Shown one piece after another: positions 1 through 64,000 of a DNA stretch of 64,000 bases (its first letter is position 1; each line of letters opens with the position of its first letter). This stretch comes from Orbicella franksi. Its lineage: Eukaryota. The stretch is taken from positions 15,748,001 to 15,812,000 of the forward strand of contig OZ116698.1 of the NCBI GenBank assembly GCA_964199315.1, written 5' to 3'. A program made the position numbers and the translations under genes. The notes below the pieces were generated by a model. The model had not been told where the DNA came from, searched no databases, and saw only the letters and a program-made list of their open reading frames with translations.

Positions 1-128
1 CTCAGCTCAGCTCAGCTCAGCTCAGCTCAGCTCAGCTCAGCTCAGCTCAGCTCAGCTCAGCTCAGCTCAGCTCAGCTCAGCTCAGCTCAGCTCATCTCAT
101 CTCATGTCATCTCATGTCATCTCATCTC
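1..128. repeat. Pentanucleotide microsatellite (CTCAG)18 grading into CTCAT/GTCAT units
   Basis: Perfect CTCAG repeats at 1-90, then ctcat/gtcat variants to ~128; truncated by the window edge. Confidence 0.97.
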
Positions 129-435
129 GTCTTATTAGCGTGATACACTCAGTTTTTATCCCCGGAGCCAAGTGGTTTTTTATTTGCCTTGTGATATGAC
201 CGAGGATAGCAGTTAATTTTCGGGTACGGTCACTTCTCTCTTTTTGGTGCGAAGAACGCTACTGTGAGTGCGTATCTCTTAGAATTACCCCTAGCTCGGT
301 TCAGCAAATATCATCTGCTGTTATCAAACGGCAAGTTCTCTATCAGTACGTTCAGGCACAGAAAATGAAATAACAATGTAGGGGGAAAAAAAAGAAAGAT
401 AACAAATCACGACCAAACCATAAGGTTTGTTGAGC

Positions 436-449
436 GTTGCCAAGGCAAC
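436..449. promoter_or_regulatory. RFX X-box-like palindrome GTTGCCAAGGCAAC
   Basis: One mismatch from the GTTGCCATGGCAAC X-box consensus, within a 16-bp near-perfect palindrome (435-450); function not shown. Confidence 0.35.
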
Positions 450-499
450 GCATTGATTCCAAGGATAATCAGCTTAGTAGGGCTAACTTAAAGTCACTT

Positions 500-1735
500 T
501 GTTTAATGTCTTTTTTTATCGTGAAAGTTTGAAAATGCTATGTTGTATTATGGGGAAAAAAACCTGGTAAATGGTACTATTATAAAGTGTGTACAGTATG
601 TTTTTTAAGGAAAGAATTGTCTTGCTATACAGCTGTAGAGTCCAGGAGTCAAGGAAACAAGGTGTCGCTGAAGTCCTGAGGCCAGTCAGGCGTTCCATGT
701 ATTGTTCATCTTTGCAAGATTGCAATTTTTTGTCATTTTACCATTGCTACGGTATCAGCAAAAGACCTCAGTAAATTGGAGACAATATAAGGCAATGAAG
801 TAATTTATTCTGTTATGGGATAAATCAATAAAATGGGATTGATTACTTAATCAATAAAACAGTTTCATCGTTCACATCCTCAAGAACAATAAACAACACA
901 GTGATCGTTATGGAATTAAGGCAGTCCGTTTGTCTTCGACATAACAAAGCCTTACTCCGAAACTGATGACCTTGTGGAAAGAAGTCGATCGTCATCAGAG
1001 AGTCAAATATCACAAACGTAACGCTTTATTGTGAAGATGAAGCGATTAAACTTAACGTCTAGTTTACAAAACTTTAGGATAGTTTAACTTTGACCTACAA
1101 AAATAATTAAACACGAATCGACTCTCTTCAAAAATTACACAAGGAATTCTTTTACCCGTATCGAGACCTAAATACATCCCTGGAACCTCTCTGCACAATA
1201 AAATTTCTGCCCAAATGTCCGTGAATAAAAAATCAAATACAAAATGAAAAGTTGACAACGTTTACTTATTGACTTTTCCCTAAGCGACAATGTTCATGCA
1301 CTTATGAACTTTCAAAGTGTTGCCATACGAAGTGCAATATCAACATTTATAAAATTTTTTTATTACTTTTGAGTTAAAAAAGTTGGATTCAAACACTAAG
1401 AGTGATATATTGGTAACGTTTATCAGTTTAAATATATTAACGAAATATCTAGTTTTCCAAAAAATACGAAATTCAACAAGAAGCCTAAAGGCTTTCGCGC
1501 GGAATGCTTTGGTCGATGTACTATTAAATGCCATCAACTTTAGATGGCTATCCGCGTAGGAATAAATCCAAACAGAAAAGCTGACATCCATTTTTGCAGT
1601 TGTATTTTCTTTAACAAAAAAGGTAACAGAATGTGGTTCGCGTTCAAATTTGCATACATTTGATAGTGAGAGTATAAGCATTGTCAACATTGTACTGTCA
1701 TTCCTATGTAAAAGAGACACAAAAATGCCTCATTC
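500..1735 (-). pseudogene. Degraded, apparently intronless leucine-rich-repeat protein gene
   Basis: Minus-strand frames give LRR-like motifs IDLSHNRI (829-806), LDVKFNRF (~1062-1039), MDVSFS and LKLMAFNSTSTKAFRAKAFRLL, broken by stops and frameshifts (ORFs 1340-1720, 1064-1258, 516-725). Confidence 0.35.
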
Positions 1736-1740
1736 ATTGC

Positions 1741-1934
1741 AGTACGAGAACGAGATTAAGTACGAGTGCAATGTCCGAATTCAAACCACTGATGTTTCCA
1801 GATCAGAGCTCGCGCTCTTCTTGTTAGTTTTAGCTAGCGATAGTAGCTCGTGGGAGGAGATAGGAATGTGACGTTATAAGGTGAAAGCTGCAAACTAGAA
1901 TTGAAAAGTCGTACCCGTATTCGATCTCGTACTC
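1741..1934. mobile_element. MITE with imperfect terminal inverted repeats
   Basis: 5' agtacgagaacgagattaagtacgag is mirrored by 3' tcgtacccgtattcgatctcgtactc; non-coding interior. Confidence 0.6.
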
Positions 1935-2218
1935 AAAATTTAAATCAAATATATTTTTTCCTTTCTTTTCTTCTTCCATAACAAAGTTTAAATTTAATTT
2001 AGTCCTCTAAGGTTCCGTTAGCTTTGTTGTTCTTCACTTTCTTCAAACGTCGTAAGATTCTGTGGGACCTAATATACAACAAATGAAGTTATTGCAAAAT
2101 TATATTACAACTGCATAATAAGAAACCTTTCTGATCAAACAAAAAGACCCGATGTATAGAATCTTATGACTGTGATGTTGCACAGAATAAACCGACAGAT
2201 GACACTGGGTATGTAATG

Positions 2219-2552
2219 TTATAATCCATTCAAATTTTCGCTCGCACGCGATTGGTCTAAACTCGTAACGTGACTGAATACCCCCCAGCTTAAACTGGGG
2301 AATATTCGAGTGATTTTCCCCAATTTTCAAAAGTTGGCGTATTACGAAATTTGAAGGATAATGAACACAATAGCCCGCCCCCATATGACTTCAAAAGTAT
2401 GCTCGGATATTTGTCCTCAGGTGGACATATATTTGTTCCTCAAAGCTCACAGTTTTCCTCGAGCTTCGCTCTGGGAAAACAGTTCGCTTCTCGGAAAAGA
2501 TAATGTCCGCGGACAAACATCCGAGCATCTGTGGAGGCTATCGTTTATATAA
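2219..2552. repeat. Interspersed non-autonomous repeat (anthozoan-type)
   Basis: Recognised from memory as a common coral repeat (ttataatccattcaaattttcgctcg...ggctatcgtttatataa); no database check possible. Confidence 0.4.
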
Positions 2553-3334
2553 TCACATTAGTGTTCATCAGTAACAATCACTTTTACATCACGGAAGATA
2601 CAATTACCCAGAAACTGAATTATTAGTTAGTTTGGTTGTGAAAACGGAATACGCCATTTTCGATATATTAAAATTCCAACATTGCGCCGAGGCTTAGATG
2701 AATGAAAGAAATCACATTGAAGTTGAGACACGAATAAACTTTTCGTTCTGTTTTAGTCCCCTAAACCTCGGCGCCATTCTAGAATTTGTAATACATGAAC
2801 AGCCAGAGGCGTATACTTTCTTCTGTGCAGACAATTAAATATGCAACATTACAAATGTCCAACCACTGCTTGATTATTCTGCTTGCGTTAATTTTTTTCC
2901 GTTTACAAATGGAAGACCCGTGGCCAAGAGAAAACATATAAACAATTTATAAAAACATTCACTGACTATATACAGTGAAAAACTTTCGAGCTTTCGGCTG
3001 TCAGACTACAAAGTTTCGATCGAACTTTATATAGCCAGTTAATTTTTTCCTCCTCCAGGTTTTCCTACTACACAGTCAGTTATAGCCAGAGCTTAAGACC
3101 ATCACGACAAGGGTGATCAAGACAACAATTTTTTGTACAACATCAACACTGACCTTATAATTACGTTTCACTTTCGTGGCTTCTCCTTGTGTACCACACT
3201 AATGCATTGGCTTCAGCTCCCACTTTGAACTTGCAAAAGTTTCCTGTGGACAGACATGATTAAATGTAAATTTACTGCAAGGCATAGCGTCCCACTAACA
3301 GCACAGTTAATTCGGATTGAACTAGCGCCCCCTA

Positions 3335-3485
3335 CTGGGGCAGATCTAGGGGGAGGGTGCAGGGGGTGCACACCCCCCTCCCTGAGATTACATATTCGTT
3401 TTTTAACTTTGTTTACCTCACCAGTCAGTTACGCCATTCCTTAGTGGTGTACCCCCTCTTAAGAAAAATCCTGGATCCGCCCCTG
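3335..3485. mobile_element. MITE (CAGGGGCGGATC-type TIRs)
   Basis: ctggggcagatctagg ... cctggatccgcccctg termini; cccta direct repeat on both flanks (3330-3334, 3486-3490). Confidence 0.7.
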
Positions 3486-4659
3486 CCCTAAAGGCCAAAG
3501 AAAGAAGTCTACCACCCAATTCTGTGTTTTTTTAAATGTACCATGGATAGTAAAGAGACAGTATAGCCTTCAGGTCGGTAAATAGGGGAAAGCTGTAGAC
3601 AAAAAAAGTGAGGCGCCACGCACATCTCAGAAAGCCTACAGGACTGGCTGAGAAAACAATAAGACGAGGAACAGAAACCATGAGCCTACCCTTAACACAA
3701 AAAGTGACCGTGAAAGGGCGAACGAATGAGATTACAGATTCTGAAGAGGATCGTGGCTTCTGAAAGAAGTCAATGATGGATGACAAAAAAAGCTTGGCAA
3801 AAGAAACTGTTATCATACCCGAGAGAAAGTTCACTGAACAATTTTAAGAAAGTTGAATCACAAGAACACATGCTGCTCTTCATTTGAAAACTAACAAATA
3901 CTACAAGCGTTAGTGGGTAAGACTTACCTCTGAAACCGAGTTGAAACTGCGAAAAATTCAGCCATTTGTAAGGATTCTTTTCAAACTACACAAAAAAATG
4001 AACATAGTGATGAGATAAGGGTTTGCGCAAAAGACTCCGTAGTTGACAAAGCACTTCCTCTAACAATACTCAACGCACTAAAACAGAAACAATCACGTCC
4101 CAGTCAATTACAAGAGATCAGAGGTGTACCACTATCAGAATAATTAACAACATTATCCCACTACTATGCCATTCTACCATATAAGGTTAAGAGAACACGC
4201 AAAATGAACTCAACTCAATTGGCCGTACTGAGCGACCCAAACTGTTTTCAACACGATACAAACTCCGAAAAGTTAGCATGCCAATCACTTGTCAGTTGTC
4301 TCTTCAATTTAACATATCAAATAAACGGCATTTTGACACGCGCCTTATTCGATCGGTGCGATTTTCGGGATAATGCAGAATGTACTTCAAAAACCAGACA
4401 ACAAAATACTAGAAAATAACACGATAGTGGAATAACAAATCCCTTATTCGATGGTTTAACATGTAATGCGCAGGAACATTTTGCTTGTTGCCTGTATTTT
4501 TCCTCACCCCTTCGGGACTTGGAAAAATACCATGTAACTTACAAAGCACCCGCACGTATTAGAGCGGTTTTCAATTGAGTGTCGTAAAACCAAAACCAAA
4601 CCATTTACTTACCAATTAGACTACTCAGCCAATCTCAAACCTTAGTAAAACCAAAACAA

Positions 4660-4952
4660 AAGTCTGCATACTAGCCAAGTGGCCCATCAGGCTGGAGCTA
4701 ATCCTGGTTTCTGTAGCATGAAGCGACTAGGAGTATTTCTACTACTCTCTGGATGAGATGCTAGTCCATCGCAGGGTTACCCCCAGCATTAAGTTTGCCA
4801 GTACCCATTTATAACACCTGGGTGGAGAGAGGCACTGAGAGAGTAAAGTGTCTTGCCCAAGAACACAACACAAAGTCCCCAGCCAGGACTCGAGCCCGGA
4901 CCCCTCGATCTGGAGATGAGCGCACTAACCATGAGGCCACTGCGCCTCCCAC
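4660..4952 (-). mobile_element. tRNA-derived SINE, full length
   Basis: Minus strand begins gtgggaggcgcagtggcctcatggttag (A box) and ggctcgagtcc (B box). Degenerate copies of the same family lie at ~11200-11260, 25560-25720, 36620-36780 and 54640-54760. Confidence 0.85.
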
Positions 4953-5837
4953 CACTATTGACTTCACAAACCAGTTTCTCAGAACATGACATCCATGACA
5001 TTGCCCCCCTCACCCTACTCCAGTAAGTCCCCTAGACTAGTGTTCGACTCTAACTGCACACAATTCCTAGAACGTTCTATTAAATGAACATATATCCGAT
5101 GCACTCTTTGATAACGCGTTGTCTTTACTAATGAGATCGGCAGTTCTGGGATGTTTCCCCTACGTTACATTAAATAAAAGTTTTACATCGTGCACAACTT
5201 ACTTAGCCTCTAAACTGACAGTCTTTCTGTGTGCTGGAACAAATTAGCTATGTAGATGAATTCCTTTGTAAATCTAAAAAGAAAGCAAAAATAGATGTTT
5301 GTAACAGAAATATATACCGTATCATTAGAACAATGAAACGCTGTGTGTAAATATTTCTAGAAATTGGGGGGTTGAAGGGAGGAGCATGTGGGGTACTGTC
5401 AACTATTCAAGGCATTGGCATGGCCATGCATTCAGTCTTGAACGGGAAAGAGATTTCTAGTCAGTATTCATCCTTACAGGCTATCCAGGGCTGGGATTTG
5501 AACTGCAGTGTAACCCACTGTTGCCTGCAGTTTACCATGCGGTTAGGTTAATTCCTTTATCAGCTTAGGCCTTTACATCACTATCACAGAACATCTGTTA
5601 CAAAATTATGAAGAAATGTGTACGGAAACAAGGCACAAATCTACGAAAACAGCAATAAAATGTCTACCTTGTCCTTCATTTTTGAGGTCTTATGTGCCAG
5701 GAGGCACAAAGAAGCTAAGTAGTAAGTAGTGTCCTTCATTTTTGTGTTGCAATTCTTAACCAGGTTTTACTGATCAATATGCAAGTCAAATGTCACATGT
5801 ATATAAGATTTAAAGACTCACCACTTATGCTCTTAAA

Positions 5838-6089
5838 TCCATGGCGACCATTCTGATGAGAAGGTGTTGGAGATGGATTGGCCATGTCACCCACCAAGAA
5901 GTGTCCATCATCAAGACCACCCTACACTGGATGCTAGAGGGACAGCAAGGCAAAAGGAAATGAAGCAGATGGGAAAGACCTGACGGGGCGTTCAAGTCAT
6001 GGCAAAGGACCAGCTGATGTGGAAGGATTACGTTGCTGCCCTACCTGCCACCAAGGTGTAATGGGCAATGGCACGAGTGAGTGAGTGAC
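5838..6089 (+). mobile_element. RTE-clade LINE 3' fragment
   Basis: Translates to RRCWRWIGHV...LHW..EG / AKDQLMWKDYVAAL, typical of the RTE ORF2 C-terminus; (GAGT)n tail. Confidence 0.7.
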
Positions 6090-7135
6090 TTATGGACCCT
6101 CTTGACCTGGAGGTAGCTGTACTATTCAGGTTAGAACTGCTGGGCTTTGGATCAATTTGAAGACATAACCTAAAAACAAAGAAATCTACTTAAGTTTGTA
6201 GTTGTAACAGGATACAGCAACATACACTTGATAATAGTTTGCACCATGTTTGACAGCTACAACAACAGGATTTCTTCTTATGCCAGAAAATTAAATAACT
6301 CTTACCAGTTGAACTTCAGGTAAGTAACACTCATTATGTGCAGCTTTTCGCGAGGTTTCTGTAAGGAGAGGATCAACCGTATGTACACTTTTTTATGTGC
6401 AAGTTTTTTTCAAGATTCGTCATCTGTGATGTGGCTCCTTTAAATAAAATGTACTTAAATTTAACTAAACATGTTCAGTAACTTACCTTCCTAGCATAGG
6501 CCTCGACAAGGCACTGATTTCCTTTTCACTGTAGAAGTCTCCAATACCAGGTACTTCTACCACGGAATTAACCTCAACAAGAGCACTGACCACATCTTTA
6601 CACAAGAATCCATCACCGACGTGGTGTGTTACTTGTCATGACTATGGCCGGATTCCAAGTACATCACAAATACAGGTTTTTTAAAGTTATTGTAGATTAA
6701 ATAATTCTTGTTTAACATGAAGTCATATTTAAATGGAATCAGTGTCTTGTCCTCAGTATCATTTCTTATTACCTGTCTCCCTTTGTTTGTAATAACTTTA
6801 TTTATAATATGCACTTATAAACAATTATTTACCCAGAAATCTGTACACTGCTGTTTATACACTGTTATCATTTATATTTTTATTCTATCTATGCTGTGGT
6901 GGCATTCTGGGCTTTGATTATTTAACTTTAACTTCTGGCTGGTGCCTCAAGTTGATTCATAGTATTTCGACCAAAGAAAAGCAGTTTCCAAGTTAAAGAG
7001 CATTATGTAATTTTAATGGCATTTCCTGGCTCACTCAGTTCCGTATCAGTGACTAAGAAAATAAAACAAAGTGAGAAAAGAGTGTCACTGGGTATCCACA
7101 GTTGTCATTTTTGATTCCATTTCAATGCCTACATT

Positions 7136-7381
7136 TTATACTATGCCAGCAATGGTCTGCAAATTTTGATTTAGTTTTTGAGTCAATGCTGCCCTGTGTA
7201 CTTCAGATGATAAAATGTTGACTGAACTCTTCAGCTGCTCTCTGATATCACTGTTTGACACTGTTGGCCTGGTCACCAAGTCCAGAGTCAAGACAAATAG
7301 TTGATCCATACAGTCAGCAGGTACAAAGGTCATCACATGACAAACATGTGCAAACACAGAGACTATGACTGCCTCACTGAT
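7136..7381 (-). CDS. GEMIN4: GEMIN4 exon 12 (last coding exon)
   Basis: Acceptor cctttcag|ATC, phase 0; ISEAVIVSVFAHVCHVM...IAGIV-TAA; AATAAA at 6883-6878 and 6802-6797. Confidence 0.85.
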   Translation of the reverse strand: MSEAVIVSVFAHVCHVMTFVPADCMDQLFVLTLDLVTRPTVSNSDIREQLKSSVNILSSEVHRAALTQKLNQNLQTIAGIV

Positions 7382-10300
7382 CTGAAAGGAAACCAAGATC
7401 AAAATTTCACAAAGAGACAATGGATAAACACTATTACATAATAAATAAAGTGACTTTTGTTTAACATCCAATACATAAGGGAGACAGGGCCATCCTCTGT
7501 CACCCAAGTCTCTGGTTGCTTCCCTTTCGAAGCTCCATGCAAAAAGAAAGTACTTTGCAGTTAAGTGTGGCATGTTTCTTTATCATCTAAAAATTTACTT
7601 AATATGTGTATCAAACTTTTGAGAACTTGTAAAAGGAATGTTTCACATTGCATTCAAATTCCATATTAACTTCCAGTTGAAAATTGTATGTGAAGGAAGT
7701 AGAGTTGCAGACGCAAGAACTGGCAGGTATATTTTGCAGGTTGCAGGTTGAAATTCAATTATAACTGGAAAACCGCTGACACTTAAAAGAAACGTACAGG
7801 TGGTAAACTTACAGTGATTGTTACATGACGCTGTTTACAATTGCTCAGAAAGGTGGCTTCCACGTAAGTGCCAAACCGGCCGAAGCAACGGGAGGAGAGT
7901 ATATTCCTATGATTTTAAGCCTGCAATGAATTATTGTTTTTGAAGAAACATCTGAAATATCATCTGAAATATCTGCTGAATTTGGTTTCTTCCCTGTGAG
8001 TACCAAAATGAAAGCACACAGCTTGTGATAGTATATTCCGTCGGTTGAAATCTTATATTATTTCATTTCTTTATTTATTTGCTTCATTTGTGATGGCAAT
8101 GTTCTGTTGTTGAGGGAAGACCCAAGCCAAATCTGGAATCGATGGAAACATCTGTGGAATGGCCATCCAGATGGCTCTGAAGAGATTTGACTGGTCTCAT
8201 GCGATCAGCGTGTTGATCGATAAGTACTTATAGTGGATCGATCGTGTTTTCACTATGTGAAAGAGGCAAACTACTTTAGGTAAGAACCCCTGATGAGTAT
8301 ATAGGTTATTAATTATTTTTAGTGCCAGCGGTTCTCCAGTTATAATTAAATTTCAACCTGCAACCTGCAAAATATACCTGCCACGCAAGAACAGAAAAAA
8401 GAAGAACATCAGATCAGAACTTTGTTAGACTCACATTTTCATCCACAATTTCCTTTATTGCCGTGATGTAATGCCTTATGACATACAGTCACACATGTGG
8501 GGTGGCCCATGCAGAGCATAAGGGGCTGCGAAGAATTTCCAACATCTCAAACAACAACGCAGAAAGCTGATAGACATCTGCAAGGAAAACCAATTAATGA
8601 ATGTGCAACTAAAATATGAGCCAATACACTTCTTAAAGTGCATATGACATGAAAAATAATTTCTGCTTATTTGAAAGGCCTTTCAAAATACAGAAGGGCG
8701 TTTTTCTTTTTGAAATATCTTTTTTCGTTTTAGAGATATTGACATTTTTCTATTATGCAAATTAGATCAGTGATGACGTCATATTGTTTGCAACTAAAAA
8801 ATGGTAAAATACTGAATAAACAATATCTCTGGAAATACTGAGGCAGTGTTCTTGAAACTTGGCACCACAAATGTGAATCACAAAAACAAAATGACACCCT
8901 TACTGCTGTTGCCATAGCAACTCTTTTGGCTCCAGTCTCTTTCTGTCAAAAACCAAATATTCCCATTTGCAACCTCTAAAGTGAGACAAAGGGTCCTACC
9001 CCATATTGTCTTGACTCCCATCGTTAGATTGGGTGGGGTAGATGGTTCTTGGTTTATGACAAAAACTGGGAATTTCAGTTTTTATTAAGACAGCACCAGC
9101 AGCCAAACTGTTGTCAAACATTACCTTGATTACTTTCCTTTTTCTGCAGACAAGGAACACTTTCTGTGAAGTCAGGCTATACAGAGAGATAATGAAACTA
9201 AGTGAAGAAACTGCAGTTATCAAAATTAGTTCTACATATCCAGGAGCATAACCTATCACCTGAAACATATTAGGATAGTTATTTTCTGACAAAATACATT
9301 CCTCCAAGAGCAAAGCCAAACTAGTTGGTTCGCTGTCCTGTTATGGATGATACAATTGTGGTAAAATTACCTTTTACAAAGAGAAAGTTGGGGTAGATTT
9401 TTTCAACTGTTGCTGCAAAATGGCACTTTTTGTGTTACTTAACATCAAGAGCAGTGAGAACCTGTTCTGTTTCACCAACAGGACATAATAAATGCTTCAC
9501 ATGAAGAGTCTTTCTGCTTTTCTTAAGGTACACATAGGCTGTTGGTGAATCAGGCTAGATCACCGTTATTATTATAATTATTATTATGAGGTATTTTTAA
9601 TAACTTGTCCAGTGGTGGCACTTCATATCTTAAACTTTGACCATTTTTATAAATCAGGCTAGCATAGTGGGCTATTATACTTTCGGGTTATTGTCAGCAG
9701 TATTCTACAGAGCAACCAGTAATGTGTCATTGAATTTTAAGATTTGCCAACAATCTCCCTGGATGATGAAGAGTATCAAATTAGTCACCCATGCAGCTTA
9801 CTAGTAGTTAAGATAACCCCCGCTGCAAATTCCTTTAAGCAATGCTCAACAATAAAGCTGCCCACTTAAAAGGACAACCCCGTAAGTAAGTAATTTGTAA
9901 CATATAAGAATTGTCTTAGTTAGTCTTTAGAATAAGCACCTGTAATATACTTCTCTGGATAAGATGTCGACACATTTCAAGTATTCTCTTCCACTCTTTC
10001 CAGGTACAGTGAGGAAGAATCTATAACAACAGGAACAATACAAACCAGGCTTGACTTTCTATGCAGCAATCAATCCAAAACTATAAGTCCCACATTTCAA
10101 TTCCTAGGACAACTCAAAAACTTCTTGGATAATAGTGGGTAATTACAAGGGTTCTCTTAGTTCAAAAGCACTTCAAAGATGTCAAAGCACAATTTTATGT
10201 ACCCCTACTGGCAGGCAAAGATGATCATAAATGATTAACACACAAATAATACAATAAATAATTTACAATATTTAGAGAGGAAGCCACTTCAGTTTTGTGT

Positions 10301-13300
10301 AGGTCCTCTATGCTGGCCAAATTGGAATTTGGAGATGTTGATTTTTGTGGTGGGGGAAAAACTGGTCAGGAGTAGCCGGAGAAAAACCCTCGGAGCAAGG
10401 TGAGAACCAACAATAAACTCAATCCAGCACTGGGCTGGAATCACACCCAGACAACATTTCTTGGAGGTGAGCTTTCTCACCACTGAGCAATCCCTGCTTC
10501 CCATCAACCTCATATAGTAGCATTAAATTTCAGTGCTTGACTTGTTTGGCAGCTCATTACCTGTGCTAAACTAGTCACTATACTTCTCCAAATGTTGTCA
10601 AAGCCACTGGTTAATTTGTTTGGGATGAGATTTTCCAGAATCCATTCCAGGGTTGAGTCAGACACACGACAGTATTCGAACAACACAGTAAATACATCCT
10701 CTGCATCTGGCAAATACACCAAATCTTACACTAAGAGAACATCATCATGATGAAATACATCATTAATAATGGTAATGATGCTGCATTTATACAGTGCATT
10801 GCTTTACAATAAGCCATTTTCAAGTTGCCTTGTACCTCTGTTTCTTTGTGCAAAACCTCTTCTTATGAAAACAAGTTTGATTTGCATGAAAATGAAACTG
10901 TAGGCAGAACTCATTTTCATATGAATGGTTTTGCACAAAGACTCCTTTCGACACAGAGGCAAAAGGCAACTCGGAAATGGCGCATTCAACTTGGGGTGAA
11001 ATTAGACTCCACTCGATGTATTTGCTACTTCATGGCACCCACCTCACCCACAAATATAATGTGAATGAGTCAGGCCACAATATCAGAGACTAAATCTTCC
11101 TCTATTTTTGACACTGATGGGAGCTCTTCAACAGCCCTTACAAATAATTTACTACCAGAACATCAGTTTGAGTTTTTGCTCTAGCAAAATAGACTCAGTT
11201 CAGCTAGAGACAAAGTGCACTCCTGGGTGGAGAGAGGCATTTCAAGAGAAATTTGCCTTGCCATGAAGACAACAGAATAACCTAGGCCAGTGTTCCAATC
11301 AAAATGCATTATTTAAAGTACACATTTCAAGATAAAGGAGGAATGAAATCTGTTACCATAGTCTAAGTCTTTATCAGTCATCCACTTGTTTCCAGACTCC
11401 TCACACACCAACAACAAACAGTCAGGAATGGACAACTTGTGCGTTATGTATGCTGCACTGAAGAGTTGCTCCAAATGAAGTGGAATAGTCCAGTCTGTTG
11501 AAAATATTATAACGAACAGCCAATCTCAAAATCTCCTTAAAAAGTGCTAAGTGAACATACTTAATAATTTCTTTACACAGGTTGTTGACTCAAAAAAATC
11601 CATTAAATGTTGGAAGAACATAATTATTAAGATGATTGTGAATCACAAAAGGGTCTGTTTTCATCAATGCCTTAAAAAACAGGGGTTATTTTACCTTTAC
11701 CAACTTCAAGTTGATAATCATTCACAGAAGTCCTGTCACTAATTATAAGTGTTTCTAATCAACGGCCCACCAATACAAAATAACAGTTTCTCTTACTAAT
11801 TTACGCACTATTCAATTTGTTTTAGACATTAATAGTAGGTTTATTGAGATACTTGTTCTTTAGTACTCAAGACAGTACAAAAAGATATATAAAGTCAAAC
11901 CAATGAAAGAAAAGTAAAGTCCATTTAAACAGTACACTTCTCCCATTTCTCTGATTTTCAAGGGAAAATCTGGCAATCCCTTAATGTTTGACAAAACACA
12001 TGCTGGGACTGAGACCTGAAAATGTTGGAAACACCTTCAGAAATCTTTGGAGTGTACTGGGAAATTTCCAGACCTTTTCAGATATGACTGGTTCCTCTTA
12101 AAAATGTAAGCTCTTCCAGGATAAATGATCTCACCCCAGCCTGTGATTCCCAAAACTGTTGGTAGGTATACTATGTCACCACTGAATATGTATTTTTCAA
12201 TCAGAGGTTGACAAAGGTCAGGTTATATTTTATCATGAACTTAAAACTGATGCAAAAATATTTTTAATTACCAAATCCATTCTTTAGCCTTTTCTGCAGC
12301 CATTCTACACCCTTAGCAAATGAAGGGTTTGTTTTGAGTACCTCAAAACAAATCTTGATTTCATCCTCCAAAGCCTTGAGTACCAGTTCTCTAAGCTCTT
12401 CTATCTCTGACAGAGAGTGCACTGGAGCTATACCATCCCAGAACACATTGCAATCATTCAGCAGCTCACACAGGCACAGGATGATAGGTAACACATGTTT
12501 TTGGAGGAATGGAAGTTGGACTGAAATGGATGCCATGACTGCTTCCATTGAGACATTGTGAAGTTTAAGGGCAAGGGCTGTGGGAATAGCTCCTTGAATG
12601 TTGTTGTTGTTCAGAAATGGTAGCACAATGGCCTCTGTAAACTCCTGAACACTGAGTAGTTGTGTAGGACTGAACTGTAAAACAGGTGACAGAAAACAGA
12701 GTAAACAACTGTCAACTGAAAAAAACTTGGATGCTTGTTTGCATTTTAACGTGTCTGAAAATGATTTGGAGAGAGTTTTGAATGACCAGTAGATTTAAAA
12801 TCAATTACTAGATTATTAATTATTATTTCGCCCTTGATTCTATGAAAGTTATATAGTTGACTCAGGCTGCACCCTCCTCAACCATCACACGACAGAAATC
12901 TCAAGATCATAATCTAATCATCAAATAGAAACACTCGTGAAAGTTTGGGCGAAACTGTGGAAACACTTGCCTGTCAGCTTGTGTTGCCACAGCATTTCAT
13001 GTTCTTAAGAACTTACACTTGTGTTTCTATAACTTGATAGAAACAAGGAAAATGTTTTTCTATTTCTCAAGTACAAATGCCAGCTTATAGCGCATGCCCT
13101 CTTTCATGCCGGCATAATAACAGATTACTTACAGTCAAAAAGGCAGCCATCATGTTCAACAGATTATTCTCCTGTTGTCTTGATGATACACTCACTGTGA
13201 CTGTAATGATTGCCTGGCAAAGTAGTGTTCTCGAGGAATCTGATTTGTCATGTCTCAACAAACACAATACAGGACACCTTTGCAGCACCTAACATATCAA

Positions 13301-14398
13301 AACAATGGTGACACCATAAAAATCATTTGGAAGAATTAACTAAAATATATCGACTATTGGCTTGTATCTGAGCATCCCCTTAGGGTACTAGGCAAATATA
13401 TTAACTTTAAGCAAATTAAAGATCAGAATTAATTATTACTGACACAATTTGGTAGCAATAAAAAGGTTTTGAAGTTTATTTTTTTAAGACTCCATAAACT
13501 GCATGCATTAGTACTGTCCTATGCAATGTCTGACTACTGGACATGTTGCTAATAACATCATACAGTAATCACCTTCCTCAGATCAATTTGTTCTTAAATC
13601 AAAGTATTGTTTTTAGATGTTTGGTCCCCTGGTGTCCATTCTCATTTTTTCACAACCTAACTAACTTGAATTTGTTTCAGAAACTGGTCAAAGTGGATTG
13701 TTATGCTACATTTCAAGATGACCTTACTTTCAAAACAAAATGACCTTATCTTCTACTTGTCAGAGAAGATGACTTATTGATCGATTACTATCCCAATTTG
13801 TTTTCAATCTTGACAATGTTGTCAATCCATACTTCTTAACTGGTTCCTGTTAATGTGAATTACTTTAAACCATTGTCTTGAAGTCTGATTTAATGATGAG
13901 TTACTAAGTCATGGAATCATAAAGAATAAGCCAAGCCACTGCTGGTGATTGTAGAAGTTAACTTACAGAACAGATTGTCTTTGTGTGACCGACACTTTTA
14001 ACTCCTTCCTCTAAAGCCTTGTTAAGAGTGAGGGGTACTGAAAGCAGTGCAGCTCTAGCCAGATCTATTGCAGATGACTGAAGTTGATCTTCCTCGCTAA
14101 TGTCAATCAGTTTATTGAAGGTCATAACAAGCTCCTGCTGAAATGCCATTCTCTCCTCAGCCACCAACCAAGGGTGAAAGAATATTGACTCATTTTCAGG
14201 ACATCTTAAAGAGCAACTCATGAAGAAAGCATACTCTATGATCTGTTGCTGAGCAGAACAAGGCAACTGGGATTGCAAAGTCAACAAAGTCTGAAAGTGA
14301 ATTGAAACCAAAACAAAATGGTTACTAACCATGGACATCAGAGCTATACTACTGATACTGCCAGATGACATAGTTTCTGACTAATTAAAAATTGATTC

Positions 14399-14430
<32 letters not shown>

Positions 14431-17400
14431 CATTATCATTCCCAAAGTACTAAAGGACACTGCTGGGTTGCCATGACTAAGATGATGCCTCATTGACTCC
14501 ACGCCACATTACTTCACAGCATTTTGTTGGTCAAATAGAACTCATCAGAAGGTCAGACTGTAAAAAGTTGAACCCACTCATGGCTGCCACTGTTGAAGAG
14601 GACAAAACTTCCCTAACCTAACTACTTGTAAACAATAATTAAAAGGTAATTTCTTTATGTTACTTTTCTCTCATTTTTTTTTTTAAATATCTTCAACACT
14701 CTTGACCTGTGGCTGTCAGGCTATAGCAATCCTACCACAGAGGTTTGTGTAAACCCCACAGCTCTAGGGGTGAAAGGCTTACACAAGGACTTTCAAAGCT
14801 GATATTTTTTACTTCTGTTTCATTTATAATAATTACAGCAAGGTATGTAATGAGACATAAAGTACTATGTTTTTATTGTGTTTCTGAAAGCCAAAAACCC
14901 AACCATCTAATTTGAATACGAGTTTAACACTTACCACACACATTATTTAGTTACCATCAATGAAAATAGCTTACACTCACTTTATAAATACATGTAGATA
15001 AATCTATAGTACATACACACAGTGCATAAATATATTAGTTTACCTCTTTCATTTCTCTGTAGACTGTGTCATTGGATTTCTCATCAGCACAAAGACACTG
15101 CCTTTGCATGTAGATAATGTCAATCATTTTAAGAGCATGTTGAACATCACTTATCTCAACTGCATGGTTCCTCATGCATTCCAGCCAATCAGATTCTCCG
15201 TGAAATTCCTCTGCACTCAGTAACCAATCAAAACATTCCTTATAGTCTTCTAACCTGCCATCAACTATTTGTAAGTAGAAGCGGAATTGTTCTTCCGTAG
15301 TTTCTGGCTGAAAGAGCAACAAATCCACGGATCCTGAAATTGAATGGACAGAAAAGTAGCTAAGACTTTTATCCTTGAGTCTTCCACAGTCACCCAAACA
15401 ATATCATTAAGTATGACAGTAAAATGTAATGAGTACTACCTTCCTACATGTATATAGTGTGAAAGTTTGGGAGAATTTCAAAAAACCATGGAAACACTCA
15501 TCAGTAGTTCATATTCTCATAACATTTCTCCCTTTCTCAAACTTCCATTCAGGCTTCTATAACTTAATGACATAAACATGGGAAATGTGTTACATTTCTA
15601 AAAGAATTATCTTTGTAAAAATATCATTGGAGATAACAAGATGACTTGTAACACTTTGTTTGCTTACCAACTGGTGAAATGAATTCCTCTTTAAAGCAAC
15701 TTTCTTTGCAGTCAATCAATTCTCTTTTTTTAAAGCCATTGACCCATGTATGCTCATTCTCTGTCGCATATTCTTTGACATACCCCGAGAGACCATTTTG
15801 TAGCCTCACAGCTTGCTCCTGCAGCTTGTGGTCACCAGAGTACAAAACGAAAAAGCATGCCACAGCATAAAGTTTTATGATCCACTTGTGTAAAGGATGC
15901 CATGATCTGTAATCTATCTCACCAATACTATTCAATTGATCATCTTGATCCCAGCATGATGTTACTCCCCAATCATTTATAATAACATGACATAGAAAAT
16001 CAAAACAAGCTGTACATTCAGCTGAAACAACAAGGTCTGACATTTGTTTCTGTTGTCCATGAGCCTTTAGATCATCTCTATGGATTGATTTCACACTTGA
16101 TGTTTCTACCAGGCCATCACCCTCTACAGAACACGTCCCATGTTCACAGGATACAGAGTTTTGACCAAGCCAGTTTCTGGATAAGGTCTCCTCATTCCCT
16201 TTTGCACAATGTTTTCTAAAGTTCAAAGTAACAACATCTGTAATGGCGAAGTCAATAACAGTTTTAATTAAATCCAGCTGTGCTGCTGGCCAGTTGATAA
16301 AATCCCCTTTGAGGCTAGCTACACCTTCCAGCAACACTAATGAGTGAGACTTGGTTCCAGGCACATCACATAGTTTTCTCTCCTGTTCCTCAGTTGATGG
16401 ATGCTGATTTTCTGTCATTAACAAAGAGTTAAAAAGACAGAGAAAAAGAGAGAGATCTTTAAAGCTGGGGTCTTGGATAAGGCACTTGATGACATCCTCC
16501 AGAAGTGATGTTATGTTTTCCACACCAACGGCATAGAGACACTGTGATAACAAAAATAATATTGTGTAGTTCCTGAAAATATCTATACCTCCCCCACGGA
16601 AGAGATTTTTTCTAACACCTCCTCACCCCTCTGGAAATTCCAGTTAAGCTCCATAGATTTCTTTAAATTTTTTGGTCTTCCAGAACGCCTCACCCCCCAG
16701 GAAATTCCAATCCCTTCTGTGCCCAGGGGGAGTATGGATATTTTCTAGAACTGCACATTCAGATAAAATATATACCTATATATATTTTACATAAGTAACA
16801 ACCGATGTAACATCTGTGATTGCATATTTATAGCTGTTAAATTTCTTTTTAGTATCATATTGGATGTTGTTAATTAAAGACTGACATCCTGCAAGTGAAG
16901 TGAGAAGACCACGAAGGCTTGAATATTTCTATTTAAGAATGAATATGGCCTTAATGCTTTGTTTAAAAACAAAATATATGAAGAAAGGATCACCAGACTA
17001 GCCTGCATTTTGTATCAGGACTGCAATCTGCATTTTGTATTAGGTCTGCAGTCTGCATTTTGTATCTAGTATGCATTTTGTATCAGTGTGGGAAACACAA
17101 GAAAGGCGTCCACACTTTCACAATTTCACGATTCACAGATTTTAATCACCCGATCCCAAAAACACACGGCGCTCAAAGTCCACACTGAAGAACATAAAAA
17201 CCCTGCACCCTAAAAACCTACACAAAAAGCTGTTGTTGTCTAGTTGAGATAAACAATCCTCATTACAATAATCAATCAACAATCACTATCAATCAACAAT
17301 CACTAATGCTTTGTGCAATTTCCAACATCAGGCCTGCAGTCTGCACAGTGTGCATTTTGCAATGGGTCTTTAGTCTGCATTTTGCACTGAATGGTTACAT

Positions 17401-18101
17401 TGGCCTCAACAACCAGAGACTCAAGATTTTGTATCAATTTAATTTTAATATGTTTAATTTTTAGTTATAGGTCCCTTTACAAGACTCCTCAAGCTTATAG
17501 CTCTTATAGTTATTAGTTGAAATAAAGGTGATCTATATCTATGTAGCTATTTACCACAAAATAGCACATTGACCAATAAAATTTTACACTGCAGGTTAGT
17601 ATACACCTATGGACTTTGCACAAAGACGGTATCAGAGCTCTTTAAATTACATACCTCTACCAAAAGCTCACTCCATCCCACTTCCTGCACCAGCTCTAGG
17701 TAAAAACTAACGCCAATTTGGGGCAAAGGCGGAAAGCTGTCAAAATAATCTTCCTCGGGTGACTCGCCAAACTCAAGGCCACCATATCTCCTAAACAGCG
17801 AGGAGAATACCCAGGAATGGATCTTAAACTCAAGTTCTGTAGCTCCCACTTCGTGTAAATTGTTTTTCTCGTCAAGAGGTGATTTCTGCGTCATTTCCAC
17901 GATAGCCTCTGAAACGATTTGTATCGCTTTACTGCCCTTGCCTTTCTCTAACTCGTTTAGACCTCGGACAGCCTCTATATCCGCTAACAAAAACGCAGTA
18001 TGTACTACAACAGTTTCTGGGCAATAATTCATCTCTTTCAAACGAATAAACTCTTTCTCGTGTACCGATTCTCTCCACCTCCGCCGCCCGAACTCCGCCA
18101 T
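7136..18101 (-). CDS. GEMIN4: Gem-associated protein 4 (SMN complex component); 12 coding exons, ~1,099 codons, internal TGA at 8491-8489
   Basis: Exons 18101-17655, 16541-15668, 15333-15044, 14290-13967, 13288-13133, 12674-12272, 11494-11357, 10706-10561, 10020-9940, 9176-9125, 8577-8435, 7381-7136 are all GT-AG with matching phases and total 3300 nt. Motifs NYCPETVVVHTAFLLAD, LPHCTWKEWKRI, QLSALLFEMLEILRSPLCSAW and VFAHVCHVM...DQLFVLTLD match human Gemin4 as recalled ([59 protein letters not shown]...EPLYVLALE). Confidence 0.85.
7721..8383. mobile_element. Non-autonomous Mutator-like (MULE) element in GEMIN4 intron 11
   Basis: ~35-bp perfect TIR tggcaggtatattttgcaggttgcaggttgaaatt; 9-bp TSD cgcaagaac (7712-7720, 8384-8392). 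Confidence 0.88.
8435..8577 (-). CDS. GEMIN4: GEMIN4 exon 11, contains an in-frame TGA
   Basis: cttgcag|AT, phase 1, to AAT|gtgagt, phase 0; DVYQLSALLFEMLEILRSPLCSAWATPHV*LYVIRHYITAIKEIVDEN. Confidence 0.8.
8633..9115. mobile_element. Truncated Kolobok-like non-autonomous DNA element in GEMIN4 intron 10
   Basis: Starts ttaaagtgcatatgac (TTAA followed by an RR terminus); carries gttgccatagcaac at 8908-8921; right terminus missing. Confidence 0.55.
9125..9176 (-). CDS. GEMIN4: GEMIN4 exon 10
   Basis: Long pyrimidine tract ...ctgtatag|CCT, phase 0; PDFTESVPCLQKKESNQ; G|gtaatg, phase 1. The only candidate I found that fits both flanking phases. Confidence 0.7.
9940..10020 (-). CDS. GEMIN4: GEMIN4 exon 9
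   Basis: gttatag|ATT ... CAG|gtgctt; ILPHCTWKEWKRILEMCRHLIQRSILQ. Confidence 0.8.
10286..10502 (-). mobile_element. tRNA-derived SINE of a second family, degenerate
   Basis: Minus strand gggaagcagggattgctcagtggtgagaaagctc (A-box-like) ... ccgagggtttttctccggctactcc core. Confidence 0.65.
10561..10706 (-). CDS. GEMIN4: GEMIN4 exon 8
   Basis: tttgccag|AT, phase 1 (5' boundary uncertain; alternative aag acceptor 15 nt upstream) ... CAG|gtaatg; DAEDVFTVLFEYCRVSDSTLEWILENL...SLAQ. Confidence 0.7.
10808..10986. mobile_element. MITE
   Basis: TIRs aataagccattttcaagttgcc / ggcaactcggaaatggcgcatt. Confidence 0.7.
11357..11494 (-). CDS. GEMIN4: GEMIN4 exon 7
   Basis: ttcaacag|AC, phase 1 ... G|gtaaca, phase 1; DWTIPLHLEQLFSAAYITHKL... 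Confidence 0.78.
12272..12674 (-). CDS. GEMIN4: GEMIN4 exon 6
   Basis: ttttacag|TTC ... G|gtaatt; FSPTQLLSVQEFTEAIVLPFL...KNGF. Confidence 0.85.
13133..13288 (-). CDS. GEMIN4: GEMIN4 exon 5
   Basis: atgttag|GTG ... ACT|gtaagt; VLQRCPVLCLLRH...AFLT. Confidence 0.83.
13967..14290 (-). CDS. GEMIN4: GEMIN4 exon 4
   Basis: cactttcag|ACT (an in-frame alternative acceptor lies ~90 nt upstream) ... TCT|gtaagt; TLLTLQSQLPCS...TICS. Confidence 0.82.
14398..14438. repeat. (CAT)n microsatellite in GEMIN4 intron 3
   Basis: catcatcat run with rare variants; the minus-strand poly-Asp frame closes at TAG. Confidence 0.85.
15044..15333 (-). CDS. GEMIN4: GEMIN4 exon 3
   Basis: caatttcag|GA, phase 1 ... GAG|gtaaac, phase 0; SVDLLLFQPE...REMKE. 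Confidence 0.85.
15668..16541 (-). CDS. GEMIN4: GEMIN4 exon 2
   Basis: tatcacag|TGT, phase 0 ... G|gtaagc, phase 1; 874-nt open frame. Confidence 0.88.
16561..16759. mobile_element. MITE in GEMIN4 intron 1
   Basis: TIRs attgtgtagttcctgaaaatatc / gatattttctagaactgcacatt; relatives at ~25030-25150 and ~36200-36270. Confidence 0.7.
17655..18101 (-). CDS. GEMIN4: GEMIN4 exon 1
   Basis: aaaATGGCGG start at 18101 (alternative Met at MNYCPE); GAG|gtatgt donor; CpG-rich, as expected of a first exon. Confidence 0.85.
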
Positions 18102-18300
18102 TTTGGTTCTGTAAAGCCGCAATACATACTGCTGACCACTATGAAAAACCCGCGAATTTACGGTCGAGGGAGACTGGCACTAATCCTTATGCGATCTCTT
18201 TGCGCTAAAAGAACCTCCTGGCTTCTCGTTTGCGCGGTCTTGCGCTGTCCTGAAATTTTAGTAAGAAAAGTACAATCCTTTCTCAGTTGGCGGAATTTTC
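18102..18300. promoter_or_regulatory. CpG-rich GEMIN4 promoter, possibly bidirectional
   Basis: Local CpG density far above the gene body; tttgcgcgg E2F-like motif; plus-strand donor-like AAG|gttggt at 18349/18350. Confidence 0.5.
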
Positions 18301-18568
18301 GTTTGTTAAAAGGATATCCGATTTAGCAGCAATGACACTGAAGGAGAAGGTTGGTATATTGCAACTGTTGATCAAGGCAAATGTTATGAGGGAAAACCAT
18401 TCAAATGTTCAGCTGATCGATAACTTCTGCTGGGAAACCCTTTTCTGCCAAGAAACCAAATACGCTGTAAACTTGACATGTTATTTCAGCCTAGAAGCTT
18501 CAGATCTGTACTTCTCTAAAGACTTTTTAAATCTCGCAATTTGTTATTGAATATGCAATTAATTAGCA

Positions 18569-18738
18569 CAGTGGAACTTCCCCCCCCCCCCCCTTATCGT
18601 CCCTTACGGCCACCCTGTCAATATGGCCACTTCGTTATTACGACCACTTTATTCTGGCCACAACAAAAGATCAGTCCATCATTTTCTTTTCTGAAGAACC
18701 CCTGTTAACAGGGTCAGATTTAACAGGGCTCTACTGTA
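18569..18738. mobile_element. Tc1/mariner-type MITE, degenerate
   Basis: acagtggaac ... ctctactgta termini. Confidence 0.45.
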
Positions 18739-18930
18739 ATTGGACTGCATGTCATACAATAGCGCAGAGCTCGAGGCAATCATGCTAGCAATTTCAAATG
18801 AGCCTTACACTCTGTGCTTGTCCGATTTGGAAATTACTGGTGTGATTACTCTCTAAACTGTACTCCACATAGACCAATCACTGTTACTAAAATAACCGTC
18901 AACTTCAAGTATCCCTTTTGATAAGAGTTA

Positions 18931-19100
18931 AATAGACAATGTTCATATTCTCGGCATTGGATTGGAACTAACTTGCAAGTGAGGCTAATGCAAGGAGTCT
19001 TTTCAAATACAATTGACATTGATCTCTTTTTAATAATATTCCCCTGCATGAACCTCCATTGCAAGCTGGTTGCAGTCCAATGCCAAGAATATGAATATGA
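18931..19100. mobile_element. MITE with ~43-bp inverted repeats
   Basis: ttcatattctcggcattggattggaactaacttgcaagtgagg pairs with cctccattgcaagctggttgcagtccaatgccaagaatatgaa. Confidence 0.7.
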
Positions 19101-22100
19101 CCTACTGACTACCACAGCAACTTTGGAATATGAAATTTCAAGCATCAGCCAGTTAACCACATGGCTTTGGTTTTGTCGTAATTATCTCCGATAAAAAGTC
19201 CACACTTAAAACATCAGGTTTCCAAAGCCATTTTCTTATGGTGATTGACCTTGTCAACCTCAAGTTGAAAGGTAGGTTTCACTACTCTAGCTCAAGCAGA
19301 CATTTGCACTCAGACTACGTAGAGGCTAATTTCACACTCTCCATTTCACTTGTCAAGAGAGAAATGTAGTGCCCCAGGCAACTGGACCTGGGCTTTTCCT
19401 GCCTTGAGTGCTTTCTTACAGCTGTTAACAATGATTTGGCTGCATGGAGAAATTTTGGATCATATTAGTCATTCACTGTGGTCATGCAAAAGATGTGGGC
19501 ACCTACTCAAATGATGATTTCAGAAGGTATGGCTATATCGCCCTCTCTCCCCTTTGAATCAAGGGTAGGCCCAGTATGCACAGTCACGCACAGCAAAACA
19601 AAGACAAACAATGTACAGACTACATTTTGCAATTCTGCCAACAAACTACCTTTAATTAATTCCTTATTGTTATCTAAATACAGATGTCAGCTCTAACTTT
19701 ACTGCTTGTCTGCCTTTCTAAAAAAATTGTTTCGTTTTATTAATTGAATGGTGTACTATCTAATTATTACAGAATAATAATAATAATAATAATAATAATT
19801 AATGAGCTGTTTAGTTTTACAGTACTTAAAATATAAAATAAAAACAGTTTTTTTGCAAAGTTATATTATTTTGTCCAAGAATTTTATTTTTACTTCCTGT
19901 ATCTAATTATTTCTTCTTGTGTTACACTTTAAATGGAAAAATATGTTTAGATTTGTTTTTGTTTACTTTGCTGCCAAATAAAAACTAACTAATTTCTGTG
20001 TCTCATGAAAAGACGCAAAATGTGACCTGGAACTTCAGAACTCTTCTTGTATTAGTAGGTTATCAGGCATTGTTAAGCTCAATGTTAATATCAGCTCAGG
20101 TTAAGAGGCAAATCAAGAAGAATTCAGATGTTCCAAGTTTAGTGAAAACACAATAATTTTGAATTTGTGCTTGTACAAAATAAATGCCAAATTTATATAA
20201 GGCTGTGACAAAATAATATCACCCTGCTTCAAATAATAATTTCAGAAATTGCTTTGTCACAAGTCTACGCAGCCATTCACAAGTTGCCGTAAATTTGACT
20301 TGTTTCACATGTAGGAAACATCATCTTGGTCTGTGGTCAACTATACTTCTCATCTTTACCATTTTGCCAGTTAAAATACAGTGGAATCTCAATCCCCTAA
20401 AAGAATGGAAATTAGTTTTAAAAAATCAGGAGGTTTAATAAATTGAGGGTAAATTTGTCCTACCTTTTTCTGCTAAGGGAGCAAAATATTGGTTCAAGTA
20501 ATCAGGAGGGTTAGAAAAATTTAAATCCCACTAAATGTTTTGATAAATTTACACTTTGTCTATAAGTAAGCAGCTCAAAACTCTTAACATAAGTGACATT
20601 TCACACAAAGAAATGTACTTGAAATTATGCTATCTCTCATGCCTTTGACCAGCACGCTTTTGGTAATGTAAATCCTATATGTTTATAGGCTTTAAAAACT
20701 GAATACTTAATTATTAATAGCTTCATTGAAACAGGGTTAAACCTGGTCTTGTGCAGGATCATTCCTTGACGTGTGGAACACATACACACAGATAATTGTT
20801 ACTGTGAAACCTCTGTCAGTTGCAGGCCTTGGAAAGCGATTTAAACAAAGTAGTTGAATAATAAATTATTGGCAAACATATGAATATGGTAGTCCTAGCT
20901 AGACCATTGCATCACCCTTGTGAGATTGTATGAGGATGTATGCAATAATCTGATCAGTAAATTTTGTGTTAAGAAAACCTCTTGATAAAAAATTTGTACA
21001 ATGTATGCTTGACAATTCAATTCACTGGGCCAGTTTCAAACTGTATTTGTAAGAACCAACTCAAGGACATGTCACAGGTAAGTGGTTTTCCGGGGAAATG
21101 ATGTGATAAAAAATTATGTTTATTAGCTGTCATGAGAGGACAAAGGGATGATGCTAGCTTGTTTTGAAATCAGTATTCTGAGGTCTTGTCCAGTTGAATT
21201 TTAGTTGGGCACTAACTCCTTTAATGTTTCATATGGTCACATTGTAAGGCAGGCTGTAAATGAAGGGCTGTATGCAACAAGGTCCTTAAATAATCTGGTA
21301 AAAATACATGTACAGTGATGTGCAAGGTAATTTATGGACCTGTTTGCACCAAGCTCTTCAATTACATTACACAGGATATATACTTAACAAGACTCCAAAA
21401 CACCAATCTCAAAGTAATTTTTTGTCTGATCATGTGAGAGCAGCAAAATGACCAATTGTTTAATTTTCATGCCTTAATTCGCTTTAAGCTAAGCAGCATC
21501 CTTCCTTTGCCTCGTCTTGGCATTTTAACTTAATATTTAATATTTACAAAAAAAATTTGTGACAATTTCATTTTGCAGTTAAATGGTCAGGATATATTTT
21601 TTCTTTGTTTATAGGTTTTCATGACCTCATGAATAAAAATCAAAACATGGGATATTAGTAATCAAATGTTTAAAAACTACAGTTACCTGCTTTCATGATA
21701 AGAGAAACACTTCCTTGAGTTGGAACAGGCAAATACTTGTTTAGATAAATGTGAAATCAATGAATTTGGTGAGTGACCAATATGACTGGGTTTACAAATT
21801 ACTTTTCAAGCCAAACTCTTCTGTGTACTTTTGGAAAATTTTGGTGTAATGCAATGGTTTATGAGGACTTAAAGAAATGAATCTGAGATAAAAAGAAAGG
21901 TCAAATTTTATGGGTTGTATTGCCATGTGGCATTATGGTTTGACAATTGTAGCTCCATAGTTCAACGAAGTCCAACTGATGCATAACTCACAGAGGTTTC
22001 TGATTATTACAAATTTATTGTTTCACTGGTGACTGAATCATCATAATCATACTGCAGGTCATGTAGTTAAGGAGGTGATTATATGATGAATATCAACCCA

Positions 22101-23689
22101 GGCAGCACTTTCAGCCTGGTTAGGGAGGTTAAGATTTCAGCTTGCAGCTTCCGATACAAATCCTCTTGAGATGAAATTAGTCATTTAACACAAAGGTTTC
22201 TGTTCACCAATTGTATTCACCCCCTTAGTACATACTTGGAAACTTACATTACTTTTCAACCAGTCAGAGTGATCTAAACAATGCCACAAAGATTTGCATA
22301 ATTTAGCTATAGCTTACCATGAGATTATTACTAAAAACAGAGTAAGTTTCTTAGTTGTTATTTCTCTTGATCCACGTAGATAAGTCTGATCTTCAATTCC
22401 ACATTTCAAGGTTGCTGATTAAAAGTTCCTCTCTGTATTTCTGTTGTAAGTGTCTTTCTCGTGATGCTTGAATAAGACAATTGAGGTACCAAATGTTTGA
22501 AGTCCATGTAACTTAAACAAAACTGGCAGAAAACTCAGTCCAGCAAAAACAACTATCCACGCCACTGTTTGTTTTTATTTGAGATTATTTCAACTCACAA
22601 CTAACCTTTCTCTACGTAACTAATAAGTTTTGTCTGATGGTTTCACTTCCTTGTCAGGGCAAGTTGTCTGTCTCTTTTTGTTTGATTTATACTTGATGTG
22701 AATTCTCCAGCAGATTAATCACTTGAAGTGTAAACCAGTGGAAGTTGTGTTTAATGGTAAGGATGACATCATTAGCTGGATGAAATGATCCTGGAAACAG
22801 TAGCAAACAAATAACAATTTTCATTATTTAAATCAACAGTTAGAGTTGATCCTTTTTAATGAAAAGTGAGACTGTTCAAATTTCTAGTTGTCCCTAATAA
22901 TTATTTAATATTTAATATGATTTACTTATAATGCAGGTAGATTTGAAGAGGATTTTGACATGTAAATATCAAGTAGTCATCCATTAAAAACTACTGTAAA
23001 GCCCTCTCAGTCCAAAGCTTGAAACTTGAAAGATTTCACGGATTTCTTTTAAAACTTGATGGATATCATACATGCACATCAAGACTTTTGATTAATTGCC
23101 TCACCTCCCACTGTATTTTAATCAATCTGCCAGGCCTTGATGCCGCTTTCTTTCCCTGCTGTGGAGAACCGTCAGCTTCAGGTGGTCTTTGCATGGTCAT
23201 CCTACTGATCCTTCGTCTGGTGCCTAGGCCATCACTATGTTGTGGTCATTATTGTGATCCTGTGACAATATTTAATCCCCGTTATTACACTATCAGCACA
23301 TCAATACTGACTTAAAAGTCAGAATGCTCATTTCAATATTTTATTGAGCTGGGTTATTTTACCTGTTGAGTGTTCTTGGTGTTTACCAAAAGGATTAAAA
23401 TCTCTGAGAAATCATTCATGACCTGTTGAATTTCAGAAAATAAACATTTCTTAACATCAAAGAACAACAGGTCTTGTGATTTGATACCCCAGCACTTCGG
23501 CCATTTCACCATCACAAAACTTACCACCCTTCCTTCAAGATGATGATATGTTATATTGGGACACTTTTTGGAGGGGAGTGAGATAATTAAGTTTAAGATG
23601 TATACCTTGTGATAATTTTAAAAGCACTTACTTGCTTTTCACCCATCTCTACATAGTCAACTCTTCCTCATGCCAAGTGAACACCCTAT

Positions 23690-23830
23690 GTACACTCTGA
23701 CTCTCTTGGCTGTCGGGACGTACACCTCGTTCCAGGTCTGCCATCCAGCTGATTCCGTCTCCTTTTCTGCTTTCCTCCTCTTTGTTGCCTTGGGTCTGCC
23801 CCGCCTTTGGTAGCCTTCAAGGGCACCAAA
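23690..23830 (-). mobile_element. RTE-clade LINE 3' fragment
   Basis: QRRGRPKATKRRKAEKE..SAGWQTWNEV resembles the RTE motif GKRxRGRPKTTWRR. Confidence 0.65.
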
Positions 23831-23859
23831 GGTGGGGCAAGTCCTCCAGAGGATCGAAA

Positions 23860-24510
23860 CCCAGGTGGAAATCATGATAAGAATTTTACAAGACCCTTAT
23901 TAACAATCTTTATAATATGATCTTAGAAGTTCTTATAAGATTCTTACATGAATCTTACAACATCCTTGTAAAATAAATCACAGGTTCTTGTACAATTCTT
24001 GCAGAGTCTCTCAGAGATATTTTTCTGTGTCGTTAGAATCTTACAAGTTCAAGATACCTACAAGATTTTGGAAGATTCTTACATTTTAGCCTCCAAGTGT
24101 AAGATTCTTACAAAATTCTTCCAAGTTCTTGTAAGACTATTGTAAGATTTTAATATGATATCTCACACTACTATAAGATTGTGTAGGATTCTTTCAAGTT
24201 CTTGTAATAATGTTTTACAGGTATTTGAAAGATTCATACAACTGATCTTATAGCATGTGTTGAGATAAATATAACTAAACATAAAAACATTCAAGATTCC
24301 CACAAGATCTTGTACATTACTTATGACAAGATCTTGTAAGATTCTTAGAATATTTTTATGAGAAGTTCTTGTAAGATAATTTCAAGCTTTTGAAAGATTC
24401 TTACAAGACTGAAGATTAGTACTTTCTCTGATTAGTTCCCATAAGATTCCAATAAGATCTCAAAAGATTTCTTAAAAGAGTTGTAAAATCGTAATAAGAT
24501 TTCCACTTGG
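23860..24510. mobile_element. Non-autonomous TIR element with internal TCTTACAAGA/AAGATTCTT repeats (CMC/EnSpm-like)
   Basis: ccaggtggaaatcatgataagaattttac / gtaaaatcgtaataagatttccacttgg termini; interior built from short degenerate repeats. Confidence 0.6.
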
Positions 24511-25279
24511 AAATTACAGTCCAAACAGACAGCATCAGCAACAGTCCTGAAACAGATTCAGATGAAAATCATATTTGAATATCAGATCATAATAAATATT
24601 ATGACATAACTAAAGCCTTCAGGTTTAAATCACAAAAATCAGCCATTCAGACCTTGTTATTTATGGCACAAACAAGCATTGGACCTGGTAAAGTTCCTAC
24701 TCAGAATTTTTTTAGTTATAAAGTCTTGTTGGTAATAGATCCCATTTTATCTGAGCTTGCTTAAGAGTATACAGCTGGCAGGGATAACATTGGTCCTCTG
24801 ACGTTTTCTGTCTGGACCTTTAATAATGGACCTGTCCATACTGTTAGCTCTTGAACCTGATATTTTCGGGTTCCAAAAAATACCATTACCACTGGTATGG
24901 AAGTTGTTTTGGGGGATTCCCAGTGGAAATCTAGTTCAGCTCCATACTATCCTTTAAAATGGGGGAGGGGGGACAGAGGGCATGGAGAATAGGGGACAGG
25001 AAGCAGGAGAGTTGGGTATGGTATGAGAAGTGGGAGGTTCTGACCCCACTCTCCTCCCACTTTAAACACTTTGGCTTTTGAAACCACCAAACTGTTGGAA
25101 TTTCAGATGACCTTCCATGGGGTAGACATGGATATTTTCTCGAACTGCATATTCTCCCAATATGGCCCTCATGCTTGGTTGATGTCATCTGTATGTGATT
25201 CTGAACATGTAATGATATTCAATTCAACACTTAGTTTTATACTCCAGATGTTATATACCCATGTCATAAGCCTTTAATT

Positions 25280-25500
25280 TATACTTACTTACATGTATTC
25301 CTTTCTCTTCCCTGTGGAGTACAGGTCCATGGAAGCTGCCCAGCATCTTGTTCTGTCTGATCTTGCCGCTACCATATCAATCTGGCTCCGGGTGGCATGT
25401 AGCCTGGCTTGTCCACCAGTCATCATCCACTGCTCTCCTCCAGCTGTTCCTGGGATATCCTTGGCTCCACTTCCCCTGGTAAACCTTTTATACATAGTGA
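25280..25500 (-). mobile_element. RTE LINE 3' end; duplicated at ~36355-36580
   Basis: ARSDRTRCWAASMDLYSTG C-terminus and gtaagtaagt tail on the minus strand; present in both duplicate copies. Confidence 0.5.
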
Positions 25501-28500
25501 AAATGGTTAGCTAAACATCACAGTAAAACGTTTTAAGCCTAACTAGCTGGTTTGTGGTACCATACTTAACTGTGGTTTCTGAGGATCAAGCACTTAGGAA
25601 TATTGCTACTCCCCCTGGGTGGAATGCTAATCTATTGTAGCTTATTTCCCAGCATTCTGTCAAGTTGCCCTAACAACTTGCCAGTATTCATTTATTCTTC
25701 TGAGTGAAGAGAGGAGCAACTAACAACTAACAACAATTTTGTAAACTGTTTTGTGAAATAATACTCAGTATTCCTTACTTCTTCTGGAATGACAGCTCTT
25801 GTAAATGGTTCATCCTCAAGGCACTGTGATTGAGCATTTCTGTGTTCTCTATTTCCTCTTGTATATTACTTTATGATATTCCTCATCTTCAGGTACACAT
25901 CTGATATTTGGACCAGCATCAATATGAAAAGAGGCTTCAGACATCATGGAATCTTCCCAGATCTAGCAGTTGAAGTATGGCTGCTGGAACATTCTGCCTA
26001 TATTCACTCAAACACAAAGCTGCTCAAGATAGAGGAATACATTTAGTAAGTTTTAAAGGAAATGTACTGATCTTTTGTCCTGTCAAAATTCTGAAGTCTT
26101 TTTTTTTCATAATATGCAGGTTCTATTCACCATGTAAGTATAGTGTCAGAAGACAAATTAATGTACTAAATTCCCTATCTTAAACATAGAGACACCTGCA
26201 ACAGTTTATTAGTACCCTACAATTCCTTACCTCCTGAAATAGGACGCTTTTTAAAAGCTACAAAGCACTTCAAAGTATCATTTCACAATGTTTCATTTAG
26301 ATGGGGTAATGTATGTGTGTTACTAGGACTTACTCTCATTTCCAAGTGCAAACTGGGTACACAGCTGGACATCAAAGAATGGTGACATTATGTGATCCCC
26401 TCTAGCAGTACACTGTTGTTGACATTTAGCTGGACTTCTCTCTGCTCAAGATAGTGGTGTATTGATCAATCACAATTGTTTGTGTTTCTCCCTCCCTGTT
26501 AACATTGTGAGAGTTCTGTTGATTATATTCAATCCCAAACTCTTCAGAGAATTTTCCAAATCTACAAGTTGAAATTCCATACCTCACATATAGACAGCTG
26601 TTACTTTCTTTCCTCTTGTATGGATGATCAACAAACGGTGGCCTCTTCTCTATGCAGACAAGGACATTTAGGAGCTGAATGACAGGTGGATCCCAGTAAG
26701 AAATGTTGATATCATAGAGGGACCTCTTCATCATGCAGTGACTGGTCAGTACCACCCTAACAGTACAAAACTGCTCAAGATGGAGGAACATTAGTACGTT
26801 TCATTTTGCCTTTCAATAGCATGGTCAAAAGTCTACTGAAAATAATTCTGTTTTTCACTGCATCAGCCAAAATATATAGAAATTGCTGCAATATGAAAAC
26901 ATAAAAATCCCTGCCTATTGTTGTTGAATTTAAGACAGTAGATCACAGAGCACTTCTCAATGTTGTCATCTCAGGTGGATGTTGTTTTATGCTGAGAGGA
27001 ACAACCTTTCCAGCAAAAGTAGTAATGGACAGCACACCACCAAGAAAAGACTGCATCATGAAGCCTTCTCAAGCTGTTTCTGGTACACTTCCTGGATTTT
27101 CCCTAAAAGGTAAAAGCTCCTCAAAATGCAGAGGTATTTAGTATTTTTCAACAGTCAAAACAACACAACAGTTTTATGCAGCAAGTCTGGGGTAAATTCC
27201 ACACATTCTTATTCCTTCCTGTAATGGTCACTTTACTCATGTAGGTTGAGAGGATTTGGTTGTACACCAAGACAGTCAAGAAAATGTCCACAATAATCCA
27301 GAATTGATTCTTTAGGTTCTGAGAATCTTGTTCTACATCAAGACAATATCCTCTCATTTATTGCAATTCTTTGCTAAAATTGTATGTTCCCGGAATTTTT
27401 TGTCCTCCAAAAACAAGCTCTAAATTGTCCCAGTTCATACCTTGGCTTTGTTGTACACTTCTCAAGACTGCTTTGTTGTTGTGCTGATTCTTACTTACTC
27501 TTGATCCATCTGTCCGTTTCTTTCCTGTTATTCTAGCAGCAGCATATGAAAGGCATCTGTTAGTTTTGCGTGATTGTGTACAACAGCTGGCCTTGACTTG
27601 GTGACTTGGTGACTTGGTGTGGCAGTTAAGAATGAACTCTGCTAGGAAACTAAACACATTACAAGATGTTAATATTCAAACTGGAAGGTGAAAATAATTT
27701 GTAACTTACCTTGAGTTCATAATAAGATGATCCAAAGAGTTGATCTTCAGTGGCAATACTCAATGCTGAGCAAAGATCTTGTAAAAAAAACGCTGCTCAA
27801 GACCAAACACATGTGCCAAAATCAGGTGATTCGAAAACTTGTTTAACCAGCAAGAATATTTTTACGTCCCTGAAAAATGGACGCTTTTCAATTTTTGCTA
27901 TTTGAGTGAACATGTAGTATTAACAAATGAACCAAGTGATTCAAAACAGAAGTTTGCCCCCGAAAGTGGGCCCACTGAATGAAAGAAAGAAATTTTCACG
28001 TCCCCGAAAAATGGACAATTTGATTTTCCTAATTTATGTGAATGACTGTGTATCTACTCAACATATCTATTACTTATAAGTAATATATCTTAAGCTATTT
28101 GATGGTTTAAAAAAACACACTGACACCACAGTGTTTGGTAGTTTTATTATAAGAATAAGCTATATATATGTATTGTATATTAAGCTAGTTACAATATTGT
28201 TTTACATTGTTTACTTTCTGTGATTTCTTCTTGTGTTTGCCACGCTTTTTGCTCCCGAAAATGAGCAGTGTACACGAGCCATGAGTACTATGCTTTTTAC
28301 AATAACAACAATATTTTTACAATGCAAAAAATCCACAGGACCTAAATTAATCCATGAGGGGGTGCGCTCCTTAAGCTGAATAATTTAGCATCCAGAGAAA
28401 GCCAAGAGTGTTCCAGTGTCAATAAAGTCAACACTTAAATTAGAACACCCAGGGCCCCTGAATGGACTTCGCATTTGTCTGTCAGCTTTGGCTTGCTAAC

Positions 28501-30199
28501 TAAACAGTGTCGTTACCAAGCCTTCAGATGTTTGTAGTTGGATTATTTGCCAACCCAAAAACCGAATGTCGAACCAAATATTTAACACAAACATTAAATG
28601 TAAATTAAGTAAATGTAAAAGCGACTGTATGTTATATTACAATGGAAGACAACACCTTTTCCAAACCTCACTTACATGAGGCATGACAGTTTAAACAATC
28701 CACAATGTATTCTACTAGTAGACTAAATGATAAAATTTTTTTAGTTGCTAAATGAAGTGAAAATTGGACACTGAAGTCATCCTGCATTGTAACATAACAT
28801 ACAGGATTGCTCTCTCTCAACATACCTCACGCCAGGTTGTAGAAACCTAGCTTGTATATCATTGCTCAGACCTTCAGCCATAGGATATTACTGCTGCTTC
28901 AACATAAGCATTACCAGAGAAATGCGTCATTGACATGACATGACAAGCATACAAAAGAAACAACCAAAGCGGTACAAATGGCTGGCACGCACTAATATCA
29001 TGTGTTGGTCTTATCCAGTGGTTTCCTTTAAGCATATATTTCAGGCATGACCATCCCATTTGACAAGACTACCTTCGGCATTGTATCTTGATGTTGTGCG
29101 ATATCTTCCAATGCTTGATGATCTTGTGAGATGAGTACTCAGTCCACTAATTCGAGTGTTGAGAGACCTATCCCTGAGTGGAAACCAATGAGAAGTTGAT
29201 CCAAGCAAGAATTTTCAAAAGGATGACTGCAATCTAGTGGTGCAATTCAATAACAACAACAACAACAGGAAATGTTGCTAACCTTGGGCAGGGTGAAGCA
29301 TTTTCTAAATGCCACAGTGGAAACTCAAAGAACTGAGTGCAAGATGTTGTAAAGGACTCATCATGACCAAAATGTCCCAGAAGTGTGATCCTTTTACCAG
29401 GTTGCTGTGCACTGCAAGTATCAACCATATTTATGGCAAGACCAGTTCAGTAAACTTATCTGGTTCTGTGCAGCAGAGTTAGATGTTGTGCCCATTAAGT
29501 TGTTAAGCATATTAAGCAGCGGTAGCAATGACTGTAGAGTCTCGTGGTTGCTCTTTGATGTTCTTGTACTGTTCAAGTCAACCAAGTCTTCTTGTAAAGG
29601 AACTTCATAAATTCTCTGGTATTAACATTGTCTGTTGAAAATGCCTAACATGGCATTCTTGATGTTTTAGTTAACCACAAGTTAGAGATCTATATTTGGT
29701 CATTATGGTGCATTACCGACAACTGAAAAAAAGAGCTTGAACAACGCATCATTTAGAAGAATCCTTTATCCTGGAGGCTGTAGATGAGTCAGCTGATATC
29801 TAACATGCTGAAGAAGCTGTGGACTTTGGCAATCATCAACCCTTCAAGATATCAGTGGTCATAAGTGGATGAATTGTTATTCACTGGATGGCCTGGCTGC
29901 ATTAAATGTTTCTCACTCAAAAGTGTGGAGTGAAGAAGGACCAGATACCAAATGAGTGGGGGGGGGGGGGGGGGGTGGTGGTATTTATGTTAATTTAAAA
30001 AAGAAAAAAGTGATATAAGAAGCAGGCCGGATATTACTTCTGTATCAGTATGAGGTGAAATCTGCATTTGGTGAAGTTCTGCAGAAGGATGAAGCCACAA
30101 GTAATAAGAGAGTCTACGAAGGCATAGTTGAGATAACTGTTGTAGCAGTTTTGTGCAGTCATGAATAACCTTGCCATGATGTGTATTGTTCACATATGC

Positions 30200-32127
30200 A
30201 CATATCCAAAATTCCTACAGCAATTTCAAGGGAGACAATTTCATGTGGACAGCCGAATGTCAGGAGGCCATCTTCTTCTTCTTCTTCCAAGTTACCCCAC
30301 ATCCTTCATTGCTGAAGATTCTTGTGGAGGTTCATTCCTTGTTGTTCATTAAGTGCCATTTGAAAAATGCCCCAATACTTGCTTTTCCTTAGTTGGTGGT
30401 GCCATTTATCCTGGACACAGATGCCAGTGATAGTGGGTTGAGGTCGGTGTTATCCCATGTTCAAGGTGGAAAATAGCCTGTGATAACATTTGCTGCACAT
30501 GCGCTAACAAATCCAGAAAAGAAAGAAACTTTTGGCCCTTGAGTGGGGCTCAGAGCTCTTTGAAACATATCTCTTTAGAAGGCACTTTATCGCCAGAAGT
30601 GATCACAATGCTGTGCAGTGGTTAAGGAACTTAAAGAATCCTAAGGGATTGGCTAGGTGGCTTGAACGGTTGAGTGGCTTTGACTTTGAAGTAGAGCATC
30701 GTCCCAGTAGTTTGCATAACAATGCTGATGGCCTGTCTCACCTCCCCTGGGGTGAGCAAGGAACAGTGCACCCTGATGCAGAGAGCAATATTGCATGGGT
30801 TCAGTCTGTGAACGTGTCTCCCTTTTCTAATTTCTTGTGACTCAGAGTCAGGATCCTGTCCTTACCTAAGTAGTGAAGTGGCTTGAGGTCAGTGTGTCTT
30901 GAAGGAGGTGGATGCAAACTGCTGTCATACTGGTCACAGAGGAGTTGGCTCCTTCCCAGGGATGGTCCTAGTGTTCAGACACTGGTCCTCCATGAGTCAA
31001 CAGGATTTGCCCCCTATAGCCATATGTTTGGGAGAGAGGCAATCTTGCCTTTGGATCTACCCTTAAGTTAGATACCTTGCTGCTCTCTGGGTCAGGAAAA
31101 ACATATTCAGAGTATGTTGTTCAGCAGAAGCTTCAGGAGGAGGAAACAGAGCAGCTAGTGCAAAAAAACCTCAAGCAAGCACAGAAATATCAGAAAGCCT
31201 ATTGTGACACGAAATGCTATGGTCAGCAGTTCTGTGCTGGAGACTGGCTTAGGTACAGAAAGTGAACAAGGATCAGGAGGAAGAAGTTTTGTAAGCCTTG
31301 GTGTGGTCCCTGGAGGGTCATAAAGGCTCTATCTGATGTTACCTATTGCATTGAGAGGACAGAAGGAAGCCTGGAAAGTGTCGACAATAGAGAGTGGTCC
31401 ACTTCAACTACTTGAGACCATACCATTCTCCCCCTCAAGAGACTCTTTCTAGATCATCACCAGAGGTTGGTGGACAGATGCAGAGAAAACCTGTTGACTT
31501 TAATGAGGTTGAAAAGGTGGCTTGAAATGGTGGCCAGATGCAAAGTGCACCAGTAAACTCTGGCGAGGTTGAGTTGGAATGGTTAGAAATTCCTGCTTGT
31601 CTAATCACGGAATGCTAGCCTGATGCCTGCAAGGATACCTGCATGTTGATTCTTGCTTCTTCAGGTACTGATATCCCAGATAGTCCAGTCACTGAAATTC
31701 CACATCAGCCTGAGACTCCTGTGGAGGGTGGCCCGCCAGTTGCTGAACCATGTCAGAAACTGAGGCATGAAAGAAGAGAGAAAACTTGGCTCAGAGACTG
31801 CTAGAACAGTTGTGTGCTCAACAGTCTAGCTCATGGACTTCATTAGAACAGCTAGAGGTGTTGTTTCAAAAGGACTAGTCCTGCTCTTAAGTGGCATGGG
31901 ATAGTGTAGGGGGGGTTGTGCCCCAGTGAATTGCTGGGCTTGTGCAGTGTGAGCGTGTATGAAGTGTATGTGCTTTGTTGTTGTGTTCTGTATGTGAATA
32001 GTTTTCTTTCGTCCATCTTACAATAAGACCCACATTGTTTGGCTTTCTGGACATTAATGGGAAAAAATAAAAGATGTTTCTTCAAACGTTTGCAGTTGAG
32101 AAGAGTCAGTGTGGGAGGTTCTTGACA
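30200..32127 (+). mobile_element. Degenerate Ty3/Gypsy LTR retrotransposon (RT-RNase H junction, RNase H, integrase C-terminus, PPT, 3' LTR)
   Basis: APILAFP..PFILDTDAS, SDHNAVQWL, LARWLERLSGFDFEVEHRP..HNNADGLS, HESTGFAPY..MFGRE, GPWRVIK; multiple stops and frameshifts. Confidence 0.9.
31905..32127 (+). repeat. 3' LTR of the Gypsy relic
   Basis: Purine-rich PPT aagtggcatgggatag followed by TG...CA (~223 bp) with an internal aaataaaa. Confidence 0.65.
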
Positions 32128-33299
32128 GTGAACTTGTCACTGCTATGGCTAAACTTAAGAAACACTGGCATCACAAAAAGTGTCAGGAAGACATTGGAGA
32201 TGCTTGCCAGCTTTAAAGGACTCAAGAATTATTTGCTGAAGGATTAATTGTTCTGTTCAGAACAGAATGTGTATCAAGCTCCCATCTGTTTTCCAATTTT
32301 TTTACTAAGCTTTCTTCCTCCCTGTGACAGTATCCCACTCCATTCTCCTTTGCTTAATCTTCTGCTTGAATACAAGAGCAGTGAATACAAGACATTGTAC
32401 TTGCTATTATATTAGGAAGTCTTGACAATATTATACCATTCTAATTCAACCAAGTTGTCTACTTGTATCTTTTGTTGAAAGATTGGCCTCAAGCCAAATT
32501 CTAGGCCCACACACAGTATCCTCAATGTGTAAGTGAAATGATCAGAAAGGTGGTGATGTAAAGATCTATTGAGACCTTGTGTCCGAAGCTGAGGCTTCTG
32601 CCAATCATTAAAGCAAGTCACAAGCTACAGGATCACTCTACAATTTGTGGATATCAGTAAATGAATATACATTTCTTTTCACCAGTTAATGACAAGCACA
32701 CACTGTGTTACTGATGACTGGAGGTAACATTGACAGTTGGTGTGTTGGGCAGGATAATTTGGTAGAGCAAATGGAGCAAAACACAGCCAACAAGGTCTTG
32801 AATGCAAATTTGTGAAATTTGCAAGCTGAAAGATAGACACCTATAAATCAGATATGTAAGTGTGTTATATAACTGGGAATTAAAACAGAGGGAGTGTTTG
32901 TCCTCAACAGTGAGGTTCAGATCTGAGAAGGCAGCTAAACTACTGTTTAAGGCAATGGCAAAAGACCTTGATCATTTTTGTACATAAGCATTGTTTCAGT
33001 TATGACAAATAAGATCTTGATAGTCACAGGATTAGCAAAGCAGCTAGCTGATCCAGATCAGCTTAGTCCTGAATGTTTTAGGTGTGACACATAGAGCTGG
33101 CTCAAAGTATGACTCTTGTGTCTTTGGTAGGTGTGCAGGTAAAGAAGTGGCATTTAGTGATTGCAGCAAGGGGTTGCATCATACCAATTTTCATCACATG
33201 CAGGCAGGTAAAAGATGTCACTTTGTTATCTTAAGGCAAATCCTCTGTAAAATGATGGTGAGATATCTACAGCTGCTGCTGAAATGCATCAGCAGGAGA

Positions 33300-33870
33300 A
33301 GCTGGATTGGGAAAGGGATGAGAGAACACAACACACCTTTAATTTAATAGACATGCTGGTAATTGAATTATGGTGTAATACAGGGATACATCATGTCAGA
33401 TTTACTGTCAAGCACTGCCATCAACTGGCTGTTGTTTTCAACAAACAAAGACAGGAGTAGAGAAATATGCTGCACATTTTCTGTTGTTCTGGATGATCTA
33501 GATCAGACAATATGCTATGTTAACGCATTCATGTCAGAAGACTCCATCCAGCTAACATTTCCAGACTGCCAGTGCTTATTCCAGTTTCAGAGGTTGGAAA
33601 TGACTAAGAATATTCCATCTCCTCTGAATGGGAGGGCCATAAAATAAAAAGGAAGGGCCCTAGCTTATCCCAGGCCTGCCTGGAAGAGTACCATGAGACA
33701 GAACTCTAGGCTTTAAACCTAGCAGGCTTTGTGCCTCCCAAATGCAACAAGAATAGAAAAAGGTAGTTGCACATGGCATTTAGAGGATAAGCAATGACTG
33801 ACAAAGTCAACAAAGTTTCAAAGGCAATGCGTTTGTCGCCCCACTTTTATGACACCAGAGCTATCCTTTG
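33300..33870 (+). mobile_element. Possible piggyBac transposase C-terminal relic; paralogous segment ~42720-44160
   Basis: Weak motifs SDLLSSTAI / EKYVAHFLLFW...HAMLAH / RLEE...CNKNG...CK resemble the piggyBac D(3)-WYKK-NA region and Cys-rich tail; heavily mutated. Confidence 0.3.
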
Positions 33871-34082
33871 ATACAGTCTGGTTTTTGGCCATCTTCAGCC
33901 AGGTGTCCTTTGTTCTCCATCCAAAGCCACCCTGTTTGTTTCCTTTTGAATTTTTCTGCAACGTGCATTCTATCTAGCTTGGTGGTCTATTCTCACCTCC
34001 CTAATTCCAGCTACAGGAACAACAGGAATGTAGAGACCTGGTTTCCCTGTGAGCTATCTAATGCCAAAGGTTTGGGTTAATC

Positions 34083-34155
34083 ATGTTGATGATGATGATG
34101 ATGATGATGACAGTGAGGATGACAATGACAGCAATGATGATGATGATGATGATAA
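34083..34155. repeat. (ATG/GAT)n microsatellite; paralogue at 44386-44466
   Basis: gatgatgat runs with shared gacagtgaggatgac interruptions in both copies. Confidence 0.9.
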
Positions 34156-37100
34156 GCCATGAATTCCATGTGTGGCTGTACAAACTTAGAGTTTCATATT
34201 TATTGTGTCTTGATCGCTTGTGTTGTTTTCAGCTGCCCATGCTCCACCACAGAGTAAACAGCAGGATTCATGATGATCATGATAACAACAAGGATAATGA
34301 TAATGATCAGATATGTACCTCACATGTGGGCAGAGAAATTTTGTTTCACCTTGATTGCTTTTGTTGTATGAGTTGTCTTCAAGTCGTGAAGCTTCAATGG
34401 CATTATGCTTGCTGAAGTCATCACACCTAGGCAATCAAGGCCACAATGATATGTTGGCGTCCATTGCAATCCTTTGCGCAGGTGTTCCACATCTCCATTC
34501 CAAGTCAGGTCCTGTTCTTCCACTGCTAAATTATTCTACAATACTATATACTGCCTGTCTACCTGCCACTGCTACTCGTATCTTCCTAACTGTAGCTTTT
34601 GTTTAGCTCATTGTAATTGGACCGCTATCTTTTATTATTTTGAGGAAAAAAACTGAACTCTGGTTGTTTTAGTCAAATTACATCATGGTATAAACAGCCT
34701 ATTGTTCGGTGATTATCTTCTTGTCTAGGTCATCGATTCCTCTTCTGTCACTGCATTGGCAGCTTCCTAACTATATGAAATGATTCATTGATTGGCACTC
34801 CTGGGCACTCTGCTAAATGGCTGGCTGCCTCTCCTCATTTGGTTGGATAGATGATTCTTGTCAGTTATTATCAAAGGCTACCTATCTAACCAATACAAAC
34901 TGAGGTGTGTGCTTTGTCCCATGATCCCATGTCCCTAGTGCCTTTAAATTTTGAGGTTGTTTGCTTTCCAAAGTTGTCACACTGATGAAAATTTACCCCT
35001 AGAAAAAGATAAAAATTATGATTCAACCATTTGCAAATATGTGACCAACAAAAGTTGAAAAGCCAATCTTGGAAGCTTTTTTCACAAGTTCTAAACCTTG
35101 CAAAATAAAAGGCATTAGGGTGAGTACTTAGATGACTGACAACTAGGCTAAGCTTTTCCTAAACTATCTACAAACTACATCTGTAAACATCTGGTTGAAC
35201 CTTACCAAAAAAATTTCACTTATCAGTGTGTAGACTGTCAAGTGAAATGTAAAAGAATAATTGACCTAGGCGCAACTAAGTGGGAGTCAAAGCGCAACAA
35301 GAACATGAAGTCACAAAATGATGCCGGAGTAAAGTCGAAATGAAGCCAGAGTGAGGTTGAAATAAAGTTAGTTTGAAGTCGAATAGTGCCGGATTGAAGT
35401 AAAAAAGAAGTCGACTGAAGTCAAATTAGAACTGGACTGAAGTTGAAATAAAGCTGAATTCCAATCACTGGTCGAATAATCTGAAAAGAAACCCAAATTA
35501 AAAGGGCAAGAGGAAGGAGCCATCCCACATCCAGGGTCCCATTAGTAAATCTAATTAGATTATCTATTTAAGTTAAGCAAAATCAGAAGTATGTAGACTT
35601 CTGGCCGAAAGTGTGTGCTTGTATGCTTTGTAAGGTTCATCCAGAGCTCTATTTACCCACCCCTCCCAGCCCACAGTGATTGTACTGACCACCACCATGA
35701 TTTTTCTTCAGAGTCTTGTCTGGCTTGGATACAGCTGTCAGCATATGGATGAAAGACAAGCTGGGGCAGTCTGTCTTTGAAATGGCTGTTTGATGGTGGT
35801 GGCTGATTGGATAACAACTGATCATCAGGAAATGAAGGAACCTGAAAAATAAAAAGAAAATTTTATTCAAGAACAAAATAAACATCAGAAAAAAAAAACA
35901 ATCTTGATAGCTGAAGTATAGTGTTGAATGAATGCTTAATCGAAAATTAACAAGAGCTACTCAGCAGTTCTTTTTTAGTCATTAAATCTTGTAATAGATC
36001 CTGTATTATCTGAACTTGCTTAAGAGTATACTGGCATGGATAAGATTAGTCCTAGCTGACTTTTTCTGTCTGGACCATGCTGTTCTGTCTTGAACCTGAT
36101 ATTTTATTGTTCCAAAATGGAAGGCTTGTTTTGGTTTAGGTCTCCCACATGACTGGAAATCCAGTTCAGCTCTGTACTATACTTGAAACACTTTTGTTTT
36201 TGACACCCTCAACCCCCTTGGAATTTCAGATGGCCTTCCATGGGATAGACATAGACATTTTCTGGAACTGCATATCTGAATGTGATTCTGACCATTTTGT
36301 GATATTCAACACTAGTCTTATACTCCGGATGTTATATACTCATCTCAAAAGCCTTTGTATACTTACTTCTTCCCTTCTACTCTCTATGTAGCAGAGGTCC
36401 ATGGAAGCTGCCCGCCGTCTGGTTCTGTCTGATTTTGGGCTACCTTATCAATCTGCCTCCAGGTGTAGCCTGCCTTGCCCACCAGTCGTCATCCACTGTC
36501 CTCCTCCAGCAGTTCCTGTGATGGCCTTAACTCCAGTTCCCATGGTAAGCCTTATATATACAGTGAAAATGGCTAGCTTAACATCACTAAGCCCAACTAG
36601 CTGGTTTGTGGTACCATACTAAAATGTGGTGTATGAGGATGATGCACTTAGGAATATTATTTGCTACTCCCCCTGGATGGAATGCTAATTCATTGCAACT
36701 TATTTACTCCCAGCATTCTGTCAGGTTGCCCCAACAACTTGCCAGTATTTATTTATTCTCGTGAGTGAAGAGAGGAGCAACTAAAAACTGACAACAATTT
36801 TATCAACTGTTTTGCAAAAATAATACTCAGTATTCCTTACTTCTTGTGGAAAGACAGCTTCTGTAAAGGGTTCATCTTCAAGGCCCTGTGATTGAGCATT
36901 TCTCTGTGTTGTTTTTTTCCCTTAGGTGTATCACTGTAAAATATGTAGTTCCTCGTCTTCAGATACACACCTGATATTTGGGCTGGCCTTAATATGACAA
37001 AATGCCTCTGATATCATGGAGTCTTCCCATATCTAGCAGTTGAAGTGCAGCTGCTGGAACATTCTGGCTATTCACTTAAACACAAAGCTGCTCAAGATAG

Positions 37101-40100
37101 AGGAATATTGTTTAGTAAGTTTTAAAAGAAATGTACTCTAAGCACTACATATCTTCCTTCCTCCTCTTTGTAATGCCTGGCATACATATAGTAAAATGTA
37201 AGTTTGGATAGTTTGTTGCTGTGCCAAGTAAATGACTTCTAGGATAATGCTGATATGCAGGTTCTATTCACCATGTAAGTATAGTGATTCTACTGGATAA
37301 GTTGTACGTGTTTCTCCCTCTCTGTTAATATTGCCAGAGTTCTATTGATTAAGCGCAATTCTAAAGCACTTCAGAAAAGTTTTAAATCTACAAGTTGAAA
37401 TTCTTCTACCTGACATTTAAAGACAGCTGTTATGGTGGGCTGCTGTTGGTAGGGCACTAGAAATGACTTCTCAATGTTGTTGGTTTGCTCACCAACCCTG
37501 GCCTCTTTTCCATGCAGGCAAGGACATCTAGGTGCTGAATAACAGGTGGATCCCAGCACGAAATGCTATATCATGGAGGTCTTTCATGCAGTGGCTGGCC
37601 AGCATCATGTTAACAATTCACCTGAATACAGTACTGCTCAAGATGGAGGAACATTAGTAGGTTTCACTTTGCCTTTCAACAGCATGTTCAAAACCAAATG
37701 GCAATAATTTATTATTTTGTTTTTCCCTGCATTAGTCATGTAATATATCAAAACTTCTGCAATATGAAAACATTAAGGAATCATGCACTCCAAATAATTT
37801 TCTTCAGTGATTCTTGCACTACTCTCAACTTGGTTCTGAGATTTTGGTTCTACATCAAGAGGATATCCTCTTGTTGATTTCAATTCTTTGCTAAAAATGA
37901 ATGTTCCAGGAATTTGTCCTCCAAAACCAAGCTGTTATGTCCTAGTTCATACCTTGGCTTTGTTTTAAACTTCTCAAGACTGCTTTGTTGTTGTGCTAAT
38001 TCTTACTTACTCTCTGATCCATCTGTCCATTTCTTTTCTGTTATTCTAGCAGTGGTAGCATGTGAAAGGTGTCTGTCAGATTTGTGTGATTGTCTACAAC
38101 AGCTGGCCTGTCTACACTGGTACGCTTGTTTGGTCGCAGGAGATGACTTGGTGTGGCAGCTAAAGGAAAATTCTACTAGGAAACTAAACACATTACAAGA
38201 CATTAGTAGCTGTGAGAAAAGTTGAACATATAACTTACCTTCATATTAAGTTGATCCAAAGAGCCATCAGTGGTGCCATTCATAATCCTGAGACAAATCA
38301 CATCTGTCAAATTCAGGTGATGCCAGAAAGCTTGCTTAATCTATTCCTTGAAGAAATATTTGTTATGCCCCCGAAAATGGACAATTTTTTATTTTCATGA
38401 TTTTAATTATAATACATGACGTGATTGATTCAAAAAAGAAGTTTGCCCCCGAAAGTGGGCTCATTTTAAAAAAGATTTATGTCCCCGAAAGATGGACACT
38501 TTTGAATTTTTTGTTATCCAAGGAAGAAATTTGTGTTGCTGAAAGTTTACTTAATGTTGAATTAGTAATAATATCTTAAGCTATACTAACTAGTTTAGGA
38601 AAAAAATCACACTGACACCAATGTTTGGTAGTTTTATTATAATGTGATATGTATTATTTATTTTAAGTTATGTTACAATTTTACGATGTTACTCTCTGTG
38701 ATTTCATCTTGTGTTTGCCATGTTTTTTGCTCCCGAAAATGAGCAGTGCACACGAGCCATGAGTACTATGCTTTTTACAATAACAACAATATTCTTACAA
38801 TGCAAAAAATCCACAGGACCTAAATTAATCCATGAGGGGAAGCGCTCCTTAAGCTGAATAATTTAGCATCCAGAGAAAGCCGAGAGTGTTCCAGTGTCAG
38901 TAAAGTCAACACTTTATTTGGAACACCCAGGGCCCCTGAATGGACTTCGCATTTGTCTGCCAGCTTTGGCTTGCTAACGAGACAATGTCATTACCAAGCC
39001 TTCACATGTTTGTAGTTGGATTATTTAAAAGCCAACACAAAAGCCGAAAACCGAAAGCCGAACCAAATACTTAATACAAATGTTAAATTTAAATTAACTA
39101 AATTAAAAGCAACTGTATGTTATATTACACTGGAAGACGACACGTATTCCAAACCTCACTTCTGTTTGTATGATGTTTTAATTCTTTTTTTTTTGCAGCA
39201 CGATAGTAAATGACATAATTTTTTTCAGTTGCCAAATGAAGTGAAAATTGGACACTTGTGTCATCCCGCATGGCAACATAACATACAGGATTGCTCTCTC
39301 TCAACATACCTCATGCCAGGTTGTAGAAACCTAACTTGTATATCATTGCTCAGACCTTCAGCCATAGGATATTACTGCTGCTTCAGCATAAGCGCCACCA
39401 GAGAAATGCTTCAATGACACGACAAGCATACAAGGGGAGCAACCAAAGGTACAACTGGTTGGCATGTGCCAATAACATCACATGTTGGTCTTATCCAGCA
39501 GTTTCCTTTAACCATAAATTTCAGGTGTGTCCAACCCTTTTGATGAGACTACCTCACGTTGTATTGTGATGTTGTGCAATATGTTCCAATACTTGATGAT
39601 CTTGTGAGGAGAGTACTCGGTCGACTAAATCAGTACTGACTGAAAACAGTCTCACAATTACCTTCATAATTTAGGGCTGGGCATGAGCTTGATGACCTCA
39701 CTCAAGAGAAATGAATTTGTCTTAGAAACAACAGCAAGAAGTCAATACCAATAACAAAATCAAAGGCTAGAACTGAATTCTAGAATATATACTGTCTAGC
39801 ATTTGTAGATCAACAAATCTATAGGTCACAAGGTAGGTCACAAGGTAGGTCACTGGTTCACAGAGAACACAGACCATGGAATATTGTTGTATTGGGTTAC
39901 TGACTATAAGTGTTCACTTTGATGTCAGGTGTTGAGAGATCTATCCCTGAGTGGAAACCAATGAGAAGATGAGATCCAAGCAAGATTTTTCAGATGACTG
40001 CAATCCAGTGATGTACAACAACAACAACAAGAAATGTTGCTAACCCTGGGCAGGTTGAGGCATTTTCTAAATGCCAAAGTGGAAACTCAAAGAACTGAGC

Positions 40101-40779
40101 TAGTTGCGAGATCTTGTAAAGAAATCATCTTGACTAAAATGTCCAAGAAGTGTGATCCTTCAAAATGGTTTCTGTGCACTGCAGGTATCAACTATGTTTA
40201 CAGCAAGACCAGCTCACTAAACGTATCTGGTTTTGATCAATAGAGTTAGATGTTGTACCCAAGTTGTCAAAGATATTAAACAGCGGTACTAATGACTGCA
40301 GAGTCCCGTGGTTGCTGTTTGATGTTCTTGTACTATTCAGGTCAACCAAGTCTTCTTTGGTATTAACATTGTCTGTTGAAAATTCCTAACACAGCATTCT
40401 TGATGTTTTAGTTAACCACAAGTAACAAAAATACAGAGATCTAAATTTGGACTTTAAGATGTATTACTGACAATTGAGAAATAAAGGATGTTGTACCAAG
40501 TATCATTTCAGAGAAGCATTTATCATGGAAGCTGTAGATGAGTCAGACGATATCTAACATGGTGAAGAACACGTGCGCATTGGCATTAGTCAACCTTTGA
40601 AGATGTCAGCTACGTAGTGGTCATAAGTAGATGAAGTGTAACTCAATGGCCTGGCTACATAAAATGTTTCTCTCACTCAAAAGTGTGGGTGAAGCAGGAC
40701 CAGATAGCAAGTGAGTGGAGCATTTTAGGGGGAAGGGATCATTTAATTATATCAGTTTCAAAAAAGCCATATAAGTAGC

Positions 40780-42215
40780 AGCTTTGCTTGCCAGAAAGTC
40801 TTGTCTTGCAAGTGTTGTATTCCCTTCACAAAGTTCCCACTGCAGGCCAATGAAATGAAAATGGTAGAGAAACTATGAAGAAGATTCTTTTGGCATGGCC
40901 TGAGAGAGGATATTGAAAACCATGTCCAGAAGTGTGGACCGTGTGCTGAAGCCAACAACCCTCCTAAAGTGCTCAAAGCTCCTTTGATCAGTGTTAAGTC
41001 AGGCCCTGACATAATTTGTTGGCCCTTCACCTTAGGGTCTAGCTCTGACTATGAGTGGTTGCTAGTAGTCTCGGACCACTTTATGTCACATTCAACCAAA
41101 AGGTGATGGTTGAGTACATTTCCTGATTTGGATGTTTTGAGAACTTACACCCTGATCAAGGTGCTAATGTCCACAGGGCAGTCTTTCAGGGACTGTGTGA
41201 TTTGATTGAGATGGCTTCCCAAAGAAGATGGTCAGGTGGAGAGGTTGAACAAGTTAATATCTGGTCATTGCCGGGATTGGGCAGACTATGTTCCAAAGGC
41301 CCTGTTGGCCGATAATACTAGTGTCCATGAGTCAACAGGATTCACACCCAATCCCTTAATCTTGCCTTTGGATGCTACCCTTAAGTTAGATACCTTGCCA
41401 CTCTCTAGGTCAGCAAAAACATATCCAGAGTATGTTGTTGAGCAGAAGCTTCAGGTGGAGGAAACAGCAGCTGGTGCAAGATAACCTCAAGCAAGCACAG
41501 AAATCTCAGAAGACCTATTATGACACAATTACTATGGTCAGCAGGTCTATGTTAGAGACCAGGTGTGGTGCAGAACCTGAATCAGGTTCAGGAGGAAGAA
41601 GTTCCGTAAGCCCTTGTGTGTTCTCTGGAGGGTCATAAAGGCCCTTTCTGATGTTACCTATTCCATTTAGGATGAGTGAAAGAAGCCTGGAAAGAATTGA
41701 CAAAGGAGAGTGGTACACTTTAATTACTTGTCATTCTCCTCCTCACGAGACTCTTGCTGCATCATCGTGAGAGCTTGGTGGACAGGTGCAGAGAAAGCTT
41801 GTGGACTCTAGCAAGGTTGAAATGGTGGCTGGAAACGGTGGCTAGATGCAAAGTGGGCTAGTGAACTCTGGTGAGGTTGTGTTGGAATGGTTGGAAATTC
41901 CTGCTCATCCAGTCACTGAATGCCAGCCTAGTGCCTGCAAAGATACCTGTGTGTTGATTCCTACTTCTCAGGATTGTCCAGTCCTTGAAATTACACATTA
42001 GCCTGAGACTTCTTCAGAGGGTGACCTGCCAGCTGCCGAACCAAGTCAGAGATAGAGCCATGAAAGGAGAGAGCCAACTTGGCTCAGAGGCTGTGTTAGA
42101 ACAGTTGTGTGCAAGAAAGTGTAGCTCAGATAGAACTGTTGTTTTAAAAGGACTAATCCTGCTCTTATGTGGTAGGGGATAGTGTAGCATGGGCCTCTGC
42201 CCCAGTGAATTGCTT
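40780..42215 (+). mobile_element. Degenerate Gypsy relic, duplicate copy (integrase zinc finger and core, PPT, truncated LTR)
   Basis: RRFFWHGLREDIENHVQKCGPC (H2C2 domain), VVSDHF, GQVERLN, HESTGFTP; PPT followed by TGTAG at 42183, LTR cut at ~42215. Confidence 0.85.
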
Positions 42216-43129
42216 TTGAAAGATTGTAACTCTTCTTAGCTTAAAGAGAAATTCCAGGATATGTAAGGTGATACATAACTGGGAATTAAAACAGGAGTGT
42301 TTTTCCTCAGCAGCTGGGTTCAGATCTGAGAAGCTTAAGTACTGTCTAAGGCAATGGCACTCTGAAGAGCTTGATTATTTTTGTACATAAGTGTTGGTTC
42401 AGCTATGACAACAAAGATCTTGATAGTCATAGGAATGGCAGAGCGGCTAGCTGATCCAGATCAGCTTAGTGCTTAATGTTTTAAGTGCGACCCACAGAAC
42501 TGGCTCAAAGTACTACTCTTGTGTCTTTCTGAAGTTTGCAGATAAAGAAGCGGTATTTAGTAATTGGATCAGGGTTGCATCATACCAATGTTCAATACAC
42601 AGACAGGTGAAAGATGTGACTTTGTTATCCTAAGGCAAATCTTCTGTAAAATTATTGTGAGATATCTACAGCTGCTGCTGAAATGCTTCAGCAAGAGAAG
42701 CTGGATTGAGAAAGGGATGAGAGCACACAACACACCTTCAATTTAATAGAAATGTTGGTAATTGAGTTATGGGGTAATAAATGGATACATCATGTCAGCT
42801 TTACTGTCAAGCACTGCCATCAACTAACTGTCGTTTTGAACAGAAAAAGATAGGAGTAGAGAAATATGTTGCACACTTTCTGTTGTTCTGGATGATCTGG
42901 ATCATGCAACATGCCATGTTAGCCCACTCACGTCATAAGGTAGGTAGTCTCCATCCACCTAACATTTCTAGACTGCCGGCCTTACTCCAGTTTCAGAGGT
43001 TGGAAATGATGAAGAGTATTCCACCCTCCCTGGATGTGATGTTGGTATCTCCCTCTGGTCATGGCATGCAACAAATTTGTACAGAGGGTAGGTTGAAAAT
43101 CAGGCCTAAAATCTTGTCTGTGAACATTG

Positions 43130-43520
43130 ATTTATTGATTTGACCCTTAGCTCTGGCTGGAGCATAGGCCATTGACCACTACTGTTCTCCATCAGCTTCC
43201 GTCCTGGGCAAGCCTTCCTAGTGTGTTTCAGGTATGGCCCCACCTCTTCATTTCAGATTCCACAACCCTTCTCCAGGAGTTCCTTGGGCAACCCTCTTCC
43301 TCTTGCCCTGAGGTTTCTGTGGTAGCGCCTGCTGGGTGATGTTGCTAGCCAGTGTCCTTAAGGTGTGACCTATCCACCTCCACTTTCTCCTGAGTCTTGA
43401 TTGGTTCCTTGTCTGTTCTTTTCCTCAGCATCTCATTTGTTACCCTGTTTGTCCAACTGTGAGCATTAAACCACCAATATCCATCACCAAGATTGGAGAC
43501 CTTCACAACTTGCCTGGGTT
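43130..43520 (-). mobile_element. RTE LINE 3' fragment found only in duplicate copy 2
   Basis: WTNRVTNEMLRKRT / RKWRWIGHTLR / QGKRKR motifs; lies in a ~870-bp segment (43036-43908) absent from copy 1. Confidence 0.75.
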
Positions 43521-46500
43521 TATACAGCATTTAGTTATTGACTCTCATAATGGAGGAATGAAGTTAAACAGTAGCCACAGGAGTCCTAAGGCAATGAGAA
43601 GCCTTAACTTATAACCTCTTTCTAGGGATGGGAAGTACAGTTGCAGGAACACAAAGAATACTGATGAGATCTACCAATCTTGGGTACTCTTCAAGCTACT
43701 TAGGCAGTCAGGGCCACAAGAATATTAACTTGGTCATGAGAAATGAAGAAGAACCAAGCTTTCCTGTATGTTCCCTGACAAAAGTATTGCATTTCTTAGG
43801 TTGAGAAAGAAATGCAATTATTAGAGACGTCTACACAAGGGTGGATAAGAGATGCTCCATAAAGAAATTAATATCAAAGTTTTTCAAATTTGCTTTTGGG
43901 TGGATATCAGAGGGCCATAAAATAATAAGGAAAGGCCCTAGCCTACCTCAGGCCCACCTGGAGGAGAGGGGGAACCTCCAGGCCAGATACCTAGGAGGCC
44001 TTCAAGTGACTTCCAAATGCAACAAGAATGGAGAGACTGTTGTTTCCCTATGCAAAGCATGGCATCCAAAGGATCAGCAACAAGTAAGGAGGACAACAGA
44101 GTTTCAATGGCTATGCTTATTGACATCATCATTTTGCACCACACTTGTACAAAACCAGAGCGATCCTTTGTTACATTTAGTCTGGTTATTGGACATCTTT
44201 AGGCAGGTGTCCTTTGTTTTCCATCCAAAGCAATCCTGTTTGTTTCCTTTAAAATTTTCTACAACTTGTACTCTATCTACATGACTGGTCTATTTTCATC
44301 TTCCTAATTCTAGCTACAGGACCAACAAGAATGGAGAGACCTGTTTTTTTCCCTGTGAACCACTTAGTGCCAAAGGATTTGTGTTGATCATGGTGATGAC
44401 GATGACAGTGAGGATGACGATGACAGCAATGATGATGATGATGATGATAATGATGATGAAGATGAGTCAACTGGATAAACTTAGTTTCATATTTGTTGTG
44501 TCTTAATTGCTTGTGTTGTTTTCAGCCGCCCATGCTCCACCACAGACTAAACAGCAGGATTCATGATGATCATGACAACAACAAGGGTTAGACATGCACT
44601 TTACATGTGGGCAGGTAACTTTTGTTGCATCTAGATTGCTTTTGTTGTATGAGTTGTCTTCAAGTCGTGAAGCTTCAGTGGCATTGTGCTTGCTGAAGTC
44701 ATCATACCTAGGCAGTCAAGGCCACAATGATATGTTGGCGTCCACTGCAATCCTTTGCGCAGGTGTTCCACATCTCCATTCCAAGTCAGGTCCTGTTCTT
44801 CAGCTGCTAAATTATTCTACAATATTATATACTGCCTGTCTACCTTCTACTGCTACTCTTATCTTCCTAACTGTAGCAATGGGTGATTTTCATTATGATG
44901 TCATGCCATCAGTGAGAATCCTAAAAGCTTTTGTTTAGCTCATTGTAATTGGACTGATATCTTTTGTTATTTTGAGGCAAAAAAAACTGAACTCTGGTTG
45001 CTGTAGTCAAATGACATATCATAAACAGCCTATTGTTTGGTGATTATCTTCTTGTCTAGTTCCTGGATTCCTCTTTTGTCACTACATTGACAGCTTCCTA
45101 GCTGTTTACAATGATTCATTGTTGCCACTCCTGTGCTCTCTGCTAACTGGCCGGCTGCCTCTCCTCTTTTCGTTGGGTGGATGATTCTTGTCAGTTATTA
45201 TCAAAGGCTACCTATCTAACCAATAAAAAACTGAGGTGTGTGCTTTGTCCCATGATCCCATGTCCCTAGTGCCTTTAAATTTTGAGAAGGTTTTTTACTT
45301 TCCATAGATGCCACACTGATAGAAATTTACCCCTAGTAAAATATTTATCTTATGATTCATCCATATGTAAATATTACCAACAAAAGTTGTAAAGCCAATT
45401 TTGGAAGCTTTTTTGACAAATTCTAAACCTTGCAAAATAAAAGGCATTAGGGTGAGTACTTAGATGCCTGGCAACTAGGTTGAGCTGTTCGTAACTTAAC
45501 TACCTGCACTATCTGTAGGTGTCTGGGTGAACCTTACCAAAATATTTCACTTATCAGTGTGTAGACTGTCAAGTGAAACGTAAAAAAATAATTTACCTAG
45601 GCGCAACTAAGCGGGAGTCTAAATGCAACAAGAACATGAAGTCGCAAAATGAAGCCGGAGTAAAGTCGTAACGAAGCCGGAGTGAAGTTGAAATAAAGTC
45701 GGTTTGAAGTCGAATAGAGCCGGATAGTCGGACTGAAGTTGAATTAGAACCGGACTAAAGTCGAAATAAGGCCGAATTCCAATCAGTGATCGAAAAACCT
45801 GAAAAGAAACCCAAATTAAAAAAAGGCTAGAGGGAGGAACCATCCCACATCCAGGGTCCCATTAGTAAATCTAATTGGATTATCTATTTTAGTTAAGCGA
45901 ATTCAGAAGTATATAGACTTCTGGCCGAAAGTGTGTGCTTGTATGCTTTGTAAGGTTCATCCAGAGTTCTATTTACCCACCCCTCCCAGCCCACAGTTAA
46001 TGTACTGACCACCAGAATTATTTTTCATCAGAGTCTTGTAAGGCTTGGGTGCAGCGCTCAGCATGTGGATGGACGACAAGCTGGGGCAGTCTGTCTTTGA
46101 AATGTCTGTTAGATTGCGATGGCTGATTGGAGAAGAACTTGTCATCAGGAAATGATGGAAACTGAAAAATAAAGAGATCCTTATTGAAGAACAAAATATC
46201 TAGCTTCTCAAACACCCTCAATTTTTGCAGCATTTTTTCAGTCTTCTAAGAGGTCAATTTAATTTTTTGTTGCATCAGCATTTCAATTGACACTTGAGTT
46301 TGGAACTTTCGTCTTTAAATAAAACTGATGTAGAGGTTTTAGAGGCATGGTGGAGCTGTCATCCGATTTTTGTGGAACAAAAATAGTTGTCCTATCTTGG
46401 CAAGTTTTTCTTTCAAATAACACATTTGGTTGGGTTTAAATTTTTGTTATTAGTAACAATCTTACTTAGCTTTTGTACAGTTTCCGCTATCTTTTAAATC

Positions 46501-47955
46501 AAGCAATCATTGCGCGAACAGTTATGGCGCGAAGTAACCTGTGGAGTCCGATGGCAGACAATTTCTGTAAAATCTGATTTTTATAATTATTCACATTGAT
46601 CACCTCTATGATTTTCAGACGGTTTCGGGGATTTAATGGGCCGTAAATTTCTAAAAAGTTACAAACGTTTAGTCAGGTTTTGAGAGTTGAATCCACGGGA
46701 AAATTTACCCGTAAGTGTAGTATAGAAAATCAGTAGCAGCAGCCTTTTTTCGCGATTTAGTATCGCTCAGATATAAACTGCAAATTTTTGTGTGTGTGAA
46801 GGGAATATTTTCGAAATCAGATTTTTCGAAACTATTTGACATAGAATGAACCCTTAGTGGAATATTTTAGTCCGATCCCAAACGTAAAAATGGCAGTTAA
46901 AGTTGTTTCTCAGGACAGAAACTAATAAGTTATTTCATTTTGTTACTGACTTAACCCTTAACCCAACTTTCAAGGGAAGTGTTCCCCAGATGGAGTTGTT
47001 TTCCTTCGCTTGCTAAAATTTTTTTCCCGAAACGTTTTCCCGCCAAACCTTACCCTTAACCCCAGCATTTCCTTAACTTTGCGTGAAATTTAATCCGAAA
47101 ACACTTTAGGACGAGAAGGATTCCAATGGAAACTGAACTGAACTTAGTCGAGTCGCATTTGTAAACTTCATTCATTGTAGAAAATTCTGAAACAAAATCC
47201 AAAGTTCTCAAAAAGGTCTTGGTGCAGTGTCCATCAGTGTTTGTGTAAGAAAAAATTTCTACGCGGCGTCTTTACAAACAATTTTATGAATCAATAGTTT
47301 TTCACAAACAAAAGTAAAGGACTATCGTTAAAACAATAGAACAAGGCGCCTACCTCGAGTGCGGGTTGACGAAGAAACACCAAGGTTGTGAACACGGTGT
47401 TTCAATGACGCCACGTGTTTTGTTCGGGAGTGAAGATCAGTGAACACTGCTGGAACTGAATTCCTTCATGAGCTGGGCGTAAGTCACTTCTGCTAACAGC
47501 ATTAAAACTTAAGTTAATGGCTAAGCTTCTAAATGTTGATGAATCATTTTAGACGTAGATAGTTTAACGAAGAAAGCAAACTGTAAAGTTCTTTTTTGGA
47601 TACTTCGCGCTCGAATTCGCTGGTCTGAAAAAACCTGAATGAACACTTTGCAAGTTCACCTTGCAGGTTCACCTTGCAAACTGCGCCAGGGTTTTACTTA
47701 ACCTCATTGTCCGCACATGCTAATGCTGTACTCTGATTGGCGGTGGCTCTTTGCATTACAAGGGCTTCCCATCACGGAACAGCTGTGGACCACTTGAGCA
47801 ATTCGCTTAAAACTACAAAATCTTTCACTCATTTTAATTTTGGTAAATCAGAACTAAGGTTGTTTTTTGATTCACAAGGGAAGGTTATAGAAAGTTCTGA
47901 TGGTTTATTTTTAGCCTTTACTTGCAAGGATTTTTCGTGAACATTGATGTTAACT

Positions 47956-48090
47956 CACGTGGGTTAGTTTGAATTTCTGATTGGCTCTTTATCCTCGCGG
48001 ATGTTTTTGCACTGTGACAGTGACAAACAGTGTAGATCTTTCACACGTGGGATAGATACAATTCCTGATTGGCTCTTTGTTTCGCGCGGA
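47956..48090. promoter_or_regulatory. Duplicated E-box + CCAAT module (88-bp period)
   Basis: CACGTGG ... CTGATTGGCTCTTT ... CGCGGAT at 47956/47977 and again at 48044/48065 with identical spacing. Confidence 0.45.
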
Positions 48091-48164
48091 TTTTTCATTC
48101 CCGCTTTTTCATACGCTGCAATTTGACCGTCCTATTTGTTGTTCAGTCGAACAAGCAAAGTTAA

Positions 48165-48933
48165 GGTGGCTTAACACAGTTATTGATGCCTGTGTTTCAT
48201 TCACCTTTTCTCTAAAACCCTTGATCTCTCGGTCGTCAAAAATGGCCACAAGCTAGTTAACAACACAAACTTTGGTTTTTTGATCGTGAAGTTGACGTAT
48301 GTGTCGTTGCCATGGCAACATGAATAAATGTAAACAGGCCTTTAAAATCGGTTTTGTTTATTTGCAGAAAATCTAGTCATTAGATTTTCTTTCTAATTTG
48401 CATGCAACAAGTTTGTAACGATTCTCACAAGTTAACACCATTTTGCTAATAATTTAACAGAGATCTTTAATCATCCCTTGTTGAAGGTTCACTGGAATAT
48501 CTAGAATTTCCATTGTTAAAGTTCAATTATTTTCGATACTCCAGTTACTTATTTCCTGAAGAGTTTTCGTGCCAAATTTCGTGAAATTCCAATGAGTGGT
48601 TCTCGAGAAATAGGCGTATTTCCGAGAGTGCAATATTCATTCAATTGCACTTTCTTGACTTACTACGCATGCGCTGCATTTAACTGGGTTCTTTCGGTAA
48701 GAAAGAAAAAACTGAGAATTGCTGGGTTGTTTACATCGTTACCTTTTCTAACATATCTTTGTAATAAAAGACTAAGGCCATCAATACGTTGCGTTCAGTT
48801 AGAGAGAAAAATAGCACAGATACTACTGTAAATAAAATGATCGCTCTATTGACGGCATGTTTGTTTTTGCAATCCTTGTGCGCGCGCTGAATTGCGTGAG
48901 CAAAAGCGCGCACGAAAACTATGTTCAGCCACC
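48165..48933. mobile_element. Kolobok-like non-autonomous DNA transposon
   Basis: TTAA on both flanks (48161-48164, 48934-48937); TIR ggtggcttaacacagtt / aactatgttcagccacc; perfect X-box at 48306-48319. Confidence 0.8.
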
Positions 48934-49636
48934 TTAAACGTAACGATTAGCCGGTCCGATATGTTTGCTTCACTTGAATCGCGTGGATGAAAATTTCTAA
49001 ATCTGTTGCAATTTAAAAGAGTTGTAAAAATCGGTCAACACTACACAAGACTTTTGGTCACTTTCACTAGGGCCCGGATAAAATTGTACTCGAATTTTCT
49101 CTCACTCTTGAGGCGGGGTCCCTTCACTGAAAATAGCACCCATCATACCTATCAATACCTCTCTATCTCTACATGCCATAAGGCTTTGACATTCTTCTTC
49201 CATCCACTTCAATTCCCCGCTAGAGCTGACAGTCACCCATCAACCATTCTCCATGTTGTTTTGGGTTGAGCTGGTTATCAGAATTTAACGTTACAGAGCA
49301 GAAACTCGAAATTTGGGTAGGGGTGGGTTGGGCGGTACCCACTGCGAATGCACGCGGATCTTAAAAGGGGCCCAGGGATCCCATTGATGAACACACCCTT
49401 CGTAAAAACTACAATTTCAATTTAAGATTTTTCGTCTGACCTCGGCACCAGAACAATAGTCACAACTTACGTTAGCTTTTGTTCAGGTGCTCAGGTAAAA
49501 CGAAAATGTTAGTTTTTAAAGAGCCCTGTTGCGCATGCATGTTGTGGACCACACGAGGGAAAGCTCACGACCTGGGAACGCAGGGGAACAGAAAGAAACG
49601 CGCACGAGAACGCAGCAACAACAGGAATTCTTAAAC

Positions 49637-50611
49637 GCGCCTCCCAAGTATGATCTCCCCAGGCAGTAGGCCTGCTGAAGCAAGTGGAAGCTGTTCAGCG
49701 ACGCGCGACAAAGTACATCCTGAGGCTCCCTTTTCGCTGTGACGTTCCTTACAAGACCAGGCTTCTGATGACCAACTTAATTCCACTATCCTTCTGGCAC
49801 GAGTATTTGGACATTGTTTTCTTTTACAAAGCTGTAAATAATTTAATATATGCAAATAGTGATGCTCTACCGGTTGCTAGGCAACCGGTCAGAATAACAA
49901 GATATTCTAGCAATAGCTCTGTCACTTATATACCTAAGAAATGCCGTACTCTTTCCTATCAACGCTCGTTTTTTGTCCGATGTGCTAGAATCTGGAACGT
50001 TTTGCCTGAAAGTCTTAAGGAACACAATCAAACACCCCTTGCTTTTAAGAGATCCTTACTAAAATATACAAATGCTGTAGATATTTTTGATCAAGAAGAT
50101 ATGAGGACGTGGCGGAATAACAAGATATTCTAGCAATAGCTCTGTCACTTATATACCTAAGAAATGCCGTACTCTTTCCTATCAACGCTCGTTTTTTGTC
50201 CGATGTGCTAGAATCTGGAACGTTTTGCCTGAAAGTCTTAAGGAACACAATCAAACACCCCTTGCTTTTAAGAGATCCTTACTAAAATATTATACAAATG
50301 CTGTAGATATTTTTGATCAAGAAGATATGAGGACGTGGCGGACAATTTGCCCAAAGTGCAATACCGCTAAGACCTTAACGCGCCCACCGCATTGCTGCTT
50401 TTAAGCTCCCTATACTAGATTTAGATTTATATATATTGTATAATTTTGTCTCTTAATTACATCTAAGGGGGCCGCTGTGATTGGCTAAGCTGTAGCGGCT
50501 CCCCTGGCCATTTTGTTTTGTTTTGCTGTCTCTGTTTTTTTTTTTTGTTGTTTTTTTTTGCTTCCTCTTCTTTTTCTTTTTCTTTATGTGTAATAGTAGG
50601 CCGAAGCTTAA

Positions 50612-50666
<55 letters not shown>

Positions 50667-50667
50667 A
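49637..50667 (+). mobile_element. 5'-truncated CR1/L2-superfamily LINE with internal tandem duplication, 3' stem-loop and (AAAT)n tail
   Basis: ASQV*SPQ..LKQVEAVQRRATKYIL...SFFVRCARIWNVLP...CPKC C-terminus; ggggccgct...agcggctcccc hairpin at ~50465-50503; (TAAA)n at 50610-50667. Confidence 0.88.
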
Positions 50668-52212
50668 GTATCCAATCGACGCCCTAGTTGTATCCCTGCG
50701 TTCCTATCTACTGGTTTCTGTACTAGAAAAGGCATGAACTATGATGTGAACTACGGCTAAATTGAATGCAGAGACTGAAAACAAAAGTTCATTTCATCAG
50801 GCCCACTTTATTTCCATTGTTCGATACATGAGACACCAAGAATTCAATAGTTACTGTTATCAAAAAAGACTGTAAACAGTTTATCTGTACATTGTGATAT
50901 TTCCGGTCTAGTAATTACTTTAGTCTTCTCTTCTACAGAGATTTGTTTCTCAGTAATCAACCAGGGAAAAGTAGAGGAACTATTCAAAAGTCTATTGGCC
51001 TTCACTAAAAAATTATATCCCCTGCTGAATTTATAAGTTTACAAAATACAGTCATTTAGAGCTTGGTCATGATGCATATTATGCCGACATTAGAATTAAG
51101 TGAGAACAAGTATGGTCTGTGGACAATGTAGTTTGAATGTACCAGTTTATAAACACAATCATGGCAACACGCCAAGGATTTCGATAAATTCAAGCACTTT
51201 TCAGTTTCAGTTTTTTTCAATCCAGTCAGCGTGATCACTGAGTGTACTTCCAGTCAGTAATGAGATCACCATATTGCAATCAGTTTCTTAGCAACCTTGG
51301 AATGAAAAAAGTCTAAGACACAACACTACGCTCTCAGGATTGTAGATCATTGTGTGACACAGATAGAGGGCCACAACATCTTGTTACCATGACTGTGTGG
51401 CTTTACACTGCTAGGTTGGGACATACATAAGTTAAATAAATACATTCTATGCCTTAAACTTTGATACGCAATACTTACAGCTGTCATAATATGGGTGAAG
51501 AATCCTTAGCTGACTGATCTCAAAAATATTAAGTTCAGAGGACAAAGGGCACTGGTTTTGATGGGACAAAGACAACAAAAACTACAAGTATTCAATGAAT
51601 TTGGTTAAGAAATCTATAATTATATTAATTCCTTGATGTGTTAAATACTATGAAACAACTTACAGTCACTTTTTACCAACAAAATCCACAAGCACATTTC
51701 TTTACTTATACATTCCCTTGCTTTGCTATTCCTTGATATAAAAATGTCATTAAATATATGAAGCCCCGAATCTTAAACTAAATTTTGGTACATTAAGCAG
51801 CATTTTAACGTGCAATAGTGAACAAAATATACAAGAGGGCTAATAATTATTGATGCTGTTAGCAATATATTCTATCTAAAATATTTACAGTCTTTATATA
51901 TTGGCACAATTACAAAAGAAGCAACTGTCTCAATCAACCAAAATATTCCAGTCAGACTGAATGGATAACTACAGATTGAAGGAGCTTAGCAGCTGCTTAG
52001 TTACTAACAGACTTGAGTGACTTTTTTAAAGTTACAATCCACAAGCAAACATCATTTCACTCATGTGAAATGTTGATTTCAAAAAAGAAATTCATTATTC
52101 AAAATTGAAATACTGCTTTACCAGACAGTTGTCTATTTCTCCATGTGCCACACAAATTTATCACTAGTTACAAAATGTTAACGTGTTCTTAAAACACAAC
52201 AGAATGAAATTA

Positions 52213-52281
52213 TTAGTCACCAATTTCTTCAATGCCTTCACTCTCTGTCACCAGTGCACGTTCTAGAATCACTTGCCCTTC
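52213..52281 (-). CDS. YPEL5: YPEL5-B exon 6
   Basis: catttag|GAA ... GAC TAA. Confidence 0.93.
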   Translation of the reverse strand, partial: EGQVILERALVTESEGIEEIGD

Positions 52282-55200
52282 CTAAATGCAGGTATAAAGA
52301 AGGTATATGAGTATTGCTTTATTACTTGGCAAATCTAATGACACACAGAACTCTATTTAAAAAATTGTCACCATTATCATTATTGTTATTAATTATTATC
52401 ATTATTATTATATTATAATAATTGGGACAATCATAAATTACAATGTTAGATATACCAGTAATACACACCTTATATTGTTGGGACTCTTCTGTTGCATACT
52501 CCTGCATCATAAACAAACAGAACATGCACATTGAGTATTTCCCACCAACAGGTAAAGTATAAGAAATCAAAAGTATGTCACTTAGCTACAACTTAGAAGG
52601 GGCAGAGGCCTAAGAGTTAGCGTGTTAGCCTCCAGGATGTCGAAGCCTACATTCTCAGACAGAACACTTTTTTAATTATTTTAAATTCCCTGGTGTACAA
52701 ATAATATGGAAGTGCACATTATTTGGAAAACCTAACAAAATGCTAGGTCAAGCACATCAAACATTTTTTTAATAAATGGTAACCTTGACACTTACATACA
52801 TCCAGCCCAGTTTTGTATCACAGTTCTTGCAGAAGACATCCCGCACCATGTGCCTCCCAGTGAGCTACAAAATAGAATTACAGTCAAATCTCCCGTCAGC
52901 AGATGCAAAAAAACAGCTGTTCACTAAGGAGAGGTGTCCACTTATAGCAGCCAAATTGGATTATTTTCAATGCTTAATATCAATAACTTTCAAGAAAATA
53001 AATATTATATAATATTATTTTTTCTCCAGCTTTTCTGGACAAAATTTTCTGTGCAAAATTTTATCTAGAGGGAGTGACAGTTAATTGTAATGATAATAAC
53101 CTTGTGATTCTTGTTTGCACAAACAACTAAAACTATCTATGTTATGCCAGTTAAAATTTTGGTTTTCATTTTCCTGAGCATGTCATTTTCATTGACAGAA
53201 CATGACATAAAGGAAAATTAAATCATATCAAATTTTAAACTGCATATATAATAAATTTATCAACACATACCATCACTCTATCTTGGACTTCACTGTATGA
53301 TAAATTCACCCTATACCACAGATAAAAACGTAGACATTGCATGAAAGTAAAGAAAAAGCAACATGAAGTAATGCAATGACAATGTAAACAACACCACAAT
53401 GACGTCACTAGGGGGAACACAACTAAAGCCTGTAACCAAACATAGGTACGCAAGGCCTGCAAGAGATATTTTTTGGTGAACTAAACGTCTTGGAGATAGG
53501 AGCATTCATGGAACTGTTTACAGTAACGGTTTGGTTAATTTGACAAGTGTTTTTGGTTGCGATGTACAGCAAGAAAGAAACTGGAAATTTATGATGTACA
53601 TACAATGTTACATCGGTAATGGTAAGATACCTAAATAGTAAGCCATAAAATGTTTGACTGAACAAACTACAGTAATCTGACACGTCTCCAGATTAATGTA
53701 GGTACCATCTTATTTTCTAACAGGCAATTTGATTCATTCTTTGATACAACCCACACTGTTATTGGTGTGACACGTACACATGCATAACTCCCTCACTCAC
53801 CGATCACATAGCCCTTCCAGCCCCCAAGAGGGATTTTTGCTCAAAAATACTCGAGTTCAGAGAAGTTTTTGCATTTTATACGAGTCATAAGTTCACCTTT
53901 TTTACACAACACAACACAACACAACACCACTACTTCACCGAAAATAGAAAGGAAGAGAAAAAAAAAACCTCTCTGACACGCTGAAAGTCTGATTCAATTA
54001 AATTGTACTTTAACTTGGTGTCACGCAGCCTTCAAAGTACATTTGAACAATTTTCATACTTTTTACCTTCAAAAATACCAGACTGAAAAGAATGTCATAA
54101 AATGCCCATCAAATAAAAATATTAAACTGCTACTGCAGGGACATAAAAACTGTCCAGAAATGAAAGCTTCTTTTTTGTTTAATATCCTGGGAACAATATC
54201 TGATAACTTGTCAGCTCTAGACTAAGAGGTGAGACTAAGAGGTATTTTTTTTAGTAGGTAAGAGATATTTTTTTTCACAAAAAAAAATAACTCAAAAACT
54301 TAACCCTCAGTTATTTTCTCACTAACTTGAGGATTAGAGAAAGACTGCTGACTGAGATAGCCTTGAGTACTTATCTTCTTGGCACTGGTCAGCACTAAAT
54401 GGGCTGGATTTGACAAGGTTAACACAACCACTTTTGGCTTCAAGGCAAATATTTGACAACAAAAGCTTGCCTGGGAAAAGTTAATAAGATGCTGCTATAA
54501 GTCTGTTGAGACTTTGCCACACCAGGAGTGAATTTATTGAGCAAAGATCTTTACAAGCAGGCTAAAGACCTTTCAAAAAGACAGAGAGGGTGGTAAAACA
54601 ATAAAAGAGGCCTCTGCTGGCCCAAAGTATCCCTTCATGCCATAGCATATTCTGGGTTGCACAGCATTAAGTAACTTGAAGTATCTTTACTCCTTCTCCC
54701 CCTTGGATAGGACTAACAAGGTTAACCACTCTCACCAGCATTCACTGGTACCCATGTATACATGTTGTTATGCATATGCATAGTTGTAATTTTTTTAGGT
54801 AGGTGTACACAATTAGTAGAGGGGACGCTACCCCTCAGCTAAACATTTTAGACACGGTAATAAAGTTTATTATTATTATTATCATTATATCACATTTTCA
54901 ATAGACACTCACACTTTCTTGAATAGAAATGCTCTCCCAGTAGCTCCAGTAAATTTCTGTTAGTCAAAAACAGGACTCAAGTAAGAAACATTAGGTAAGG
55001 GTATAATTAATTTAATTAAAACCATTAACTGTTGATTTTCCAAATTGTCCAAATTAGAGCTCAAGTTGGCTATGTGTGTTAATTATGGGCTACATGCATT
55101 CCCAGTCTCGGAGTAACTGAATAAATCAAAGTTTCTCAGAGACTGGGCAAGCATGTACCCATTTTGATTTATCTGAACAAACATTCCTTGGCCTGTCACA

Positions 55201-56868
55201 ATCTTGGCCAATAGCCCTGAGCATCCAATTTTTCCCCAAATTTCCTGAAATTCAAGTTAATCTTAGGAAAATAAAAAACTGGAAACATTACACGAGTGTG
55301 TTCTGACCTTTTCTGCAGGCACTTAGTACATAATTTGGGAGTCTGGGATAAATGAAAGATGTATAGAATTTGTGAGAGAGCACAGAAAGCAGGAGGCGTT
55401 TCTCTCCAATTTATTAATCCTAATTTTTATACACTAGCAGTCAGATCCAAAATATGTCTGCAATAATTATGCATCTGCTGTTTTATTCATCTTGTATAAA
55501 ACCTTCCGAACTAAGTCTGCAAAAATAATGTGTCTACCCTTTTACACATCTAGTATAGATAAGACATGCACTATCAGATCCTGCAAATCCCCAGTTTGTC
55601 ATTCAAGATGTACAAGAAAAACCACATACATGTAGTTTGTGTTTTTGCATTATCTTTCTGTACCATCTTACACTGAGATGCATATAACCATTCAGACACC
55701 TAATTATAGGTTGGTAATCATATGAAATATACAAGTGAAATAATTTAAGAATTATTCAGTTGATTTGACTTACAAATGATTCAGTCTTTAGGTGAGTGCA
55801 ATTTGAAAACTTTTGAAATAACACTCAGAGTGCAAGACCTTATTTTTTTTTATAGTTGAACATCCATGTATAACTCATTTCTTATATATCACTAAAAAAT
55901 TACAGACAGCCCTGTATTAATTTGCACTGCAGTGCAAACATTAAAAATTAATGATAAATTTGCCTGCTCTCAGCCAATTACAATGAAGTAATTTTCTAAG
56001 CCATATACTTATAAAGCAGGTAATTTGAATGTCATTTTTGATAAATTGTCTATATGCATGCAAAAGGTTGTCCATCTCTGCCAAGTTCATCTCTTAGATA
56101 TACTGGTTTATCTTCATGTATAACCAGACACTAAAAAACTTGCCTAAGCATGTCTCAATAGATAGACTTCCTATCTATAGTTCAGTCTCAGAAAGAGAGA
56201 AATTATATTATTATGAAAATACTTGGCTTATGTTCTGCTCCTATATTTACATGTAATACAAAATTAACTGATATTTCAATATAGATCATGATTATGTTAG
56301 AGAAAACAATATCAGTAAAAGGTCTACGACAACCACTCTGAAATTTTCCGGTTAGAAGAATGAAACGCAACCCCAAACTATGTACATGGTGATTTACGTT
56401 AGAGATGTAACATATAGCTCTGTTATATTCCAATTGGCAGAACTGTATACTAATACAGAGTGTATACCAATAAAAGGAAAATGATAATGTTAATTAAAGG
56501 GCAGCCAATGAAATATCGTTCCTCTGAGTATCAAAGGAAGGACATATAATAATGATAAGGCCATTCATGCCAGGCATTTTAATAAGCTTACTTCGAAATT
56601 TAAGCTTAATGTTCAAAGAATTCAAGCGAAAAAGAGATGTTACTTGTTTAATTCATTCTCTACACAGGTTCTTCTACCTATCTTGTAAGTCTACATCATT
56701 TAGCCTGGCAAAACAGATTAAACGGAAGAACTCGATCCTATATATTCATTCGTCCTGTAACTAGCTTACCATGGATGTGAGTTGCGATCGATTCGTCAAA
56801 GCAGTGTCACAGTTTGCGCAAGAATACAGTCTAGCCCCACCAGGGTGATGAAGAAAGATACGACCCAT
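52213..56868 (-). CDS. YPEL5: Protein yippee-like 5, paralogue B (117 aa, 6 coding exons)
   Basis: Exons 56868-56770, 54956-54913, 53310-53271, 52864-52796, 52501-52469, 52281-52213, all GT-AG and in phase. [117 protein letters not shown]; both CxxC zinc pairs intact. Confidence 0.95.
52469..52501 (-). CDS. YPEL5: YPEL5-B exon 5
   Basis: gatgcag|GAG ... AAG|gtgtgt; [11 protein letters not shown]. Confidence 0.92.
52796..52864 (-). CDS. YPEL5: YPEL5-B exon 4
   Basis: ttttgtag|CTC ... TAT|gtaagt; [23 protein letters not shown]. Confidence 0.95.
53271..53310 (-). CDS. YPEL5: YPEL5-B exon 3
   Basis: ggtatag|G ... ATG|gtatgt; [13 protein letters not shown]. Confidence 0.93.
54913..54956 (-). 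CDS. YPEL5: YPEL5-B exon 2
   Basis: ctaacag|AAA ... GT|gtgagt; [15 protein letters not shown]. Confidence 0.93.
56770..56868 (-). CDS. YPEL5: YPEL5-B exon 1
   Basis: ATG at 56868 ... ATG|gtaagc; not listed in the ORF track. Confidence 0.95.
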
Positions 56869-57611
56869 GTCCTGAGCTTCCTTTCTTGACGAAAATGAGA
56901 GCGGAAAATTAAAAGATATACTTATGACACTTGTAAACAAACACAGAGCGAAAATCTTCCTACCGCGAACTGAACCTTCTTGTATATTTTGGTCTCTTAG
57001 TCACGTGATCATTAAGCTGGTATGATTGGCGGACATGATGATGTCAGGACTCTCTGAAACTTCCGGGACCGGCCTCCGGGACCTTTAAAAACAAAAAGTC
57101 CTAAAAGAGCTATATGCTTTTCGAAAGAGGTTTTCCACTTCTTCTCTGAGCGATGACCTACGAAAGAAATGCAAAGAATACGTAGATAGTTGGCAGTCGT
57201 AGCGACATGCCAAATTTTCTGCATTCAAAGCTGATACGTTAGCCGTAGGTAGGGTTGCCCCGTGGTGGGGTATGACTGAAAATTCCTTCATTGATTTACC
57301 AGGTGATTGGTGTAAAAAATAAAATGACACGAAGTTGGAAAAACTCCATAAGCAGTGCTAGCCCCTACATGTACAACCCGCGTGCATACGGCATGCCGGA
57401 AGGCAATTTGTCTAAAGGTGACATCATCAATCGTTTGTAACCAATGGTGTCTCGTATATTCTTAGTATCCAGTTAGTCGTCACGTGACTTGAAAACCAAA
57501 ACAAAGAACGGTCCGGAAAGATTGAAGTTCGCGGTAAATACTTCGGTTTCTGTGTTTGTCGTCAATTTTTCAGTTTTGTGTGTCCCATTCCTATCGAACT
57601 GAACTCAAAAC
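56869..57611. promoter_or_regulatory. Bidirectional CpG-rich promoter between the two YPEL5 paralogues
   Basis: GTCACGTGAT 57000-57009, ATTGG 57025-57029 and ACTTCCGG 57059-57066 facing B; CCGGAAG 57396-57402, CCAAT 57441-57445 and GTCACGTGAC 57479-57488 facing A. Confidence 0.75.
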
Positions 57612-57710
57612 ATGGGTCGTATATTTCTTGATCATCCCGGTGGAACTACACTTTATTCTTGTGCGAACTGCGACACTGCTTTGACGAATCGATCGGAGTT
57701 AACATCCATG
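57612..57710 (+). CDS. YPEL5: YPEL5-A exon 1
   Basis: aaacATGGGT ... ATG|gtacgt. Confidence 0.95.
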
Positions 57711-60700
57711 GTACGTATGCGAATAATAAATAGTGGACATCCTGCTGAGTATCTTAGGCCAGTTTTTGTGCCAAGAACTATGTTGTGGAATAAATGATAC
57801 AGATTGCTCCTTGGCTTACTTTAATACATTCGAGAATCGATGGGAAAAAGAGAGTAAACAAAGATCGCTTGATTTGTTTTCAAGGTAACTTAATACCTAT
57901 ATTGAGATGTACTTTACATAAGTTTCATTAACATAAGCTTGAAGACTAATTTCTTTTAAAATGAACAGAATTTCATTGGGTGTCTAATAATTGACATTGT
58001 AGTGCCGCTAATTACAGTGCATGCAATTGAATTCTGCGCAATAATGGGTCGCTAATTGAAAACTGATCAAAGGGTAGTTTACCACCAGGAGAGTTTCAAA
58101 CCGTATATAAAAGGGATTCTGTGCATGCCATCTATCACAGATCTACTTTCTTCTCAACATTGACGCTTTTCCTTTGATGGCTCCACTTTCTTGTTAAATG
58201 CCCAGAAGTCTATTCCTGATTTTAATCAAGCCTTTTCTTGGACAGGTAAAACTAATGCTTTTTTTGATATTTTGATGATCAGAGGTTTAATGGAGCAACT
58301 GGAAGAGCATTCCTGTTCAAAAAAGTGTGAGTGTCCTTTACATAATTACATCATTATAAACATAGGTTTTTGTCAAAAATAAATTTTACAGAGAATATTA
58401 CATGGTGGTGCAAAGATATAAATTTTATATTCAAGAGGTAAAACAAAAATTTTACAAACAAGTGCAGCTGTCTGGGATTAAAAATTTTATTGTTTCATAA
58501 CACTCAAAATTCAAATTAATATTTTTAAGCCACTATGTAATTTGCTCTTTATTATGTAGACAAACTGACTATTTGCACAATCAACCATCAGAAAGCGGGA
58601 AATTATGTCATCAGTATCCTTACTAGTGAGGACATAGACCCTCACTAGCTATAGTGAGGATAAGGAAGATATGTCACCCAGCTATGCAGGTCCCAGATGA
58701 AGTTTCTTATGGGTGTCTGGAAAACCCGAATAGCGAATAGCGAATAGTCGCAAATAGCGAATAGTACCAAATAGTGCGAATAGTCTCAAATAGTACAGTT
58801 AGTGGCGAACAGTCGCGAAAAGTGGCGAATAGTGACGAATATTCGTCAATAGTCACCGCTTTAGATCTAATATCCAGCGTTAATTAATTATCCAAATAAG
58901 CAACAGAATTTCAGTGAATTTATTGCCTTTTCTTCTCCGGACTCAGGCTAGTAGACTGTCCATCGCCGACATTAAGAAAACAGAAAACGCAAGGATGACC
59001 TAATAAAGACGTATTTACGCTTTGCAGCAGTTAAAACAGAAGAAATTACATTTAGAAACACCTTTTGTCCTGATAAGCGTCTGTGCTTTTTAGTGGAAAA
59101 ATCCCATCCTAAGTTGTTACGAGGTTTACTGCAAGATACTGGGTACCCTATTTGTTACTATTTGCCACTATTTGCCACTATTCACCACTATTCGAGACTG
59201 TTCGCCACTATTCGCACTATTTGCTATTCGCTATTCGGGCTTTCCAGACACCCGTTTCTTATGAATTTTAGAAGTGGTGTATTTTACATCCAAATGTTTT
59301 AAAGCAATTTATTATATGGCTAAAGGGAATTCTGCTAACAGGATAGACAAATTGAACCTAAACAGCTGTGTCAGACTGTCAGCAGAGTTTTAAACCCCAG
59401 TAACATCTTTTCAACAGGGTCAATTTATCATACAGTGAAGTTCAAGATAGAGTAATGGTATGCATATATTTTGTTTTCTCAGTAGTTCTTATCTTAAAAC
59501 ATAGTCTTTACCTAACTGAAGAAGCACTGTAAGAAAAAAAAGATATAGAACGTAAATTATAAACAGTTTCAGTAATATCTCATTTGTATTCTCTGATCCC
59601 TGCAGACGCATTCAGAGTCCTCATGTACAACAAAAGTATAACTATATAGTTTGCAAGGCTCCAGTAGCAGACCATTCAATCTTACAGCTAAATATAGTTT
59701 ATAATCTTTTTGAAATCCTTTTTCAGTCTGATCAGCTTATACTGCACGGTATTGTCCAAGATTGCTGTCTATTTACTGTACTGAATGGTTTTGCATAATA
59801 ATTATTTGTAGCTTACTGGGAGGCACATGGTGCGGGATGTTTTCTGCAAGAACTGTGATACAAAACTGGGCTGGATGTATGTAAGTGTCCACTAGTATCC
59901 ATTGCAACCTTCCTCTCTTAATGGGTCTGAAATTAGATTACACAGAGCAAACAGAAATAGATTAAAACAAAATGGAATAAAATGTCATATTACAAAACAA
60001 AGTAAGCTAATAAGTCATAAATTAGATGCGTAATTTGTGTTTTTAAAACATGTTGTGAAATCATTTAATGCTGTAATTTAGAAGAAAAAGAGGGACCACT
60101 CAAACATTAACCCCATAAGGCCATTACGTATTCTTGAGTGGCTTTGACCTTTTTTTGTTGTTCTGTTTAATTACAGGAATATGCAAACGAGGAAACACAA
60201 CAATATAAGGTTTGTGGATTAAAACCTGTGTGGGTGAGACTGCACAAAACATATCAATAACAACAACAAAGCTCTTGCCCTAAGGGAACAGGGTCAAAAC
60301 CAAAGTTGATGTTGTCAGTAACCAGTTGTTCGGCTTCGACAAAACCTGGATCGGACTGGACCAGGTCACGGATTGGATCACGGATCGGATCAAGGAAAAA
60401 AAATTCAAAATTCAAAATTCAAGATTCAAAATTCAAAATTTTGTTGAGCAAATTACACTAGAGTGACTACTGTGAGCAGAACATTTTATTTAATTCAGCT
60501 GTGATATTCCTTTATTCTTTTATAATATCAAGCCAACTGGGAGCTGGTCACAGATGAATATTTTTCAGGCTGTTGGGTCATGTCTTCATATCTTTCTCCG
60601 CAGTTCAGATAAATGATATTTCGTATATTCGCTTGCATCAAAGGTAAACTGTCATGAAACGAGTCAGCATGGTAATAAGATGAACGTATGAATCGAAACA

Positions 60701-61910
60701 CAAAAACTAAAAACACTAAAAAAATTAAACACCTGATGATTTCAAACAATTTCCGGTCCGTTTCTGAGACAGATCTATACTTTTGCAAGATGTGAGTTTG
60801 GAATGCGATATTTCATACTGGAATAAAATGAAACAAACCATTTGTATTTCAGGGAAATATAGCTGTTTTACAAAAAATTATAGGAATAACATCGATAGTG
60901 TGAACGATAATGCAACCCGAGAATAAACAACATTTAAGGAGTTACGTCACAAGTTTTAGAGTCATTTTTAGGGTCGTAAAGAGTTGCCTTTATGTGGAAT
61001 AAAACCTAAAATGATCGTGTTCTAGGATAGAAAGCACTTAAGAGGCAAGAACAAATCAAAACGGAACGAGGATCGTTAAGGATGCCAAAGATTAACGAGG
61101 ACTGCAAATGACGAACTTGAAAAACTAGGCTAGTTTTTTCAAGATGCGCAAATCGTGACGTAGCTCCTCTAAAGCAAGTCATGTCCCTAAGCTTTCGTAC
61201 GTAAGCTTTCTCATCAACTGTAACGCTAACTGTAACACTCACATCTGACACGAAAAAGTAGCCGAGAATTAGCTACTGATACTAACAGCAATTTCAAAAA
61301 TGAGAATGGGAGGTTCACCCAAACTTTGAGCCAACTAACGTTCAAATATAACTACATCTGCCTGTTCATTACAATTTAAATTTGTCCTAAATTAGGCACT
61401 TATGTGGCTTTTTAAATGACCTCTTGTCATTCTCTGTAATTAACATGTCATTGCGTCAAATTCGGGATTCTTATATTTATTTAACATATTTTAGTTTTCT
61501 ACTTTTATTTTTTATTTATTATGATCTTAGAAACGATTTGATTGTTTTTTTTCTTTAAAACTTTTTTTTTTTCTGTGATCCGATCCGTGATCCGATCCGT
61601 GATCCGATCCGCGATCCGGTCCGTGATCCGATCCGTGATCTGGTCCGTGATCCGGTCCGGTCTGGTCCAGGTTTTGTCGATGCCGACCAGTTGTTTTTAA
61701 ACAGAATTAACGTTTATCTGGAATTAAACCCTGAAGTTTAATAGCTATCATTGCATTTGTCTCGTGGCAAACCATCCTGTGGACTTCAATATTGAACCCC
61801 TTTTAAGTTGACTGTGTTCTGTTGCACCATACTTGTAGGAAGGTCAAGTGATATTGGAGCGGGCCTTGGTCACTGAGAGTGAAGGAATTGAAGAAATTGG
61901 TGATTTGTAA
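57612..61910 (+). CDS. YPEL5: Protein yippee-like 5, paralogue A (118 aa, 6 coding exons)
   Basis: Exons 57612-57710, 58283-58326, 59418-59457, 59812-59880, 60177-60209, 61839-61910, all GT-AG and in phase. [118 protein letters not shown]; AATAAA at 62008-62013. Confidence 0.95.
58283..58326 (+). CDS. YPEL5: YPEL5-A exon 2
   Basis: gatcag|AGG ... GT|gtgagt; [15 protein letters not shown]. Confidence 0.93.
58711..59253. mobile_element. Non-autonomous MULE-like element in YPEL5-A intron 2
   Basis: TIR gggtgtctggaaa(a/g)cccgaatagcgaatag; subterminal GCGAATA repeats; 9-bp TSD gtttcttat (58702-58710, 59254-59262). Confidence 0.88.
59418..59457 (+). CDS. YPEL5: YPEL5-A exon 3
   Basis: ttcaacag|G ... 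ATG|gtatgc. Confidence 0.93.
59812..59880 (+). CDS. YPEL5: YPEL5-A exon 4
   Basis: atttgtag|CTT ... TAT|gtaagt. Confidence 0.95.
60177..60209 (+). CDS. YPEL5: YPEL5-A exon 5
   Basis: aattacag|GAA ... AAG|gtttgt; [11 protein letters not shown]. Confidence 0.92.
60331..61685. mobile_element. Composite non-autonomous MULE-like element in YPEL5-A intron 5
   Basis: TIR cggc(t/a)tcgacaaaacctgga; subterminal GATCCGATCCGT repeats; 10-bp TSD accagttgtt (60321-60330, 61686-61695); nested repeats inside. Confidence 0.88.
60938..61167. mobile_element. Nested Kolobok-like MITE
   Basis: ttaa|ggagttacgtcac ... gtgacgtagctcc TIRs inside the 60331-61685 element. Confidence 0.6.
61839..61910 (+). CDS. YPEL5: YPEL5-A exon 6
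   Basis: acttgtag|GAA ... TTG TAA. Confidence 0.93.
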   Translation, partial: EGQVILERALVTESEGIEEIGDL

Positions 61911-62683
61911 AAATTAATGTAGTTTTAAGTTATGGTCTGTTGTGTTTAACAAGGACCATGTTTGTAATGTTTCTGTGACACAGCTGGACAAACTAGGCAA
62001 CTGTCTGAATAAACCTGTTAACAATATGATATCTAAGCTAATTTATTATGGCTTTTTATGTTCTGTGCTTTCAAATGTGTAGTTAGTATCACATGTATCA
62101 AATGAAAACTTGCTGGTAATCAGAACTGAAAAGTACTGATGATCTGCCAAGGATCTGATAACAGTACACTCAAGTAAACCTGCATTCATATCTATAGTGC
62201 TGTACTCCTTCTTCCTCTTTACTATGATTATGGACACCATTTTTATGACAGTTGCCTGTTCTGTTCATTGTGATTGTAAAATGTAAATTTATGACTATTA
62301 TGCAAAGAGTTTTAAGCTTAACTTCTGTAGAGTTTGTACATTTGCATATTGAAAGATATTGTGTACTTTGTTTAAAATTCAGTGTTTGTATATTTAATAA
62401 TGATGAAATTTTATATAAAACGGTAATACAAAATTTGGTGTTAACATTTGGTGCTATCACGTTAGCAAATAGATAGGCCAGATTTGTAAGTAATTGAACA
62501 TTAAATTTGTTGAAATAATATTGGATTAACACTTTGGTTGAGCATTTTGCAAGTATGCTGTTACCATAATTTTGCAAGCCATATTAAATTTAAAGTTGTC
62601 TTACCTGTACCGTTTACCTGTGATATTCTCTTTGTGGTCACATGGTACCCAAATGAAAACCCCTGATTTGATGAAGGGTAACA

Positions 62684-62988
62684 ACAGACGTGGATTTAGG
62701 GGTGGGGTAAGGTGGGATAAATTGGGCAGCTAGCCACCCCTCTTTGGAAGAACAAAAAATAAGAAAAATAAGAAAAATGTGAATATTATCGCCGAAATAT
62801 AGGGAAACACTCAGGACAGGTACCTCATGATAATTTCTTTGTGACATTGCTAGTACTTCTGGTTTAATAGTTTTCAATTACCAGTAGATTCCAATTATCA
62901 AATTGTCACGTTTTTGGTGCATGCCCGTTTGACTCTGGAACCCCAAGATACCAGTCACCCACCCTTGAAAAATCCTGGATCTGCATAT
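62684..62988. mobile_element. Degenerate MITE (CAG..GGAT(C/T)(C/T)AGG-type TIR)
   Basis: cagacgtggatttagg ... cctggatctgcatatg termini, related to 3335-3485. Confidence 0.45.
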
Positions 62989-63231
62989 GAAGATATTGAA
63001 GACTGGTTTGTGAAATGAGGTATGGAAAAAATGCAGTTCTTCCCATTCTTTAACGTGTAGCCTTGTTTCCAAGGCTAATGTGGGGTGCAGAGAAGTCTTT
63101 GGGGAAGTGTGTGTGTGAACTGTGGCTTGACAAAACTAGCCTGATATGCTGTCAAAGCATACTGAAAAAAATTGGCAAGAACATTATCTGCAGATGCAGT
63201 CTGGGTAAAGAGTCATGGTGCTCCACCTGTC

Positions 63232-63615
63232 TTAATCAAAACTATAACAAAATTCTTGAACATGATTGGTTATCAGCAGCCCGATTTGAGCATCAATTGG
63301 ACAGTACACATCATGCTAGTAATTGGACAGTGCACGTCATTTTGCATGCACTGTTGCGGTGCAGTTTGAGTAAACTGCTGTTTTTCATTCATAACAACGT
63401 TTTATCGTTCAGTGCTCAATCGATGGTTTGTTCGTTTCTCGAATTTTGTCATAGTTTTGATTAACTGGTAACAGGACATCGTGTCATCTAATTCATTCTG
63501 TAATCATACTCGTGATTAACAAATCGGACTCCTGCTTCATGGTCGTCCGATTTTGTTATTCACTCGTATGATTACAGACTGAATTGGACTCCACTCAGTC
63601 CTATTACTATTATTT
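63232..63615. repeat. Interspersed anthozoan-type repeat
   Basis: Recognised from memory (taatcaaaactataacaaaattcttgaa...ccactcagtcctattactattat); a related piece lies at ~18755-18897. Confidence 0.4.
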
Positions 63616-64000
63616 ATGGAGAGTTTTCATGACATCACCTTAGCCATATTAGTGTTTCCAAACAGTGAAATTTCTCTCCTTAGGAAAATTAGTTCTTATG
63701 TAATTGTTTGTAAACACCAATGTTGCTATGTTACTATTGTTCAGTTGTAATGTTGGTATTTGTTCAGTGTCATTTAGGACTGCATTTTGATCAAGGTGAT
63801 GTAATTTTTAGGGTTGTTATGGAACACTGACTGTACGTGATGTTGTAGTGATAGAGTGTTATAGTGATGCAGACCTCAACTAGCACAGCAGTGCTTAAGA
63901 CTCTGACACTGAAATAAACATATTATTTAGTTACTGCTTCCAGTATGCTATGTTACAGTTACAAATAGAAACAGTGGATATGGAATCCAACAGAACTGGC

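Follow-up and report, generated by a model that had tools for sequence, protein, structure and literature searches.

Two intact genes for YPEL5, a highly conserved protein, lie head-to-head on opposite strands within a 64,000-nucleotide stretch of the Orbicella franksi genome (hereafter the window). They are an old duplicate, with both copies intact and under strong purifying selection. The account that we consider likely as a whole is an ancient tandem duplication of YPEL5 followed by inversion of the copy encoding 117 residues, with a separate promoter for each gene and short-tract gene conversion between the two.

Both gene models were rebuilt from the window sequence, which contains no N:

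52213..56868, minus strand: minus copy, YPEL5 of the 117-aa type, CDS span of the model with GT-AG introns; exons 56868-56770, 54956-54913, 53310-53271, 52864-52796, 52501-52469 and 52281-52213 (99/44/40/69/33/69 nt); protein of 117 aa
57612..61910, plus strand: plus copy, YPEL5 of the ~120-aa type (118 aa in the Orbicella window), CDS span of the model; exons 57612-57710, 58283-58326, 59418-59457, 59812-59880, 60177-60209 and 61839-61910 (99/44/40/69/33/72 nt); protein of 118 aa

All 10 introns are bounded by GT..AG, phases match between the copies, and the two ATGs are 743 nt apart. These models agree with the initial annotation, which had reported two complete six-exon genes on opposite strands with the same exon lengths and phases, and had given the same distance between their start codons. 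Its count of eight substitutions plus one C-terminal residue is likewise reproduced, the proteins differing at positions 7, 12, 13, 29, 34, 36, 88 and 91, with an extra C-terminal Leu in the plus copy. At the nucleotide level, the coding sequences differ at 47 of 351 nt (13% of sites; Nei-Gojobori dS 0.80, dN 0.035, omega 0.044). In an inverted-repeat search, the only similar segments were the six pairs of exons, together with a few bases beside them, and a short stretch of promoter; intron bodies showed no match, as expected from the earlier remark that the introns have no evident similarity. The 117-aa protein matches Orbicella faveolata XP_020629237 and Oculina patagonica XP_078382295 at every residue, and the plus-copy protein is 97-99% identical to the Oculina protein and to a Logan transcript.

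The assignment to YPEL5 is clear for both copies. Both proteins score above the gathering cut-off of Pfam Yippee-Mis18 (PF03226; 45.7 and 45.8 bits versus 26.6), carry the zinc-binding CxxC pairs C17-x2-C20 and C72-x2-C75 (CxxC pairs are present in 16 of 16 coral and anemone sequences), and have YPEL5 as their best named match, with ~82% identity to vertebrate YPEL5. Human YPEL5 in the PDB (8qbn chain Y) is matched with E=1e-60 and ~82% identity over 114 residues. Genome-wide, the only YPEL5 loci are the two window copies, and one separate gene of the YPEL1-4 type lies on contig 12.

The pair is not confined to Orbicella. A 117-aa type, marked by K34, T36 and the ancestral ...IGD end, and a ~120-aa type, marked by R34, N36 and a C-terminal extension of 1-3 residues, are adjacent at genomic loci of six genera (Porites, Pocillopora, Stylophora, Desmophyllum, Oculina and Orbicella), and both also occur in Acropora and Montipora (as transcripts). 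The pair is thus present in eight of the eight scleractinian genera examined, from the complex and robust clades, with Pocillopora represented by three species. At this locus the outgroups, the sea anemone Actinia and the octocoral Dendronephthya, each have a single copy. The initial annotation had taken the pair to be lineage-specific, a description that fits only its head-to-head orientation, restricted to Orbicella, Oculina and Desmophyllum. It also knew of no prior description: a literature search indeed found no paper describing the YPEL5 pair, but both types are already annotated in RefSeq or GenBank as "yippee-like 5", under neighbouring accession numbers.

About 30% of Porites and Pocillopora genes are tandem duplicates, and old arrays stay clustered (Noel et al. 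2023, PMC10236652); YPEL is not mentioned in that study. The YPEL5 pair, adjacent in six genera and with orthology by type supported by the type residues and the tree, counts among the tandem duplicates of Scleractinia. It resembles the clusters described there (PMC10236652) in that adjacent paralogs have been held in place since before the complex/robust split, but it has just two genes, of a slowly evolving housekeeping type and not of an expanded family of immune genes or receptors, and one of them is inverted in a subclade. It is a tidy, fairly ordinary case and no new kind of system.

The two genes are in tandem on one strand in Porites, Pocillopora and Stylophora, and head-to-head in Desmophyllum, Oculina and Orbicella, with ~750-800 bp from ATG to ATG. 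Across the loci compared, the 120 type has an unchanged orientation with respect to a BET bromodomain gene and a second neighbour (the X gene, whose Porites and Oculina versions are homologous). In the head-to-head layout, which is probably derived, only the 117-aa copy is inverted with respect to the two neighbours. The duplication would predate the split between complex and robust stony corals and would be later than, or separate from, the lineages of sea anemones and octocorals, giving an ancestral head-to-tail layout of X gene, 117 and 120 types, with a convergent BET gene on the far side. A small inversion in the ancestor of Desmophyllum, Oculina and Orbicella would then have turned round the 117-aa gene and its promoter with it, producing a divergent pair. 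The inverted duplication proposed initially is accordingly better described as a likely tandem duplicate of which one copy was later inverted.

The polarity of this inversion is a parsimony argument from two tandem lineages, with orientation read in six genera and Acroporidae represented by transcripts only. One may alternatively suppose that the head-to-head layout is ancestral, arising by inverted duplication, and that the tandem layouts of Pocilloporidae and Porites result from separate inversions. The ATG spacing of ~750-800 bp common to three families would be consistent with this, the orientations were read in genera outside Acroporidae, and the region is clearly prone to rearrangement. 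However, two independent inversions instead of one would have had to produce the same order and orientation of X, 117, 120 and BET in one complex and one robust lineage, and we regard this scenario as unlikely. In the window itself, no X gene was found within 22 kb of the pair; it lies at about position 7.1-13.3 kb or more, ~34-40 kb from the pair, and is turned round with respect to Oculina, indicating repeated rearrangement of this neighbourhood. When the eight longest open reading frames of the window were scanned against Pfam, no domains were found.

The phylogeny of the coding sequences is consistent with an ancient duplication before the complex/robust split. Although the alignment comprises only 351 nt and backbone support is weak, paralogs never cluster by species, and a branch with support 48/90 separates the 117 type from the rest. 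In the best tree the 120 type forms a grade; its monophyly is not rejected (p=0.44). AU tests against a clade of the two window copies and against a clade of all six head-to-head genes gave p=0.046 and p=0.023, respectively. Omega ranges from 0.012 to 0.055 along both ortholog series which, together with the value for the window pair and the grouping by type in the tree, bears out the earlier reading of an old duplication with both copies under purifying selection.

Paralog dS is 0.39-0.80 in head-to-head species, and ortholog dS across the later complex/robust split is well above this (1.7-2.4). In Oculina (0.39) and Desmophyllum (0.46), paralog dS is no higher than the ortholog dS between the genera, which could suggest a recent duplication in the Orbicella/Oculina lineage, with convergent likeness to the types of other corals. 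This is very improbable: Porites, Acropora and pocilloporids share the K34/T36 versus R34/N36 difference and the C-terminal extension, the tree groups by type with the AU tests speaking against grouping by species or lineage, intron bodies are unrelated, and the low dS is unevenly distributed over the gene, as expected under conversion. A recent inverted duplication was rejected on the type-wise tree, the shared type residues and the unrelated introns.

Under the preferred ancient duplication, the low paralog dS points to probable short-tract, patchy gene conversion between the copies, which is clearest in the sequence of exon 4:

59796..59889, plus strand (partner 52787-52880, minus strand): probable gene-conversion tract, exon 4 with flanks, 94 nt, 94% identity

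Identity is 79-85% in exons 1, 2, 5 and 6, and exons 3-4 differ at 5 of 109 sites versus 42 of 242 elsewhere (Fisher p=0.0007). Moreover, both Orbicella copies have changed in concert relative to both Oculina copies (sites 192, 204, 205 and 207; codon 69). A hypergeometric test of site overlap for parallel change in the two copies was significant over all sites but not when restricted to third positions, and overlaps are similar in tandem species; the argument for conversion consequently rests on the clustering within exon 4 and the comparison of dS values. Unique shared-derived sites are few in each species pair (two in Orbicella, one in Desmophyllum, none in Oculina). Painting of tracts by diagnostic sites, with tandem species as references, was uninformative, four sites being strictly type-fixed; a version using pocilloporids only was swamped by the pocilloporids' own changes. 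Conversion would partly homogenise the copies, selection holding the type-defining residues. Since parts of the genes are homogenised, the dS of 0.8 understates their age and the pair looks younger than it is; slower rates in the lineage concerned could account for part of the low paralog dS. As in the concerted evolution of inverted paralogs such as palindrome arms, there is a run of near-identity (at exon 4), derived synonymous changes are shared, and paralog dS is below ortholog dS. In contrast to such arms, the YPEL5 tracts are short and limited to exons with a few flanking bases, the introns are unrelated, and diagnostic residues escape homogenisation. Short-tract conversion that makes duplicates appear too young calls for caution in Ks dating of coral duplicates.

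Both copies are expressed, and polyA reads (four RNA-seq runs, adult tissue) back every examinable junction, with copy-specific spliced reads found for each and expression of the minus copy about twice that of the plus copy. For the minus copy, the intron 1 junction has 53 polyA reads, and the exon 2-3, 3-4 and 4-5 junctions appear as cross-mapped joints or loose ends. For the plus copy, introns 1-4 have 17, 19, 83 and 31 junction reads (the 83 include reads from the other copy), and the exon 5-6 junction is a 35-read loose end. The junction check proposed with the initial annotation thus shows both copies to be expressed and correctly spliced.

Redundancy and drift of one copy, or an origin of the pair as an artefact of assembly or haplotigs, are barely credible: the older assembly of O. 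faveolata has this locus scrambled, with a partial 104-aa model, but both copies have intact frames, canonical splice sites and the copy-specific reads just described, both ortholog series have omega values under 0.06, the pair recurs in independent assemblies of eight genera, and the copies have 13% divergent coding sequences and unrelated introns. A haplotype artefact, already thought unlikely, was rejected on these grounds. The window aligns with an O. faveolata scaffold at ~99% identity over 8.6 kb (blastn).

The region between the two genes comprises two promoter modules and a spacer:

56965..57046, minus strand: minus-copy promoter module, order and spacing conserved upstream of YPEL5; GTTCGCGG-like start region, TCACGTGAC E-box (CACGTG at 57002-57007), CCAAT (57025-57029) and CRE-like TGACATCATC (57037-57046)
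57047..57418, no strand: 372-bp spacer between the modules
57419..57534, plus strand: plus-copy promoter module, order and spacing conserved upstream of YPEL5; CRE-like element (57419-57428), CCAAT (57441-57445), GTCACGTGAC E-box (57479-57488), ACCAAAACAAAG (57495-57506) and GTTCGCGG (57527-57534)

Six coral genera keep the module order and spacing upstream of both paralogs, as does Actinia upstream of its single YPEL5. The spacer gave no blastn alignment with Oculina or Desmophyllum, and RNA depth is zero over 57034-57397 in all four runs. The assembled minus-copy transcript extends to about 56970, with depth zero from 57034, and plus-copy contigs from two runs start at 57499. The divergent 5' ends are therefore ~530 bp apart, below 1 kb, an approximate figure from contig ends and binned depth. 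To judge from these motifs, each copy keeps its own mirrored ancestral promoter module and there is probably no single shared promoter. The one shared promoter proposed initially would be replaced by a full module for each copy, separated by the RNA-free 372-bp spacer. Each gene would still use its ancestral core promoter, with the CRE-like element, CCAAT and TCACGTGAC E-box lying immediately before the start of the transcript.

Classic bidirectional promoters are one CpG-rich nucleosome-free region common to unrelated genes. The YPEL5 pair resembles bidirectional-promoter pairs (starts within 1 kb) in its opposite strands, its ~530-bp distance between 5' ends and its co-expression in one RNA sample, but differs in consisting of two homologous modules that face away from each other across an unconserved spacer and that are inherited copies of the single-gene YPEL5 promoter. 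With its own core promoter for each gene, the pair fits the positional definition yet probably has two mirrored promoters. The locus is thus a small, datable example of a tandem duplicate turned divergent by inversion, with promoter modules traceable to a single-copy YPEL5 ancestor.

To our knowledge, the only well-defined role of YPEL5 is the gating of the WDR26-CTLH ubiquitin ligase. Human YPEL5 is a substrate-competitive inhibitor of this E3 and no adaptor: its G2-R3-x-F5 basic motif, a degron mimic, fills the pore of the WDR26 propeller, and its C-terminal tail sits in a WDR26 groove (Gottemukkala et al. 2024, PMC7616709). The suggestion that the two coral genes supply CTLH adaptor isoforms is at odds with this work. 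Both coral copies begin with M-G-R-I-F and so possess the G2-R3-x-F5 motif, and they share the Yippee fold domain and the two CxxC pairs with the human chain. Unlike human YPEL5, they are adjacent paralogs whose tails are shorter and also differ from each other; the inhibitor role has been shown for the human protein. By homology, given the retained motif, both CxxC pairs and 82% identity to the human chain, both most likely dock on the WDR26 dimer of CTLH E3 and block substrate entry. Since the human tail lies in the WDR26 groove, one may speculate that the coral copies differ in affinity or off-rate.

The two copies may serve separate functions. A bolder proposal, which we hold to be doubtful, is that a lack of interchangeability has preserved both over hundreds of millions of years, as two distinct WDR26-CTLH gatekeepers; the fixed differences at residues 34 and 36 and the tails would then confer different affinity or substrate competition. 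If true, this would represent a coral-specific control layer over CTLH-dependent metabolic turnover, on which nutrient, light or symbiosis state, for example, could act via the conserved E-box promoters. A constrained duplicate in all stony corals examined is also a natural pair with which to ask what regions of YPEL5 tune CTLH gating, the candidates being the C-terminal tail and residues 34 and 36. The Orbicella genome has CTLH-domain genes at no fewer than four loci.

Both gene models were rebuilt straight from the window sequence, each with six exons:

57612-57710, 58283-58326, 59418-59457, 59812-59880, 60177-60209, 61839-61910; plus strand; plus-copy YPEL5, 118 aa
56868-56770, 54956-54913, 53310-53271, 52864-52796, 52501-52469, 52281-52213; minus strand; minus-copy YPEL5, 117 aa

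Exon lengths and phases are the same in both copies, save for one added codon before the plus-copy stop; all introns are bounded by GT..AG, and the two ATGs lie 743 nt apart. The two proteins are separated by 8 substitutions and a terminal Leu, the coding sequences by 47 differences in 351 nt. The initial annotation, which had described two intact YPEL5 genes on opposite strands, was thus accurate in every particular. Both proteins score above the Pfam threshold for Yippee-Mis18, share ~82% identity with vertebrate YPEL5, and match the human YPEL5 chain 8qbn_Y (E=1e-60). Between the copies, dS is 0.80 and dN 0.035 (omega 0.044), and omega ranges over 0.012-0.055 along both ortholog series, in agreement with the purifying selection that had been proposed. 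An inverted-repeat search of the pair matched only the six exons of one copy to those of the other, with very little flank, and a short stretch of promoter; no similarity was seen between intron bodies. No further YPEL5 locus was found in the 497 Mb genome; its remaining YPEL gene, of YPEL1-4 type, lies on a different contig.

The pair had been regarded as lineage-specific, a view that its distribution contradicts. Two 'yippee-like 5' proteins per taxon, with neighbouring accession numbers, were recovered from 90%-identity clusters in Oculina, Orbicella, Pocillopora (three species), Stylophora, Desmophyllum, Porites (two species), Acropora and Montipora; the pair therefore occurs in all eight genera, and both genes are already in public annotation records. 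Annotated proteins with exactly the 117-aa minus-copy sequence exist in O. faveolata and Oculina patagonica. Coding sequences of both copies were taken from genomic loci in six genera and from transcripts in Acropora and Montipora; the six-exon structure is common to all extracted YPEL5 sequences, and two types are recognisable in every stony coral genus examined. The first (117 aa) carries K34, T36 and an ancestral ...IGD end, the second (~120 aa) R34, N36 and a C-terminal extension of 1-3 residues. As Actinia and human YPEL5 both have R34 and T36, and the Actinia protein ends in ...IGD, K34 is derived in the 117-aa type, and N36 and the tail in the ~120-aa type.

In the maximum likelihood tree, paralogs never cluster by species; the 117-aa type forms one side of a weakly supported branch (48/90), and monophyly of the ~120-aa type is not rejected (p=0.44). 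AU tests disfavour grouping the two window copies together (p=0.046), as well as all six genes of the species with head-to-head copies (p=0.023). Outgroup loci are single-copy: Actinia (two assemblies) and the octocoral Dendronephthya each carry one YPEL5 among different neighbours, and a second copy was not seen within 10 kb. The presence of both types across the stony corals examined, the type-wise tree and the single-copy outgroup loci indicate that the duplication predates the complex/robust split of Scleractinia; it was not seen at the locus in Actinia and Dendronephthya.

Gene order bears on how the head-to-head arrangement arose. In Porites, a flanking gene of ~1,060 aa (gene X), the 117-aa type and the ~120-aa type follow each other on one strand throughout. 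Stylophora and two Pocillopora species have the 117-aa and then the ~120-aa type on the same strand, and a BET-bromodomain gene comes next in convergent orientation. In Orbicella, Oculina and Desmophyllum, the ~120-aa type is still convergent with the BET gene, the 117-aa type is reversed, and the ATGs are ~750-800 bp apart. Here the BET gene lies just past the right end of the window, and its linkage to YPEL5 is kept in Pocillopora, Stylophora, Oculina and Desmophyllum. Gene X, which flanks the 117-aa type in Porites and in Oculina, is homologous between these two genera, and also has a homologue in the window:

~7100-18100; minus strand; gene X homologue, ~1,060 aa, no Pfam match

Against both flanking genes, the 117-aa gene alone is flipped. 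With the tandem order found in a complex lineage and an early robust one, the most parsimonious history would be a tandem duplication and a later small inversion, a single event on the branch leading to Desmophyllum, Oculina and Orbicella, the polarity being read from the six genera with genomic loci. The reverse polarity, with the head-to-head order ancestral and the tandem order derived, is less simple, as it requires two matching inversions. The gene orders thus favour a tandem duplicate with later inversion of the 117-aa gene over the inverted duplication initially proposed. The window homologue of gene X is ~34-40 kb away from the pair, in reversed orientation relative to Oculina; the region has thus been rearranged a second time in Orbicella. 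The BET-family gene (BRD2/3/4-like) occupies ~2000-6000 of the adjoining 15812001-15822000, on the minus strand, convergent with the plus copy.

The divergence of the two copies is uneven, with 5 of 109 sites differing in exons 3-4 and 42 of 242 in the remainder (Fisher p=0.0007). Oculina paralogs have the same pattern (p=0.024), which was not seen in species with the tandem order. At CDS sites 192, 204, 205 and 207, the two Orbicella copies have the same changes relative to the two of Oculina, among them a switch between Arg codons, in two steps, at codon 69; an overlap test of such co-changes restricted to third positions was not significant. Among paralogs, dS amounts to 0.39-0.80 in the three species with head-to-head copies, against 1.2-1.3 or saturation in tandem species; these values are based on ~76 synonymous sites only, and lineage rate differences contribute to them. 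Orthologs of Orbicella and Porites or Acropora give a dS of 1.7-2.4, even though these lineages split after the duplication. Uneven divergence, co-changes and paralog dS below ortholog dS are what short-tract gene conversion would predict, and a dS of 0.8 accordingly understates the age of the pair.

A single shared promoter had been suggested for the two genes, and is unsupported by the sequence. A conserved module, comprising a CRE-like TGACATCATC, CCAAT, TCACGTGAC, ACCAAAACAAAG and GTTCGCGG, is present in every aligned YPEL5 copy, once for each gene of the pair:

56965-57046; minus strand; promoter module of the minus copy, from alignment
57419-57534; plus strand; promoter module of the plus copy, from alignment

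The 372 bp between the modules gave no alignment even to Oculina. In 13 of the 14 YPEL5 genes examined, the single YPEL5 of the two Actinia assemblies included, the ATG is preceded at 126-145 nt by a CACGTG E-box, the core recognised by TFE/MITF, USF, MYC and clock bHLH factors. By position the pair fits the definition of a bidirectional promoter, but it is made up of two mirrored copies of the ancestral single-gene promoter.

Raw reads of two polyA RNA-seq runs, together with two RNA contig sets, were mapped on 54850-60300. None of the four has any RNA coverage between 57034 and 57397, and transcript contigs stop at ~56970 on the minus side and start at 57499 on the plus side. In one polyA run (X23), the minus-copy intron 1 junction was covered by 53 reads, and those of plus-copy introns 1, 2 and 4 by 17, 19 and 31. 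The plus-copy intron 3 junction had 83 reads, about two thirds of them with minus-copy letters at 59442, 59841 and 59856; minus-copy reads fell on the near-identical plus exons because minus-copy exons 3-4 lie outside the mapped stretch. The same cross-mapping accounts for 'opposite strand' joints 54913/59418, which thereby document the minus-copy exon 2-3 junction. Loose ends in X23 added minus exon 4-5 (61 reads), minus exon 3-4 (13) and plus exon 5-6 (35). These copy-specific reads indicate that both genes are transcribed and correctly spliced, the minus copy at ~2x the plus-copy level in X23; spliced transcripts of both types also occur in Stylophora, Acropora and Montipora runs. Variants with ~50% allele frequencies in X23 polyA reads (56928 C>T, 57597 A>C, 57638 C>T) sit in the 5' UTRs and, within plus-copy exon 1, at a synonymous site, and are ordinary heterozygosity or population differences.

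In the human complex, a WDR26 dimer is bridged by YPEL5. Residues G2, R3 and F5 at the YPEL5 N-terminus mimic a degron and plug the propeller pore, the C-terminal peptide sits in a groove at the side, and contact with the second propeller is made by the folded domain; substrates such as NMNAT1 are thereby blocked (PMC7616709). Both coral proteins retain M-G-R-I-F, both CxxC pairs and the core, and CTLH-domain proteins are encoded at at least four loci in the genome; together with low omega, this leads us to expect that both act as working WDR26-CTLH modulators. Type-fixed differences are limited to residues 34, 36 and the tail. The tail is a WDR26-contacting element in human YPEL5, which is, speculatively, the sole structural hint that the two copies may be non-redundant.

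Literature on YPEL5 or yippee with corals and cnidarians yielded no account of the pair. Noel et al. (2023) report that tandem duplicates make up around 30% of the genes of Porites and Pocillopora, with ancient arrays staying clustered; YPEL is not mentioned in that study. The pair is a new example of known processes (ancient tandem duplicate, local inversion, gene conversion), not a new kind of element.

The window is ~99% identical over 8.6 kb, mostly non-coding, to an Orbicella faveolata scaffold (GCA_002042975.1), and so belongs to that species or to a sibling within Orbicella. Compared with window 57830-64000, segments 57830-60242 and 61686-64000 are out of order in that scaffold, and part of the plus-copy region is present twice; the partial 104-aa YPEL5 model of O. 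faveolata is explained by this scrambling of the older assembly. Plus-copy intron 2 contains a 543-bp MITE-like element (58711-59253) whose 38-nt terminal inverted repeats are 95% complementary and which carries GCGAATAG-type repeats internally. It is covered by RNA contigs to a depth in the thousands, which indicates a family that is highly repetitive and/or transcribed at other genomic sites. In plus-copy intron 5, a ~1.4-kb insertion (60302-61714) with ~95-nt inverted arms (77% complementary) of GATCCG/GGTCCG-type short repeats is probably another non-autonomous DNA transposon.
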